Of a stretch of 64,000 bases of DNA, positions 1-64,000 are shown in pieces. The position numbers were made by a program, and so were the translations under genes. The stretch's first letter is position 1. Each line of letters begins with the position of its first letter. Source of the stretch: an uncultured Methanosarcinales archaeon (GTDB lineage: Archaea; Nanobdellota; Nanobdellia; Woesearchaeales; DATDXC01); the NCBI GenBank assembly GCA_964510025.1, contig CAZDZV010000002.1, positions 1-64,000 of the forward strand, read 5' to 3'. Below the pieces are notes generated by a model. The model searched no databases. It saw nothing but the letters and a program-made list of their open reading frames with translations, and was not told where the DNA came from.

Positions 1-2
1 CT

Positions 3-494
3 GTAGCATTTAAAGAGGATCTCCAGCCGGAGTTCAAGACATATTGTGGACAGACAGTCAAGAATGCAAAGGTTTTGGCAGAAACACTGATGGCAAACGG
101 CATAAAGCTCTTATCGAACGGAACAGACAATCATCTGATGCTCCTTGATGTTTGGGGAAGCAAGAGCGTTTCAGGAAAGGAAGCTGAGGTAGCCTTGGAT
201 AAAGCGAATATATTTACGAACAAGAATATGATCCCAAATCCGCCGGGGGATCTGCCTGTTGATTCAAGAGGCAAAAAGGTCGGAACACCGTTCAATCCAA
301 GAGGGATAAGGATAGGCACTCCTGCCTTAACAACAAGGGGATTGAAGGAAGAAGAGATGGAGATAATCGGAAAACTTATTTCTAAAGTCCTGGATAATTT
401 TAAGGATGAAGGTACTATATTGGAAGTGAAGGAAAAGATTTTGGAATTGTGCAGGAAATTTCCGTTGTATCCTGATCTGGGTGTATTGAAATAA
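3..494 (+). CDS. glyA: Serine hydroxymethyltransferase, C-terminal part (truncated by window start)
   Basis: Frame open from nt 3; motifs GTDNHLML, NKN, GIRIGTPALTTRG. Confidence 0.95.
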   Translation, partial: VAFKEDLQPEFKTYCGQTVKNAKVLAETLMANGIKLLSNGTDNHLMLLDVWGSKSVSGKEAEVALDKANIFTNKNMIPNPPGDLPVDSRGKKVGTPFNPRGIRIGTPALTTRGLKEEEMEIIGKLISKVLDNFKDEGTILEVKEKILELCRKFPLYPDLGVLK

Positions 495-506
495 TCTTTA
501 TTTATC

Positions 507-895
507 TCAAAGAACTATCCGATCTGTAGTCAGATGAGTATGGTTACAGATAAAACTTATTATCAAAGGTGTATCAGCAGTATTTTCTAAAGAATGAACA
601 TATCCTGCAGGAATATTAAAAACGTCGTTCTCTCTTACTTCCAAAGGCGCTTCCCACTTGGTTTCCTTGACTTTATCTCTTTCAAAAAACGCTTTTCCTA
701 TACTGATCTTACCTGTTCCTTTTAAGACAACATAAAGCTCATCGCCATATCTATGTACATGAGGGGCAACCTTTTCCTTTACCTCTGCAACATGATACCC
801 GATCTCTGCTCCTTCTATAACAGCGGCATGCTTGATCTTCACTTTTACGTCTTCTGTGCATCTTTTAACTTTTCAAAGATATTGCCTATCTTCAT
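507..895 (-). pseudogene. Cupin-domain protein, apparently frameshifted near the 5' end
   Basis: Cupin motifs PHVH...ELYVVLKG and IPAGYVHSLEN in 507-842. ATG at 895 (MKIGNIFEKLKDA) is one base out of frame with the cupin frame. Confidence 0.65.
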
Positions 896-1000
896 AATGC
901 AATCCAAATAAGATGGTTATTTAAATCTTTTCAATAGTTTTCGAAATTTTTCCGGTTAATAAGCCAAACTTTTTTTATAATATAGATTTTAATAAAGATC

Positions 1001-2083
1001 ATGCAGTTGAGAAAGCCATTGACATTAGAAGAGATTAGGGATATACAAGAAAGTGGAATTCTAAGGCTTATCGAGTTCAATATAACAAATGTCTGTAATC
1101 TGGCCTGTCCTGGCTGCTACGAAGAAGAAGAAGCTAAGGAACCAAGGCAAGATTTAGGATTTGATACTTTCGGGCAATATATCGATATGGGTCTTGAAAG
1201 AGGATTAGAGGAAGTATGGATTCTTGGTGGAGAGCCAACATTACATCCTCAATGGAGAGAGTTTCTTAAATATGCTAAAGAAAGAGGAATATCCAGATTA
1301 ACCTTATTCTCAAATATGCTTAGGTTGGAGGAAAGGGATATTGAATTTCTCATAGAAAGGGAAACAAAGCTTATCGGCAAGATGAATATCGGTTCTTTAG
1401 AACCCGGACTAAAAGAGCTTTATGCTCAAGCCAGAGCTATAGGAAGACCTCCAGAAGTAGCCAGGAAAATGCTGGATCAGGTTGCTATGATAATAAGAAG
1501 AGGACTCAATGGCTATGACCTCTTTGCATTGGAAAATTTATTAAGAAAAGACAATATGCCTTATGCAGCAGATTTTTGGAACTTTTGCAGACAAAATAAT
1601 ATTACGCCTAATCTTGAACTTTTTTGTGGAGTCAGCGGAACAGAAACTATAGCGATTCCTGACCCAGAAGAGGTTCTTGGACTGATAGAGGAAGTAAGAT
1701 CTATAGATAGAGGATATGGGATTGAAGAATGGATACCGATGGTCCCCCATATATTGACTGGTTGTCCTTTAACATACACAGGCATCGCAGTAAATTATAA
1801 TGAAGATGTACTTCCATGTGCAGCATCGAAAACAGTTGTTGCCAATTTTCAAGGCTCTAGGCCTGACTATGATGTTATACTGGACCACCCCATTATGAAG
1901 ACCAGAAGAAACATATCACCAGACAATATTCAGGGAGATTGCAGTGGTTGTGACTATTTCTACGAGTTGGGCTGCTTTGGGGGATGCAGAACAGCAGCTG
2001 AAGCCGATGGAAGAATTCATGGAACAGGTCCACTTGCAGGCTATGAGGGTTGTATAACAAGAAAGTTTATTGATGGTGCTTAA
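1001..2083 (+). CDS. Radical SAM protein with SPASM-like C-terminal domain
   Basis: CNLACPGC (CxxxCxxC), GGEPTLH, C-terminal CSGC...CFGGCR...C. Confidence 0.9.
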   Translation: MQLRKPLTLEEIRDIQESGILRLIEFNITNVCNLACPGCYEEEEAKEPRQDLGFDTFGQYIDMGLERGLEEVWILGGEPTLHPQWREFLKYAKERGISRLTLFSNMLRLEERDIEFLIERETKLIGKMNIGSLEPGLKELYAQARAIGRPPEVARKMLDQVAMIIRRGLNGYDLFALENLLRKDNMPYAADFWNFCRQNNITPNLELFCGVSGTETIAIPDPEEVLGLIEEVRSIDRGYGIEEWIPMVPHILTGCPLTYTGIAVNYNEDVLPCAASKTVVANFQGSRPDYDVILDHPIMKTRRNISPDNIQGDCSGCDYFYELGCFGGCRTAAEADGRIHGTGPLAGYEGCITRKFIDGA

Positions 2084-2084
2084 G

Positions 2085-3320
2085 CTATGCACCTATAAAT
2101 ATTGTTGCCAGCATAAATATCGTCACCAGGATTATAAGCCAGCATCCAGTGTAGGATATTATATTCAACCATCTATTATTGACATAATCTCCCATAAGTT
2201 TCTTGTTATTTACGAGCTTTAGGATTATTAATAAGATAACAGGCAGCAGTATACCATTTATGAACTGAGCCAGAATCATCAGGTTTAATAGATTTATTTT
2301 TGGTGCCAATATTATGGCAGCAGAGATGAATATTATGAATGACAATAAGATATAGAAGTTTTTGGCATCTTTGAATTTTTTGTTGACTCCTGATTCCCAT
2401 CCAAAGGCTTCGCAAACATAGAATGAAGTCGATATTGGAAGAATGAAAGCTCCAAACAGAGCAGCACCGAAGAATCCTACAGCGAACAATATAGATGCGT
2501 ATTGACCTGCCAATGGCTCAAGGGCTGCTGCAGCATCTATGGCACTCTCTATCCTTACGCCGCTGGTAAACAAAACAGCTGCACAGGTCACTATTATGAA
2601 AAATGAGACAATATCTGTCGTCAATGAACCTATTATGACATCCCATCTTGAATACTTATATTCTGATTTTCTTATTCCTTTTTCAACAATAGAGGATTGA
2701 AGATAGAACTGCATCCATGGTGTTATGGTTGTTCCGATTACAGCAATTAGCAAGAAAAGGTATGCTTTGTTGAACTGTATTGTTGGTATTACAAGCTGCC
2801 TGAGAACCGGTTGCCAATCTGGTTTTGCCATCAATCCAGAAATGATGTATGCAACATAAAACAATACAAGAATAAGAAAGAACTTTTCCAGAATTCTGTA
2901 GTTCAGCTTTATAATCAGAAACCAAACAAGGACAGCTATCAGGGGAACAAGGATGTACCTACTAATGCCAAAAAGCTCTCCGGCGGCTGCAATTCCAGCA
3001 AACTCAGCTATTGTTACAAAAAGATTTGCTATAACCAGACCCACCATAATAAATAACGTGAGTTTTATACCAAAATTTTCTCTGATCAGGTCAGCTAATC
3101 CTTTTCCAGTTACTGCCCCGAGCCTTGCAACCATCTCCTGGACAATGATAAGAAGGATGGTAATGGGTATGAGCGTCCATAGGAGACTGTAGCCGAAATT
3201 GGCGCCAGCGACAGAGTACGTCGTGATGCCCCCTGCATCATTGTCAACTGTAGCTGTTATTATCCCTGGGCCTATAATGCCAAGTACAAGCAATATCTGT
3301 TTCCAGTTGATCCTAGCCAT
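2085..3320 (-). CDS. NRAMP-family divalent metal transporter
   Basis: GPGIITATVDNDAGGITTYS, QEM.ARLG..TGKGL, IGTTITPWM; many TM helices. Confidence 0.9.
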   Translation of the reverse strand: MARINWKQILLVLGIIGPGIITATVDNDAGGITTYSVAGANFGYSLLWTLIPITILLIIVQEMVARLGAVTGKGLADLIRENFGIKLTLFIMVGLVIANLFVTIAEFAGIAAAGELFGISRYILVPLIAVLVWFLIIKLNYRILEKFFLILVLFYVAYIISGLMAKPDWQPVLRQLVIPTIQFNKAYLFLLIAVIGTTITPWMQFYLQSSIVEKGIRKSEYKYSRWDVIIGSLTTDIVSFFIIVTCAAVLFTSGVRIESAIDAAAALEPLAGQYASILFAVGFFGAALFGAFILPISTSFYVCEAFGWESGVNKKFKDAKNFYILLSFIIFISAAIILAPKINLLNLMILAQFINGILLPVILLIILKLVNNKKLMGDYVNNRWLNIISYTGCWLIILVTIFMLATIFIGA

Positions 3321-3321
3321 C

Positions 3322-4578
3322 TTACTTGTTTCTCAGTGGAAGGAACTTCTCCCTCTGGAGCCTTTCTGGAAGGTATTCATCTAGAATATCATCTGCCTTC
3401 ACGATGCCCCTCAGCTTGTTGTCCTTGTCTACAACAGGAAGTATAAAGAGGTCATATCTGGCCATAAGCCTGGCAGCTGTCTCTTTAGGGCTGTGGTCCT
3501 TCACGAAAACGACCTTGCTGTTCATGAAATCCTCCACTTTCTTCTTCGGGTCTGCTGTGAGAAGGGCCCTTATAGACAAAACCCCGATAAGGTTCTCCTT
3601 ATCCACCACATAGAGGTGGTACATCTTTTCTGATGAAGGCTTCTTGCTCCGCAGCATATTTATGGTCTTCTGGGCGGTATAATTCTTGGGCACTGCAAAA
3701 AACTCGGTGTTCATTATGGAGCCTATGGTATCAGGATAGTAATTCAGGATCTTCCGTATCCTGGCAGAAGACTTCTTATCCATTGACCTCAGAATATCCT
3801 GGGCCCTGGAAGCAGGCATGAGGCTTATTATATCTGCTGCCTGGTCAGCAGGTATGTTTTCAAGAAGGTCCTTTATCTTCTCTATCTTGAAGCTCTTGAG
3901 AACAGAGTCCTGAACGTTCTCTTCAGCCTCTATAAGGGTCTTTGCTGCCTTTCTCTGGTTTAGTGAGTTGAAGATAAGTATCCTTTCAGAATGAGACAGG
4001 TCTTCCATTATGTCTGCAATATCCTCAGGGTGAAGGTCTGCTATCTTGTCCTTCTGTATCTTTAGATGCAGGTCGTGAAATTCCGGCTCCAGCCTCTCTA
4101 CGGACTTCCATGTTATCACATGCTCCTTTGAGGGGATCAGGTTTGCAAGCCTGCCTATCCCAAGGCGGTGGATGAAGCTTTGGGTGCCTACCGCGACCCC
4201 CACTATAGAAAATTTCTTGCCCACCTTTCCAAGTATCACATCATTTACCCTAACCACTTTTACCCCATTCACATCGATAACCTGCTTATCTAGTATCCCG
4301 CCCACCAGGCTCTCTTTCTTCTTTACGAAAAAATGGGTGATCTCATCCACAGGGGTGTTGAGAAATATGGATATGTCCTTTGTCTTTCTTTCTTCCTTAA
4401 ATTCCTTAATATATGTCCATGGTATCTTTTTCCGGTACGTATCCTCATCAATATAGACCATATGGGTAATCTCAGCGTAGTCCTTCCCATCAAGAAAGAC
4501 CAGGTCTGCAAGGTAGCCTATATGTTTCCTGGCAGAATCAAATACCTTCTTGTTCTTCAGCTGGCTGAAATATACCAT
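3322..4578 (-). CDS. MgtE-like cytosolic protein (PRC barrel, MgtE_N, CBS pair)
   Basis: LDKQVIDVNG..VVRVND, LHPEDIADI, C-terminal CBS motifs; no TM domain; coupled to the NRAMP-like gene. Confidence 0.85.
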   Translation of the reverse strand: MVYFSQLKNKKVFDSARKHIGYLADLVFLDGKDYAEITHMVYIDEDTYRKKIPWTYIKEFKEERKTKDISIFLNTPVDEITHFFVKKKESLVGGILDKQVIDVNGVKVVRVNDVILGKVGKKFSIVGVAVGTQSFIHRLGIGRLANLIPSKEHVITWKSVERLEPEFHDLHLKIQKDKIADLHPEDIADIMEDLSHSERILIFNSLNQRKAAKTLIEAEENVQDSVLKSFKIEKIKDLLENIPADQAADIISLMPASRAQDILRSMDKKSSARIRKILNYYPDTIGSIMNTEFFAVPKNYTAQKTINMLRSKKPSSEKMYHLYVVDKENLIGVLSIRALLTADPKKKVEDFMNSKVVFVKDHSPKETAARLMARYDLFILPVVDKDNKLRGIVKADDILDEYLPERLQREKFLPLRNK

Positions 4579-4639
4579 GGCAAGAAAGGATAGTCTTCTA
4601 TATAAATAAGTTTCTATTTAGCGTAACCTTTATATATTA

Positions 4640-4655
4640 GTTAGGCAGGCCTAAC
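4640..4655. promoter_or_regulatory. DtxR/MntR-type palindromic operator
   Basis: Perfect inverted repeat GTTAGGC-AG-GCCTAAC between a TATA-like box (TTTATATA, 4629-4636) and ATG 4660; resembles TTAGG..CCTAA DtxR boxes. Confidence 0.75.
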
Positions 4656-4659
4656 ATAT

Positions 4660-5292
4660 ATGAGCAAAAGCAAGGAAGACTATCTTGGTGAGATCTACCG
4701 GCTGCAGTTCTGCAACAACAGGGCGACGAAGATCAGCGAGATAGCCTCGGCGCTAAAGATATCCAGGCCCAGCGTATCCCAGATGGTGAGGAAGCTTTCA
4801 AAGCAGGCGCTTGTGGAGTTCGAAGACTACGGCAAAGTGACCTTAACAAGAAAAGGTATAGAGGAGGCAAGAAAGATAGTCAGGAAGCACCAGCTACTGG
4901 AGGTATTTTTCAGCAGGATACTCAGGATAAGGAAAAGATTTCATGCTGAGGCACATAAGGTAGAGCACAGCCTTTCAGAGCAGGCAACAGACAGGCTGGA
5001 GGATGTGCTTAACAAGCCCAATGTCTGTCCGGACGGAAATCCCATACCTGCCAAAAACAGCAGGATAAACGAGCTTAGCGAGCTTCCTAGCAAGGCAGAG
5101 GCAGAGGTGCTATTTGCAGCCACAAGGAACAAAGCTTGCATAGAAAAGCTGAATTCGCTGGGTATCGTGCCCAAGACAAAGATAAAGGTGCTCAGGAAGA
5201 TGAGCAAAGGTCCTGTGCTTATAAAGGTAAAAGGTAGCGAGATAGCCTTGGGCAAAGATATCTGCTCTAAGATATTTGTGGCCAGAAAATGA
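4660..5292 (+). CDS. DtxR/MntR-family metal-dependent repressor with FeoA domain
   Basis: EDYL..IY, wHTH, RKHQLLE.F, EAHKVEH, CPDGNPIP, C-terminal FeoA-like region. Confidence 0.92.
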   Translation: MSKSKEDYLGEIYRLQFCNNRATKISEIASALKISRPSVSQMVRKLSKQALVEFEDYGKVTLTRKGIEEARKIVRKHQLLEVFFSRILRIRKRFHAEAHKVEHSLSEQATDRLEDVLNKPNVCPDGNPIPAKNSRINELSELPSKAEAEVLFAATRNKACIEKLNSLGIVPKTKIKVLRKMSKGPVLIKVKGSEIALGKDICSKIFVARK

Positions 5293-7139
5293 GAAAAACA
5301 TGCAGGCATCATGCAAGAAGGAGAAGGCAAAGGTTTAGACATGGAGCAGATATCGCACTGGTTGGCAACCCCAATACTGGAAAAAGCTGCCTGTTCAACT
5401 CCCTGACAGGAATGGGGGCTATCACTTCCAACTATCCTGGAACCACTGTAGACATATTTGAAGGAAAAAGCAACTTCAACGGAAAGCCTGTAAGGGTAGT
5501 GGATCTCCCTGGAATCTATTCGTTGGGCGGCGGCAGCGAAGATGAGATCGTTGCCAAAGATTATATCATAAGGAAAAAACCAGCAGCGATAATAAACATA
5601 ATAGATGCCACACTTCTGGAAAGAAACCTGTATCTCACGCTTCAGCTTCTGGAGCTGGAGAAACCTACCATAGTTGCGCTCAACTTCTATGAAGAGCTGG
5701 AAGACAAGGGCATAATGATAGACCATGAAAAGCTTGCCACGGTTCTGGGTGTTCCTGTGGTTCCAATAGATGCCTTAAGGGGTGCCGGCATAAGCGAGCT
5801 GGCGAACAAGGCTGCTGAGATAATGGACAAGGGTTTTGAGCCTGATTCTAAGGCCAACAGGGCGCTGAGGAAAAGGATCAGGAATATCGCAACAAAAGAG
5901 AGCGGCAATCTTGTAGAAAAATATAACATATTATCCACAGAGATCGCCAAAGAGAGGCATGCGCAGGCAGCAGCCATATCCAAGAAAGTGGTCCATAAGA
6001 AAGTATCCAAGAGAAGCATAAAGGAAAGGCTGGACAGGTTTACCACCGAGCCCCTGACCGGCCTAATATCCATGGCTATAGTACTTGCAATAATCTTTTC
6101 ATCCTTATTCTATCTCGGGGGTTACCTAAGCGGAGTTTTTGGCGATATTTTTGAGAACATTGTAGTTGATGCATTAGCTCCGCTGATAGCCAGGATACCG
6201 AACATGCTGCTGCAGACAGTCTTAACCTGGTCTTTGGATGGGATCAACGCAGCTGTACAGATAGCCCTGCCATATATAGCTGTATTCTATATCCTGCTGG
6301 CATTTCTTGAAGATACAGGATATCTCCCCCGGATGGCATACCTGCTTGACAGGGTCATGCACAAGCTTCACCTGCATGGGAAAGCTATCGTCCCTATGAT
6401 GCTCGGATTTGGATGCAGCGTTCCTGCTGTGCTTTCTACAAGGATATTGCCTACAAAAAAGGAAAGGATAGTCACAGCCACCATGGTCTGCATGATTCCC
6501 TGTTCTGCAAGAACAGCTGTCATCATTGGAGCTGTGGGAAGATTTATTGGCGCGGGCTATGCGCTGTTGCTGTATGCCATCGTCCTGGTGCTTATGCTGG
6601 CAGTAGGGTTCATTTTAGGCAGAGTGATCCCGGGGGAATCGACAGGGCTGATCCTCGAGCTGCCTGAGTACAGGCTTCCATCCCTGAAGAATGTTCTCCT
6701 AAAGACATGGATAAGGCTAAAGGATTTTTTCTATATTGCTTTCCCCCTGATTATAGCCGGATCTGTAGCCCTGGGAATTTTAAAGGTCTATGGATTGTTG
6801 GAGCCGATAGCTCAACCTTTTGAGCCCATAATCAGCAGATGGCTGATGCTGCCGGCGGTAGCTGGGATCACCTTGATATTCGGAATCTTAAGAAAAGAGC
6901 TTGCCCTGGAGATGCTGGTAGTGCTAGGGGGCAGCGCAATGCTGCTGGATTTCATGACCCCTATCCAGATATTTGTATTTGCGCTAGTGATAACGTTATA
7001 TATCCCTTGCATAGGGACATTTGCTGCCTTAAGACATGAGTTTGGCACCAAGACAAGCACAGCTATCGCAGTATTCACGATAGTCCTGGCAGTTATAGCA
7101 GGAGGATTGGCTGCAAGATTTCTAGGTGTTTTGTTCTAG
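5289..7139 (+). CDS. feoB: Ferrous iron transporter B
   Basis: GNPNTGKS, NYPGTTV, DLPGIYSL, LEDTGYLPR, GFGCSVPA. Confidence 0.96.
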   Translation: MRKTCRHHARRRRQRFRHGADIALVGNPNTGKSCLFNSLTGMGAITSNYPGTTVDIFEGKSNFNGKPVRVVDLPGIYSLGGGSEDEIVAKDYIIRKKPAAIINIIDATLLERNLYLTLQLLELEKPTIVALNFYEELEDKGIMIDHEKLATVLGVPVVPIDALRGAGISELANKAAEIMDKGFEPDSKANRALRKRIRNIATKESGNLVEKYNILSTEIAKERHAQAAAISKKVVHKKVSKRSIKERLDRFTTEPLTGLISMAIVLAIIFSSLFYLGGYLSGVFGDIFENIVVDALAPLIARIPNMLLQTVLTWSLDGINAAVQIALPYIAVFYILLAFLEDTGYLPRMAYLLDRVMHKLHLHGKAIVPMMLGFGCSVPAVLSTRILPTKKERIVTATMVCMIPCSARTAVIIGAVGRFIGAGYALLLYAIVLVLMLAVGFILGRVIPGESTGLILELPEYRLPSLKNVLLKTWIRLKDFFYIAFPLIIAGSVALGILKVYGLLEPIAQPFEPIISRWLMLPAVAGITLIFGILRKELALEMLVVLGGSAMLLDFMTPIQIFVFALVITLYIPCIGTFAALRHEFGTKTSTAIAVFTIVLAVIAGGLAARFLGVLF

Positions 7140-7411
7140 ATATTCCTCAACAGGAACTTCATCAGTTCCAGGCCGGCCTGCCTTCTGTCCTGGATGTCAG
7201 AGACCCGCTCAGCCAGCTGCGGATTACTCAGAGAGTGTGATATCCATGCTGCAAAATCATTCCTGTCATCTGTAACGTGATGCCTAAATGTATCATCATG
7301 CATCTCGTCCAGCGCTAAAGCCAGCTGAGATAGCGAGCTTATCTCCCTTCCGTCCCTGCAGAAGAAGGAGTCATCAGCTGTCCGAAAGACGTTCTCACCC
7401 AATATGATCAC
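7136..7411 (-). CDS. Small conserved protein (DUF5752-like)
   Basis: FFCRDG.EI.SL..L, F.HHV...RNDFAAWI. Confidence 0.65.
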   Translation of the reverse strand: MIILGENVFRTADDSFFCRDGREISSLSQLALALDEMHDDTFRHHVTDDRNDFAAWISHSLSNPQLAERVSDIQDRRQAGLELMKFLLRNI

Positions 7412-7516
7412 CTCATCGTAAATATCTGGGATTATACTATATAAATTTTTTGAATCAAGGGAAAACTTTAAATATTAATAGTAACTACCAATTAATAGTT
7501 AATAATATATGGGGGA

Positions 7517-7909
7517 ATGGAAAAAATGAAAAAATTTGAAAAAAATGTGGCAGATTCATTCAGGCTGGCCAAGGGCGACATAAAACAGCTGAAAGATGGG
7601 TTCAATCAGCTGAGCCAGCAGCAGGACAGGATGAATCAGATGCTTGAACAGCTCAGGGCCCATGAGATGCATCTTTACAAGAAGCTGCAGCAGTACGACA
7701 ACCAAAATCCGCTGGATAGGTGCAAGGAGTTTGTAAAAGAGATGAGAAAGCGCCTGGACAATGAGGTCATAGCAACAAAAGAGGGGAAAACCTTCCATGT
7801 TAAGGGATGTCCTTTCTCTGAGAATATAAAGCCAAAAAACAAGATCAGGTTCAGCTCAGAAGAAGAGGCCTTAAAGCAGGGATTTAGCCCCTGTATCTGC
7901 GCGAAGTGA
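7517..7909 (+). CDS. Coiled-coil protein with Ada-like metal-binding C-terminal domain
   Basis: FH..GCPF..NIKPKNKIRFSSEEEALKQGFSPCIC. Confidence 0.65.
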   Translation: MEKMKKFEKNVADSFRLAKGDIKQLKDGFNQLSQQQDRMNQMLEQLRAHEMHLYKKLQQYDNQNPLDRCKEFVKEMRKRLDNEVIATKEGKTFHVKGCPFSENIKPKNKIRFSSEEEALKQGFSPCICAK

Positions 7910-8491
7910 CTTTTTCTTATATCTCCCTCTTTTTTCAACTTTTGCCAGCCTTTCTAATATCTTCTCATAGTCTTGGGCACCATGATACCCTTCAAGAACC
8001 TGATCAAAGCATCTTTTCCATATGGAGTTATGCTTGCTCTCCAGAGCCTGCCTCAGCAGATGCAGGTCCACTGCCTTGTCCTCAATCTTTTCTGAGAAAA
8101 AGCTTAGGCCAAAGTCAATTAGGTAGAGCTTATCGTCTATCAAGAAGTTAGATGTTGTCAGGTCGCCGTGGATTATGCCGTTGTTATGCAGCATTGCAAT
8201 GTCCTTTCCGAGCGCCCTCATCAGTGTGCAGTTGTCTTTTGTGAGTACATCCCTCAGCTTTTGCCCGCTGATGTAGCCCATCTCGATTGTCTGGAGCCTA
8301 TCTGTAGATATGAGCCTGGGTGCGGGAAAATCCAGATCAGCCAGCCTAGCAAGGATCTTTGCTTCTCTCCTTGTCCTGAATTTCCGCAGCCTGCTGTCTA
8401 TGGCCTCTATCCTGTAGCTTTTCTTGTCACGTTTCTTGGTCACATGACCATCCAGGCAGACAGTGGCTTCTGCGCCTTTTCCTATGATCAT
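7871..8491 (-). CDS. bud32: KEOPS complex kinase Bud32
   Basis: GKGAEA, RTRREAK, IHGDLTTSN, IDFGL, EDKAVDL, KRGRY; start moved to ATG 8491. Confidence 0.93.
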   Translation of the reverse strand: MIIGKGAEATVCLDGHVTKKRDKKSYRIEAIDSRLRKFRTRREAKILARLADLDFPAPRLISTDRLQTIEMGYISGQKLRDVLTKDNCTLMRALGKDIAMLHNNGIIHGDLTTSNFLIDDKLYLIDFGLSFFSEKIEDKAVDLHLLRQALESKHNSIWKRCFDQVLEGYHGAQDYEKILERLAKVEKRGRYKKKSLRADTGAKSLL

Positions 8492-8611
8492 ATCAAAATA
8501 GAACGCAGGAGAATATTTAAAATTTCTCATTATATAAATTATAAATAAACAAATTTTTCTGTTATCAGTTCAACATAAACTATATAAATGACTTTTCTGG
8601 AAAGTGGAAAT

Positions 8612-8755
8612 ATGGAAGAAGAATATCAGGATGAGTCGATATATGGGGAGGAGAAAAGAGAGGAGCTTATCGACGAGGATGCATTGACCCCAGAAGAGGA
8701 AGCTTTTATGAGGGGCTATGAGGCAGCCAATGAGGATGATGATGAGGACGAGTAG
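8612..8755 (+). CDS. Small acidic hypothetical protein (47 aa; absent from ORF track)
   Basis: [47 protein letters not shown], downstream of a TATA-like element at ~8581. Confidence 0.7.
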
Positions 8756-8793
8756 GCAAATATTTTTATATTAACTGGATATTTCTGTTTTTT

Positions 8794-9390
8794 ATGAAAC
8801 TTATTTTGAAAAAAGCGACAGCCAGGCTGCCGACCAAATATTATGATGACTTCGTAGTGCATGTTTATGAGGACCATAAAGGCTATCATCATCTGGCCTT
8901 GGTAAAGGGGGGGATAGGGAAAGGCGTCCTTGTCAGGGTCCATTCAGAGTGCATGACAGGGGATGTCTTCCACAGCCTGAAGTGCGACTGCGGCAAACAG
9001 CTGGAAGAGGCTTTGCAGATAATAGCAAAAAAAGGGGGAGTGCTTCTTTATCTCAGGCAGGAAGGCAGAGGCATCGGTCTTCTGAACAAGATAAAGGCCT
9101 ATGCCCTACAGGACCAGGGTTTTGACACTGTTGAGGCCAACGAAAAGCTGGGGTTCAAGCCAGACATGAGGGATTACACTGTCGGCGCCCAGATACTGGC
9201 AGACCTTGGGTTGACCACCATAAGGCTGCTGACGAACAACCCAAAGAAGATTAAGGGCATTGAAAAATACGGGCTGAAGATTGTAGAGAGGATACCTTTG
9301 GTCATAGAACCGAACGAGCATTCTGAAAAATACCTGAAGACAAAAAAAGAAAAATTCGGGCATCTTCTGGACAAGGGCGGCTTTGTGTAA
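8794..9390 (+). CDS. ribA: GTP cyclohydrolase II
   Basis: [37 protein letters not shown]. Confidence 0.96.
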
Positions 9391-9432
9391 AAACAAAATC
9401 TTTATATGTTTCATCTTCTTCACTAATGCAAA

Positions 9433-9585
9433 ATGGCGATAGGTTTCACAGAGATTCTGATAGTATTGGTTATCGTGCTGATACTTTTTGGCCCGAAAAA
9501 GCTTCCAGAACTGGCCAGGGCTGTAGGCGACTCCATCAGGGAGTATCGGAAAGGTCTGTCCGGGCAAAAGAAGCCTAAAGGCTGA
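9433..9585 (+). CDS. tatA: Twin-arginine translocase subunit TatA (50 aa; absent from ORF track)
   Basis: MAIGFTEILIVLVIVLILFGPKKLPELARAVG..IREYRKG. Confidence 0.93.
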   Translation: MAIGFTEILIVLVIVLILFGPKKLPELARAVGDSIREYRKGLSGQKKPKG

Positions 9586-9594
9586 TTCTGCAAA

Positions 9595-10290
9595 GTGAAA
9601 GCCGTAGCAGAGCATCTGGGAGAGCTAAGGGCAAGGCTCATAAATACAATATTTTTTCTCATCCTCTTCTGGGGGGCAGGGATATTGCTGTCCCCATATA
9701 TCATAAAGCATATCCTGGATGATTTTCAGGCAGCAAATTTCTTACTGGTCTCACTCTCTCCGCTTGAATTCATATATACCCAGCTAAAGATCGGGCTGGT
9801 CTTTTCTTTTTGCCTGGGCTTTCCGATAATATTGTATAATGCCATAAGCTTTATCAGGCCCGGCCTGAGAGAAAAGGAAAGGGCGGCTTTGAAGTATTTT
9901 CTGCCGGGCTTCATATTGCTGTTCGTGGCAGGGGCCTTGTTTGCATATTTTGCATTCTTAAGGATAACCATATGGTTCCTAGCAAACCTGTCATCGCTGG
10001 CAAACATAGAAAACATCTGGAGCATAGAGAGATTTATCTCATTCATGATAATGATCATCGGCGCAATGGGAATTGTATTTGAGCTGCCTTTATTGCTTAT
10101 CCTGCTCAACAGGCTCAATCTGCTTGATGAGAAGAGGCTGGCCAAGCACAGGCCGCATATATACGTAGGAGCGTTTATAGCTGCGGCCCTGATAAGCCCT
10201 CCGGATGTGATAACACAAGTAATGTTAGCTGTTCCAATCATCATCCTTTTTGAGGCAGCATATATGGTGATAAGAGCCAGTAAACGTTAA
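9595..10290 (+). CDS. tatC: Twin-arginine translocase subunit TatC
   Basis: HLGELR.RL, FIRPGL, G.VFELP, SPPDVITQ; adjacent to tatA. Confidence 0.93.
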   Translation: MKAVAEHLGELRARLINTIFFLILFWGAGILLSPYIIKHILDDFQAANFLLVSLSPLEFIYTQLKIGLVFSFCLGFPIILYNAISFIRPGLREKERAALKYFLPGFILLFVAGALFAYFAFLRITIWFLANLSSLANIENIWSIERFISFMIMIIGAMGIVFELPLLLILLNRLNLLDEKRLAKHRPHIYVGAFIAAALISPPDVITQVMLAVPIIILFEAAYMVIRASKR

Positions 10291-10358
10291 ATTTATAAAG
10301 ATTATATAATTTCTATAAAAAACTGTTCTTGAGTTTCTATTTCAAAAACAGATAGCTT

Positions 10359-11201
10359 ATGTATCTCACTATAGAAGAACAACTGCCCAGACTGAAGGAT
10401 GTACCTGCCAGCCATAGGGCTAATGTCAGGTCGCTAAGGTTGGCAGAAAGAAGAAATTTTCAGGTAAGCTGCGCCAGTGTTGGTGAGATCATACAAGATG
10501 CTTTGCTTCAGGACACGCCTATCTGGGAGCTGGATGATGATGAAAAGGCCCAGCTCAGGGAGGAAAGAGAGAATTATCTGGATATATTAGCAGACAGAGG
10601 GGCATTCCTGACTGTAGGACAGATAGCGCAGATGGAATTGAGCCTGATGGGCGTTGGAAAGGAGGATATGCAAGCTAGAGTAGAATGGTATATAGGGCAG
10701 CTGGGAGTAAGAGATGTCGATGCATATAGCAAGAAACCTGATTCAGCAGACTTAGCTGTTCTGGTGAAGCATCTTAAGGAGATTGATCCTGATATTTATA
10801 AAGAAGCAGATGCCTTCCACAGGCAAAGGATACGCGACCTTACTGCGGGATTCAGGAAGGAAAGGATAAGAAACAAGGGGCTGTATATCCTTTTGGCTGA
10901 TGGGGTATATATTGGTGAGGGTAACTACAGGCAGATGTGGGGATTTCTTCAGTATGCGAAAGAAAAATATCCGGGGGCTGGTTTTCTGGTGCATGGATAC
11001 GGCAGAGAGGTAGACTTCGGTCTAGCTGGCAGATTAAGAAGGCCCAGGGAGAAAGATTATGTACCGAGAAGCAGAGATACCCTGTTGGGGGGCGACAGGT
11101 ACGAAGTAGGCAAGACCTATGTAGGAAGGGATGGGAAGATCGGATTCAAAGTTGATCCTGAACTTGTAACGGTCGGGCTTCTGGACAGGCCAGCTGCCTA
11201 G
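10359..11201 (+). CDS. Hypothetical protein
   Basis: 280-aa ORF, no recognised motif. Confidence 0.6.
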   Translation: MYLTIEEQLPRLKDVPASHRANVRSLRLAERRNFQVSCASVGEIIQDALLQDTPIWELDDDEKAQLREERENYLDILADRGAFLTVGQIAQMELSLMGVGKEDMQARVEWYIGQLGVRDVDAYSKKPDSADLAVLVKHLKEIDPDIYKEADAFHRQRIRDLTAGFRKERIRNKGLYILLADGVYIGEGNYRQMWGFLQYAKEKYPGAGFLVHGYGREVDFGLAGRLRRPREKDYVPRSRDTLLGGDRYEVGKTYVGRDGKIGFKVDPELVTVGLLDRPAA

Positions 11202-11823
11202 ACAGGATAGAATACAGCAATAGCTTTTTCTGGTGATATGGCTGAAGGCTGAGACATATTATTAGTGGGTATGCATGCTTTGACAGCATCCAGCTTTCTT
11301 TGGCAATTATCCAACACAGTATCAATGGCTGCATCAAGACCCCCTGGCTGAAACCTTTCATAAAGCTCTACTCCGACTGCCTTTTTTCTTACAAGAATTC
11401 TGCCATGCGAGCAATCGTCAAGTGCCTGCTTAACCTGGTCCTTGATTTGAGGTGCTTCCTGAAGAGTTATAGCGTGGTCTGTCCTAAGCAGGTAATAGCC
11501 TGCAACAGTGTTTCTAGCTAAAGAAACAATAAGAAGAAGATCATCAGAAGCGTAGACTGCAGAATTGCGGTATTTGCCGCTTGCATCAACGGTAAACCTG
11601 GTGTCTGCATGGCGATGAAATCCCCGCGCAAGATAACCAGGAAGATGCTGATTTAACACATAAGCAATGTCGCTTCGGGGAACAGTCTGAACAGGCTCTG
11701 CTTCGCCAACCTCAGGCTTGGCAGCCTCCTGAAGCGCGTCTGCTATGGAACCTCCTGTTTCCTGCACTGTTCTACCGAAACCTTCCAAAAATTCTGCTGC
11801 TCTTGCGTGTCTTGGATCTGCCA
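11198..11823 (-). CDS. Hypothetical protein
   Basis: ORF ~208 aa from ATG (MADPRH); no recognised motif. Confidence 0.55.
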
Positions 11824-11911
11824 TAAAGCACCTAGAACCTCTTTTTAGCACTGGAATGGCTTTTGCTTTAAAAAGCTTAGGTTTTTAAAACAAGCTGCAG
11901 TTACATGGCAC

Positions 11912-12586
11912 ATGATCTATGAATTATGCAGGACAGCTGAAAAGCAAAGGCCCGGATGGCAGGATATCATAGCCATTGTAAGGGCAACATCCCGACGCAG
12001 AACAAGGTTTGAGCACGGCAACCTGGTAGGAAGGATCGCTGAGGTATATGCAATTGAGCAGTTGAGGATGGCCTCTGCCAAGCTAAGATTGGATGATGTT
12101 GATATTATAGATATCGCTCATGGCGCAGAGACAGAGAACTATATTTTTTACAAGCAAAATGCTGGAAGGTTTGGCATCTACTGTGCCACATCTGTCCTGA
12201 ATAAGGGATCAGGCCAATGGGATCCGGATATAGACGGGCTTGTTGTTGTCGGAGGTGAGCCTTTTCTTCTGGAGGTCAAGGCGCAGAAATACAGGCGATA
12301 TGCCCGTTATAGCGGTATAGGCTCAACAACAAGGGGAAGTATCGCAAGAGTGATGCAGCATCCTGAAGAACTAAGCATTAGGGCTGCTGCAGAATATCTG
12401 GGCACAGGAATGGATATGAAATTGATGGTTGCCCTGCCGCCTGACCAGTTTTACCCGACTCCTGGCACCATCCAGCAAAGCTTCCTGGACAGGGGCGGCC
12501 TTGTGTTGAGGCTTGCGCATGGTGCTGACATGATAGCCCAGGCAGCAAGTGCATTAGCCCAAGAATGCGGATATAGGGTTGCTTGA
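11912..12586 (+). CDS. Hypothetical protein with possible PD-(D/E)xK nuclease fold
   Basis: G.IAE helix followed by DIDGLVV...FLLEVKA. Confidence 0.5.
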   Translation: MIYELCRTAEKQRPGWQDIIAIVRATSRRRTRFEHGNLVGRIAEVYAIEQLRMASAKLRLDDVDIIDIAHGAETENYIFYKQNAGRFGIYCATSVLNKGSGQWDPDIDGLVVVGGEPFLLEVKAQKYRRYARYSGIGSTTRGSIARVMQHPEELSIRAAAEYLGTGMDMKLMVALPPDQFYPTPGTIQQSFLDRGGLVLRLAHGADMIAQAASALAQECGYRVA

Positions 12587-12697
12587 CAGCCTATGAATAT
12601 ACAATCACATTGCGCATTTTCTCGCTTCGTGCACCATATACAGTAGCAGTACTATCGCCCGATACTGCACTGAAACCCAGCTAATAAGATATAGAAA

Positions 12698-12782
12698 TGC
12701 GCCAGCCGAGATTCGAACTCGGGTCACAGCCTTTCTGCTTGATAATGGCAAGGCCGTATCTTAACCACTGGACTACTGGCGC
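12698..12782 (-). tRNA. tRNA-Gly(GCC) with 13-nt intron at 37/38 (12733-12745)
   Basis: Acceptor stem GCGCCAG/CTGGCGC, T-arm GTTCGAATC, anticodon arm CGGCC-TTGCCA[intron]A-GGCTG; no encoded CCA. Confidence 0.93.
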
Positions 12783-12786
12783 AGAA

Positions 12787-12902
12787 TGGGCCCGCCCGGA
12801 TTCGAACCGGGGACTAACACCTTTCTAAGCATGCACCTGTAAGGGTGCTGTCATAGCTTCTAGTCCTGGGGCATAGCCCAGAAATCACTAGACCACGGGC
12901 CC
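12787..12902 (-). tRNA. tRNA-Val(TAC) with two introns (D-loop 12858-12885; anticodon loop 12823-12837)
   Basis: GGGCCCG/CGGGCCC acceptor stem, GTTCGAATC T-loop; removing the 28-nt and 15-nt inserts restores a normal cloverleaf. Confidence 0.88.
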
Positions 12903-12996
12903 GGGTCTTATTATGGTTTAAACAATTATTTAAAAAACTTTGTTTTTTCTGGATTGCATAGAAAACTTTTTAAAGCGGGTGCAAATTCTTAAGGTT

Positions 12997-13305
12997 ATGA
13001 AATTGACCAAGATGAGAAAAAGGTATTGCCCTTACTGCAAGAAGCATACAGTTCATACTGTAACAACTGCAAAGAGAGGCAAGGCACGAAGCATGACATA
13101 TGGGAGCAAGCTAAGGGCCAAAAGAAGAGGCAAGGCAAGAGGAAAGGGCAATCTTGGCAGATATTCCAAGCCTGCTATAAGCAAGTTCAAGATGACAGGT
13201 AAAAAAGCCAGCAAGAAAGTGGACCTAAGATATACCTGCAAGGAATGCAAGAAAACCCATGTGCAGAACAAGGGCTTCAGGACCAAGCGGCTTGAGATGA
13301 AGTGA
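12997..13305 (+). CDS. rpl44e: 50S ribosomal protein L44e
   Basis: RYCPYCKKHT.H, KK.SKKVDLRYTCKECKKTH; start moved to ATG 12997. Confidence 0.95.
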   Translation: MKLTKMRKRYCPYCKKHTVHTVTTAKRGKARSMTYGSKLRAKRRGKARGKGNLGRYSKPAISKFKMTGKKASKKVDLRYTCKECKKTHVQNKGFRTKRLEMK

Positions 13306-15202
13306 TATTTTTTGTTTTTTTACCATAGATATACAGGTATTTCCAGGCAAAGCCCTGCTTTCTCTCTATGTTCACATCAAATCCCGCATCAGAAAACACC
13401 TGCTTTATCTTCCCGTCATCCTCAAGCCAGTCCACTGCAGGTATTATATCGAAGAACTTATCATAGTCAAGAAAGCATATCTTCGAGCCTACTTTGAGGC
13501 GCCTATTCATGTCCATCAGCGCATTTTTGGCATCCTTCATGTAGCCCAATGTGCCGACTGAGACAACAGTATGTATCCTAGGGACCTTAGGATGGACCCT
13601 TCTGTGGTGCTGGGCGTCATGTATTGTCTCTACATGGCTATGCCCTTTTTTTTCCAGCCGCTTTTTTGCAATTGACAGAACCCGCTTTGATATGTCTGTA
13701 GCATATATCTTTCCTTTGGGGCCTACTTCTTCTGCAAGATGCATCGTCAGTGTTCCGACAGAACATCCAAACTCAAGAAGAGTCCTTCCCTTCACGTTGC
13801 CAAGCAGCCTGATGATCTCTCTCCGCACGCTTAGAGGCAGGCTTATCCTCTCGGTCAAAAGCGTGAATTCAGCAGAGATGTCGTTTACAAACCTTATCAT
13901 CTTTGGATCGGAGTACATCTCAAGAAGAAAATATATTGGCACTCCGAGCAGCATCAGGGTGACACCCTTGAACAGCACATCTGAGGCTCCGGGAGTAAGC
14001 ACCAGCCAGGTTACAAGCAAGGCTATGAAGAACAAGATAACAAATAACGGGCCAATCCTGCCAAAAGGCGCCCTGTAATATCTCTTAACATCTGGTCTCC
14101 TATACCTCAGGATGACCAGGGCAAGCATGACCAGCGAATAGGTAATAAGCAGTATAGGCACAAGAAGGTGCAGCAGCGTCTCGTAAGAACCTAGGCCGAG
14201 AAAAACAAAGACAATGGATACAATGCACTGGAAGATTATTGCCATGTGGGGTGTCTGGAACCTTGGATGGATCCTGCTAAACTTCGGCAGGAACAGCTTG
14301 TCCTTGGCCATGCTCAATATCAGCCTGGGTGCAGACACAACCCAGCCAGCCACAGAGCCTATTATGGAAAGATAGGCAAGTATCATGAAGATCTGCATCC
14401 CTCGGGAACCGAAGTGAAATTGCGCAAGGTCTGACAAGGGAGCATCAGATAAGCCCAGGTTATTCCAGCCTAAAGACCCCATCGACAATACCACAAAAAG
14501 CAGAGCCACCACAGCTATTATCTTTGTCCCTGTGATCATTGCTCTTGGCACAACTTTCTCTCCATCTCTTGTCTCACCTGCAAGAAAGGTTGGAGACTCC
14601 CAGCCGAAGAACGTTTCTGCGATAAAAAAAATCGCCAGGAACATCACATTATAGCCATTGCTGAAAAATGGAAGAAAATTTCCAGGCTGAAAGGTGAATA
14701 CAGAAGGAAGCATAATGGCCAGAAGGGTGCCTAATGTGATGAAAGAAAAGGTTACAAGCATGGTTGCGCTTGTCTTCATGCCCCTATAGGCCACTGTGTT
14801 GAAGATAACAATGAAAATAACCGAGATAATCATGACTATCAGCTCAAGGTTAGGTATGTGAGCTGGCAAGAGGTAAGATATTGCCCCTATTATCAGCATA
14901 GCGATCGTTATGTTGCCGCCTATCAGGGTAAGCCACCCAACCAGGAAGGATGGCGCTCTGCCATAGGCATGCTTGCAGAATTCATATGTTCCGCCTGCTG
15001 ACGGATACATCGAGCACAGCTCAGCAAAGCACATTGAGATATAGATAGCAATTGCAGCCATGATAGCCCATGATACTATGGAAGCTGCCCCCCCTATGCG
15101 CGCACCTATAGCGGGAAGAAAAAATATGCCAGTACCCATTATGGAGTTTATGATTATCAGGAGGAGCACCTTATAGCTCAGGACTCTCTTCAGCTCTGCC
15201 AT
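13277..15202 (-). CDS. APC-family amino acid permease fused to a C-terminal class I SAM methyltransferase-like domain
   Basis: IMGTGIF, FAEL.S.YPSAGG.Y, FGWE, HPRFQTPH; C-terminal LLEFGCSVGT...YATDIS. Confidence 0.88.
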   Translation of the reverse strand: MAELKRVLSYKVLLLIIINSIMGTGIFFLPAIGARIGGAASIVSWAIMAAIAIYISMCFAELCSMYPSAGGTYEFCKHAYGRAPSFLVGWLTLIGGNITIAMLIIGAISYLLPAHIPNLELIVMIISVIFIVIFNTVAYRGMKTSATMLVTFSFITLGTLLAIMLPSVFTFQPGNFLPFFSNGYNVMFLAIFFIAETFFGWESPTFLAGETRDGEKVVPRAMITGTKIIAVVALLFVVLSMGSLGWNNLGLSDAPLSDLAQFHFGSRGMQIFMILAYLSIIGSVAGWVVSAPRLILSMAKDKLFLPKFSRIHPRFQTPHMAIIFQCIVSIVFVFLGLGSYETLLHLLVPILLITYSLVMLALVILRYRRPDVKRYYRAPFGRIGPLFVILFFIALLVTWLVLTPGASDVLFKGVTLMLLGVPIYFLLEMYSDPKMIRFVNDISAEFTLLTERISLPLSVRREIIRLLGNVKGRTLLEFGCSVGTLTMHLAEEVGPKGKIYATDISKRVLSIAKKRLEKKGHSHVETIHDAQHHRRVHPKVPRIHTVVSVGTLGYMKDAKNALMDMNRRLKVGSKICFLDYDKFFDIIPAVDWLEDDGKIKQVFSDAGFDVNIERKQGFAWKYLYIYGKKTKNITSSQAAWS

Positions 15203-15238
15203 GGCATAACCTAGAATTTCTTTATTTATAAATTTAAC

Positions 15239-15697
15239 CTAATCAGGAATCTGAACAACTACGCTTCCTGTCACTGTCCTTGGAAAGGCATCTGGATCCT
15301 CATAGGTTACAGAAATGTCGCCTTTCAATTTTTTTCCGGGTGCAGCCAGATTGGCGCAGCTGCCTCCGCCAGAAAGGACTATCTCCAAAGAGTCATCTTC
15401 ATTTATCCAGCCTGTCGGGCCTCCAGCCAGCGTGCATGTGTCCCCATCCTGGCTGATGGCTGCCCCGGTTATCTGGATCCGCTCAGAAAGGTGGTTGCTA
15501 AGCTTGATCCTCACGTTGCCGGGAGCTGCATCAAATTTTTCACAAAACAGACCAGAAGCTGTATTGAACTGGCAGTTTTCTGGAGTAAGGGATGTTGGCT
15601 TAAGCCAGTATACAAGAGCCCCTATAGCCAGCACTACGATAAGCAGTGCCCAGCCATATGTCATAAGAAACTCCATAGCTGCCTGAGCTTTCTTCAT
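15239..15697 (-). CDS. Archaeal type IV pilin-like protein
   Basis: Class III signal MKKAQAAMEFLMTYGWALLIVV. Confidence 0.85.
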   Translation of the reverse strand: MKKAQAAMEFLMTYGWALLIVVLAIGALVYWLKPTSLTPENCQFNTASGLFCEKFDAAPGNVRIKLSNHLSERIQITGAAISQDGDTCTLAGGPTGWINEDDSLEIVLSGGGSCANLAAPGKKLKGDISVTYEDPDAFPRTVTGSVVVQIPD

Positions 15698-15794
15698 TTT
15701 ATATATCCTTATTTTTTTATTTATTTAAACTTTGCTATTTAGCATATGTTCATTTTAGCATATATTTATATATGCTCTGTCATTCATGTGGCCT

Positions 15795-16436
15795 ATGAAA
15801 AAGCTGTTTATCGAAGCCAAGTATTATGGCAAACCAAGACTTGGCAACATCGGAAACTTACCAGAAAATATCGGATTGGTCACCACAATCCAATTTGTGG
15901 ATTACCTAGGGGACATCAGGGATTTTCTAGCCAAAAGAGATATCAAGTGCTTGATCGGCAAGGGAAATCAGGCAAATGCTGGACAGCTGCTGGGTTGTGA
16001 TGTCAGCGCTGCAGTTAAGGTAAAGGACAAGGTTGAGGCTTTTCTATACGTTGGCGACGGAAGGTTCCATCCAGTAAAGGTGGCGATAGACACCAAAAAA
16101 GATGTATTCATATTCAATCCCATGAATGATGATTTCTCTAAGCTTGATAAGAAAGAGGTTATCGACCATATAAAAAAGAAGAAGGGAGCCAGGCTGAAAT
16201 TCCTTTCCTCCAAAAATATAGGTATAGTTGTCTCTATAAAAAAGGGGCAGCATAGGAAGGCGCCTTTGGGAATTTTGAGAAAAAAATATCCCGACAAGCA
16301 GTTTTATGTCTTTATGGCAGATACTGTTGACTTCAACCAGCTTCAGAACTTCAACTTTATAGAAGCATGGATAAACACAGCCTGCCCAAGGATGGATGAA
16401 GATCTAGCTGCTGTCAGCATAGATGAGCTACTTTAG
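15795..16436 (+). CDS. dph2: Diphthamide biosynthesis protein Dph2 (short form)
   Basis: TTIQF, GQLLGCD, GDGRFH, K.GQ, NTACPR. Confidence 0.9.
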   Translation: MKKLFIEAKYYGKPRLGNIGNLPENIGLVTTIQFVDYLGDIRDFLAKRDIKCLIGKGNQANAGQLLGCDVSAAVKVKDKVEAFLYVGDGRFHPVKVAIDTKKDVFIFNPMNDDFSKLDKKEVIDHIKKKKGARLKFLSSKNIGIVVSIKKGQHRKAPLGILRKKYPDKQFYVFMADTVDFNQLQNFNFIEAWINTACPRMDEDLAAVSIDELL

Positions 16437-17630
16437 ATAGGATTTTCTGTCAGGCTGAGCAGCAAGCCATCCGGCTCCCAGGGAGCCCAGATGACTATAC
16501 ACTGCAAGGAATATGTCCATTCCGGCCAGCATCTCAAGGTGGGCTTCTGTTGCATGTGCCTGGAACATATGTCGGAACCTGTTATCCCTTAATATAGGAT
16601 CCTGTAGTCTTCGAGGTGTGCCGCCGGCGATATATATGGCTCCTGGCAGGGTATCGACTGCCTCATCCCTGGAGATTTTGGCAAGGCCATCTGTCCACAA
16701 CCCGACCACTGCTGAAAGCATAGGCCCATACTTGCCTTTTTTGTATTTCTTGACTATCTCCTTTGCTTTTTCATTTGGATGCATTGCCTTCAGGCTGTCA
16801 TACCATGGCAGGAATGATTCCTGATATTCCCCGGTATGTTTGTAATCCCTGATATTCTGCGTACGGACATCTTCGGAGGGCAACCTGCCACCCACAATGA
16901 AATCAAGCAGGTAGCCAAGTCCTCGTCCAGAAACCTGGTGCTCCCTTATAGGGTCCAGGCCTGCTGCAACATGCTGCCTTAGGTATGATAGGAATGAATT
17001 CTGCATGTCATCGCCGCTTGCCATTGAAACGTGGCCACCTTCAGATGCAGCTGGCACATATATGCCATTCTCGTTTTTGAAGCCGCGTCCAAATCCCAGA
17101 CCAGAGCCAGGCGCGAGTATCGATATCCTGTCCATGGGATATTTAGGGGCTATATCCTCCAATTTTGGCACCCTTACGATCTGAGAAGGATCATCATGAT
17201 CCAAAAAATTAAGCCCAAGAATATTTGCTCCCATGTCGTTAATCAGGATAACTGCTTCTAAACCCAGGCTTTGCTGGAGAACAGCGGTGTCCAATACAAG
17301 GTTTTTTCCGCCGGGATCCTTGATGTGCGTAAGCTCTGCATAGCTGCCCTGCCCCAATACCTTTCCTGGACAGCCTATCCCAACTTCAGATGGAACAGGC
17401 AGGCCTGCATCTCTCAGCAGCTGATGGTAGTCCTGGAACCTTGTGGCAAAATCTCCGACATTAGGGCTTTCCCAGTGAACTCTCGCGATTGGGATAACTG
17501 AAGAGCCAGCATATCTTATCAAGACCCATCTTGTCTTGCCGCCGCCTATATCTACTCCAGTAGTGACATGGTCTCCTGCCTTCAGCTGTTCTTCCTGATC
17601 AAATATCTGCAGCTCGCCTTCATTTGTCAT
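16428..17630 (-). CDS. Glucokinase, Glk-like, divergent
   Basis: DIGGGKTR, LINDM.A, APGSGLG, ASEGGH, VSGRGL. Confidence 0.8.
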   Translation of the reverse strand: MTNEGELQIFDQEEQLKAGDHVTTGVDIGGGKTRWVLIRYAGSSVIPIARVHWESPNVGDFATRFQDYHQLLRDAGLPVPSEVGIGCPGKVLGQGSYAELTHIKDPGGKNLVLDTAVLQQSLGLEAVILINDMGANILGLNFLDHDDPSQIVRVPKLEDIAPKYPMDRISILAPGSGLGFGRGFKNENGIYVPAASEGGHVSMASGDDMQNSFLSYLRQHVAAGLDPIREHQVSGRGLGYLLDFIVGGRLPSEDVRTQNIRDYKHTGEYQESFLPWYDSLKAMHPNEKAKEIVKKYKKGKYGPMLSAVVGLWTDGLAKISRDEAVDTLPGAIYIAGGTPRRLQDPILRDNRFRHMFQAHATEAHLEMLAGMDIFLAVYSHLGSLGAGWLAAQPDRKSYLK

Positions 17631-18889
17631 CTTGATGCTGGCCTCAATGGTGTGGTGGAATAATGCGGAAGTGCTGTTGGGCCGCCTATCACCCCGATAA
17701 ATTCATCTACAAAAGCCTGGGTAGGGCCGCTCATGCCTTGGATATATTCACGCGGCACTGGCCTGGTTTTTTTGCCTGCCAGCTCATGCAGCGGAGCCAG
17801 TCCTGTGCTGAATCCACCATTAGGATTTCTCTCCAGTATAACTGATTGCCCTGATGCACCGTCAAGCATGGCTTTCACAGCTGCAGCGCCGATCATATAT
17901 GCTTCAGCAGCATCAGTATCAGACATCATACAGCTTCTCTGGATATGCTGGGGGTTGAATGATGCGTCCTTGATCTTAGCGATGCCGGGAACCTTAAGCT
18001 GTGCCTTGACAGCAGCAGCCAGGTAGGCTGCAGGAGAAAATGAGCCTGCACGTCCATGTTCGACATTACGATGGCTGTCCATCGTGTCAGCCCCATAAAG
18101 TTCTGACCAGCTTCTTCCTTCTGCTGCATCGTCCAGATCCTCCTGCACAACAATGCAGGCGTGGCCGTATTTTGAAAGAGCGTTTTCTATAGCGGCATAT
18201 AGGAGGTCCATATCAACCGGATTCTCCTTGGATAAGATAATATGCGGCGGCTCTCCCTCTATCATGGCTCCTCTTGGATCAACTCTTGCAAAAGCAGTGG
18301 CCTGAGCCAGCCATCCTGCTTTTCTTCCCATGACCTGGTATACTGCAACAGGAGCCTGCACAATCTCATCGCCAACCCTTACACCATAACCGAAAAAATC
18401 GCTGCACACATTTTTAACTGCAAGCGCATTATAAAGTGCAGCAGAGCCCCATCCAGGGCAATGGTGAGTTCTTCTCAGATCATTGTCGATAGTCTTGATT
18501 GCGTGCATTGCAGCCAGGGTAGGATCTGCCATTGTCAGCCCTAAAAGCTGGTCTGCTGAATCATTGCCACCTATATAGATAACACCATCAACGTTATACC
18601 TCTTAAGATTCTCGACCATCTTTTCATATTGGGGCGAATCTGGCTTGATTCTTGTAGTCTTTAAACCGGCGCCCGGGCCGTTGTGCATCCAGCGGTTAGG
18701 GTCCATGCCAGTAAGGTCAACAACCAGTTTTTCATCCTTGTCAGAATTCAATAGTCCTTCCAGGCCGTTGATCGCACCAAGAACCTCTATGCCGTGCTGA
18801 TTGGCAGCTGCTAGTATTCCTGCAACCTCCCAGTCAATAACAGGCGTGGGTCCGCCTGACTCCCCAATAAGAATCCGATTTATTGCCAT
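17627..18889 (-). CDS. PfkA-superfamily 6-phosphofructokinase, probably PPi-dependent
   Basis: SGGPTPVI, IGGNDS, KTIDNDL, VMGRKAGWL. Confidence 0.88.
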   Translation of the reverse strand: MAINRILIGESGGPTPVIDWEVAGILAAANQHGIEVLGAINGLEGLLNSDKDEKLVVDLTGMDPNRWMHNGPGAGLKTTRIKPDSPQYEKMVENLKRYNVDGVIYIGGNDSADQLLGLTMADPTLAAMHAIKTIDNDLRRTHHCPGWGSAALYNALAVKNVCSDFFGYGVRVGDEIVQAPVAVYQVMGRKAGWLAQATAFARVDPRGAMIEGEPPHIILSKENPVDMDLLYAAIENALSKYGHACIVVQEDLDDAAEGRSWSELYGADTMDSHRNVEHGRAGSFSPAAYLAAAVKAQLKVPGIAKIKDASFNPQHIQRSCMMSDTDAAEAYMIGAAAVKAMLDGASGQSVILERNPNGGFSTGLAPLHELAGKKTRPVPREYIQGMSGPTQAFVDEFIGVIGGPTALPHYSTTPLRPASR

Positions 18890-19017
18890 TTAGCTTCCCC
18901 CCTTATAATTTTTATAATATTAATAGATTGCATTTTAAATATTTTTCTATATTAAAGTGATAACAAATCGTGAAAATCACGATTAAACTTATAAAGAAGC
19001 AAAAATTAACATATTAT

Positions 19018-20220
19018 ATGAGAGAACTGCTAAGCCCTGTGCAGGATTTTGTGAGCCTGAGGGCTGCTATCGATGGAGGCGCCGATGCTGTCTACTTTGG
19101 TATCAGGGAGCTCAATATGAGGATGGGTGCCAAAAACTTCAGGCTTTCTGAAACCGGCAAGGTTATAGAGATATGCCACAAGCATAAGGTCAGGGCTTAT
19201 TTTGTTCTAAACTCAATAGTCTATGACAAGGAGATCGGAAAGATAAAAAAAATACTAAGAAAACTAAAAAAGGAAAGGATTGACGCCATTATATGCTGGG
19301 ATTTTTCTGTGATAAAGGAATGCGAGATACTGCATCTGCCGATACACCTGAGCACACAGGCTTCTGTAAGCAATTTTGACTCTTTGGTGTACCTGAAGAA
19401 CAGCATAAGAAACCTCAAAAGGATAAACCTTGCAAGGGAGCTTAGCCTAGACCAGATCAAAGAAATCATCAAAAGGATCAAGAAAAACAGGCTCAAGCTG
19501 GAGATAGAAGTGTTCATACACGGAGCAATGTGCGTGAGCATATCTGGCAGGTGCTTCATGAGCCAGGAAGTGTTCAACAGATCAGCGAACAGGGGGGAGT
19601 GCCTGCAGCCATGCCGAAGAAGATATATCATAAAAGATATTGAGGAAGATCACGAATTTTGCCTCGGGGAAGACTATGTGCTGAGCCCAAAAGACTTATG
19701 TACCGCAGATATCATGAACGACCTAATCAAAGCAGAGATATCTGCATTCAAGATTGAAGGAAGGAACAGGAGCCCTGAATATGTGAAGACTGTAACAGAA
19801 AGCTACAGGCAGCTGATAGACTGCTATCCGGCCGATAAGGGGCTTATAGGATCGCTAAAGGAAAGCCTGAGAAAAGTGTACAACAGAGGTTTCTCCACTG
19901 GATTCTATCTTGGCAGGCCAGAGGATGGCTGGAGCAGGGCCTATGGGAGCATGGCGACAGAAAGGAAGAGATACATAGGCAGGGTGGTGAACTTCTACAG
20001 GAAACAGTCTGTAGCTGAGATAATACCAGAAGCAGGCGAGCTGAAGCAGGGAGACACAATAATTTTCCAGGGAAATAAGACAGGGGTCTTCAGGCAGGAA
20101 GTTGCTTCTATCGAGGTAAATAAGAAGAAATTAAAGAAAATCAAAAAGGGAAGCAGAGCAGCTATAAAGACACAGAGAACAGTGAGGAAGAACGACAAGG
20201 TATTCAAAGTTCTTTCCTGA
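19018..20220 (+). CDS. Peptidase U32 family protein
   Basis: GADAVYFG, HLSTQ, LARELSL, HGAMC..SGRC, NRGECLQPCR, KIEGR. Confidence 0.93.
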   Translation: MRELLSPVQDFVSLRAAIDGGADAVYFGIRELNMRMGAKNFRLSETGKVIEICHKHKVRAYFVLNSIVYDKEIGKIKKILRKLKKERIDAIICWDFSVIKECEILHLPIHLSTQASVSNFDSLVYLKNSIRNLKRINLARELSLDQIKEIIKRIKKNRLKLEIEVFIHGAMCVSISGRCFMSQEVFNRSANRGECLQPCRRRYIIKDIEEDHEFCLGEDYVLSPKDLCTADIMNDLIKAEISAFKIEGRNRSPEYVKTVTESYRQLIDCYPADKGLIGSLKESLRKVYNRGFSTGFYLGRPEDGWSRAYGSMATERKRYIGRVVNFYRKQSVAEIIPEAGELKQGDTIIFQGNKTGVFRQEVASIEVNKKKLKKIKKGSRAAIKTQRTVRKNDKVFKVLS

Positions 20221-23200
20221 ACAGTTTCACCATGATGAACACAATAGCCGCCATTACTACAAGAACTACAAATGCTATAGCAGACAAAACCGGTTTGTCT
20301 GCATAGGGCACTGCCTCTTGAAATGACTCTTCTTCTTTGTCTTCAGCGATATCTGCAGGCTGATCCTCCCCTGTTTGTTCCTGCTGCACTTCAGCTGTTG
20401 CTTCCTGGACCAGCTCCTGCTCAAGCCTTTTTCCGACTATTGCGAATATGGAAAATTCAGGGACCTCTGATTCAAAATAGTAGCTGTCTGAATCCTGAGA
20501 TTTAAGCTGGGTGGGAAGAGATGTCCAGTTGCCATCGAATCTTCGCAGCTCCACAGTGGCCGGATCATAGCCCTCTGATTTTGGGATCCTAAATCTGACC
20601 AGGGCTTGCTGCATATTTGAGGAAGATATCTTGGCAAGGGTGATCCTAAGATAGGCTACAACATCAATATCCCCGATAGGCTCTGCCACACCTGGATCAT
20701 CGCCTGTGTTATGCGCAGTCACAGATGAGGCTGTCACTGTCCTTTTTACCGAAATCTCTATTCCTGTTATGAGCAGGTCTTCAGCTGTGAACTCAGCCAA
20801 CGCTGCCTGACCTGAGTTTATCCTGCCTATCTTGACTGTCTCAGAAGTCGCTGTCTTGACAGCTGCTCCGCCACCGCCTCCTCCGCCACCGCCTCCTCCG
20901 GTCCCGCCGTCATCACCACCCTCAGGGGCCACATATATGCCCCTGACACCTGAATGGTTCAGCCCTGTGATCTCAAACCTGGTGCCGATGAGGGTGCAGG
21001 AATATTGGCCCAATGAGCCTGTGCACGGAACCCTGGACTCATTTGATCCTGAGCAGTCAGAGCTAATGTCATCCAACGAGCCGACGTTGTAATCTGCTAT
21101 GCATACATGGTTGAAGTTGCTGTCTGACCTGTTGATCAGGACGGTCTTTGTCGTGTTCTGGGAAAGGGTGTTAAGATGCTGTATGAGTATGGTGCCGTTC
21201 TCCGGAGCATAGTCAACTGTCCAGTTTAGGACCAGGGAAGAGTTGCTGAAGTTCCAGCTAAAGATTACTATGGTGTTATTCCTGTAATCAGTAAGGTTCA
21301 CTGATAGTGTGCCGTTCAGAACTCTGGTGATATTTGCGGAACCATTGACAAAGATGTTAAGAGGGAGGGTGGTGTTTAAGGTAGAGGCGTTGCCATGGAG
21401 GGTGTCAGAATTGTCATCCAGGCCGTCATTATCATCATCTGTATCGTTAAAGTCAGGGCTTCCATCATTGTCCAGATCCTGCGCATTGAGCACAGTCACG
21501 ATGACAGTCCTGTTCCCGGCATCAGTGCTGTCGGTTACGTTGAGCATCACATGATAGATGCCTTCTTCGCTCAGGTTTGTCTCCCAGACAAAGAGGTTGT
21601 CATCCTGGCTGAAATGGCTGTCATTGATGCCGTATGTCAGAGCCTCCTGGTCTGAATCAGATGCTGTTACTGTTATCGAAACATTGTTGGTCTCATTCAC
21701 AGTTATGTCAGCTATCTCGGATATTACAGGCACCGCATTTCTCACCGCGATGGATTCCCAGACAGTAGAGTTTAGGTTGTTGTAGGTGTCGTTTGAATGG
21801 AACCTGCACTGAAAGGTCTTGCCTTTTGAGATTGTGATATTATAGCTTTGGTTAAAGCTGTAGCTTGGTGCAGAGGCGTTCACAAAGGAGTAGTTGACCA
21901 TGCTTCCGGTATGGTTGCTCTCGAACCATATATAGTCTAAATTCCTGTCGTCCAGGAAGGTTATGTTTGCAGTGAAGTTGATATTGCTGTTGAAGAGCCC
22001 ATTAGTCATATTGCTGAAATAAAGAGGGGAGCTGTTGTCAACAAAGTGCAGGGGAAGATAGTCTGTGTTGTTTAGCGAGAGGTTCAGGAGATCATCACAG
22101 AGGCTGTCTTTCTCAGGATCCTTGCAGCTCTCGCTGATGCCTGTTGCATTTGGATATGCCCAGTAGTTGCCGCCTATCCTTACACCCCCGATAATATTGG
22201 GGCCTGTCTGGTTTGTAGTGTTCCAGTAGTTGAAATAAGCCTGGCTGAGATTATAGTTCTGGGTGTTGTTGAACAGGTTATCAAAGATACGGTTGTAGTC
22301 TGACAGGATAGAGATGCCGAAATCTGTGCTGGACACGATAGTGTTTTTTGTTATGGTGTTTCCGTAGATGCTTCCTGAGCCGCTTTCTTTTTCCATTGAT
22401 ACACCATACCTGTTATTCCTGATTGTGCAGCTTGACAGCGTGTTGTTTACGCTCTCGAAATAATATATACCAGAAGAGGATGAATTGGATATGAAAGAAT
22501 CATTAATCGTGATATTCCTGCTCTGATACATGTATACTCCGCTGTACAGGCCTGTAAGGTTGACTGATTCCAGAATCATATTGTAAGACCTTTCGATCAA
22601 GAGCATATTATTTCCAAAGGGAAGATTGTCTATTGTCAGGTTGCTTATGGTCGAATAGTTGGCATTGCAGAAGATGATATAAGAAACGTTGTCCCAGCCT
22701 TCAACAGCAACTGTATCGTTTATATAGGCGATTGGCTTATCTTTCGTGCCTGTTATATTATCCACTATATTGTTGCAGTCAGATTTTGCAGCTGTCCTTA
22801 TGTAAAGGTCAGCCCTTGAGCTGTTTTTTATAGTCAAGTCGGCGATATGGTTTTCAGAGCTTTGGTTTATCAGCAGGCCATAGACAGTATTGTTGATGAG
22901 CCGGGAGCTCCGCACTGTGTTATTTTTTGCAAGATAAATATGGATGCCTTTTTGGTTGCTTCGAAAAGCTGAGTCAACTATGGTATTGTTTGAGCTGGTG
23001 TCAAGATATAGGCCATCGCCGGTATTCGAGGTCGCATTTAGGCCAGCTATAGTGTTGCCGTGCGACTGCCTGATATAGACAGCTGATCTTTCCCATCTTT
23101 CCAGAGTGCAGTTCCTTATAGTGATATTGGTATCTCTTGAACCAGAGCTGTAGATATATATGCCATATTCAGCTGCCCCATCGCCCTGTATCTTATGCCC

Positions 23201-24661
23201 CTGACAGTCGAATGTGGTGTTGCCTGCAGAAATGTTGATGCATCTGGAGCTGGAAGAGCCTAGAATATCCTCGTACATAGCATATGTTCCCGAGATGTTG
23301 ATATCGATGCAATCTGTCACCCGGGTCTCCAAGACTGACTGTACAGCTGAATAGATGTCTATCCTTGGGAAGGACAGGCCAGAACCCGCATCCTCTATTT
23401 CTGCCCCAGTAACATTGAGTATATCCCTTATCTGAAAAGGGGTCAGGTTAGTATCATTATATAGTCTAGCAGCCTGCTTTACCAGGGCGGCTGCGCCTGC
23501 AACATGGGGGGTTGCCATAGATGTCCCTTCTTTTGACTGTACCCATGTCTTTACACCGCAGTCTCCTGCCAATGAGCATGGATACGCAGACCATATGTCC
23601 ACTCCCGGAGCCAGAAGGTCCAGAAGCTGATTCCTGTTTGTGAATGGGGCCATTGTGTCGGAATCTTGGGTTGCGCCGACCGATGTGACATTTGAAGCGC
23701 AGGCAGGATAGCTTATATATCCTGTATAGTAATCATTTCCAGAAGCCACAGAGACAAATATTCCGTTTGCAGTGGCATTATTCAGCATGGCTGCTCCGAG
23801 AAAACTGTCGCAGTAGCTTGAGTTGTCTTCAGCCCCATCACCAATGCTCATGCTTATAACAGATATATTATATTCCTCAGAGTGGTTAGTGCACCACTTA
23901 GCTGCTTTTGCATAGTCTGCTTCAGCGCATGCTCCGGATGAGTTGCAGACCTTCACGATGACAAGTTTTGCTCCAAAAGCAACGCCGCTGAAGGTCTTTG
24001 AGGTAGAGGCAACTGTACCGGCAACATGGGTCCCGTGGGAATGGTCATCATCGGCATCTGTGTCTTCTATCTGGTTGTTTGGGCAGCAGCCTCCCGAACC
24101 TTCGTCTGAGACGCTGCAGTAACAATGCTGCGCCAGGATCCTGTCATCTAAAAATTCGTGTGAATCATCTACCCCTGTATCCAGGATGCACACAGTCTCA
24201 TAAAGACCTGTAATGTTCGTGCCAGAGTGTGCTATCGGCCACGCCAGGTCAGCTCTTATTATCCCATTAGATGAATTCATCAGCACATAGCCAATCCTTT
24301 CCTCATAGATTTTTTCGATATTTGGATCATGCTGCAGCTGCTGATATTCCTCATGTGATATGTCTGCTGAATATGCCCTTGAGAACTTGTGGATCACAGT
24401 GGGGCTTGCTGAAGCCTTGATCTTAGTGTTGGGGGCCCTGTCTTTCAGCATCACTATCACCCTGATTTTTTCCTGTTGTGCCAGCTTTTCTGGTATTGAT
24501 GACTGTATCACAGGGGAGCTGTCGCTTAGCTGGAAGAATTCAGCCTGCTGTTGGGGGATCTTTTCCTGCAGCGTGACCTTAGCCAGAGCCTTATATCCGG
24601 AATCTGCCTGAGAGTATAAGATGCATAATATTAGCAATAAAAAAAATACCCCCTTTTTCAT
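20204..24661 (-). CDS. Membrane-anchored S8 subtilisin-like protease with NosD-like beta-helix and PGF-pre-PGF-like domain
   Basis: Signal peptide; ILDTG, HGTHVAG, GTSMATPHVAG; beta-helix repeats, GGNYW, poly-Gly linker, FSIFAIVG, C-terminal TM helix. Confidence 0.9.
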   Translation of the reverse strand: MKKGVFFLLLILCILYSQADSGYKALAKVTLQEKIPQQQAEFFQLSDSSPVIQSSIPEKLAQQEKIRVIVMLKDRAPNTKIKASASPTVIHKFSRAYSADISHEEYQQLQHDPNIEKIYEERIGYVLMNSSNGIIRADLAWPIAHSGTNITGLYETVCILDTGVDDSHEFLDDRILAQHCYCSVSDEGSGGCCPNNQIEDTDADDDHSHGTHVAGTVASTSKTFSGVAFGAKLVIVKVCNSSGACAEADYAKAAKWCTNHSEEYNISVISMSIGDGAEDNSSYCDSFLGAAMLNNATANGIFVSVASGNDYYTGYISYPACASNVTSVGATQDSDTMAPFTNRNQLLDLLAPGVDIWSAYPCSLAGDCGVKTWVQSKEGTSMATPHVAGAAALVKQAARLYNDTNLTPFQIRDILNVTGAEIEDAGSGLSFPRIDIYSAVQSVLETRVTDCIDINISGTYAMYEDILGSSSSRCINISAGNTTFDCQGHKIQGDGAAEYGIYIYSSGSRDTNITIRNCTLERWERSAVYIRQSHGNTIAGLNATSNTGDGLYLDTSSNNTIVDSAFRSNQKGIHIYLAKNNTVRSSRLINNTVYGLLINQSSENHIADLTIKNSSRADLYIRTAAKSDCNNIVDNITGTKDKPIAYINDTVAVEGWDNVSYIIFCNANYSTISNLTIDNLPFGNNMLLIERSYNMILESVNLTGLYSGVYMYQSRNITINDSFISNSSSSGIYYFESVNNTLSSCTIRNNRYGVSMEKESGSGSIYGNTITKNTIVSSTDFGISILSDYNRIFDNLFNNTQNYNLSQAYFNYWNTTNQTGPNIIGGVRIGGNYWAYPNATGISESCKDPEKDSLCDDLLNLSLNNTDYLPLHFVDNSSPLYFSNMTNGLFNSNINFTANITFLDDRNLDYIWFESNHTGSMVNYSFVNASAPSYSFNQSYNITISKGKTFQCRFHSNDTYNNLNSTVWESIAVRNAVPVISEIADITVNETNNVSITVTASDSDQEALTYGINDSHFSQDDNLFVWETNLSEEGIYHVMLNVTDSTDAGNRTVIVTVLNAQDLDNDGSPDFNDTDDDNDGLDDNSDTLHGNASTLNTTLPLNIFVNGSANITRVLNGTLSVNLTDYRNNTIVIFSWNFSNSSLVLNWTVDYAPENGTILIQHLNTLSQNTTKTVLINRSDSNFNHVCIADYNVGSLDDISSDCSGSNESRVPCTGSLGQYSCTLIGTRFEITGLNHSGVRGIYVAPEGGDDGGTGGGGGGGGGGGAAVKTATSETVKIGRINSGQAALAEFTAEDLLITGIEISVKRTVTASSVTAHNTGDDPGVAEPIGDIDVVAYLRITLAKISSSNMQQALVRFRIPKSEGYDPATVELRRFDGNWTSLPTQLKSQDSDSYYFESEVPEFSIFAIVGKRLEQELVQEATAEVQQEQTGEDQPADIAEDKEEESFQEAVPYADKPVLSAIAFVVLVVMAAIVFIMVKLFRKEL

Positions 24662-24697
24662 TCTGATGCTGAATTATCGGCTGATATATAAGTTTTT

Positions 24698-25603
24698 TCA
24701 GGTCCAGAGCTGCGGTCCTGGCTTTTGGGTAAAGGCAGAGCCTATACCCTTTCCTATGAAATAGGATTTCTCATTCATGACTGTACCGATCACATCCAGA
24801 AATGTCCTCCTGGTGATCATCTCATTTACTTCAGCTGTGATATTCAGCTGATGCTCTATATGTTCAATTGCCTCCTGTCTCCCCCCGAAGCTGTCTATCA
24901 GCCCAATATCTTTTGCCTCCACACCCAGATAAAGCCTTGCTGTTGAAATCTCCTCCAGCGCCTCTTCGGTCAGGTTCCTGTTCTCTGCCACATCCTCGAC
25001 AAAATAATCATGTATAATGCTGAGCTGGTGCTCAAAAAGCTGCTGCTCTTCATAGGTCATCTCCTTGAAAGGACTTCCAAGATCCTTATATTTTCCAGAT
25101 ACCAGGCGCTGATATGTAACATTATAATCCTGCAGCAGGCCTGAGAATTCAAGGTAAGAGGCAACCACACCGACCGAACCGAGCATCGAGAACCTGCTGG
25201 AGAGTATGTAGTCTGATGCCGAAGCAATCCAATATGCTCCTGACGCTCCAACCTCCCTTATGTATGCGACTGTAGGCTTATCTGCTGCCTTCACCGCATT
25301 CACTATCTCTTCTGATGCGACGACGGTTCCTCCTGGGCTGTTTATCTCGAATATGATAGCTTTGACATTTTCAGCCTCATCTGCCCTTTCTATCTTCCTT
25401 ATGATGTCTGCTGCCGAGGAGATATCCTGGTCAAAAAAACCAGCGCCGTCTGAAAGCAATATTCCCGTTACAGGTATGAGCGCGACATTCCCTGAAACAG
25501 GTTTCTCTGCTACTACAAAAAGGGAGACTATGGCTGCGATAAAGGATGTGAACAAGAACAGCACAACCAAAAAGATAACTATAAAGATCCATTTCTTATT
25601 CAT
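24698..25603 (-). CDS. sppA: Signal peptide peptidase SppA (S49)
   Basis: INSPGG, ASGAYWIAS, GSVGV, SGKYKD. Confidence 0.93.
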   Translation of the reverse strand: MNKKWIFIVIFLVVLFLFTSFIAAIVSLFVVAEKPVSGNVALIPVTGILLSDGAGFFDQDISSAADIIRKIERADEAENVKAIIFEINSPGGTVVASEEIVNAVKAADKPTVAYIREVGASGAYWIASASDYILSSRFSMLGSVGVVASYLEFSGLLQDYNVTYQRLVSGKYKDLGSPFKEMTYEEQQLFEHQLSIIHDYFVEDVAENRNLTEEALEEISTARLYLGVEAKDIGLIDSFGGRQEAIEHIEHQLNITAEVNEMITRRTFLDVIGTVMNEKSYFIGKGIGSAFTQKPGPQLWT

Positions 25604-25775
25604 CTTTACCACCTTTGGATATCTCAAAGACAGTCTTTTTCTTAAGCTTTTCAAGAATCTGGCTTTTTGCCATCTCAAGTAGCCCTACTGTCTCCTGGGG
25701 CGTCATGTTCTTCACCTTTATCTGGGTCTGTATCCCCTTCTCAACTATGTTGAATCTTATAGCAAGTTCCTTCAT
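25596..25775 (-). CDS. Small hypothetical protein
   Basis: ~59-aa ORF tightly packed between the RDD gene and sppA. Confidence 0.55.
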   Translation of the reverse strand: MKELAIRFNIVEKGIQTQIKVKNMTPQETVGLLEMAKSQILEKLKKKTVFEISKGGKDE

Positions 25776-25776
25776 T

Positions 25777-26265
25777 TTATACCTCATAATACTCTATTGC
25801 TTTTGTTTTTGCGATAATATCGCTAAATCTCCTGTTCTCCCTTGTGAATATTGCATATAATGGATCTATCACCCAAAGCAGGACAAAAGGAATGAAAGGC
25901 AGTAGAAAAAGGTTTCTAATCAGGCACTGCCAGTATGTCAGTTTCCTATTTTCAGACACTATAGAAATGCCTGCTATCATCTTGCCTATTGTCTGGCCGA
26001 ACCTGTACTCAAGCACTGAAAAATAGATTATGGCGATGGCAGCTATCACTATGGAGACAGCTGTCAGGAGGGATGTGGGTGCAGTACTGATAAGGTTAAA
26101 AGCAGAGCTGCTGCCAGGGATAACGCTGCGGATGACGGTTTCCAGAGGAGAGACAATGAAGCTTACTATGATTATATCAGCGATGAAGGCAAGAAACCGT
26201 TTGATAATGTTAGCTGGAACCTTTGTCTTTCTTTGTTTTGGAAGGTTTAATCTTCTGGATGGCAT
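25777..26265 (-). CDS. RDD-family membrane protein
   Basis: KRFLAFIAD, GQTIGK, IRN, RRFSDIIAKT. Confidence 0.88.
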   Translation of the reverse strand: MPSRRLNLPKQRKTKVPANIIKRFLAFIADIIIVSFIVSPLETVIRSVIPGSSSAFNLISTAPTSLLTAVSIVIAAIAIIYFSVLEYRFGQTIGKMIAGISIVSENRKLTYWQCLIRNLFLLPFIPFVLLWVIDPLYAIFTRENRRFSDIIAKTKAIEYYEV

Positions 26266-26339
26266 CTTCCAGAAGCAAACTGGCTTTCTTTAAAAATGTT
26301 CCGACAGTTTTATAAACAATATCTTTTTTCTTAGAAGAA

Positions 26340-26684
26340 ATGAGCCAAAAGAAAGAACAGCAGGCAATTAAAGACAAGATACTGGCAGAGATCAGCAGGA
26401 TAAAGCTGCCAAGAGGCAGGGAAGTGTTTGGTGTTGTGCAGCAGCGTCTTGGGGGCTCAAGGATGGAAGTCAGGTGCTTAGATGGGAAAAGCAGGATATG
26501 CAGGATCCCTGGCAGGCTTAAGAGAAGATTATGGGTCAGGGCCGGCGACATAGTTGTGGTAGAGCCATGGGAATACAGTGGAGATAGAAAAGGAGATATC
26601 ATATATAAATACACCAGGGCCCAGGTTGAATTCTTGAAAAGGAAAGGGCACCTGAAACAGATGGATGAGTGGGAAGAATTTTAA
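26340..26684 (+). CDS. eif1a: Archaeal translation initiation factor aIF-1A
   Basis: LGGSRM.V.C.DGK.R.CRIPGRLKRRLWV..GD. Confidence 0.96.
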   Translation: MSQKKEQQAIKDKILAEISRIKLPRGREVFGVVQQRLGGSRMEVRCLDGKSRICRIPGRLKRRLWVRAGDIVVVEPWEYSGDRKGDIIYKYTRAQVEFLKRKGHLKQMDEWEEF

Positions 26685-26736
26685 CTACTCTAGAATAGAA
26701 ATATTTATAAAGTTAGAGACTTTTCTGTAGGTTACA

Positions 26737-27264
26737 ATGGGGGATATCACCGGAAGGTTTTTTGTTCTTGATGTGATACTTCTATTTGTCTTCATCGGAC
26801 TGATCAGCATGGTATTCAGCCTGAGCAGGATATCTTTCGTAGGTGTTTTGGCAATACTTATAGTCCTGATGTTCTTTGCGTTTATCTCAGTGATGGGAGT
26901 CTACAGGAACAGAAACTGGGGCTTTATACTTCTTTCATCTGTGTTTGTAGCCATCCTTATCGGACTGATGATAGTGTATTCTATAAGAAGCACTATCAGC
27001 AGCAGGTTTGTCACGATAGCTATATTGAGCGCCCTAGGCTTTGTGATTGCTGTATCTGGCATAAAAAAGAAGGCTGTGCGTAAAGAAGAAGTGGAAAAGG
27101 TGTACACCAACTTCGAGCCTGGAAAATATGTAGCAAGCAAGGTAGGAAACACATACCATAGGCCAAGATGCGAGTGGGCAACGAAGATCAAGCCCAAGAA
27201 CAGGATATGGTTCCAGGATGAAAAAGAGGCCAAGAAGAAGTTCAAGCCTCATTCATGCATTTGA
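26737..27264 (+). CDS. Four-TM membrane protein with Ada-like C-terminal domain
   Basis: Four hydrophobic helices, then YVASK...YH...C.W...IKPKNRIWF. Confidence 0.65.
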   Translation: MGDITGRFFVLDVILLFVFIGLISMVFSLSRISFVGVLAILIVLMFFAFISVMGVYRNRNWGFILLSSVFVAILIGLMIVYSIRSTISSRFVTIAILSALGFVIAVSGIKKKAVRKEEVEKVYTNFEPGKYVASKVGNTYHRPRCEWATKIKPKNRIWFQDEKEAKKKFKPHSCI

Positions 27265-27689
27265 TCCTTCAAGAGAGATATCACCAGGACAATCGCTCCT
27301 ATTGTTATTGCTGCATCTGCTATATTGAAAGCGGGCCATATCCTGAAATCTATGAAATCTATAACATAGCCGAAGAATATTCTTGACAACAGGTTGCCTA
27401 TGGCTCCTGCTATTATCAATGCTATGGCTGCCCGGGGCAATGGCCTGTCCGGGACCTTATCGTAGTTCCATAGGATCAGCCCGAGAATCATTATTGTGAG
27501 CCATATGAGCAGGGAGTTGGTGCCTTTGAGTATGCCAAAGCCAGCTCCTGTATTCTGGATATAGGTAAGGTGGAAGATATCCCGTATTATTGGGATAGAC
27601 TGATGAAGATTAAGGTTCTTTACTATAAGGTATTTGGTGAGCTGGTCAACGAGAACAGATATTGATATTATCGATAGTGCCTTTTTCAT
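27249..27689 (-). CDS. lspA: Signal peptidase II (LspA) homolog
   Basis: DQLTK, N.GAGFG, GAIGNL, VIDFI, FNIAD. Confidence 0.9.
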   Translation of the reverse strand: MKKALSIISISVLVDQLTKYLIVKNLNLHQSIPIIRDIFHLTYIQNTGAGFGILKGTNSLLIWLTIMILGLILWNYDKVPDRPLPRAAIALIIAGAIGNLLSRIFFGYVIDFIDFRIWPAFNIADAAITIGAIVLVISLLKDQMHE

Positions 27690-27699
27690 AGAAATAAGA

Positions 27700-28092
27700 T
27701 TACCATCCCCTTTTTCTTTCGCCGGACGCTATCCTCTCCAGGTTAGCTATGCGCTGGTTTATCACTTCCAAAGCAGCTTTTATGGTATCCAGCTTATAAG
27801 ACAATAGTTCAATGTCTTTGCTTATATCCTGGTGTGGCTGCTGGGGAGCCTGGGGCATCATCGGCGTAGTCTGGAAGCCGGGCGGGGCTGACTGCTGCTG
27901 GCTGAAAGGATTTTGGATATTGTTGTCAAAATTATACTCATTGCCTTGCGGCGGCGTATTCGCCGGAAGGCCCGGATTCATGTTCGGCATTCCCAGGTTA
28001 TTGTTCTGAAAGCTGCCTGGGTTGAACTGATTGTCAAAGTCAGAGAAATCATCGCTCTTTTTCCAGAACATAAGCTTATCCAAAAATGCCAT
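27700..28092 (-). CDS. Hypothetical protein with N/P/Q-rich region and C-terminal coiled coil
   Basis: Low-complexity core; KDIELLSYKLDTIKAALE.INQRI..LE. Confidence 0.7.
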   Translation of the reverse strand: MAFLDKLMFWKKSDDFSDFDNQFNPGSFQNNNLGMPNMNPGLPANTPPQGNEYNFDNNIQNPFSQQQSAPPGFQTTPMMPQAPQQPHQDISKDIELLSYKLDTIKAALEVINQRIANLERIASGERKRGW

Positions 28093-28124
28093 AGGGGCCT
28101 GATATCATTTGTGATATATAAATC

Positions 28125-28760
28125 TTATTGTTTATATACTGAATAGGAATACCAGAACAGGTAGATTATGCTGGCCAGTACCGAAACCAGTATTATCCAG
28201 ACCGCTATTGTGGGAAAAAAAAGAGAGGCTAACAGAACCAATGCAATAATCTTGAATACCTTTGATCCCATCTCGTGGGTCTTTTTCCAGACCTTGTCAT
28301 TGGCCAGAGCCCATGGCGTCCTAATACCGATGAAGTAGTTCCTTTTGACGGTCCTTATCAGATCACCCATTATGAAGAAAAGCATGGCCAGCGCAGGCAT
28401 GATAAAGTACATCATGTTGAAAGGATAGTACATCTGAAGAAGGACAGCTATATGAAGTGCAGCTAGAAAGAGCACCAATGAAGTTTTTATCCAGATATAC
28501 CTTGGAAGGAAATCCCTGATGTTTTTCTTGAAAACAGCTACAAAAGGTACAGCTGAAAGGAGTATGTAGACAAAAGCAGCAAGAATAGGTACAAAAAGCA
28601 CGCCCATAAACTTTGAGCCATAGCCGTCTGGCCTTCCATCAGCGCCCCAGTGCACCGGCACCATGCCGTGCTCATCTGTTGGTATGGTCGGATAGATATA
28701 TATAGACAAGATGACCAAAGACATTATGACAAGTATAGGTATTATCTCTCTTTTTTCCAT
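28125..28760 (-). CDS. SdpI/DUF1648-family membrane protein
   Basis: VPVHW...G.PDGY, RNYFIGIRTPWAL....W.KTH. Confidence 0.88.
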   Translation of the reverse strand: MEKREIIPILVIMSLVILSIYIYPTIPTDEHGMVPVHWGADGRPDGYGSKFMGVLFVPILAAFVYILLSAVPFVAVFKKNIRDFLPRYIWIKTSLVLFLAALHIAVLLQMYYPFNMMYFIMPALAMLFFIMGDLIRTVKRNYFIGIRTPWALANDKVWKKTHEMGSKVFKIIALVLLASLFFPTIAVWIILVSVLASIIYLFWYSYSVYKQ

Positions 28761-28844
28761 TATTTCTTAATATTTGGTTTATACTATAAATAGTTATTTA
28801 TTTTGGAAAAGTTTATATATAAATAAACAGGGTATTAGTATAAA

Positions 28845-29519
28845 ATCAAAAAGGGGACAGTTGAGCTAAACCTGAATCTGATAGTCATCATAATAATACT
28901 GGTAGCTTTGCTCTTCCTGATGAGCTTTTTTATGGGGAGCTCATTAAATGCAGGCGAGAAAAAGATAGGGGCAATCCTATCAAGAGAGCTCGAGCCGACT
29001 ACGCCGACGGAAAGCAACCCGTTGACGCTATCCAGGGAAAGCATCAAGACAGAAGCTGGAAGCACAGAAGCAATAAAGGTGAAGGTGCTGAATCCAACAG
29101 GCGAGGATTGGACAGCAAGATATGACCTGTATTCTGGATTCCAGGGTTGCGGGGCATCTGACAGGATATGCTACAAGGTTGATTGCGAAGATGATCCTGA
29201 CTGCCCTGCTGAGTGCGGAGAAGACGGCCACTGCCTGTGGAGCGATGGTTGTGAGAGCGGGGATCCCAGGGAGATGCAGGATTGCGGGCCGCAGGATGGT
29301 GTTGATATTTTGGTCAGGTGTGACAATGAGCTTAAGATCACAGAGGTTTCAAACCCAAAGATGATATTATCCAATGAGATCCAGGAATTCACAACTATCT
29401 TCAGGATAGGGAAAGATGTTGAGGGAAGGTATCTTTGCAATGTGAAGCTCTTCGGCAACAAGGTGGATGGAAGCCATATCGCCGGGATGACAAGAGACAT
29501 AACAGTGGAGGTCATCTAA
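28845..29519 (+). CDS. Cys-rich surface protein with class III-like signal peptide; start codon uncertain (ATC?)
   Basis: In-frame IKKG-TVELNLNLIVIIIILVALL lies upstream of the track's TTG start; no in-frame ATG before the hydrophobic segment. Confidence 0.65.
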   Translation: MKKGTVELNLNLIVIIIILVALLFLMSFFMGSSLNAGEKKIGAILSRELEPTTPTESNPLTLSRESIKTEAGSTEAIKVKVLNPTGEDWTARYDLYSGFQGCGASDRICYKVDCEDDPDCPAECGEDGHCLWSDGCESGDPREMQDCGPQDGVDILVRCDNELKITEVSNPKMILSNEIQEFTTIFRIGKDVEGRYLCNVKLFGNKVDGSHIAGMTRDITVEVI

Positions 29520-29520
29520 G

Positions 29521-32500
29521 ATCAGGAGATTTATCTTAATACTGCTGTTGCTGGCAGCCAACGTCTATGCAATAGAGGTCAATGTAAATGGTATCCCGGG
29601 CGATAATACACTAATCACAGGGGATGTCACAGGCGAGCAATATTACAGGTATGGCTATCTAAGATATATGGGCAGGTATTACAGCGTTGTGCTCTGCAGC
29701 CAATATCCCTGTTCTGGAACAAATGAATTTGAAATAAGCCTTCCTTTTAATATGGAGGGGCAGGAAGCCGAGCTCATGGTCTATGACTATACCACATATA
29801 CGTACTATGATGAAATATACGACAGAGAAGTAACCAGAAGAAGGGGTTGGACATATTTTCCGATAAGCTTTGTGACAGGCTGCACAGATGAGGACGGCAA
29901 TGATGAGTTTGCAAAGTCAGCAGCAGTGGGTATCAACGGAAGAAAGGAGGACAGCTGCCTGACTGAGAGCGTTCTGATGGAAGGTGTATGCAATGAACTT
30001 GAGAGCGAATGGGAGATGCATGATTGCATATGTGAAGATGGAAAATGCCTGGCTAAGTTTATTCCGCCAACACCTGTTGATATAGTACAGGGCACCACAA
30101 CTACAATAAAGCTTGAGCTGGCGGATAATATCAAGGCTGCCACACTGATGTGGGATCCTCCTTCAGGCAGTTTTGTTGATTCATTTTTCAGGTCTTTTTC
30201 AGATTTCTTCAGCAATAGGATATTTGCAAAGACAGGTCAGGCTTATTACCCATATAACACAGGCATATCGGTAGGGGGTAAACCTGACGGCATGGATGTA
30301 AAGGTCAAGGTCGGCATAGGCGGCCAGCTTATAGAGCTTCCGGATGGTGGCCTGCTTGTGAGCGGAACAGAGATCTTTACGGTCTATATCCAGGATACAG
30401 AAGGATACGATGCAGGAAATATCATATCATTCCAATATGATCCCAGAGAGGGCAATCTTGATCTTGGGACCATAACTGTAGAAAAAGGCCATGACAACGG
30501 CCATTTCTGGGTTGGAGCTGAGGGCTTCCCCGGAGAAGCTACTTTCTATGTCACAGGTACGGGCAGATGCGACCAGCTTGTTGAATGCGACGGCATAGGA
30601 CCATGCACAAGAGGAGCCATGGTGCACAGCTCAAGGATCACAGGCATCGGAAAAACATGCATCATCACAGGAGTGAGAGGGACGACTATCCAGAATAACA
30701 AACAGATCTTCCCATATGAAATGAATATAAACGGCAATAGCGCGGAATTTACAGTGGAAGGGCTTAGAAAAGGTATAGAGTATGACTACTGGATTGCACT
30801 TGAAAAGGATGATGGGAGCTATTTCGACAGCGCCTTAAGAAGCGTCGTTTCAGTGGAGGGAGACGACCTATGCTATAGTGAGGTTATCATTGCCTGGAAC
30901 AGGACAGGCTATGAGGGAAACAACTGGTGTGAGGGAGCTGACATCAACAGGGACGGTGCAGTTACTGTGACTGATGTAAGCATATTTAACCTGCATGACG
31001 GTGAAGATGAATGCGATTGGCTCTCTGGATGGTGCGGGGGAGCTGATGTGAACATGGATTCAGTAGTTAATGAAGAGGATTCAACAATAATAATCAGCTG
31101 GCTCGGGCATCAGTGTTCTGCTCTGATCCCTGTATTTGAGTTTGAGGTTGAGGGCATCCACAGCCTATATGGCGATTACTCAAATCTTGTGAACGATTAC
31201 AATGAGAATGACACTTTTGTGCTGAAAACATATGGGGATGGTTTGTCGGGAAAGTATTCCTTTTATCTTATGGATTATGGCTTCAACAGCTCTTTCCTGA
31301 GCTTTATCATACCTTTTGATCCTGATATAAATGGAATGAAGGCAGAGTTCGATGGGACAGAGACAGAGCTTGGTTTTGAGGGCGAAATCGTCTGTGAAAA
31401 AACTTGCCTGGTCGAGGATGAGACAGGGATGCTGGGGCAAGACGAATGCTGCTATGGCTTTGATATCTCCTATGCTGATGACCTTGAGATTGACGATGGG
31501 TGGGAGTTTATCTGCACAAACTGCGGTGATGGCACCTGTGACGAGCACGAATCATGGATGTCATGCTATGAAGACTGCTATGGCCAGCTAGAATGCAGGA
31601 ACTATGAGAAGAGGACAGAATTTGGATGCTTGAATGTTTCGCCTGTGACATACGGACTTGATCATTATTATGAATTTGAGAACAGCTATGAAGATAGTAT
31701 CACAGGAGCAAGCTGCATACATGACAACACACGCTTCATAGAAGGCGGAAGCGGCGTGGCTCTGCAGTTTGATGAAGGGTGCCTGACTAATCTGGGGAGC
31801 ATAGGAAGCGAGCGCTCGATTGCCTTCTGGGCTGAGGTGGATGAGCCAGAGGCAAGGAATTACCTGTATAGTGAAGATGATATCTATCTTTATGCAGAAG
31901 CTAAGAAGATATATTATTCATCAGGATGCGGTGTACATGAGATTGATAAGGACATCCAGGATATGGACTGGCATTATATTGTTATAACAAGGGACAGTAC
32001 AGAGGAGGCTGTATATATCGACAATAAGAGAGCCTATTCAGGCCAAGCATGCGGCTATGTGGGGTCTGGTGTGCAGATTGCTAGCTGCAATGCAGACGGC
32101 CTAAACGGCTCCATCGATGAGGTCATGATATTCAACAGAGCGTTAAGGCCTGAGGAGGCATCGGAATTGTTCTATTTCTTCGGGGGAGAGGAGGACTACG
32201 AGGAATTGGAAGAGTTTGAGGAGATGTCATTCAAGCTTTGCAGGGACGCATGCACTGACTCATTTTCCGTTTTCAAGAAAGATTCACCGATGCGTATAAA
32301 AGCTGAAAATACGCAGGATGCCCTTATAGAAGGTTTAGTCGAGCTTCCTGACGGGACAAAGGAGACAGTAGCATTTACAGATGGCTCTGCTGAGTATATA
32401 CCAGGCCAGGTTGGCGAGCATTATTTCTATGTGATTGCAAGCAAGGAAGGGTACAAGACAGTGATAATGCCAGAGAGCTTTATCGTCCTGGAAGAGCTTC

Positions 32501-33216
32501 CTGTTATCATAGGTGATTTTGATCCGCTTCCTTTCAGCGTGCAGGAAAATCTGGTATTATGGATGGACGGTTCAGAGGATAAGTCATATTACAGGAAACA
32601 TGGAGCATTGAATGGGGGTGCAAGAGTGACAGAATACGGCATTAAAGGAAAAGGCCTTGAGTTTGACGGGGATGGTGATTTTGTGTCGATTCCGGACGCG
32701 CCTGAACTTGAAAATCCTGAATGGACAGTATGTTTGTGGGCGTATCCAAGGAGCCTTGATGATGCCTATATCATCGACTCTGGCATGGAAGAAGATGTCG
32801 GCGGACTTGCAATGGTCATTAAGGACGGCAAATGGAGAGCTGATGCATGGGATGGCGAGACGTCAGTAGATCCTTCAGATTTCAACTATTGGGACACAGG
32901 AAGCGATGTATCATTAAACGAATGGACACATGTTGCAATAACTTCGACAGGCCTCGATGTCAAGGCCGGGGATCAGCTGTTGAGCTCAAAGATAACCATA
33001 TATGTCAATGGAAAGGAAGCTACCCATGCAAGGTTTGCAGGCACAAGATTTGCAGTCGGAAACCCCTGGCCCAAGAAGATCGGAAGGTCTGAAGGCTATG
33101 ACTGGGCGCCTGGGTATCTAGAGCCGTATTATTTTGAGGGCTATATAGATGAGGTGATGGCCTTCAACAGGGCATTGACAGCAGAAGAAGTGTGGGGAAT
33201 ATATAACCTAAGATGA
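29521..33216 (+). CDS. Large acidic secreted protein with dockerin-like repeats and two LamG/ConA-like domains; start uncertain (ATC?)
   Basis: Signal-like IRRFILILLLLAANVYA; ADINRDGAV...D and ADVNMDSVV...D; two G.IDEVM.FNRAL motifs. Confidence 0.8.
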   Translation: MRRFILILLLLAANVYAIEVNVNGIPGDNTLITGDVTGEQYYRYGYLRYMGRYYSVVLCSQYPCSGTNEFEISLPFNMEGQEAELMVYDYTTYTYYDEIYDREVTRRRGWTYFPISFVTGCTDEDGNDEFAKSAAVGINGRKEDSCLTESVLMEGVCNELESEWEMHDCICEDGKCLAKFIPPTPVDIVQGTTTTIKLELADNIKAATLMWDPPSGSFVDSFFRSFSDFFSNRIFAKTGQAYYPYNTGISVGGKPDGMDVKVKVGIGGQLIELPDGGLLVSGTEIFTVYIQDTEGYDAGNIISFQYDPREGNLDLGTITVEKGHDNGHFWVGAEGFPGEATFYVTGTGRCDQLVECDGIGPCTRGAMVHSSRITGIGKTCIITGVRGTTIQNNKQIFPYEMNINGNSAEFTVEGLRKGIEYDYWIALEKDDGSYFDSALRSVVSVEGDDLCYSEVIIAWNRTGYEGNNWCEGADINRDGAVTVTDVSIFNLHDGEDECDWLSGWCGGADVNMDSVVNEEDSTIIISWLGHQCSALIPVFEFEVEGIHSLYGDYSNLVNDYNENDTFVLKTYGDGLSGKYSFYLMDYGFNSSFLSFIIPFDPDINGMKAEFDGTETELGFEGEIVCEKTCLVEDETGMLGQDECCYGFDISYADDLEIDDGWEFICTNCGDGTCDEHESWMSCYEDCYGQLECRNYEKRTEFGCLNVSPVTYGLDHYYEFENSYEDSITGASCIHDNTRFIEGGSGVALQFDEGCLTNLGSIGSERSIAFWAEVDEPEARNYLYSEDDIYLYAEAKKIYYSSGCGVHEIDKDIQDMDWHYIVITRDSTEEAVYIDNKRAYSGQACGYVGSGVQIASCNADGLNGSIDEVMIFNRALRPEEASELFYFFGGEEDYEELEEFEEMSFKLCRDACTDSFSVFKKDSPMRIKAENTQDALIEGLVELPDGTKETVAFTDGSAEYIPGQVGEHYFYVIASKEGYKTVIMPESFIVLEELPVIIGDFDPLPFSVQENLVLWMDGSEDKSYYRKHGALNGGARVTEYGIKGKGLEFDGDGDFVSIPDAPELENPEWTVCLWAYPRSLDDAYIIDSGMEEDVGGLAMVIKDGKWRADAWDGETSVDPSDFNYWDTGSDVSLNEWTHVAITSTGLDVKAGDQLLSSKITIYVNGKEATHARFAGTRFAVGNPWPKKIGRSEGYDWAPGYLEPYYFEGYIDEVMAFNRALTAEEVWGIYNLR

Positions 33217-36200
33217 AGAAGATATTAAGGGCAGCTGCATGCTTTATGATAGCTTTGATAGTGTCGATCACAATATGCCATGCAAAGATAATCGATGGCA
33301 TATATGTGGAGGAGGGGTCTAGACAGACAACCAAGGGTTCTCGTGATAGCTCTGAACCTGGCTATGATGCTTTACCTCATGGAAGACCATATTATTTGAC
33401 GAACAGCAAATGGGACTGGAGCGAAGACCAGACGTGGTGGGATGAAACCAAAACAGACTATGAAACATCTGCAGACCTATCTTTTGATGATGAACAAGGA
33501 TGGCAAGGCACTGCCACCAAGAAAGAGACAACATCCTATGAAGAGGAGAGCCATGCTCATTGGATGGATGTCTGGGCTGATGGACCTTATGATACCCGAG
33601 TCATAGCCTGCAAGATCGACTATAAAGGGGAAAGCACAAAGATTGAAAAGGCCACCTTAACCTGTGAAGAAGGTATCTGCGAGGAATGCCATGAAGAAAC
33701 CTATGAGATGGATGGAAAATGGACAAGAAATTGCGAATCATGGGGGGAAAGGAACAGCCAGACAGTTCAGTATGATTATGAAACTACCACAGAAGAAGTA
33801 CCTGTCGAGGATGATTACACTGTACCCAAGATTTGTTATCAGCGTGAAGACTACAGCTGTTTTAACGACTGGAGCTACCTGTTTGCTGACCAAGACCGGG
33901 TGGAACCGCATGAATCTGCCTATGTAAATGAAGAGCCTGAGTGTTACGGAAGGGTGCTTCGCTATGAGGTTGAGCAGCCGATGACGCTAGTACATGAATC
34001 TCATGCTCCGAATTGGGACTACAACCAATATGATTATGATGAGATCTCTGTTGACTATAGATGGCACAGCTGCTATGATAAAGAGCTGGAAACAGAGCTG
34101 TTTATAGATTCTTCATCATATTTTGCGATAGATCCGATTATCAATCTTGATAGGGCTGCTATCCAGAAGGATGACGAGATATTCTATATGATGGGGCGTA
34201 TGGAGAGGTCTGACAAAATAGGCTGTGAGATAAAGGTTAATGAAATCGAAGCAGATGAGGAAATAACCAAGTTTAAGCTTCTGGATGAAAGCGGCAATGT
34301 GATCGCAGAGGAGGATGTTGCAAAATGGCAGGAAAGAGAATGTTACATGCCCGGCTGCTTGATAAGCTGGGTTATTTTTGAGGATGAATCCCTGTATGAG
34401 CAGGATAAGATCCCAAGAGGAGAGAAGCTGACATGCGTCTTCGAGGGATCCAGCACATTAAAGCCCAAGCCTATACCCTTAATCCTGCTGGAGAACAGGA
34501 AAGATGAATCAAGATATTCAGAGTCGACTGTGTTCTCTGTTTCTGAAGATGACTGGAGAAACGTATTGTCGTCTATACCTGCGACATTATGGTACAATGA
34601 GTCTTTTGGAAGGGATTATTATGGCAAAACGCAGGGGATAAATATGCAAAATGAATGGTGCCAGCATACTGATGATGTGATGAATGAGGAAGGGGAGCTA
34701 GAGCCCTCTAAGAAATGCGCCTATCCTTTGATAGTGCACGCGGGAAATCCCTTTACAGGCAGCCACTACAAAAGCGAGATATGGGACTCCAATGTGCCTG
34801 GATATGATTTTGACAGGTTCATGCTGGACTATGATATACAGGATGTCAGGGAAGGAAGGTTCTGGAAAGAACAGTGGAAATCCGCTGGCGTTGCTGTTGT
34901 GGTTGACTACAATGATTACAAGACTGGACTGTTGGCTGCCCAGTTTGCTTCCTATTTCAACGCCCCATTGGTGTTCGTTGGGCAGGAAAACAGGAATGAG
35001 TGGCAGGAGTACCTTGATGCAAAAGCGCTGATAATCATCGGAAGCCTTGAGGCAGGAATAGCTGAAGAGCTGAAAGAAAAGAATGCCATATTAGAATATG
35101 ATGACTATTATAACTTTAGGTTTCCCTGCTGGTATGGTTATGACAGTGTTGAGTGTGATTTTCCTGCGATGACTTTAACTTCAGATGAGCTGCAGGATCT
35201 CCTTTTTGACCTAGTGCGGGGTTCTGACTTAGGCTATAAATCAGACAAAGGGATAGTTGTGACCAATCCGAATGATATTGAAAATGAGTTCTGCGAAGAC
35301 GGAGAGTTCTGCAAGATGTCCTTGTTTGCCCCTATGCTGGCCTTTGATAAAGACTGCCATATGGGATTTTTAGACAATGATAAGGTAACAAGCTTCCATG
35401 AACTGCAAAGGCTAGATAAGGAGCTCGAGGAAGAATTAGGGAAGGAAAATCCCAGCGAAACTGTTATTGATGGCTTGTTTGATGAAGAGGAAACCATAGA
35501 CAATGAGATAAGGGGCGCTGCAGAATCCATAGGGGGCAAGCTATGGACAGATATCTTCTATAATGATGATTACTATTACAGCTATATATCAGATTATGTC
35601 ATGTTTTTAGGGGGTCCGACTGCAATACCCATAAGCACAAGCACTATAAGCAACCTTGACGCTTTCTATGTGGATGAAGACGGATATCTTCAGGAATGTG
35701 AATGCGAGATAGAGCCAGACAAGGACTATGACAGGTTCTACCACCGCACAACAGCAGACATGTCTGCCAAGATTGCCCAGCACCTGATTGGCTTCCCTGA
35801 ATGTGCGGCTTGTGAGGATGGCTCATGCGAATGGCCGCTGACAGGCGGGGCAGTTATGACGACCATGAGCGGCAAGAAGGAGGAGGTTGACCCGATAGCA
35901 GAGTATCTGGCTGGATTGATCTATGAATACAGACATGACGGAGGTATGGCATACCTATACCACTGGATCAGGGGGGATCCGGGAACCACATCTGAGTATC
36001 TCATCAGCAAGTCTGGCTCCTCTTCGAACAACAGACCAGACTACCAGCCGCTGTCCAGAGAATTAGAAAGAATCCTGGTTCAACAAAAAGACACAAAAAT
36101 CACGACATTGGAGGAGGACAGGATAAGCTGCCCTTTGAACAAGCAATCTAGAATATACTCATATTCTTCAGAATCACCGATGAGCGGAAGGAGCGTTTGG

Positions 36201-37952
36201 CTGAAAACAAAAATAAACCTGGATACCTTTGAACAAAACCTGGCTATTGCACACTACTATAGTATAATGAACAGGTTTAGGCAGGGAATTTTCTCAAAAA
36301 TAGATGCTATAGCAGCTGCTAACAGGCTATTATCCACCCAGAGCATAGCGCCCATTCAATTACCTGAACTTAATGACTATGTAAAACAGATGTTCCCTGA
36401 GGTTGAGGCTTATAGGTGCGTCATCAGTGGCGGATTCGGATGTTCGCTCTCTGACTTGGATCCAGAGACAAAGCAGAGATATTTGAACCTGCAAAAGCAT
36501 CTCACAGAGATGGATCTCGATAAATTATCCAAAGCCACTAAATCAGTGTTGATAAAACTGCAGGAAGAGCATAACGTGCAAATATATCTCAAGGCAATGT
36601 ATGATTACTACATGGATGTAGCTATGATGCCCAGGCTGCCTTTCATGGATGATCCGGCAGAAGGGTCAACGCCGGAGTTAAAGCATACCAGATTTGGGAT
36701 ATTCCTTATGCGCCCGTGGGAAATCGGGAAGCATTCAGTGGAGCCGATCGACTGGGATGTTGAGACATTTCAGAGAGAGAGGTGGACTCATAATTACAGA
36801 GACTGGAACCCAGAGCTGTTGGAAAAGGTGTATGATTTTGTAAAGGGCGATACACTAGCTGATACAATAAAAAATATAGGGAAAGCTCTGCCTGGTGTGA
36901 AGGACAGCAGAAGCGCTAGCAAAAGTGCTTTTTATTGGGTCAATGGTAAGGTCTTTGGGGATACATTTGACCACGATCTAACCAATACCGAATCAGCGTT
37001 TATAGCGCAGCTAAAGGAGAACAGGCAAAAGGCACAAGAGGATATTGGGAAAATTCAAGATGCGATAGAATGCATACATACCCCATCCTCGCAGTTGTAT
37101 TCTGATCCAGCAAATGATAACACTAGATTTGAAGCATGCTCGCTTAAGGTAGATCGAGCATTTACGGTTTCTCCATTCGAATACAGGCTGAATGAGGTTC
37201 AGTCTGAGTTCTACGGCCCTGGTCTTCCCGGAGAGAAAGCACTAGAGGAAACAGAAAAGCAAATAGTCAATATGTGGTTCTCCACTGCAGAGGACGCGCA
37301 GAGAAAACATAAGGATATACTCAATACTAACAAGATAGTATCTGAGATCGCTTTGATAGCTGCTGTTGCTATAGCAACATTTGGCGTTGGAACTGCAGCT
37401 TCCGGGGTTTTTGGCGCCCTTACATTTATTGCACAGGGCAGCTTAGCTAAAGGTTTCATTGGACTAGCCCTCATGGGGTACCATTATCTGCATGGTGTGC
37501 CTGCTGCAGTGACAGCAGCCTGGAACGCTTGTTCTGGGCAGGATATACAGCCAGGAGAAAACGCAGTTTTGAATATTGGACCTGTACGCGCAGTAGATGA
37601 TTCTGCCTGCTTCCAATCGGCTTTCCTGGCCGGCATTTATATAGGGGGGTTGATAGCGGCTGAGACTGTAAGTGCGCTTAAATTCTTTAGATTAGAAGAC
37701 ACATCCTTGTATAAACACCTAACAGAGAAACCGGCTGTAAAGCCAGCTGTCAAAGGCGGCTGCTTCCTGGAAGACACAAGTATTAAGATGGCTGACGGAA
37801 GCTATAAGGATATTGAAGATATTCAAATAGGGGAGAAAGTGATGGCTTATGATATTGAGAATGACCAGCCAGTGGCTGCAGATGTGACCACAACATTTGT
37901 CAGGAACGAAACAAGCTACAGGATTATCGAATATGAGATTATCGAAGAATGA
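33213..37952 (+). CDS. Large secreted protein (1579 aa) ending in an N-terminal Hint/intein fragment
   Basis: Signal peptide; acidic Cys-rich body; Ala/Gly hydrophobic segments; C-terminal GG-CFLEDTSIKMADGSYKDIEDIQIGEKV. Confidence 0.88.
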   Translation: MKKILRAAACFMIALIVSITICHAKIIDGIYVEEGSRQTTKGSRDSSEPGYDALPHGRPYYLTNSKWDWSEDQTWWDETKTDYETSADLSFDDEQGWQGTATKKETTSYEEESHAHWMDVWADGPYDTRVIACKIDYKGESTKIEKATLTCEEGICEECHEETYEMDGKWTRNCESWGERNSQTVQYDYETTTEEVPVEDDYTVPKICYQREDYSCFNDWSYLFADQDRVEPHESAYVNEEPECYGRVLRYEVEQPMTLVHESHAPNWDYNQYDYDEISVDYRWHSCYDKELETELFIDSSSYFAIDPIINLDRAAIQKDDEIFYMMGRMERSDKIGCEIKVNEIEADEEITKFKLLDESGNVIAEEDVAKWQERECYMPGCLISWVIFEDESLYEQDKIPRGEKLTCVFEGSSTLKPKPIPLILLENRKDESRYSESTVFSVSEDDWRNVLSSIPATLWYNESFGRDYYGKTQGINMQNEWCQHTDDVMNEEGELEPSKKCAYPLIVHAGNPFTGSHYKSEIWDSNVPGYDFDRFMLDYDIQDVREGRFWKEQWKSAGVAVVVDYNDYKTGLLAAQFASYFNAPLVFVGQENRNEWQEYLDAKALIIIGSLEAGIAEELKEKNAILEYDDYYNFRFPCWYGYDSVECDFPAMTLTSDELQDLLFDLVRGSDLGYKSDKGIVVTNPNDIENEFCEDGEFCKMSLFAPMLAFDKDCHMGFLDNDKVTSFHELQRLDKELEEELGKENPSETVIDGLFDEEETIDNEIRGAAESIGGKLWTDIFYNDDYYYSYISDYVMFLGGPTAIPISTSTISNLDAFYVDEDGYLQECECEIEPDKDYDRFYHRTTADMSAKIAQHLIGFPECAACEDGSCEWPLTGGAVMTTMSGKKEEVDPIAEYLAGLIYEYRHDGGMAYLYHWIRGDPGTTSEYLISKSGSSSNNRPDYQPLSRELERILVQQKDTKITTLEEDRISCPLNKQSRIYSYSSESPMSGRSVWLKTKINLDTFEQNLAIAHYYSIMNRFRQGIFSKIDAIAAANRLLSTQSIAPIQLPELNDYVKQMFPEVEAYRCVISGGFGCSLSDLDPETKQRYLNLQKHLTEMDLDKLSKATKSVLIKLQEEHNVQIYLKAMYDYYMDVAMMPRLPFMDDPAEGSTPELKHTRFGIFLMRPWEIGKHSVEPIDWDVETFQRERWTHNYRDWNPELLEKVYDFVKGDTLADTIKNIGKALPGVKDSRSASKSAFYWVNGKVFGDTFDHDLTNTESAFIAQLKENRQKAQEDIGKIQDAIECIHTPSSQLYSDPANDNTRFEACSLKVDRAFTVSPFEYRLNEVQSEFYGPGLPGEKALEETEKQIVNMWFSTAEDAQRKHKDILNTNKIVSEIALIAAVAIATFGVGTAASGVFGALTFIAQGSLAKGFIGLALMGYHYLHGVPAAVTAAWNACSGQDIQPGENAVLNIGPVRAVDDSACFQSAFLAGIYIGGLIAAETVSALKFFRLEDTSLYKHLTEKPAVKPAVKGGCFLEDTSIKMADGSYKDIEDIQIGEKVMAYDIENDQPVAADVTTTFVRNETSYRIIEYEIIEE
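37761..37949 (+). other. Split Hint domain, N-fragment (63 aa)
   Basis: Block A CFLEDTSIKMADG and K.IEDI..GE.V motif; stop codon occurs before any TxxH block B. Confidence 0.9.
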
Positions 37953-39012
37953 GCTTAAGAATGCTGCCTTGTTCTTGATTTTGCTAATTCCAATTGCCTA
38001 TTCTGCTGAGCTTAGGGTAACCTTAGAGCATCCATTCCTGCTGGAAGGCGGATGGGTAGCTGCTTCTGAGCTTAAGGTCGGGGATGAGCTTACTACGTCT
38101 GATGGAAGAAAAGCCAGGATAAAGAATATCATCGATGTTGGTAGCCAAGTTGAGGTCTATAATCTTCATGTTGCCGGGCCAAATACGTTCTTTGCAAATG
38201 ATATCCTTGTGCATAACAAAGCCATGCCAGCGCGCAAGGGACATCCGTACCTGCCAGATGTCCCGGAGGAAAAGCTTTCTTTAACAGCATCATCAATGGA
38301 AACTGAAGGGGAAAGGGCATTTGCAGCTGAGTTTGTGAGAGAATCGTATTCCAAAAGGTTTATGGAAGCATATGCAAAAGCAATGGCAGATCCTGCAAAC
38401 AAAGGCAAGACAATCCAGCAACTAATAGATGCAAAGGTAATAAAACCTGGAGATGTTGCTATGGCTTTATACGCTGATGATGCAGCCCAAAAGGTATTGA
38501 GCGGGAAGATAGACAGGGTGATATTATTCGCTTCAAAATCAGGCGATGACTACCCTGCCCTGGCAATGCAGGGAAGCTATGAGAGCCCTCTTGTAAAGAC
38601 TGTGGCACAGCACGGCATGCGTACAAGGGAAATAACAGTATACTCAACAGGAAGAAATCCAATAGCAGGCAAGCAGCCCTTTGAAGTGATTGCAAGAACT
38701 GCTCTGGATGCGCTAGACTATCCTGACGTTGAGGGAATATCTATTCTTGTTGAGATGAGAGAAGCAAGAATCTACGCCAGATATCTTCCGTGCCAATATG
38801 CCCCAAAAAAAATGGTCGAAGCATATGTGTTATCCAATCCAGGACATGAGCTGGTTTGCGACACCATAAAGGGACAGACTGTATGGTATGCCCAACATAC
38901 AGACAGCGGTATGCTGCTTGGACAGCCTGTCCAGGCTGAGATAAGCGATGTTATTATGATATCAAAACCGGAAATAAGTGAAGCATTACTAAATCTTCTT
39001 AAAGGGCAATAG
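37933..39012 (+). CDS. Signal peptide + Hint C-fragment + cargo domain 1
   Basis: MRLSKNELKNAALFLILLIPIAYS, then AELRVTLEHPF...VYNLHV...FFANDILVHN, then 264 aa of unique sequence. Confidence 0.88.
   Translation: MRLSKNELKNAALFLILLIPIAYSAELRVTLEHPFLLEGGWVAASELKVGDELTTSDGRKARIKNIIDVGSQVEVYNLHVAGPNTFFANDILVHNKAMPARKGHPYLPDVPEEKLSLTASSMETEGERAFAAEFVRESYSKRFMEAYAKAMADPANKGKTIQQLIDAKVIKPGDVAMALYADDAAQKVLSGKIDRVILFASKSGDDYPALAMQGSYESPLVKTVAQHGMRTREITVYSTGRNPIAGKQPFEVIARTALDALDYPDVEGISILVEMREARIYARYLPCQYAPKKMVEAYVLSNPGHELVCDTIKGQTVWYAQHTDSGMLLGQPVQAEISDVIMISKPEISEALLNLLKGQ
38005..38231 (+). repeat. 227-bp direct repeat, copy 1 (Hint C-fragment)
   Basis: Ungapped match to 39789-40015; 14 mismatches by manual count. 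Confidence 0.95.
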
Positions 39013-39610
39013 GCCTTATGCTCTTATAGAGTTCTAGCTGGCCCCCCTCTGTTATTGTTGTTGGATCCTGAAAAACAAGGCAAGGGACATCCTTTCCGGT
39101 TCTTGTTGAAATCGTACCTGCTAAGCTTAAAGAACCACTAGCCCCAAGAAGTGAATTAAGGTCAAGTGCATAAGGACCGTCTGGATTATTTCTAAGAGGC
39201 AGCCCTGTCGGATCATGCATATCTTCTTGTCTGAAGTGAATGGTCAGGTCTCTTCCTGGTTCTGGCAGCTCTATCTCATATTTTGCGCCTGTCCTTTCAA
39301 GATAAAGCTGCATGGAAGATGCTGCTGCACCTGTTACAACTGCATCCAGAGTCTCTTGGACCTGGGGCGACAGTTCTGCTCCTGCTTCCCGTAGATGTTC
39401 ATAGGCCAGAAGAAATTCCCTGGGTGTCATAACTCTGAAACCCATGGCTTTCACCACTGATCCGGCCTTTTCTGGCGGCAGATACACAGTATCATCAATA
39501 ACTTCATAATCTGTCAAGCCCACAGCTTCAGCTGCGTTTCTGAATTTCGCATCATCCTGCAGCAGCTGCATGCTTATCCTGCCAATGCCAGGTACTTCGA
39601 TAAATCCCAT
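38999..39610 (-). CDS. Hypothetical protein (candidate partner/immunity of cargo 1)
   Basis: 203-aa ORF converging on and overlapping the cargo 1 gene end. Confidence 0.6.
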   Translation of the reverse strand: MGFIEVPGIGRISMQLLQDDAKFRNAAEAVGLTDYEVIDDTVYLPPEKAGSVVKAMGFRVMTPREFLLAYEHLREAGAELSPQVQETLDAVVTGAAASSMQLYLERTGAKYEIELPEPGRDLTIHFRQEDMHDPTGLPLRNNPDGPYALDLNSLLGASGSLSLAGTISTRTGKDVPCLVFQDPTTITEGGQLELYKSIRPIAL

Positions 39611-39731
39611 ATAAAAAAGATTATATTAAGTATTATATAAATCTTTCTATTTTTTTACCACTATATGATGATTACAATAATAAATTGAGGAACCGAAAAG
39701 TTTATTTGCCTGTAAAACCAAAAAGATAATA

Positions 39732-40613
39732 ATGAAGAAACTACTGTCAGTTTCCTTGTTATTATTATTTGTAGGTATAGCCTTTGCTGCTGAGCTAAAG
39801 GTGACCTTAGAGCACCCTTTTCTGGTGGAAGGTGGATGGGTAGCTGCTTCTGAGCTTAAGGTGGGGGATGAGCTTACTGCATCTGATGGAAGAAAAGCCA
39901 GGATAAAGAATATCATCGATGTTGATAGCCCAATTGAGGTCTATAATCTTCATGTTGCCGGGCCAAATACGTTCTTTGCAAATGATATCCTTGTGCATAA
40001 CAAAGCCATGCCAGCCAATGCAAGATTCAGGCCAAGCCATCCACGTGTATTGAGAATGCATAACTGTAGAGGAGAATTTGTTGATGATGTGGTAGTAAGC
40101 AGCATAAGTGAAAAGCGAGGCATCAGGACAGTATTTAAGACAAAATTGGGTGATGGCAGGCTTGGCGCAAAAGCGACAGTGAATGGAAGAACAGGAGAAA
40201 TCCGATTTTGGAAAGGTGGACCAAGTGATAAGTCAGTGCACCATATAGGATCTACTTCAAGGTTCCTGGCAGATGACCTTGGCCGTAATCCTTGTGATAC
40301 CCGCTGGCAGGATATCATTGGTATGATTGATGATGGTCAGCTGAATCCAAAAGAGCTTTCCAGATATGTGAATTTTGAGCTGCAGCTAAATAGCGACAAC
40401 ACCATAACTGCGATAAGAAATGGGTTGCCTGAACAGGTGCGTGCGTATCGTAATCTACCTACAAACCAGGATGAATTCTGGTATGCTATCAAGGCTATGC
40501 AGGATGAAATCAATGCAGCCAACAGGGCTATCAATCCCACCTTGCCTGTGGAAGGACTGCCGATCGTCGATCCAAATATGCAAGAGCTGCCTGTCTTTCT
40601 TACTAGCCCTTAG
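39732..40613 (+). CDS. Signal peptide + Hint C-fragment + cargo domain 2
   Basis: MKKLLSVSLLLLFVGIAFA, then AELKVTLEHPF...FFANDILVHN, then 203 aa of unique sequence. Confidence 0.9.
   Translation: MKKLLSVSLLLLFVGIAFAAELKVTLEHPFLVEGGWVAASELKVGDELTASDGRKARIKNIIDVDSPIEVYNLHVAGPNTFFANDILVHNKAMPANARFRPSHPRVLRMHNCRGEFVDDVVVSSISEKRGIRTVFKTKLGDGRLGAKATVNGRTGEIRFWKGGPSDKSVHHIGSTSRFLADDLGRNPCDTRWQDIIGMIDDGQLNPKELSRYVNFELQLNSDNTITAIRNGLPEQVRAYRNLPTNQDEFWYAIKAMQDEINAANRAINPTLPVEGLPIVDPNMQELPVFLTSP
39789..40015 (+). repeat. 227-bp direct repeat, copy 2 (Hint C-fragment)
   Basis: Matches 38005-38231. Confidence 0.95.
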
Positions 40614-41016
40614 CTGGCGCTACGAGTTCCACATATCTTGGTATATCTTCGATAGGATAACCTGTTATCCCTTCTGCAATCCCTAAAATTCTATCTGCGA
40701 TATCCCTTGCTATCCTGTCTCTATCCGGTTTCCAGTCTGCTCCTACTCTTGTATCTGCAAGATAATCAGCATAATCCTGGAGCTTTGCCAACAATTCATC
40801 CGCCTCACCTGCCTGGCAGCTTTTTCTTAACTTACCTTCAAGCTCTTCTACACTTGCATGGTAGTCTGCAAGTGTACTGTTTATAGTATCCATGCTAGCT
40901 GGTGGTTGTGTCTCGTACATGAGATGTAATGTAGATTCCAAAGTGAGTACTGCTAGAGCTTTTGTAGCATCGTTTATGTCTCTGCAATCAGCTCCGGCAT
41001 ACGTAAATTCCTTCAT
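40603..41016 (-). CDS. Hypothetical helical protein (candidate partner/immunity of cargo 2)
   Basis: 137-aa acidic ORF converging on and overlapping the cargo 2 gene end. Confidence 0.6.
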   Translation of the reverse strand: MKEFTYAGADCRDINDATKALAVLTLESTLHLMYETQPPASMDTINSTLADYHASVEELEGKLRKSCQAGEADELLAKLQDYADYLADTRVGADWKPDRDRIARDIADRILGIAEGITGYPIEDIPRYVELVAPAKG

Positions 41017-41645
41017 CTTATCTGCCTCCTTTGGATGACTCTTCTATCAATGTCCAGTATAGCAAAACTTCCTGGCTCTCGTTTAGCTAAGGATCCAGGA
41101 GTCACTATGTAGCGTATTCCTGGTCTTATGGTGATTGTCTCTGCTCTAATCTCGCCATATCTGTCTTTTCTTGGATCATGCCAGAAACAGACTGGCTCAT
41201 GATAGTGGCCTATAATAGCTACCCTTGTTCCTGGATGTTGGACTTCCATATATTTAAATGCCTCCTTTGCAAGATCCATAGATTCCACCCTTACAAAACT
41301 GTCTGGGGGAATATTATGCGCGAATAGCAAATCCCCTTCTGTAATCAGCTGAGGCAATGCTCGTAAATATTCTATATTTTGGGGCCAGATTTTAGCTTCC
41401 ATTTCACTTGTACCTGCTCTTTCTCTTTGAGCTGCCATTATCTCTAGAGCAGTATCCTCATGATTGCCCCTTACAGCTCTTGACTCTGAGTTCCTGACAA
41501 GATCTACACATCTGTTCTCATCAAAATGCACACCCCAATGGATAATGTCACCAAGTGCATAAACAGTTCTGGGATCCAGCTGCTGATAGGCCTTATCAAG
41601 TCTAGCGAAATCACCATGAATATCGGATATAATTCCTATCTCCAT
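41013..41645 (-). CDS. Calcineurin-like metallophosphoesterase
   Basis: ISDIHG, LGDII, RGNHE, FAH, GHYH, PGS. Confidence 0.9.
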
Positions 41646-41768
41646 GAAACCAGTTGTGCGGTGATAATATATAAATCTTTCTATTTTTACTACTTATTAA
41701 TAACTACACTATCCAGTTACCAAAGAAACATAACCTATTTAAATAAATTCCTTTTTAAATTAGTTACA

Positions 41769-43046
41769 ATGAAAATACAGACAATCAAAGCAAGGGAAAT
41801 ATTAGACTCAAGGGGGAATCCTACTGTAGAGGTGGATGTTACCACAAAAAAAGGGCTTTTCAGGGCTATGGTGCCTTCAGGCGCATCTACAGGGGTGCAC
41901 GAGGCACTGGAGCTCAGGGACGGCGATGAATCAAGATATCTTGGCAAAGGCGTCCTGAAGGATGTAGAGAATGTCAATAGCATAATAGCTCCGGAGATAG
42001 AAGGAATGAACTGTGAAAAGCAGGAATCAATCGACAAAAAGATGCTTAGGCTGGATGCGACTGAGAACAAGTCCAAGCTTGGAGCAAACGCAATTTTGGC
42101 AGTCTCTATGGCTGTCTGCAAGGCAGGGGCTGCCTCAAAGAAGGTGCCGTTATACCAGCATATCGCTGACCTGGCAGGTGTCAAGGAGATGGTTATGCCT
42201 GTGCCAAGCTTTAATGTTATAAATGGGGGAAGCCATGCTGGAAACAAGCTGGCCATGCAGGAATTCATGATACTGCCTGTAGGAGCTCCTAGTTTCAGGG
42301 AAGCTATGCGGATGGGGGCTGAGGTATATCACAATCTGAAGAAAGTGATAAAGGCCAAATACGGCCAGGATGCAGTGAATGTCGGAGACGAAGGGGGTTT
42401 TGCCCCAAACATCCAGGACAACAAGGAAGGCCTGGAATTACTGAAAGAAGCTATTGAAAAAGCAGGCTACACCGGCAAGGTGAAGATAGGCATGGACGTA
42501 GCTGCATCAGAGTTCTACAAGGACAAGCAATATGACCTTAATTTCAAAGGAGACAGCCCAGACCTTAAGACAGGGGATGAGATGATTGAGCTTTATAAGA
42601 GATTCATAGATGAATACGGACTGGTGTCAATAGAGGACCCTTTTGACCAGGATGACTGGGAAAACTACTCTAAGCTTACAGCTGCTGTCGACACGCAGAT
42701 TGTTGGAGATGACCTGCTGGTTACAAATCCCAAAAGGATAAAGAAAGCTATTGATGTGAAGGCAGTAAATGCGCTGTTGCTCAAGGTAAACCAGATAGGC
42801 TCTGTAACAGAAAGCATCGAGGCATGCAAGATGGCCCAGGAAGCTGGCTGGGGCGTAATGGTCTCCCACAGGTCAGGTGAGACAGAGGACAGCTTTATCG
42901 CTGACCTGGTCGTAGGCCTAAAGACAGGGCAGATAAAGACAGGAGCGCCATGCAGGTCAGAGAGGCTGGCAAAGTATAACCAGCTGATGAGGATAGAGGA
43001 AGAGCTTAACTGCGGGTATGCTGGAGAAGGATTCAGGAAATTATGA
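41769..43046 (+). CDS. eno: Enolase
   Basis: [34 protein letters not shown]; start moved to ATG 41769. Confidence 0.98.
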
Positions 43047-44569
43047 AAAAAGCAATGCTCATCATAAGGGATGGATGGGGGCATGGAAAGCATGACAAGG
43101 GAAATGCAATCTTCCATGCTAAGACGCCCAACCATGATCTCTACAAGAAAGAATATCCGCATGCTGTGATAAAATGCACCGGAAACGATGTCGGGAATCC
43201 GAAAGGTGTGCAGGGCGGCTCTGAAGTTGGGCACCTTACTATTGGGGCTGGCAGGATTGTCTGGCAGCCATATGAGCTTATCAACAGGTCAATACAGTCA
43301 GGAGAGTTTTTTAAGAACCAAGTTCTGCTTGATGCTATAGATAACTGCAAGAAAAATAACTCTAAGCTGCATCTAAACGGCTTATTTTCTGACCAGGGTG
43401 TTCATGCAGACTACAGGCATATGCTAGCTGTCCTGGATATATGTAAAAAGCAGAACTTCAGGGATGTGTTTATACATCTGTGCTTAGATGGGAGAGATAT
43501 GCCGGAGAGGTCTGCCCTGCCGTTGGTAGAGGAGACAGAGAAGAAGATAAAGAAACTGGGATTCGGAAGGATCGCTTCAGTTATTGGCAGGTATTACGGC
43601 ATGGACAGGGACAGAAACTGGGACAGGACCAGGAAGCAGTATGATCTAATGGTAGGGGGGAAAGGATTTAAGGCAGATACAGCTGAAGAAGCTATAAGGC
43701 AGGCTTATGAAAGAGGGGATAAGAGAGATTACTATGTGCAGGCGACTGCTGTTTTTGAAGATGAGAGACCAGTTGGGCTGGTCAAGGACAATGATTCTAT
43801 AATATGGTACAATTTCAGGTCTGACAGGGCAAGACAGATCACTGCTATGTTCAATGGTCTGGATTATTGCAAAGAGAAGCCTGATAAGCAAGTCAAGGTG
43901 CATTATGTGTGCTTCTGCAGCTATGATGCAGAATGGGGCCTTCCTGTTGCTTTCCCCCAGGAAAAAGTGATGAACAATCTTGGGAATGTCATTGCCGCCA
44001 ATGGATTAAAGCAGCTAAGGATAGCAGAGACTGAAAAATATGCACATGTGACTTTTTTCCTCAATTCCCAGGTTGAAAAGCCAAACATCAAGGAAGACAG
44101 GATCATGGTCAATAGCCCCAAGGTGAAATCCTATGACCTGCAGCCAGAGATGTCTGCATATGATGTTACTGGAAGACTGCTGCCCAGGATAGGAGAATAT
44201 GACCTTATCATAGTAAATTACGCAAATCCTGATCTGGTAGGACATTCTGGTGTTTTTAAGGCTGTCGTCAAGGCTTGTGAAGTTGTTGATGAATGTGTCG
44301 GCAAGGTGGTCAGGAAAGCCCTGGATAATGATTATGCGATAGTCCTTATGGGGGATCATGGAAACGCTGACCATATGCTCTATGATGATGGAGAGGCAGA
44401 CCCAAGCCATGGCTTCAACCCGGTTCTTATGACCTTAATCAGCAAGGACGACAAGCTAAAGAAAGCCAAGCTGAAAGACGGGGGGATGAAGGATATAGCC
44501 CCTACAATCCTGGACATAATGGGCATAAAAAAACCGAAAGAGATGACAGGGGAAAGCCTAATTGCATAG
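43043..44569 (+). CDS. gpmI: 2,3-BPG-independent phosphoglycerate mutase
   Basis: [42 protein letters not shown]. Confidence 0.96.
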
Positions 44570-45211
44570 GTTATAGAGAATCTCGAAGGCCTTAAGCAGG
44601 TCCTTTTCCTTCACGACAATTATGTGTTCGTTTGATATTATCAATGCATCTATGATGCTGATATCGTTGCTTCCCAGCTCTGTCGATATTGCGGAGAAAA
44701 CTCCAGGTATCTCTGTGAGGATCTCGGGGTAGGTAAGCTCTATCATGCCTATGTCTTTCTCATGCTCGATGATATTCTTCTTGCCAAAAACAGAATATAT
44801 CTTTTCAAAGCTTTTCTTGTCTATGATTATCTTGAAAAGCTTCGCTCCTTCCAGTATCCTAAGCACTTCGCCTGATTCATAGTCTACTTGTGGAAGCACC
44901 TGTCCAAGCTTCAATGTCGCTTCCTCGTTCTTTTTCAGTGAAACAGAGGCCATTTTTGTAATCGTCCTGATCTTGGCCTGCTTCAGGATATTGTAGACCT
45001 CACCTTTGTCAAGTCTTTTTCCCGGTTTAAGGGGATAGCGCCTTATTGCAGATATTATTGAATCCAGCGAAATATTGACCTTATGGGTTGTCTTGATGTA
45101 ATTTGCCAGTGATCTTATATTCAGGATATCTCTGGACAGGTCTTTTTGCAGCGAGATGTCTGTGTCGATGATCTTCCACACAAACTCCCTTATGTTGTTT
45201 GGTTTTTTCAT
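44558..45211 (-). CDS. ACT-domain putative transcriptional regulator
   Basis: N-terminal helical ILNIRSLA.YI...I.SAIRRY; C-terminal ACT-like PGVFSAI..EL...DISI. Confidence 0.75.
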   Translation of the reverse strand: MKKPNNIREFVWKIIDTDISLQKDLSRDILNIRSLANYIKTTHKVNISLDSIISAIRRYPLKPGKRLDKGEVYNILKQAKIRTITKMASVSLKKNEEATLKLGQVLPQVDYESGEVLRILEGAKLFKIIIDKKSFEKIYSVFGKKNIIEHEKDIGMIELTYPEILTEIPGVFSAISTELGSNDISIIDALIISNEHIIVVKEKDLLKAFEILYNLCN

Positions 45212-45431
45212 TTTTGTCGATAGCTCCTTTGGTATTCACGTAACAGGTGGGTGGAGGGCGTCAATAAAAACCTGAAGCGCGATGCGCATCTTCCCTCCCC
45301 TAGTCTTATTTTCCTTTTTTTGATTCAAATTTGTCAATATTTATAAATTTTTGCTAAATTTGTCAAATCTTTCCCATATGTGAAAAATTATGTCAAACAG
45401 TTTTTAAATCATGCTGGATTTTTTCTGCTGG

Positions 45432-46700
45432 ATGGTCCATATAAAGCCATTGAGGGGTTGGCTATATAACAAGAATATTGATTTCTCTAAAGTGGTTACC
45501 CCCCCAAACGACGTGATAGATGAAGAAGAGAAACAGGAGCTGAAGAAGAACCCATACAGCTTTGTCAACCTGATCCTTCCTGACGGTGACGGGAACAGAT
45601 ATGAGCATGCCCTCAGCAGCTATGAAAAATGGAAAAAGGGAGGGATTCTGGTCAAGGATAAGAATGAAAATATCTATATCTACAAAGAAAGCTATTCCAT
45701 GTCCGGAAAAGAGTTTTCAAGGTTAAGCTTCATCGCCCTGATGAAGCTGGAGCAGTGGGGAGAGGGGATAGTCCCTCATGAAAAGGTGCTCGATAAAGAC
45801 CTCAAGGACAGGATTAAGCTGATTTCAAAGACCAAGGCTAATTTTGGGGTGCCTTTTGTGCTTTATGATGACAGAAAGAAGAAAACAGATGCAATGATAA
45901 AAGAGGCAATAGAAGGCAGGCAGCCTTATATCGATTTCACAGACCTTAAGGGGGTGAACCACACCCTATGGAAGGTTGATGACACAGGTTTCATAAGGAA
46001 TATCCAGGATGAGATGAAGAAGTACCAGTGCATCATGGCAGACGGGCACCATAGGTATACATCAGAGCTCAGGGTAAAGGAGATGTTAGGGGCAGACTAT
46101 GGGCTGATGTGCTTTGCGAACTCCTTTAATGAAGGTATGATAATACTGCCCACCAACAGGATCGTATTCGGGCTGGACGTCAATATGGATGGGTTCCTGC
46201 AGAAGCTTAAAAAACACTTTGACGTTGAGGAGGCTGACAGGTATGAGATGATAAACAGGATGGCTGCTGTCGAGGTCCTGATAGACAAGAAGATCAACCT
46301 GAAGAACCATGTGTTCGGCATATTTTCCAACATAAACAAAAAAGCCTATTTTTTAACCTTGAAGGACAACGATGTCATGGAGGAAAGGATGCCGGAAAGG
46401 ACAGACATCTACCAGAAGCTGGACATCAATATCCTCCACAAGCTGATAATAGAGGAGATCCTTGGAATCACAGAAGAGCAGCAGAAAAACAGGGAGCATA
46501 TTGACTTTGTAAAGGGCAACAGCGAGACACTCAAGAAGATCAAGGACGAGAAGATACAATTTGCCTTTTTTGTTAAGCCGCCCCTGATGAGGGAGGTTTT
46601 TTTGATTGCCAGGGCAGGCGAGACAACACCTCAGAAAACGACATGCTTTTACCCTAAGGTATGTTCAGGACTGGTTGTCTATGATTTTGATGATAATTAG
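45432..46700 (+). CDS. DUF1015-family protein
   Basis: PPNDVI, PHEK, ADGHHRY, ILPTNR, PQKTTCFYPK..SGL. Confidence 0.88.
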   Translation: MVHIKPLRGWLYNKNIDFSKVVTPPNDVIDEEEKQELKKNPYSFVNLILPDGDGNRYEHALSSYEKWKKGGILVKDKNENIYIYKESYSMSGKEFSRLSFIALMKLEQWGEGIVPHEKVLDKDLKDRIKLISKTKANFGVPFVLYDDRKKKTDAMIKEAIEGRQPYIDFTDLKGVNHTLWKVDDTGFIRNIQDEMKKYQCIMADGHHRYTSELRVKEMLGADYGLMCFANSFNEGMIILPTNRIVFGLDVNMDGFLQKLKKHFDVEEADRYEMINRMAAVEVLIDKKINLKNHVFGIFSNINKKAYFLTLKDNDVMEERMPERTDIYQKLDINILHKLIIEEILGITEEQQKNREHIDFVKGNSETLKKIKDEKIQFAFFVKPPLMREVFLIARAGETTPQKTTCFYPKVCSGLVVYDFDDN

Positions 46701-46776
46701 CATATGAATGATTTGGGGGAATCTACTGTATGCGCTTTGTCCCTCCATCCAGACCAACAGCGCGGAGCGTGAAAAA

Positions 46777-47856
46777 ATGGCATTGTTCATACCGGGACCT
46801 ACAGAGGTCAGGAAAGAGATTTTGGATGCGATGACGCATCCCATGATAGGGCACCGGACCCAGGAGTTTAAGGAACTGTTTGCAAGCCTTAGGCAGGGGC
46901 TGAAGGAGATTTTCTTTACAGATAATGATGTGCTGATAAGCACCTCTACCGGCTCTGGCTTCTGGGAAGCTGCTGTAAGATGCTGCGTAGACAAAAGGGT
47001 GCTGCATGCGACAAACGGGAGCTTTTCAAAAAAATGGGCAAATGTCTCAGAATGGTGCGGCAAGGAGTGCGGCAAGATAGAATATGACTGGGGAAAGGCT
47101 GTAAAAGCAGAGGATATTGAAAAAGAGCTTGAAGCAGGAGACTATGAGGCGTTCTGCATGGTGCACAACGAGACATCTACGGGAGTGGCTTCTGACCTGG
47201 AATCGATATCTAAGGTCATGAAAAAATTTCCGGATGTATTGTGGTGTGTTGACGCTGTATCGTCGCTAGCCGGGATGAAGATAGAAGCAGACAAACTGGG
47301 AATTGACATGTGCCTGGCTTCATCTCAAAAAGCGTTGGCCCTGCCCCCTGGTCTGGCTGTTTGTTCTGTCAGCAAAAAAGCCTATGAAAAAGCTGAGAAA
47401 GTGAAAGGAAGAGGATATTACTTTGACATACTGCAGCTGAAGAAGATGTATGACAAGGACCAGACACCCTACACTGCATCCATACCTCACCTTTATGCGC
47501 TGAGAAAGCAGCTGGAAAGGATAAGGAAAGAGGGGATTGAGAACAGGTTCAGGAGGCATAGGGATATGGCAGATTATGTCAGGAAATGGGCAATAGGCAA
47601 CGGTTTTGGGCTTTTCGCAGAGAAAGGCCGCGAATCAGATACAGTAACATGCATCGCCAATCTGAAGAAGATAGATATGAATGAGATAAAAAAAGATATG
47701 GCTGCCAAGGGCTACAGCATAGACTCAGGCTACAGAAAACTGAATGAAAAGCTAGATGCCGAAGGAAAGCCGAACACATTCAGGATCGCCCACATGGGAG
47801 ACCTTACATTAGAGGAGATAAAGGGATTAACAGAAGAACTGGAAAAATATTTTTAG
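46777..47856 (+). CDS. Class V PLP aminotransferase (probable phosphoserine aminotransferase by context)
   Basis: FIPGPT, HNETSTG, DAVSS, SSQKALALPPG, FRIAHMG. Confidence 0.88.
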   Translation: MALFIPGPTEVRKEILDAMTHPMIGHRTQEFKELFASLRQGLKEIFFTDNDVLISTSTGSGFWEAAVRCCVDKRVLHATNGSFSKKWANVSEWCGKECGKIEYDWGKAVKAEDIEKELEAGDYEAFCMVHNETSTGVASDLESISKVMKKFPDVLWCVDAVSSLAGMKIEADKLGIDMCLASSQKALALPPGLAVCSVSKKAYEKAEKVKGRGYYFDILQLKKMYDKDQTPYTASIPHLYALRKQLERIRKEGIENRFRRHRDMADYVRKWAIGNGFGLFAEKGRESDTVTCIANLKKIDMNEIKKDMAAKGYSIDSGYRKLNEKLDAEGKPNTFRIAHMGDLTLEEIKGLTEELEKYF

Positions 47857-47950
47857 ATTTGGAAGGCTTCAGGCGGCTATTTTCAGCCCGGCCCTGAGGC
47901 CTGCATGCTGGGCCCACGGCATTGGTAAAGGGGCCAGGAGGTTGGATAAA

Positions 47951-48907
47951 ATGAAAGTCTTGATTCCGGATAAGGTAAACAAAAAAGCTACGGAAATCTT
48001 GGAAAATGCTGGTTTTGACGTGGAGAACCGGCCGGGCATCTCAGAAAAAGAGCTTACAGGCATATGCGCTGATGCAGATGCTATGATAGTCAGGAGCGGG
48101 ATAAAGATAACCAAGGAAGTCATAGACGCTGCAAAAAAGCTAAAGATGGTCGTCAGGGCAGGGGTCGGATATGACAATATTGACGCTGAATATGCTGCAA
48201 AAAAAGGAGTCATAGTTGAGAACACCCCTTTGGGCAACATAAACGCTGCTGCAGAGCATACACTGACACTGATGATGATGCTCGCCAAGCACGTCATACA
48301 CTCCCATACAGAGCTCAAAGGGGGGGTATGGGACAGGAAGAAATACAAAGGAACTGAGCTGAAAGGCAAGACATTGGGCATAATTGGGCTTGGGAATGTA
48401 GGTAAGAAAGTAGCAAAAGTAGCAAATGCCCTTGAGATGGAAGTGATGTGCTTTGATCCTTTTGTCGATAAGGCTAAGATGGAAGAAATAGATGTCAAGA
48501 AAGTTATCTTTGAAGAGCTTCTGAAACAGTCTGACTACATAACCGTCCACGTGCCCTTGAATGAAAAGACCAGAAACCTGATATCTGATGAGCAGTTCCA
48601 GATGATGAAAGATGATGTCAGGATCATAAATGTGGCCAGAGGGGGCGTCATAGATGAAAAGGCTCTGGAGGACGCTATCAAGACAGGAAAAGTTGCAGCT
48701 GCTGCACTGGACGTGTACAGCCAGGAGCCGCCTGTCTGCAGGTCGCTCATAGCGCATGATAGGATAATATGCACTCCGCATCTGGGCGCTTCAACAAAAG
48801 AAGCCCAGGTGAATGTAGCTGTCGATGCGGCGCATCAGATCATTGAAGCGATTAAAAACGGGAACATCATGAACAGCGTGAACGGGATAAGTAAACTCAG
48901 GGACTAG
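47951..48907 (+). CDS. serA: D-3-phosphoglycerate dehydrogenase (no ACT domain)
   Basis: RAGVGYDNID, AAAEH, GLGNVG, NVARGG, TPHLGAST.EAQ. Confidence 0.9.
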   Translation: MKVLIPDKVNKKATEILENAGFDVENRPGISEKELTGICADADAMIVRSGIKITKEVIDAAKKLKMVVRAGVGYDNIDAEYAAKKGVIVENTPLGNINAAAEHTLTLMMMLAKHVIHSHTELKGGVWDRKKYKGTELKGKTLGIIGLGNVGKKVAKVANALEMEVMCFDPFVDKAKMEEIDVKKVIFEELLKQSDYITVHVPLNEKTRNLISDEQFQMMKDDVRIINVARGGVIDEKALEDAIKTGKVAAAALDVYSQEPPVCRSLIAHDRIICTPHLGASTKEAQVNVAVDAAHQIIEAIKNGNIMNSVNGISKLRD

Positions 48908-48960
48908 CGAAAGATTTTTATAATTATCATAATGCGTGAATCGCCTAGGTAAGCATTTGA

Positions 48961-49149
48961 CATGCCCTTATCTTTGGACAGAGATATTGCCATGAAGCCT
49001 CTGTTTAGTATCTTGCCAAACTTAATATCCCTGATCCAGATATAATCTTACTGGCTAGATATAATAGAAATAGCTGAAAGCACTATGGAAAGGAGATAAG
49101 CAGAGATGATGCGGAAGATATAAAAAGATTCTTTGAAAAAAACATCAAT
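48961..49149 (+). pseudogene. Possible degraded HEPN-domain gene remnant
   Basis: Frame reads CHEASV*YLAK...RYNRNS*KHYGKEISRDDAE with stops at 49006 and 49075. Confidence 0.45.
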
Positions 49150-49920
49150 ATGACGACCCTAGAGCTTGATTTAAACAAATCTGTCGAAGAGAATGCATCT
49201 GACTATTATGACAGGGCCAAGAAGATAAAGAAAAAGATAGATGGAGCCAAGGAAGCGCTGGAAGAGAGCAAAAGGAAACTGAAAAAGCTTGAAAAGGAGA
49301 AAAGCAAGGAAATAAAAACTGAGGCAAGGAGATCAAAGAAAGAATGGTATGAGAAATTCAGATGGTTTTTTACTTCTACAGGATTCCTTGTCATAGGCGG
49401 CAGGGATGCGACTACAAATGAGATAATAATAAAGAAGCATACATCCAAAAATGATATTATATTTCACACAGACCTTAAAGGGAGCCCTTTTTTTGTAGTC
49501 AAGAATGAAGAAAGCAAGGATATAGACAAGAAAACCTTAAGGGAAACAGCAGATGCAACTGTCTCTTACTCAAGGACATGGAAGCTTGGGTTGTCGACCA
49601 GCCCTGTCTTCTACGTGAAGCCGGAACAAGTGACAAAACAAGCTCCAACTGGCGAATATCTCGTTAAGGGAGCGTTTGTCATAAGGGGCAAGACGAACTA
49701 TATGGATAACCAGGTCAATCTTGCCATAGGCATAACAGAAGAAGGTGCAGTAATGGGCGGGCCCTTTGATTCTGTGAAAGCCAACTGCACAGGATTTGTT
49801 GAGATAAAGCAAGGCAATGAAAAGGTAAGCTCTGTTGCAAAATATATCCAAAAGAAAATTGGCGGAGACCTGGATGAGATCATCCGGGCACTGCCAAGCG
49901 GCGGATGCGCTTTAAAATAG
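49150..49920 (+). CDS. NFACT RNA-binding domain protein (short RqcH/NEMF-like)
   Basis: NA..YY..AKK, WYEKFRWF, GGRDA..NE, APTGEYL.KGAF.IRG. Confidence 0.88.
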   Translation: MTTLELDLNKSVEENASDYYDRAKKIKKKIDGAKEALEESKRKLKKLEKEKSKEIKTEARRSKKEWYEKFRWFFTSTGFLVIGGRDATTNEIIIKKHTSKNDIIFHTDLKGSPFFVVKNEESKDIDKKTLRETADATVSYSRTWKLGLSTSPVFYVKPEQVTKQAPTGEYLVKGAFVIRGKTNYMDNQVNLAIGITEEGAVMGGPFDSVKANCTGFVEIKQGNEKVSSVAKYIQKKIGGDLDEIIRALPSGGCALK

Positions 49921-49956
49921 AAAAGTTTATAACTTATCCGGCTAAATTAGTTTCGG

Positions 49957-50736
49957 ATGGTGTCTAAATTTTTATGTCAGCAATGCGGCCAGTGCTGCAG
50001 CCATATCAGGGGGCTTATAAGCGAGCAGGACAGAAAATTCCTGAAAGAATTTGCCTACGGGAAGCTGCCACTGATTGCTGTCAAGCGTGTAGAAGAGATT
50101 TCATTCCCGCTGTGGGATTGGGAAGCAAAAAGATTTATCAAGTCAGCTGCAGAGAAAGGCATAGACCACAGGATAGAGCCATCCAGGGTTATGTATGACC
50201 TTAACGAAAACCAGTCTATTGTGGTCACATACTCAATCAGTTCTGATGCCTGCACTTTTCTGAAAGACAACAAGTGCCAGATATACAAGGAGAGAGGATT
50301 TATATGCAGGCTTTTTCCATTCCAGCACGGCCCTTTCCTCAAGCTGAACCAGGAGCTTAGGAAAGAGAATATGTTCGGAAGCTGTCCCTCCATTATGGGC
50401 ATCTTAGATGAGCTTTCAGACCAAAAAGAGACCCTTGTAAAGCAGCTTTATGAATCATTTGGAGAAAGCTTTCTGGCAGTAGTGCAGTCTGACATAATAA
50501 CAGAGTGGGTCAACTCAAAGATAGTGTTTATAATGAAGAACAGGCTGATCAGGCCAGCGCTGAACTACCCCTATGAAAAGCTTCTGAAGAGGATAGAGAA
50601 TTCAAAAAAGATCACTTTCACCAATTTCATGATAAAGAATGCCATGATAAGCAAGGGAGACATGGAAAAGACAATCAGAAGATTTGAGAATTTTGAGGAT
50701 GCTAGAGAGAAGATATCCCCCTTTCTTGATCAGTAA
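49957..50736 (+). CDS. YkgJ-family cysteine-cluster protein
   Basis: CQQCGQCC, CTFL...C.IY..R..ICRLFPF. Confidence 0.85.
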   Translation: MVSKFLCQQCGQCCSHIRGLISEQDRKFLKEFAYGKLPLIAVKRVEEISFPLWDWEAKRFIKSAAEKGIDHRIEPSRVMYDLNENQSIVVTYSISSDACTFLKDNKCQIYKERGFICRLFPFQHGPFLKLNQELRKENMFGSCPSIMGILDELSDQKETLVKQLYESFGESFLAVVQSDIITEWVNSKIVFIMKNRLIRPALNYPYEKLLKRIENSKKITFTNFMIKNAMISKGDMEKTIRRFENFEDAREKISPFLDQ

Positions 50737-50767
50737 TATTTTTATAGTTGAAAGCTAGATTCAAGCT

Positions 50768-51763
50768 ATGAAAAGGATTTACCTGTTCTTGCTTGCTCTT
50801 TCTGTGCATTTATGCTGTGCGCAGGATCCTTTAGGCCTGAATTACACAGGCCCTATCAAGATAGACTACTGGATATTGCTGAATTCCAAATCATACAGGA
50901 ACCTGGCCCCCCAGGAGATCTATGAGGGTGAAGCAGTGCTGGATAGCCTTGACTATTTGCATGCAGAGAACCTATATCCTGATGAGGATACATGGGGCAT
51001 ATTCACGGTAACTCAGATCCTAGACCAATATGCCAGCCTTCTATGGTCAAGAAGCGGCTCTGAGTTCGAGATTGTAGGTATTTTCTATGGATTCAGTGAC
51101 TATCAGGCCCGGCTGGATTCATATGAATCAGTCGGGGACATCTATACCTACAGCTCTCATGGGTATTTTGATTTATACAGACAGCCAAAAGGCTTATTTA
51201 ATTGGTCTCATGGGACCGCTGGGAGAACGTTTCTTGATGGCTATCTAGGTGTTGGAGACAGTAATGAGGCTGAGCTGCTGCTAAGCCTTGCTGCAAGAAA
51301 CGGTTCATGGAGAAGAGACGGAACAATGTACATGTGTTCTGCTTATCATATAGACTATGATAAGGTTGCAGGAAGCGGCTGGCTGCAGCCTTCAGGCCTG
51401 GGATATTTTCACGCCGGCATGGACTACGATGTAGTGGCTGATTTCGTGGACTGGCCTCTTAAGGGCACAGATCAAATAGACATGTACTATGCGCCGCCAG
51501 GAAGCTGCATAGACAACGACGAGGACGGATATGGCATGAAAGGCTCAGACATATCGGGCTGCTCTTTTGCAGAACATGATTGTGATGATTTCTCAGCTGC
51601 TATTCATCCGAATGCCATAGAGTTATGTGATGGCATCGACAATGACTGCAACGGAAAGACAGACGACAGCTGTGCAGCTAGTGCAGTTGACCTTGTAAGG
51701 AGTTTTATCATGGGATCGAATGTCAGGGACTTTTTTGTCAATCTGCCAACCATATTACAGTAA
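50768..51763 (+). CDS. Secreted protein with MopE-like putative metal-binding motif
   Basis: Signal peptide; CIDNDEDGY...DCDD...IHPNAIELCDGIDNDCNG. Confidence 0.75.
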   Translation: MKRIYLFLLALSVHLCCAQDPLGLNYTGPIKIDYWILLNSKSYRNLAPQEIYEGEAVLDSLDYLHAENLYPDEDTWGIFTVTQILDQYASLLWSRSGSEFEIVGIFYGFSDYQARLDSYESVGDIYTYSSHGYFDLYRQPKGLFNWSHGTAGRTFLDGYLGVGDSNEAELLLSLAARNGSWRRDGTMYMCSAYHIDYDKVAGSGWLQPSGLGYFHAGMDYDVVADFVDWPLKGTDQIDMYYAPPGSCIDNDEDGYGMKGSDISGCSFAEHDCDDFSAAIHPNAIELCDGIDNDCNGKTDDSCAASAVDLVRSFIMGSNVRDFFVNLPTILQ

Positions 51764-51795
51764 TGTTTTTATATCCTATAATCAAAATTCATGAT

Positions 51796-54700
51796 ATGAA
51801 AAGGCTATTTTGCTTTATATTGCTTATTATTGTCTCCCAAGCATACGCAGCTGACTATAAACAGGGAGAGGTTATTATAAAGCTAAAAACAGCTAGACAG
51901 GATTTCTTAAGCATAAAAAGCGACAATGCTGATTCGCTAGCGATTTTGATAGACAAATATGGATTGTATGATGCAAAGCCAATATTCGTGGGATTGCACA
52001 ACCATGCAATGTATGACGAGCACAGTGATGTCCCTGATCTTATACAGATTTATCTTCTGAAAACAGATAAGGATGTCCTACAGCTGGTTAAAGAACTAGA
52101 AAATGAAAATAACATTGAATACGCAGAGCCTAACTATCTTGTTCGGATAGACAATACCCCAAATGATCCTGATTACAGGCTCCAGTGGTCGCTGAACAAC
52201 TCTGGGCAGGTACCCGGTCTCAGCAGCACTCCTGATGCTGATATCGATGCTGAAGAAGCATGGAACATTCATACAGGTGGCCCTGGCGCTGTTGTTGCGA
52301 TAGTCGATACAGGCGTTGACTACAACCATCCGGACATAGCAGACAACATGTGGATCAATGAGGATGAGATAGCCGGGAACGGCGTGGATGACGACCAAAA
52401 CGGCTATATTGATGATATATACGGCTACGATTTTGACAGTCTGGAGCAGTCACAGAGAGATCCTGATCCAATGGACAACACAGGCCATGGCACTCACTGT
52501 GCAGGTATTGCAGCTGCCAGGGGCAATAATAGCATAGGGATCACCGGGGTCTCCTGGAAATCCAGGATAATGGCCCTTAAGTTTATCGGAAGCACAACCG
52601 GCACCTTAAGTGATGCAAGCGAGGCTTTCTATTACGCTGTTGACAATGGTGCAAAGGTAATCTCCAACAGCTGGGGCATCGAGGAATACAGCTACGTGAT
52701 GAAGGATGCAGTAGAATACGCAGATGCCAACGGTGTGGTGGTTGTCGCGTCCGCAGGCAACTCAAACAGGGACAAGGCTGAGGTGCCTGCCCTTTACGAA
52801 GAGGTAATCGCGGTAGCGGCTACAGATGCAAATGATGAAAAGGCATATTTTTCAAATTTCGGGGACTGGATAGATGTTGCAGCACCTGGCGTGGATATAC
52901 TCTCCCTCAAGCCAGGAGGCGGCACCACGATAAAATCCGGAACGTCCATGGCCTGCCCGCATGTGGCAGGATTAGCTGCGCTGCTCTTTTCCTATTCGCC
53001 TGAGCTTACTGAAGACGAAGTCAGGAGAATTGTTGAAAAAAGCGCTGATGACCTGGGAGCTGCTGGGAAGGACTATTTTTTCGGGAACGGCAGGATAAAT
53101 GCATATAGGGCTTTGTTGGGAAGCAGCAGCTACATAGAGAATCCGGGCAAATATCTAAGCGGAACCGTGGCTATAAGAGGCAGTGCCTTTTCTCCATTGG
53201 GCTTCGTGAGGTATGAGCTGTACTATTCAGACGGATTGAACAATACAGCAATATGCAGTTCAGAAGATTCAGTGGAAGAAGGAGTACTATGCATGTGGAA
53301 TACCTCTTCAGCTCCTGAAGGCAGGCTTTCATTGGTGCTGAAGGTTGTTTTCGAGGATGAAGAGGTAAATGATAGTGTTGATGTTATTGTGGACAACAGG
53401 AACGATCCCCCTTATTTCAGGTTCCTGCATAATCATGGCACAATAAGAGACAAAAGAGTGGTATTCAAGATAGAGGCAGCGGATATTGATGATCCGGAAC
53501 AGCCGAGAGGCCGGCTTTCCTATTCAGCACTGAATCTTCCTGCCGGAGCGGTATTTGAAAACCTTACGTTCTCATGGAACGCATCAGGGGCCTGGAGAAA
53601 CTTAACCTTCACTGTGGAGGACAGCCAGCACTTGGTTTCCAAAAGCATCTGCATCGACATAGTGGAGATAGCTTCCAAGCTCATAGCCAACGACAGCTCA
53701 TTCAGGAATTATCCCTCTGTACTGGAAAATAAGGTGATATGGAATGACAGGAGGACCGGACAAGATATTATATATATGTATGATCTTGATTCTATGGAAG
53801 AGACAGAGATAGCTGAAGGCAGGTCTGCCAGCATCCATGGAGACCTGATTGCCTTTTCCAGGTATGTTGATGCAGATGAGAACATCTTTCTGCACAACCT
53901 TTCCAGCGGGGCAACCATACAGCTAAATGAAGATTTAGGCTACCAGATAAATCCAGAGATTTCAGACAGCACAATCATCTGGCAGGACAATAGAAATGAC
54001 AGTTCAGACATATATAGCTATGATCTGGCTTCACAAACCATCTCCAGGATAACAGATGACAGGATAAGCCAGGGCCACACTGCACTAGACGGAAAAAAGA
54101 TCGTATGGGTAGAATATTACAAACTGGGTATTTTTAATGTGGGTGACGGTGTCTATATATATGATCTTGAATCTGGTGAAAAATCGCAGATATCTCGAGC
54201 ATCCTATTCGTTCAGGGCCCTGATAGACCTGATTGCTCCTTCGATAGATGGTGAAACAGTTGCATGGAACGAAAAAATAGGGGGCAGCAACAATATCTAT
54301 GCCCTTTATGGTGGTAAAGAAATACAGCTGACAGCAGATTATGGAGAAGAATACAATCCGTCTGTATATGGGGATAGGATTGCTTTCATAAGGGATTATG
54401 ATATATACCTGTTTGATATGGCGAACAATAAGGAAATAAGGGTAACCCATGATGGACAGTTTAAGCACTATGTGGACCTCTATGACGACAAGATAGTATG
54501 GTCCAGCCTTGAAGGGATAAATATCGCTGAGATCTCTGAGTATGTAGGGATAAGCACCTGTGAAGAGCTGCAGCAGATGAATTCTGACCTGACAGCTGAC
54601 TACCAGCTAACCGAAGATATTGACTGCTCTGAAACAAGTAATTGGAACAATGGGCAAGGATTCGAGCCTGTGGGCGGATATGATATACCTCAGGAGGATG

Positions 54701-55833
54701 CAGCCGGTTTTTCCGGAACCCTGGACGGTCAGGGGTTCAGGATTTCAGGACTTTACATCAACAGGCCTTCTGAGAACTATGTAGGCCTGTTCGGCTCTGT
54801 TGCTGATTCTGGCACTGTGAAGAATGTTTTGCTGGACAATGCCGGCGTAACTGGAAAAGGCAGCGTAGGTGCTATAGCAGGATATTCCAGGGGCGAAATC
54901 ATCAGATGCAATGTGAACAATGCCATGGTTTCAGGTTCTTTACGGGTTGGCGGTGTGCTCGGGGATTCTGCCAGGGATGTTGACGGGGAAGGGTATGTGG
55001 CTAATTGCTCTTGCTCTCACGCCAGGGTAACCGGCATCTCCGAAGTGGGCGGACTTGTTGGCTATAACGGGGGCGAGATCCTTTCAGGGCATTCATCAGG
55101 GCATGTGAACGGCACTACAGCCATAGGCGGATTAGCAGGCCACAACCCGTGCGGCGGACTGGTGAGGAATTCAAGCTCGAGCTGTATTGTACATGGTGAA
55201 CAGCATGTAGGGGGCTTGCTGGGCGCTGACACAGGCGATCTGCATGGCTCGTTTGCAACAGGCGATGTTTTCGGTATTCTAAATGTAGGTGGACTATGCG
55301 GAAAGAAACAGGAATGGGCTCTCAACAGCTATGCAACAGGCGATGTTGCAGGTGAGACGAATGTCGGGGGCCTTATAGGCTATGGGGAGGTATTCAGCCT
55401 GCCGACAAACTCATATGCGACTGTGGATGCTAGCGGAACAAGCAATGTAGGCGGTCTGGTGGGGTATAATTCAGACCAGTTCAACAAGATAGAGAACTGC
55501 TTTGCAGCAGGCAAGGTGAGCGGATCTGACAATGTCGGAGCCATTGCAGGCAACAACAATGGCATGGAGATAGTCAACAGCTACTACCTGAACAACACCA
55601 TAAATGGCTGTTCAGGAGATGGAAGTGGGATATGCAATCCGGCCGATAATGAATCATATTTTTATATTGTAGATAATGCTCCCATGGCCAGCTGGGATCA
55701 GGTATGGGCCTTCAATGGAAGGAGCTTCCCTGTCCTGGGCTGGCAGGATCTAAAGTTGGTATCCTTGAGCCAATGGCTAGAAGGCAAGCTGGGAGTTGAT
55801 ATGCTTTTTGGTGCTTTGTATGATAACAGCTGA
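51796..55833 (+). CDS. Secreted S8 protease with TolB-like propeller repeats and GLUG repeats
   Basis: IVDTGVDYNHPD, GHGTHCAG, SGTSMACPHVAG; IW.D.R...DIY.YDL repeats; VGGLVG repeats. Confidence 0.9.
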   Translation: MKRLFCFILLIIVSQAYAADYKQGEVIIKLKTARQDFLSIKSDNADSLAILIDKYGLYDAKPIFVGLHNHAMYDEHSDVPDLIQIYLLKTDKDVLQLVKELENENNIEYAEPNYLVRIDNTPNDPDYRLQWSLNNSGQVPGLSSTPDADIDAEEAWNIHTGGPGAVVAIVDTGVDYNHPDIADNMWINEDEIAGNGVDDDQNGYIDDIYGYDFDSLEQSQRDPDPMDNTGHGTHCAGIAAARGNNSIGITGVSWKSRIMALKFIGSTTGTLSDASEAFYYAVDNGAKVISNSWGIEEYSYVMKDAVEYADANGVVVVASAGNSNRDKAEVPALYEEVIAVAATDANDEKAYFSNFGDWIDVAAPGVDILSLKPGGGTTIKSGTSMACPHVAGLAALLFSYSPELTEDEVRRIVEKSADDLGAAGKDYFFGNGRINAYRALLGSSSYIENPGKYLSGTVAIRGSAFSPLGFVRYELYYSDGLNNTAICSSEDSVEEGVLCMWNTSSAPEGRLSLVLKVVFEDEEVNDSVDVIVDNRNDPPYFRFLHNHGTIRDKRVVFKIEAADIDDPEQPRGRLSYSALNLPAGAVFENLTFSWNASGAWRNLTFTVEDSQHLVSKSICIDIVEIASKLIANDSSFRNYPSVLENKVIWNDRRTGQDIIYMYDLDSMEETEIAEGRSASIHGDLIAFSRYVDADENIFLHNLSSGATIQLNEDLGYQINPEISDSTIIWQDNRNDSSDIYSYDLASQTISRITDDRISQGHTALDGKKIVWVEYYKLGIFNVGDGVYIYDLESGEKSQISRASYSFRALIDLIAPSIDGETVAWNEKIGGSNNIYALYGGKEIQLTADYGEEYNPSVYGDRIAFIRDYDIYLFDMANNKEIRVTHDGQFKHYVDLYDDKIVWSSLEGINIAEISEYVGISTCEELQQMNSDLTADYQLTEDIDCSETSNWNNGQGFEPVGGYDIPQEDAAGFSGTLDGQGFRISGLYINRPSENYVGLFGSVADSGTVKNVLLDNAGVTGKGSVGAIAGYSRGEIIRCNVNNAMVSGSLRVGGVLGDSARDVDGEGYVANCSCSHARVTGISEVGGLVGYNGGEILSGHSSGHVNGTTAIGGLAGHNPCGGLVRNSSSSCIVHGEQHVGGLLGADTGDLHGSFATGDVFGILNVGGLCGKKQEWALNSYATGDVAGETNVGGLIGYGEVFSLPTNSYATVDASGTSNVGGLVGYNSDQFNKIENCFAAGKVSGSDNVGAIAGNNNGMEIVNSYYLNNTINGCSGDGSGICNPADNESYFYIVDNAPMASWDQVWAFNGRSFPVLGWQDLKLVSLSQWLEGKLGVDMLFGALYDNS

Positions 55834-56398
55834 ACAGATGAAAAAACTGGAAGACAGATCTGAGAAGCTCGGGGTCAGCAAGCTGCAGCTCATGGAAAAA
55901 GCCGGAAAAGGCTTATATCAGGTTGTCAGGAAAAGATATCCTGATGCAATAAAGATATTGGTAGCGGCTTACCATGGCAACAACGGAGGAGACGGGTTTG
56001 TGGCTGCTAGGTATCTATGCAATGAGTATGAAACAGATATCCTTTTTATTGGAGACAAAGAAAGACTCAAGGAGGAGGGAAGAGTGAATTTCAGAAAGAT
56101 CAGGGGTCTAGTGGTGGAAAGGGCTGATTTTGATGAATATGATGTGATCATAGATGCGCTGCTCGGCACAGGCATCAGGGGAAGGCTGAAGGGAAAGGTC
56201 GCAGATATAATAGAAAGGATAAACCAGGCAAGAGCAGCCAAGATATCTGTCGATATTCCATCTGGAATGGACCCTGACACAGGTGAAATCGCAGATGTTG
56301 CTGTTGATGCTGACCTGATAGTATGTTTTCATGATATTAAACAAGGGCTGTCCACGCTTGAGAAAAAGGTGGTGGTTGTGGACATCGGGATAATATGA
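55820..56398 (+). CDS. nnrE: NAD(P)H-hydrate epimerase (YjeF N-terminal domain)
   Basis: LMEKAG, GNNGGDGFVAARYL, DALLGTG, SVDIPSG. Confidence 0.93.
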   Translation: MITAEQMKKLEDRSEKLGVSKLQLMEKAGKGLYQVVRKRYPDAIKILVAAYHGNNGGDGFVAARYLCNEYETDILFIGDKERLKEEGRVNFRKIRGLVVERADFDEYDVIIDALLGTGIRGRLKGKVADIIERINQARAAKISVDIPSGMDPDTGEIADVAVDADLIVCFHDIKQGLSTLEKKVVVVDIGII

Positions 56399-58473
56399 GA
56401 AAATCTGGTCTCTTGATATTGATATGCATGCTGGTTCCAGGGATCGCAGCAGAAATCTCTTTCATAAGCAGCTGCAGCATAATAAACCAGTCAGGGGTAT
56501 TCATGCTTAACCGGTCCATATTTGGGCATGCAGATGAGTGCCTGACTATAGATGCAGATAATGTTATTTTTGACGGAAACAGCTTTTCATTAACAGGTGA
56601 TGGCTTAGACGACAGCATAGGCATCTATGTCAGAACAAGCCTGAATGTGACAGTCACCAATTTCCGCAACATATCTGATTTTGAATATGGGTTGGTGCTT
56701 TCCTCTGCCAACGATTCATTAATTGAGGACATTCAGCTTGACAATAAAAGGGATGACATATATCTTGTTGCAAGCAACAGAAACAAGATTATCAATGTGC
56801 ATTCGAAGGATAGGACCCATCTCAGATTTTCTGGGGACAACCTTTTTTTTGACAATAATATGAGCAACATCTACCTGTACCAGAGCTCAGACAATATTGT
56901 TTCTAACAATAGCATAGGGATTGCCGGTATTGACCACAGCTCCGGTAATCTGATCACAAGCAACAGGATCGACGGCTCAGAGCATATTGGTGGAAAGGCC
57001 ATACATGTAAGCTATGGCTCAAATAACACGATTGCCAACAATACCGTAGCTGGGGGCATAGGCTATGGAATATATATGAATCGTGTCGGTGAAAACAACA
57101 AGCTGATTGGGAACACCATAGCAGACGGCCGGAAGGGCATCCATATGGAGTATTGCGAAGCCTCAAGCCAGGACAATAGTGTAATCCATAATATGGAGTC
57201 TACCTTGTTCAAGGATATTGATGAGATCGACAGGTTTTATAGAACAGGTGCGCCTGTAGTGTTCAACATCACCTATCCTGACCTTAAGCCGGCTGCAGTG
57301 GCCAGCTATGATATAACCATCTATCCAAATACCGAGTATCAAAGCTATATTGAATCAAATAAGATTTTCCTTTACTTTGTGCCTGAAAAAGAAGGTGTAT
57401 ACAGCCTAAGGGTCAATGTAAGTGTTCCTACAGGTGATCAGGAAACAAGAAATTTTTATCTGCTTGTCGGCGACATAAAAAAAGGGCTTCAGAGGTATTA
57501 TATGCACGAGGACTTCCCTCAGCATGGGCAGCCATACAATCCTGTTGCATTTGATTCGGGCGCCATGCTTGGCTATCCGACGTCAGAGGAGGAGATAAGA
57601 TACTGCGGAGCATGGGTGCAGTTTTCACCAGACTATATCGGTGTGCCGATGTTCCTTATCTACAATATTACGGCGGCATGGCAGTATTCAGGAGGATCTG
57701 TTGTCTCATCCAGGCTCCAGAGATATACTACCCTAAGCTCTGTTGGGGATTACCTGATCTATCTTCCTGTGACAGAGAATTACGGCTACAACCCTACTGA
57801 CTATACCTTCAATATAACCAGCTTCTATGTAAACATCACATCTGATTATATAGCCAGGCCTTATTATATCGCGCTCAAGCTTGTGGCATCCTGGCCTTAT
57901 GTAAAATCAAATGCCTCAGATCAAAGTTATGCTGATATATGGTACTATTATTCCGGTCCAAAGATACTAGATATAGGGCATGATATAGGAGATACAAGGC
58001 TGCTGGCAGCCTTTTTTTCGGATGAAAGAAACGCCACTTTCCTTTTTGAAGGCGGGGGACAGACCAGTCTTGAAGTCGGCGTGGACGAGCTCTACAGGCA
58101 TGAGGCAGTGTATAATGGAAACAGCTGCGCTGGCAGTCCTGGCTGCTCTGTGGATATTTTACAGGGCAGCATCAACATTTCTATTGATGTAGATGATTTT
58201 GCCTCATTGAGCATCTTAACACTATGCGAAGATAAGGATGGTGATGGCTACAATGTAAGCAGCGGAGCCTGCGGGGCCAATGACTGCAATGACTCCCTTG
58301 CTGCCGCCAACCCTGGAGAAGATGAGATATGTGACGATGATGCTGATAATGACTGTGATCTTGAGATAGATGAAGATGGCTGCCTCATCGATAGGGATAT
58401 CGTAGCTCAATGGCTGGAAAACAGCAGGGACCTAGAAAAGCTGTTCATCATATTAATAGATATATTTAAATAA
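56395..58473 (+). CDS. Secreted beta-helix (NosD-like) protein with MopE-like motif
   Basis: Signal peptide, N.I.NN repeats, CEDKDGDGY...DCND...NPG..EICDD..DNDCD. Confidence 0.75.
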   Translation: MRKSGLLILICMLVPGIAAEISFISSCSIINQSGVFMLNRSIFGHADECLTIDADNVIFDGNSFSLTGDGLDDSIGIYVRTSLNVTVTNFRNISDFEYGLVLSSANDSLIEDIQLDNKRDDIYLVASNRNKIINVHSKDRTHLRFSGDNLFFDNNMSNIYLYQSSDNIVSNNSIGIAGIDHSSGNLITSNRIDGSEHIGGKAIHVSYGSNNTIANNTVAGGIGYGIYMNRVGENNKLIGNTIADGRKGIHMEYCEASSQDNSVIHNMESTLFKDIDEIDRFYRTGAPVVFNITYPDLKPAAVASYDITIYPNTEYQSYIESNKIFLYFVPEKEGVYSLRVNVSVPTGDQETRNFYLLVGDIKKGLQRYYMHEDFPQHGQPYNPVAFDSGAMLGYPTSEEEIRYCGAWVQFSPDYIGVPMFLIYNITAAWQYSGGSVVSSRLQRYTTLSSVGDYLIYLPVTENYGYNPTDYTFNITSFYVNITSDYIARPYYIALKLVASWPYVKSNASDQSYADIWYYYSGPKILDIGHDIGDTRLLAAFFSDERNATFLFEGGGQTSLEVGVDELYRHEAVYNGNSCAGSPGCSVDILQGSINISIDVDDFASLSILTLCEDKDGDGYNVSSGACGANDCNDSLAAANPGEDEICDDDADNDCDLEIDEDGCLIDRDIVAQWLENSRDLEKLFIILIDIFK

Positions 58474-58494
58474 ATAGCTCTTACCTCTCTCATT

Positions 58495-59277
58495 ATGAAA
58501 TATATCTCAGAAAAAGACATCAGGCTGCCCAGACGCAGATCCGGCAGCCGAAAGGGGGACAATGGAAAGGTTCTGATCATAGGCGGATCTGAAGATTATG
58601 TTGGAGCTGTTGCCTTGGCAGGATTGGCTGCTTTGAGGAGCGGGGTTGATTGGGTGACTGTTGCTGCCCCTGAGAAGGTCGGCTGGGCAATTAATTCGCT
58701 GACATCGGACCTGGTTGTCAAGAAATTCAATAGGTTTATCGTCTCAGACTTCTTGAAGCTTGAAAAGGGTTTTGACGCGGTGCTGATAGGCAGCGGGATG
58801 GGCATGAGGAGCGGGCGGTTTGTGAAAGCCTATACAGCGAAGACCAGAAAAAACCTGGTGATAGACGCAGACGCATTGAAGCTTATCCGGATCCAGGACG
58901 TAGAAAATTCAGTATTAACCCCCCATAAGAAAGAGCTGGAGATGCTATTGAAAAATTCCAAAATGACCAAAAAAAACATGAGAAAGAACATAGGCAGCAA
59001 TGTTCTTCTGGTCAAAGGCAAGACAGATGAGATAATGACAAAGAGCAGAAGCTACTGCAACAAAACAGGGAATGCAGGGATGACTAAGGCCGGAACAGGG
59101 GATGTCTTAGCAGGGTTATGCGTTGGATTTCTTGGGCAGGGGCTGAGCCTGCTGCAGAGCGCCATAAATGCAGCTTATTTCAACGGATTGGCTGGCGATA
59201 TCCTATTAAAAAAGAAAAAAGGATTTACATATCTGGCTTCTGACCTGGCTGATGAGATCAAACGAATTCTAAAATAG
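58495..59277 (+). CDS. nnrD: ADP-dependent NAD(P)H-hydrate dehydratase (YjeF C-terminal domain)
   Basis: KGDNGKVLIIGGS..Y.GA, VIDADAL, LTPH..E, AGTGDVLAG. Confidence 0.94.
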   Translation: MKYISEKDIRLPRRRSGSRKGDNGKVLIIGGSEDYVGAVALAGLAALRSGVDWVTVAAPEKVGWAINSLTSDLVVKKFNRFIVSDFLKLEKGFDAVLIGSGMGMRSGRFVKAYTAKTRKNLVIDADALKLIRIQDVENSVLTPHKKELEMLLKNSKMTKKNMRKNIGSNVLLVKGKTDEIMTKSRSYCNKTGNAGMTKAGTGDVLAGLCVGFLGQGLSLLQSAINAAYFNGLAGDILLKKKKGFTYLASDLADEIKRILK

Positions 59278-59355
59278 AAACATTTATATAATATTAAATT
59301 TAATATTATTTAAAATTTATTAATAAATATTTAAAAGAATATTATAAATAATATT

Positions 59356-59505
59356 ATGGTAAAGATACAGAAACTCCCGACAGGACAGCTCGTCATCACT
59401 ATCCCTAAAGTTATTGCTGAATATGAGGGGCTGCAGAAAGGCATGGAGCTGGAATTCAAGAAACATAAGCATGGATTCCTGCTCGAGTTTAAAGGAGGCA
59501 GATAA
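59356..59505 (+). CDS. AbrB/MazE/SpoVT-type DNA-binding protein (49 aa; absent from ORF track)
   Basis: MVKIQKLPTGQLVITIPKVIAEYEGLQKGMELEF; stop overlaps the next ATG. Confidence 0.8.
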   Translation: MVKIQKLPTGQLVITIPKVIAEYEGLQKGMELEFKKHKHGFLLEFKGGR

Positions 59506-61208
59506 TGGGCAACATATTCTTTGACATCGGGCTGATAATAATAGTAGCGACAGTTTTTGCATTCATAGCCAGGCTCATGAAGCAGCCTTTGATCCCCGCA
59601 TATATACTGACAGGCCTGATACTGGGGCCGTGGATGGGGCTTATAACGGAAAGATCAACGATTATGATACTTTCGGAGATAGGCATCGCCTTTCTTCTTT
59701 TCATCGTCGGACTGGAGATCGACCTGAAGAAACTGAAGAACATAGGCCTTGTAGGAACCTTAGGGGGCACAATACAGGTCATAACATTGTTCACTGCCGG
59801 CTTTATAGCTGCTGCTGTGCTTGGATTCCTGACTCTCGAAGCAGTATACATAGGTGTGGTCATGAGCTTCAGCTCAACCATGGTAGTTCTGAAGCTATTG
59901 TCTGACAAGAGAGAGCTGGATACTCTTCATGGCAGGATTGTCACAGGAATATTGCTTATCCAGGATGTATTCGCCATATTTGCGATCTCAGTACTGGCTA
60001 CGCTAAACAGTTTTTCTGCAGCGGCCCTGCTTTTATCCTTCCTGAAGGCTGTGGTCGTGATAGTCATTGCAATAGGGGCAAGCAAGTATGTGTTTCCAAA
60101 GCTCTTCAAATTTGCTGCAAAAAGCCAGGAGCTTCTGCTTCTGCTGGCACTATGCGTCTGTTTCCTTTTCTCAATACTATTCAACTATATAGGATTCTCG
60201 ATTGTGATTGGAGCTTTTATCGCAGGAGTCACATTGGCTAACCTGCCTTACAACATAGAGATAATCAGCAAGGTCAAGTCATTGAGGGATTTCTTCTCGA
60301 CCATCTTTTTTGTATCCTTAGGGATGGAGATAATGATAGGATCTGTAAACAGGCTTATCCTGCCATTGATAATATTCATGTTTATCATTGTCGTGATCAA
60401 GCCCATAGTGATACTCTTCCTTACAGCTTATTTTGGATTCAAGAGCAGGACAGCCTTCTATACAGGGATGACATTGTCCCAGATAAGCGAATTTTCGCTG
60501 ATAATCATGTCGCAAGGACTGGTGCTGGGGCATGTTTCCAGGGAGATGGTGTCCCTGACAATCATACTGGCTATTGCATCCATCGCGTTGACCTCTTATT
60601 ATGTGAAATACGACAACTTCATCTATAGGAAGCTTGCCAAGAAACTTAAGATATTTGACAAGTTCACAGACAACAAGCTGGAGGAGCTGGAATATCTTCC
60701 ACGAAAAAACCCCGCCGTGATCCTATGCGGATACAACAGGATAGGCTACAGCATAGGGAGAACAATAAAGAAGATGAAAAAGAGCATGGTCATCGTGGAT
60801 TTCAATCCTGAGGTTATCAAATATCTGATCAAGCACAAGAATGCATGCATATATGGGGACATAGGCGATACGGAATTTTTGGAACGGCTGCCGCTGAAAG
60901 ACGCCAAGATGGTAATATCCACTGTACCGGATGAGATAGACAACCTGCTATTGATCAAGAAGGTCAAGCACGTGAACAAGGATGCCGTGGTATATGTTAC
61001 AGCAAACCAGGTGGAGGAGGCTTTAGACCTTTATGATGCCGGCGCAGACTATGTCATACTGCCCCATTTTCTCGGAGGGGAGCATGTTTCTGTATTGATC
61101 GAGGATTTTACCGGAGATGTAAACAAGATAATCGCAAACAAACTGAACCATATCAAGGAGCTGCATCAAAGAAAGCATCTTGGTCATGACCACCCTTTGA
61201 GGCACTGA
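59505..61208 (+). CDS. CPA2/Kef-type cation:proton antiporter with TrkA-N (RCK) domain
   Basis: FLLFIVGLE, FSST.VV.KLL, QD, SQISEFS, LCGYNRIG. Confidence 0.92.
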   Translation: MGNIFFDIGLIIIVATVFAFIARLMKQPLIPAYILTGLILGPWMGLITERSTIMILSEIGIAFLLFIVGLEIDLKKLKNIGLVGTLGGTIQVITLFTAGFIAAAVLGFLTLEAVYIGVVMSFSSTMVVLKLLSDKRELDTLHGRIVTGILLIQDVFAIFAISVLATLNSFSAAALLLSFLKAVVVIVIAIGASKYVFPKLFKFAAKSQELLLLLALCVCFLFSILFNYIGFSIVIGAFIAGVTLANLPYNIEIISKVKSLRDFFSTIFFVSLGMEIMIGSVNRLILPLIIFMFIIVVIKPIVILFLTAYFGFKSRTAFYTGMTLSQISEFSLIIMSQGLVLGHVSREMVSLTIILAIASIALTSYYVKYDNFIYRKLAKKLKIFDKFTDNKLEELEYLPRKNPAVILCGYNRIGYSIGRTIKKMKKSMVIVDFNPEVIKYLIKHKNACIYGDIGDTEFLERLPLKDAKMVISTVPDEIDNLLLIKKVKHVNKDAVVYVTANQVEEALDLYDAGADYVILPHFLGGEHVSVLIEDFTGDVNKIIANKLNHIKELHQRKHLGHDHPLRH

Positions 61209-61209
61209 T

Positions 61210-61467
61210 ATGAAAGAGCTTAAAAAAAGGGCAAGGCTGCTGGATCCAGCTGCCAGGATAGGGAAGAATGGCCTGACAGAGGGTACTGTAGAGGAGATAA
61301 AAAGGCTGCTGGAAAAAAGAAAGCTTATTAAGGTAAAGTTCCTGAGTTCTGCTGTAAAGGGAAAAAACAAGAAAGAGCTTGCAAAGGAACTGGCGCAAAG
61401 AACTGGAGCAGAACTTATTGATATGGTCGGATTTGTGGCAATTTTGTACAGAAATGAAAAAAATTAA
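61210..61467 (+). CDS. yhbY: YhbY/CRM-domain RNA-binding protein
   Basis: L.P...IGKNGL, LIKVK, VG...ILYR. Confidence 0.9.
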   Translation: MKELKKRARLLDPAARIGKNGLTEGTVEEIKRLLEKRKLIKVKFLSSAVKGKNKKELAKELAQRTGAELIDMVGFVAILYRNEKN

Positions 61468-61493
61468 ATATTTTGCAGGCTTAATGGTCTAAG

Positions 61494-62909
61494 ATGGTAG
61501 AGCTGGCAGATATAAAGAGATACGGATTTGAGCCTGAGATAGATGAAGAAGCCCGAAAGGCTGACCCGATATTCACAGGATACCCAAAACCTACGAATCG
61601 GGACAGGATGTATGTTGAGGGCTATAATATGTCTATTGAAGAGCCTTATTTCTGGGTGCTGCATTATCTAAGATATTTTTGCGGATTTACAAAATTTGAG
61701 AAGATTACCGATATTTTCGCAGCTGCAGAGAACTCTTCCTTTTTCGGCAGCTCCCAGCAGAGGCTAGGTGCGCAGCAGGATAAGGTAAGCCAATATCTGG
61801 CTACTGTGGGCAAGATGGTGAAGGAGCTGTTCCAGCTTGTAAGGGAGCTAAGGGTCCTGGATGAGAGGCTCAGCTATTATGTCGATTCCTATAGGGAAAA
61901 AAGCCCGAGCAGGGAGAGCGCAGAGATTACTCTCAAAGGGATCTGGGTGGATATGGTAGAACAGGGAGCAAAAAATCCAGCTTCAGTATATGGTATGGCA
62001 AGGGAAGTGCAGTTTACAACCCTGCCTGACCTGTTCTTCAGCACCCATCCTGTAAAACAGGAGGATGTTGATGTCTACGTTGAAACGTATAGGGGAGAAT
62101 TCAACAGGAAGGTAAGGGAGGTCCTCAAGAGAAAATTAAGGACTTTCCTGACATGGAAAGAGCACACTTTTGAAGAGATAAAGAACAGGAGAAAATTTAC
62201 CCTGAAATACCTCAGGCAGCACTATGAGATAATAAGGCTGTATATGGCATGGGTAAAGCCCTATCTCCGAAACGTACAAAGGCTTCAGATGGACCAGAAA
62301 CAGATGGATACTGTCGATTTGTTGGTTGCGTTTGAGACATCGATAATTGAAGTTGAATATATCGCCCATATGGACACTGATGTAAGTCCTGTAGTGCTGA
62401 TGTCTTTCTGGTTCAGGACCAGGCCTGAGATGAGCTATCAGCAGGAAGGATGGCAGAAAGGTCCTCTGCATGTAGGCAGAGTCCATATTAACTTCAGAAG
62501 CTATGGGTGGACAAAAGAAGAGATAGAAAAATATAAGGAGATGAAAAAGGAGGAGGAATTCAAGCTTCTTGGGCTTATTGACGGCTCTGTCAAGGCAGCC
62601 ATGGAAGCGCTGGGGGATGAGCTTATGAGATACCTGGCAGAGGCTGGAGAAGACAGCGTAAAGCCAAGGCCGGAATCTGACAAGCTGAGCAAGGACGAAA
62701 AAGGTAACCCTGCGATGCTTAGGATTCTAAATCCATTCAAGAGCATAAACGACCTGCTCAAGCCTGTAAAGTCGTCGTCAAAGAAGGCAAGCCCTAAAGC
62801 GGCAGCTGAGATTGCCGCCAAAAAAGCAAGTTCAGGGAAAAAAGCGATAAGCCTTATGAACTCTGTCTACCAACATTTCAAGAAGCATCATGCAATGCTA
62901 AACTGGTAA
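61494..62909 (+). CDS. Hypothetical protein (471 aa, largely helical)
   Basis: Long ORF with normal composition; no motif assigned. Confidence 0.8.
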   Translation: MVELADIKRYGFEPEIDEEARKADPIFTGYPKPTNRDRMYVEGYNMSIEEPYFWVLHYLRYFCGFTKFEKITDIFAAAENSSFFGSSQQRLGAQQDKVSQYLATVGKMVKELFQLVRELRVLDERLSYYVDSYREKSPSRESAEITLKGIWVDMVEQGAKNPASVYGMAREVQFTTLPDLFFSTHPVKQEDVDVYVETYRGEFNRKVREVLKRKLRTFLTWKEHTFEEIKNRRKFTLKYLRQHYEIIRLYMAWVKPYLRNVQRLQMDQKQMDTVDLLVAFETSIIEVEYIAHMDTDVSPVVLMSFWFRTRPEMSYQQEGWQKGPLHVGRVHINFRSYGWTKEEIEKYKEMKKEEEFKLLGLIDGSVKAAMEALGDELMRYLAEAGEDSVKPRPESDKLSKDEKGNPAMLRILNPFKSINDLLKPVKSSSKKASPKAAAEIAAKKASSGKKAISLMNSVYQHFKKHHAMLNW

Positions 62910-62911
62910 AA

Positions 62912-64000
62912 ATGCAATTTTACACACATCATCCGATGGTCGATTACATGGGGGGTATCTCCGACTACAAGAATTCCATGGACCCAGGGAACTACAGCCC
63001 TTCGACAGGAGAGCAGCTCAATATGAGCATCAAGGATATTGGAATGTCTGTACCTATGGGCATATCAGCAGCAAATGTTTCCGGGATATACAGCAAGATA
63101 AGGATGGGCGCTGGCTCGATCGAGATCGGATTTCCTGGTGTGTTTTCAGGCCAGAGGCAGGCTCAAACCCCTGGCATGTACGGAGAAGACCAGAGGCAGG
63201 CAATAAAGGAGCTGGCCAAGATCAACGAGATCAACCTTACCACTCACAGCGCCTACAACATAATGGGGCTGATGGGCAGGGACCAGAGGGATAATTTCTC
63301 ATTGACAAATGCAAAAGCCAGTGAGCTCGAGATTGAAAGAGCCATTGATTTTGCTGCAGATACCGCCGGAAAGGGATCTGTGGTAGTGCATACCGGAGAA
63401 TGGGAAAGGCCGCTGACAGACATAACAGTAGATGATGCGACCTGGCAGAAAAACTACTCCTACTCTGATGACGGAAGGCTGATGTTCAGAAAAAGGGTGC
63501 CTGAGCTTCACGATGCAAATTTTGTTCTGCTGGATGACAGGACAAGCCAGAAGATGGAGACAGTGCAGAAAGACCGGAAGGTAGCTGTGCCTAAGTGGAG
63601 AAAAGCAGAAGATGATTATGAAGGCATATACCAGGACAATATCCATATTATCGATCCAAATGATAAGTGGATGGAGAATTACAAAGGGCAAAAGGTAAAG
63701 ATCAAAAAAGGAGACTATATAGACTATGAGGGCAAGAAGATAATAAACCCCTATGACCCGAAATACGGAAGGGTCCCTGAATTTGACGAAGGCACAAGCA
63801 GGTTCAAGGTGGAATACAGGGTCTGGGATGATTTTATTGAAGAGGCAAAAGAGCAGACAGAGTGGAAGCGGCAGCACTGGGTGGAGATGACTGGCAAGAG
63901 ACCTGAAAATGATGAGCATTGGTATTATGACGGCGTTATATATCCTGATGAGGCGTTCCTGCATGCCACTCTGGAGACCAATGAAGGGCATTCAAGAGGA
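62912..64000 (+). CDS. Large protein, possible xylose-isomerase/AP-endonuclease-like TIM barrel (truncated by window end; absent from ORF track)
   Basis: Open frame of 363 codons from ATG 62912; GAGSIEIG, LTTHS, EIERAIDFAAD...GSVVVHTGE. Confidence 0.7.
   Translation, partial: MQFYTHHPMVDYMGGISDYKNSMDPGNYSPSTGEQLNMSIKDIGMSVPMGISAANVSGIYSKIRMGAGSIEIGFPGVFSGQRQAQTPGMYGEDQRQAIKELAKINEINLTTHSAYNIMGLMGRDQRDNFSLTNAKASELEIERAIDFAADTAGKGSVVVHTGEWERPLTDITVDDATWQKNYSYSDDGRLMFRKRVPELHDANFVLLDDRTSQKMETVQKDRKVAVPKWRKAEDDYEGIYQDNIHIIDPNDKWMENYKGQKVKIKKGDYIDYEGKKIINPYDPKYGRVPEFDEGTSRFKVEYRVWDDFIEEAKEQTEWKRQHWVEMTGKRPENDEHWYYDGVIYPDEAFLHATLETNEGHSRG

Follow-up and report, generated by a model that had tools for sequence, protein, structure and literature searches.

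The window, the whole 64,000-nucleotide stretch of DNA that was analysed, encodes a Hint (intein-like) domain distributed over three genes: a carrier gene ending in the N-terminal half and two cassette genes, each consisting of a leader, a C-terminal half, and a cargo. The layout is real and free of assembly error, and the sequences indicate that the split is almost certainly natural. On balance, we favor the reading that this is a polymorphic-toxin-like system whose naturally divided Hint is shared by one large carrier and a set of cassettes, each protein being secreted on its own. Judged from sequence, the halves very likely pair and react in trans, and the cargos are probably antagonistic effectors. 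The arrangement suggests payload swapping by the joining of proteins outside the cell, instead of by the rewriting of DNA.

Genes of the split Hint in the window

The carrier gene (33213..37952, forward strand) encodes an acidic, putatively secreted protein of 1579 aa with the Hint N-half at its C terminus, and its full-length homologue P0013 (1570 aa) stops at the equivalent place. A Sec signal peptide of 24 aa, ending between CHA and K, was predicted heuristically (33213..33284, forward strand). The N-half (Cys1517 to Glu1579; 37761..37949, forward strand) extends from block A to just before block B and is preceded by Gly; the carrier stops after these 63 Hint residues, and the toxin domain that follows a contiguous Hint is absent from its chain. 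Before the N-half lies a Gly/Ala-rich hydrophobic stretch (approximately aa 1375–1490; 37335..37682, forward strand), a candidate for membrane insertion on the basis of hydropathy (peaks of 2.13, 1.42, and 1.66) and composition. The first-pass annotation of this DNA had mentioned neither this stretch nor the convergent partners, the +1 Lys, and the second break type described below. Upstream, the gene of a 1222-aa LamG-domain protein (29548..33216, forward strand) overlaps the carrier start by 4 nt and is possibly co-transcribed with it; its membership of the system is uncertain, and it was not conserved upstream of the other carriers examined.

Cassette 1 (359 aa; 37933..39012, forward strand) starts at an ATG within Tyr-Glu codons of the carrier, with a 20-nt overlap in different frames, and cassette 2 (293 aa; 39732..40613, forward strand) is free-standing. 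Both consist of a hydrophobic leader, a Hint C-part, and then unrelated sequence. The signal peptides predicted by the heuristic (37933..38004, ending between AYS and A, and 39732..39788, ending between AFA and A, both forward strand) are followed by C-half copy 1 (Glu26 to Asn95; 38008..38217, forward strand), running from TLEH of block B to the terminal His-Asn, and by C-half copy 2 (Glu21 to Asn90; 39792..40001, forward strand), each with Lys at +1. The three reading frames, with a carrier ending in a 63-aa N-half and two genes of leader, C-half, and cargo, lie where the first-pass annotation had placed them. Its assignment of the fragments to the Hint fold was borne out by Pfam, which matched Hint/Hom_end_hint to the carrier end (E ~1e-6, slightly below the curated cut-offs) and PT-HINT to both cassettes (positions 55–136 of 137, E 7e-11, and 54–136 of 137, E 5e-14). 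The best PDB match of the C-half profile was 2LWY, a BIL domain (E 6e-13). Of the half sizes given earlier, the 63 aa and the lack of overlap stood, but the C-part has 70 aa, not 71, resulting in a total of 133 and not 134; when aligned to a 131-position HMM of contiguous Hints (21 sequences from related genomes), the N-half covers positions 1–56 and the C-half 63–131. The genome (1.70 Mb, 97.7% complete) contains no Hint sequence beyond these three fragments.

The possibility, raised earlier, that an assembly error hides a contiguous Hint was addressed with Logan contigs, which crossed the junction of carrier and cassette 1 with 0 differences in the runs X1 (37652–38127) and X2 (37499–38775), both from one study that may be the source sample. 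The separate export of the halves as individual genes, also claimed earlier, gained comparative support: a leader heuristic (basic n-region plus hydrophobic core) was passed by 26/26 proteins, namely the window carrier and 25 cassettes, versus 222/1463 ORFs of the genome. With a leader of its own in each of the 25 cassettes examined by this heuristic, export of a cassette would be independent of recombination onto the carrier.

Conservation of the break and of the active site

The break is common to nine carriers (window, L048, L049, L065, L066/L067, L068, L076, L224, and P0013), which we call type I, and 29 type-I cassette genes have an identical C-half start, so that homologues elsewhere are not always contiguous. 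One carrier with two cassettes, the one-to-several arrangement proposed at first, was found in all four genomes viewed whole (G000, G788, G789, and G790), the relatives being three named genomes (Pacearchaeota, Woesearchaeota, and Aenigmarchaeota), and in each of the four the two C-exteins are unrelated to each other. Cassettes lie on a different contig in G788 and G789 and on the opposite strand in G789 and G790. Gly and Ala make up 0.18–0.24 of the 200 aa before the Hint, compared with 0.08–0.14 elsewhere, in 8/8 type-I carriers. Between the window carrier and P0013, identity is 65% in the N-half and 32% in the body.

Neither half alone holds the full active site, yet its parts are kept: Cys1 is invariant in 7/7 aligned N-halves, and the block-B Thr and Glu-His and the terminal His-Asn are invariant in 20/20 aligned C-halves. 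The residue at −1 is Gly in all nine type-I carriers, and that at +1 is Ser in 18 of the 29 cassettes and Lys in 11, including both in the window. Canonical splicing, an outcome within the scope of the first-pass annotation, is therefore impossible in the window genome.

The C-terminal Hint part tree (62 columns, poorly resolved) groups the C-halves of one genome as pairs in the window, L049, and L076, and neither supports nor opposes a single origin of type I. The split Hint is rare: of the 30 loci inspected from a scan of the phylum (401 genomes), only the window's own is split, and none was present among the 4 best of 27 loci in viral contigs (best E 3e-8). Leaderless Hint-C cassette fragments beside contiguous Hints (gut-metagenome loci L079–L116) were excluded from these counts.

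Cargos, convergent partners, and a second break type

Cargo 1 (264 aa; 38218..39009, forward strand) is an orphan with 0 homologues among 1.84 billion representatives, and cargo 2 (203 aa; 40002..40610, forward strand), also an orphan, had no match but itself in a set of 31 candidates. AF2 models from single sequences had low confidence (pLDDT 47.6 and 38.0, respectively); that of cargo 1 had no Foldseek match at E<=0.001, and its best VIA hits (Z 6.5) were generic Rossmann-like folds and uninformative. PDB sequence searches with cargo 1 and four related cargos gave no match. ESM Atlas top scores of 0.77/0.76 (PT-HINT, deaminase, and Ntox47/HNH clusters) were discarded, as shuffled proteins score in the same range. 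Among 22 type-I cargos, one contains a Pfam toxin family, a Fic domain (E 5e-11), and its cassette has a metallophosphoesterase gene downstream; for the other 21, neither Pfam nor PHROGs gave a toxin family. NCBIfam and PHROGs contributed the Fic match only. The cargos are mostly unrelated to one another (5 BLAST pairs among 27 sequences), and their motifs suggest that others may be kinase-, ART-, papain-, and RelE-like.

Each window cassette faces a convergent, leaderless gene for a candidate immunity protein, of 203 aa after cassette 1 (38999..39610, reverse strand; no Pfam or NCBIfam match) and of 137 aa after cassette 2 (40603..41016, reverse strand). Co-oriented with the latter is a calcineurin-like metallophosphoesterase gene (41013..41645, reverse strand; Pfam Metallophos_2, E 7e-14), a candidate reversal enzyme whose family also occurs downstream of cassettes in L049 (Fic) and L065. 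Because the two cargos and the two small partner proteins are all orphans, the case for toxicity of the window cargos rests on relatives. A tightly convergent gene follows 12/20 cassettes versus 354/1430 genes of the genome (25%; binomial p 9e-4, with kin among the cassettes not independent), and the homologous cargos of L048 and L065, 49% identical, share two partners, one an SGNH hydrolase and the other an uncharacterized protein. Against our preferred reading, 8/20 cassettes lack such a partner, and classical toxin–immunity pairs are co-oriented, whereas the partners here are convergent; no known immunity family was found among the partner genes. Between partner 1 and cassette 2, a divergent AT-rich region (39611..39731) contains promoter-like motifs for the former (reverse strand) and the latter (forward strand), which may be BRE/TATA elements; a 21-mer from it recurs upstream of 41645 and has 3 exact copies in the genome. 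A sigma-70 promoter scan was discarded, being at chance level and based on a model unsuited to an archaeon.

In Woesearchaeales-type relatives, a second break point (type II) lies just after block B. These C-halves, all with +1 Ser (5/5), are separate in the C-part tree with moderate support, and their cargos include SLT, M23, and amidase domains; peptidoglycan hydrolases are reported as prominent in Nanoarchaeota in the available text of PMC12352652. The genome G307 has two N-half genes, of 118 aa with a leader and of 313 aa, and a signal and C-half gene (765 aa), in the place of which G119 has a single Hint-free 972-aa protein of the same family, without gaps; this type-II locus is the only split one that matches a single-chain orthologue. 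This case, together with the presence of the C-terminal domain of that protein in 62/401 genomes and the uniform +1 Ser, is consistent with an exported split Hint that builds or decorates the cell's own surface, where trans-splicing or clasping would attach non-toxic, exchangeable enzymes or adhesins to a membrane-anchored carrier. Most cargos being unassigned, and hydropathy peaks above 2 in the window and L076 carriers, also fit. We nevertheless regard it as rather unlikely, as G307 is a type-II case, the cargos of type I are hypervariable and include a Fic domain, the leaderless convergent partners co-vary with the cargo, and 5/8 type-I carriers have no peak above 1.75 beyond the leader.

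Proposed mechanism and related systems

According to the favored polymorphic-toxin-like reading, Sec would export the carrier and each cassette, and signal removal would leave a C-half starting at its first strand. Outside the cell, docking of the C-half on the terminal N-half of the carrier would complete a single Hint fold, to which the carrier would contribute Cys1 and the cassette the block-B Thr/His and the His-Asn; either cassette could be loaded. With +1 Lys, the Hint would most likely hold the cargo until Asn cyclisation frees it, although some cargo might be ligated to the carrier Gly without a nucleophile; in the +1 Ser relatives, true trans-splicing would be possible. The Gly/Ala-rich stretch may then enter the target membrane and deliver the cargo, and the convergent partners would protect the producer. 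Several points count against this reading: no delivery machine is encoded near the window locus; the halves are all acidic (net charge −11 for the N-half and −4 and −5 for the C-halves; −6 to +2 in other N-halves); and if the hydrophobic stretch crossed the producer's own membrane an odd number of times, the N-half would be left inside the cell, where it would never meet an exported C-half.

The cassettes could instead be a reservoir at the DNA or translation level, from which recombination, or a +1 shift of frame where the genes overlap, yields a contiguous carrier–Hint–cargo protein, as in classical polymorphic toxins. The cassette ATG indeed lies within the carrier Tyr-Glu codons in 5/8 carriers with DNA context, and the two window C-halves are 93% identical in DNA over 228 nt, so that recombination between cassettes is a possible added source of variation. 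As the main explanation it is improbable, because a frameshift would place the hydrophobic leader within the Hint, every complete cassette examined has its own leader, a separate promoter-like motif precedes cassette 2, no contiguous form of the type-I carrier was seen among those examined, and an overlapping cassette is absent in 3/8 (opposite strand in L049, 280 nt off in L068, and none before the contig end in L224). A clasp that merely holds carrier and cargo, with no bond made or broken, would suit the +1 Lys of both window cassettes and 11/29 overall and is equally improbable given the invariant Cys1, Thr/His, and His-Asn and the constant −1 Gly. A decayed relic or an assembly error, which the rarity of the split Hint might suggest, is largely refuted by the common break in nine carriers from separate assemblies, the junction bridged in two runs, the intact frames and catalytic residues, and the 8 synonymous versus 6 non-synonymous codon differences between the C-half copies.

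The likeness to PT-HINT systems (Pfam PF07591) lies in the signal-peptide carrier, a variable C-terminal domain that immediately follows the Hint, additional cargo cassettes, and adjoining candidate immunity genes. As far as the available text of Zhang et al. (2012; PMC3482391) extends, HINT in polymorphic toxins lies within one chain, immediately before the toxin, which it releases, and cassettes are recombined as DNA onto a constant 5' gene body, whereas the present system has a split Hint, cassettes with predicted signal peptides of their own, and convergent partners. BIL domains, in the accessible part of PMC7664689, are likewise minimal Hints of ~133 aa with Cys1 and His-Asn, without endonuclease, in secreted proteins, and titles in its reference list concern BIL splicing and trans-splicing without a +1 nucleophile. 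Their +1 residue is often a non-nucleophile, as is Lys here, yet 18/29 cassettes have Ser; natural BILs are contiguous and processed in cis, whereas this Hint is split. A split BIL appears only as an engineered construct, reportedly presented by Aranko in 2013.

Natural split inteins, comprising cyanobacterial DnaE and the "fractured genes" gp41, NrdJ, IMPDH, and terminase (Dassa et al., 2009; PMC2677866, available text), similarly combine two genes, complementary halves, and all catalytic residues. According to the same text, from which the terms "signal peptide" and "secreted" are absent, each pair of halves restores a single cytoplasmic enzyme 1:1, and the break falls almost always between motifs N4 and C2, with local charges of opposite sign. 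Here the parts are predicted to be exported and to pair one to many, the break lies just before block B (just after it in type II), both window halves are acidic, and the +1 residue in the window cassettes is Lys, not the Cys, Ser, or Thr of split inteins. Binary (A-B) toxins have separately secreted delivery and enzyme components. The present system would share their logic, a single delivery protein serving several exchangeable enzymes that are exported separately; the sequences showed no relation, and docking here would use a self-processing split Hint. No description of a natural exported or one-to-many split Hint was found in the literature searched, which comprised main texts with few subscription journals.

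Tentatively, we propose that DPANN archaea may have evolved extracellular protein-level shuffling at least twice, given the two break points, with split Hints that dock and cleave or trans-splice, arming one carrier with any of several separately exported effectors, and with type II combining several N-parts and C-parts. If true, payload choice after secretion would be a third route beside DNA recombination and cytoplasmic split inteins, with natural split intein-like domains acting after export and a polymorphic arsenal without DNA recombination. The halves are candidate protein-ligation tools, being short (63 and 70 aa), with an unusual break site and presumed extracellular action. The system, with approximately 30 mostly unknown cargo domains and matching candidate immunity proteins, also offers a concrete, testable approach to the ways in which very small DPANN archaea may attack or manipulate hosts and competitors.

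Anatomy and recurrence of the split Hint domain

The carrier, a 1579-aa ORF (33213..37952, forward strand), ended in 63 Hint residues from Cys1517, and the genes of cassette 1 (37933..39012) and cassette 2 (39732..40613), on the same strand, each encoded a hydrophobic leader, a 70-aa Hint C-part spanning from just before block B through the His-Asn, and then an unrelated tail. The first-pass annotation had placed the three ORFs correctly and had described the N-piece and the two C-piece genes as found here, with only its C-part length of 71 aa needing correction. The carrier and cassette pieces matched Hint models of Pfam and occupied positions 1-56 (N) and 63-131 (C) of the 131 positions of a reference HMM derived from 21 contiguous Hints found in related genomes. 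No further Hint sequence was found in all 33 contigs of the genome besides the three pieces. The host is an archaeon, as its diphthamide synthesis gene indicates, and a placement in Woesearchaeales is suggested by the 1.7-Mb genome size and by the nearest relatives with a split Hint. The carrier/cassette junction, where an assembly error had been considered, was bridged with 0 differences by contigs assembled from two sequencing runs of a single microbial-mat study, indicating no such error; one of the runs may represent the source sample.

In a search with the C-half, 6 of 11 matches (proteins P0004-P0009) had a leader, an identical C-half start, and unrelated tails. Locus scans, covering 17 loci from genomes and at least 60 from metagenomes, revealed carriers ending at the same point (type I, just before block B) at L048 (Pacearchaeota), L049 (Aenigmarchaeota), L065, L066/L067, L068, and L076, and another at L224, in the genome of the Woesearchaeota record L047. 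P0013 was a full-length homologue of the window carrier with the same end point. Type-I carriers thus total nine, window included, and the possibility that homologues elsewhere are always contiguous did not hold, the same split being present in the eight others. Each of the three named genomes searched whole (G788, G789, and G790) had one type-I carrier and two cassettes, as in the window's own genome, with a cassette on a separate contig in G788 and G789 and cassettes on the opposite strand in G789 and G790. The cassette started within the Tyr-Glu codons of the carrier in five of the eight carriers with DNA context, and the remaining three had no overlapping cassette. An assembly error is therefore removed as an explanation, because the same break and unlinked or opposite-strand cassettes recur in other genomes. 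Taken together, the split Hint is real and conserved across three DPANN lineages.

Type I is rare in the genome samples. The C-half was matched in 63 of 401 genomes of the order, and the loci examined, from 33 of those 63, were mostly contiguous Hints in secreted proteins, with split pieces in G000 (the window's own), G146, G259, G307, and G049. In the phylum sample, which takes in the unpublished genomes G501, G112, and G592, the N-half profile matched 29/401 genomes, and the 30 loci examined comprised 28 contiguous Hints, one truncated at a contig end, and one split Hint, that of the window. In the class sample, 6/401 genomes matched at E<=1e-14, with a split only in G000.

Residue conservation, partner genes, and a second break point

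Cys1 was invariant in 7/7 aligned N-halves, and the block-B Thr and His and the terminal His-Asn were so in 20/20 aligned C-halves; the residue before Cys1 was Gly in 9/9 type-I carriers. Between the window carrier and P0013, the N-half was 65% identical and the body 32% identical. Since neither half alone holds the full active site, this conservation of catalytic residues is best explained, we infer, by activity in trans. At the DNA level, the two C-half copies of the window shared 93% identity and differed by 8 synonymous and 6 non-synonymous codon changes, and the leaders and cargos of the two cassettes were unrelated to each other. A leader heuristic was positive for 26/26 proteins, compared with 222/1463 background ORFs. 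The residue after His-Asn (+1) was Lys in both window cassettes and, among 29 type-I cassettes, Ser in 18 and Lys in 11. Both halves are acidic in the window, which counts against easy pairing.

Downstream of each window cassette, in convergent orientation, lay a gene with no leader, at 38999-39610 after cassette 1 and at 40603-41016 after cassette 2, the latter accompanied by a metallophosphoesterase gene (41013-41645); a 21-nt promoter-like motif was common to both partner units, 22-23 nt before their starts. Across relatives, a convergent gene followed 12/20 cassettes, compared with 354/1430 genome genes, and was absent in 8/20. Related cargos keep related partners: those of L048 and L065 were 49% identical and had both partners in common, one being an SGNH hydrolase. 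The Fic cargo of L049 was followed by a metallophosphoesterase. Furthermore, a Gly/Ala-rich, moderately hydrophobic stretch preceded the N-half in 8/8 type-I carriers examined. These partners, this stretch, the +1 Lys, and the second break point described below are features absent from the first-pass annotation.

A protein of about 245 aa with a KGQ/RSQ-type leader, which we take to be a pilin-like class III signal, was encoded directly upstream of four type-I carriers (L048:5741, L065:2660, L066:3820, and L224:4018) and was absent upstream of the window carrier. At L046:9915-9945, the last codons of a carrier N-half preceded the start of a free-standing cassette that lies behind an SMC-like gene; this remnant appears to be a footprint of cassette movement. 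At L224, the partner unit of the distant cassette includes a gene at L224:10593-11894, and a short, disrupted duplicate of the beginning of that gene lay after the carrier stop (L224:1-360); this duplicate suggests turnover of cassette-partner units.

Type-II breaks, just after the block-B His, were found at L036 (G049), L038/L039/L225 (G307), and L034 (G259). Several genes for each half were present in these genomes, the cargos included SLT, M23, and Amidase_3 domains, and +1 was Ser in 5/5. The split genes of G307 stand in place of a single Hint-less 972-aa protein of G119, and, because they replace one chain, the gene comparison favours ligation of the parts in type II. One G307 protein began with a C-half and contained a complete Hint farther along the chain, and a 2288-aa protein of the type-II set ended in an N-half. 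Outside the window, G000:C7:54316-79962 encoded giant secreted and KGQ/RGQ-leader proteins orthologous to the G307 type-II locus, and no Hint was found in this cluster; a 10-N scaffold gap (65444-65453) lay within the gene whose G307 counterpart is split. The C-terminal domain of its product was found in 62/401 genomes, the unpublished G208, G374, G206, and G121 included; the unpublished genomes enter this tally and that of the phylum sample, and nothing else claimed here depends on them. A Hint broken across two frames at L041 (G164):208-1041, with no signal peptides and beside a second Hint, looked like a frameshifted remnant and was not counted.

Other genes of the window

The window also encoded large secreted proteins, namely two subtilases (1485 aa, 20204-24661; 1356 aa, 51763-55833), and beta-helix and MopE-repeat proteins (50768-51763 and 56395-58473), together with a 641-aa amino-acid permease fused to a SAM methyltransferase domain (13277-15202) and, in this DPANN-type archaeon, a bacterial-type signal peptidase II (Peptidase_A8, 27249-27689) and TatC (9595-10290). 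Upstream of a 203-aa ORF at 28908, the region 28760-28908 may hold the start of a pilin-like gene, either frameshifted or non-standard: a hydrophobic stretch there is in frame but lacks a standard start, and a KRGQ motif lies in a different frame.

Cargos, rival readings, and comparison with known systems

Cargo 1 had no homologue among 1.84 billion representatives, cargo 2 had none in a word-index search, and structure prediction was uninformative for both. Among 22 type-I cargos scanned alone, one belonged to a toxin family (Fic). By eye, others presumably resemble kinases, ADP-ribosyltransferases, a Cys-His-Asp enzyme, an HExxH peptidase, and RelE; PDB sequence searches of four related cargos gave no confirmation of these labels. 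Judged by eye, the cargo of P0008 (L068:3103-3861) itself resembled a divergent, second Hint-like domain, and its cluster members were 95-473 aa in length. The effector reading draws on the hypervariability of the cargos, their PT-HINT-type position, the examples with Fic or cell-wall-enzyme domains, and the presence of partner genes.

The gene anatomy and its conservation are established, and from here we infer export, pairing, chemistry, delivery, and immunity. The carrier and both cassettes would be exported separately, and the C-half of a cassette would dock on the terminal N-half of the carrier and complete the Hint, with the hydrophobic stretch of the carrier engaging the target membrane. 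With +1 Lys, as in the window, the rebuilt Hint may free the cargo by Asn cyclisation, whereas in the +1 Ser relatives it may splice the cargo to the Gly of the carrier; the partner proteins would protect the producer. As a whole, this reading, a polymorphic-toxin-like system with a split Hint loaded after export, is somewhat probable. A non-toxic role of the exported split Hint in surface assembly, against which the single Fic assignment and the partner genes both speak, is unlikely, with a real share of the probability. Recoding or recombination yielding a contiguous product is very improbable: the overlap at five carriers would suit a frameshift, but unlinked, opposite-strand or non-overlapping cassettes make it inadequate as a general explanation. 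A passive clasp of the halves, considered beside their invariant catalytic residues, appears just as improbable, and a relic or artefact hardly deserves consideration.

The system that we favour works like PT-HINT polymorphic toxin systems (PMC3482391), but it falls outside them, since carrier and toxin lie on separate chains and each cassette provides for its own export. It shares complementary halves with natural split inteins (PMC2677866) but differs from them in the +1 residue, the 1:1 host protein, and the break site, and it shares a residue type with BIL domains (PDB 2LWY; PMC7664689), which are contiguous, unlike the window Hint. Cell-wall enzymes of Nanoarchaeota provide further context, and the accessible text of PMC12352652 on them mentions neither Hint nor intein. 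No description of such a system was found in the literature searched, in line with the earlier remark that no described system with this layout was known. The window system joins features of two known kinds, and, if extracellular one-to-many pairing is shown, it would merit recognition as a kind of system in its own right.
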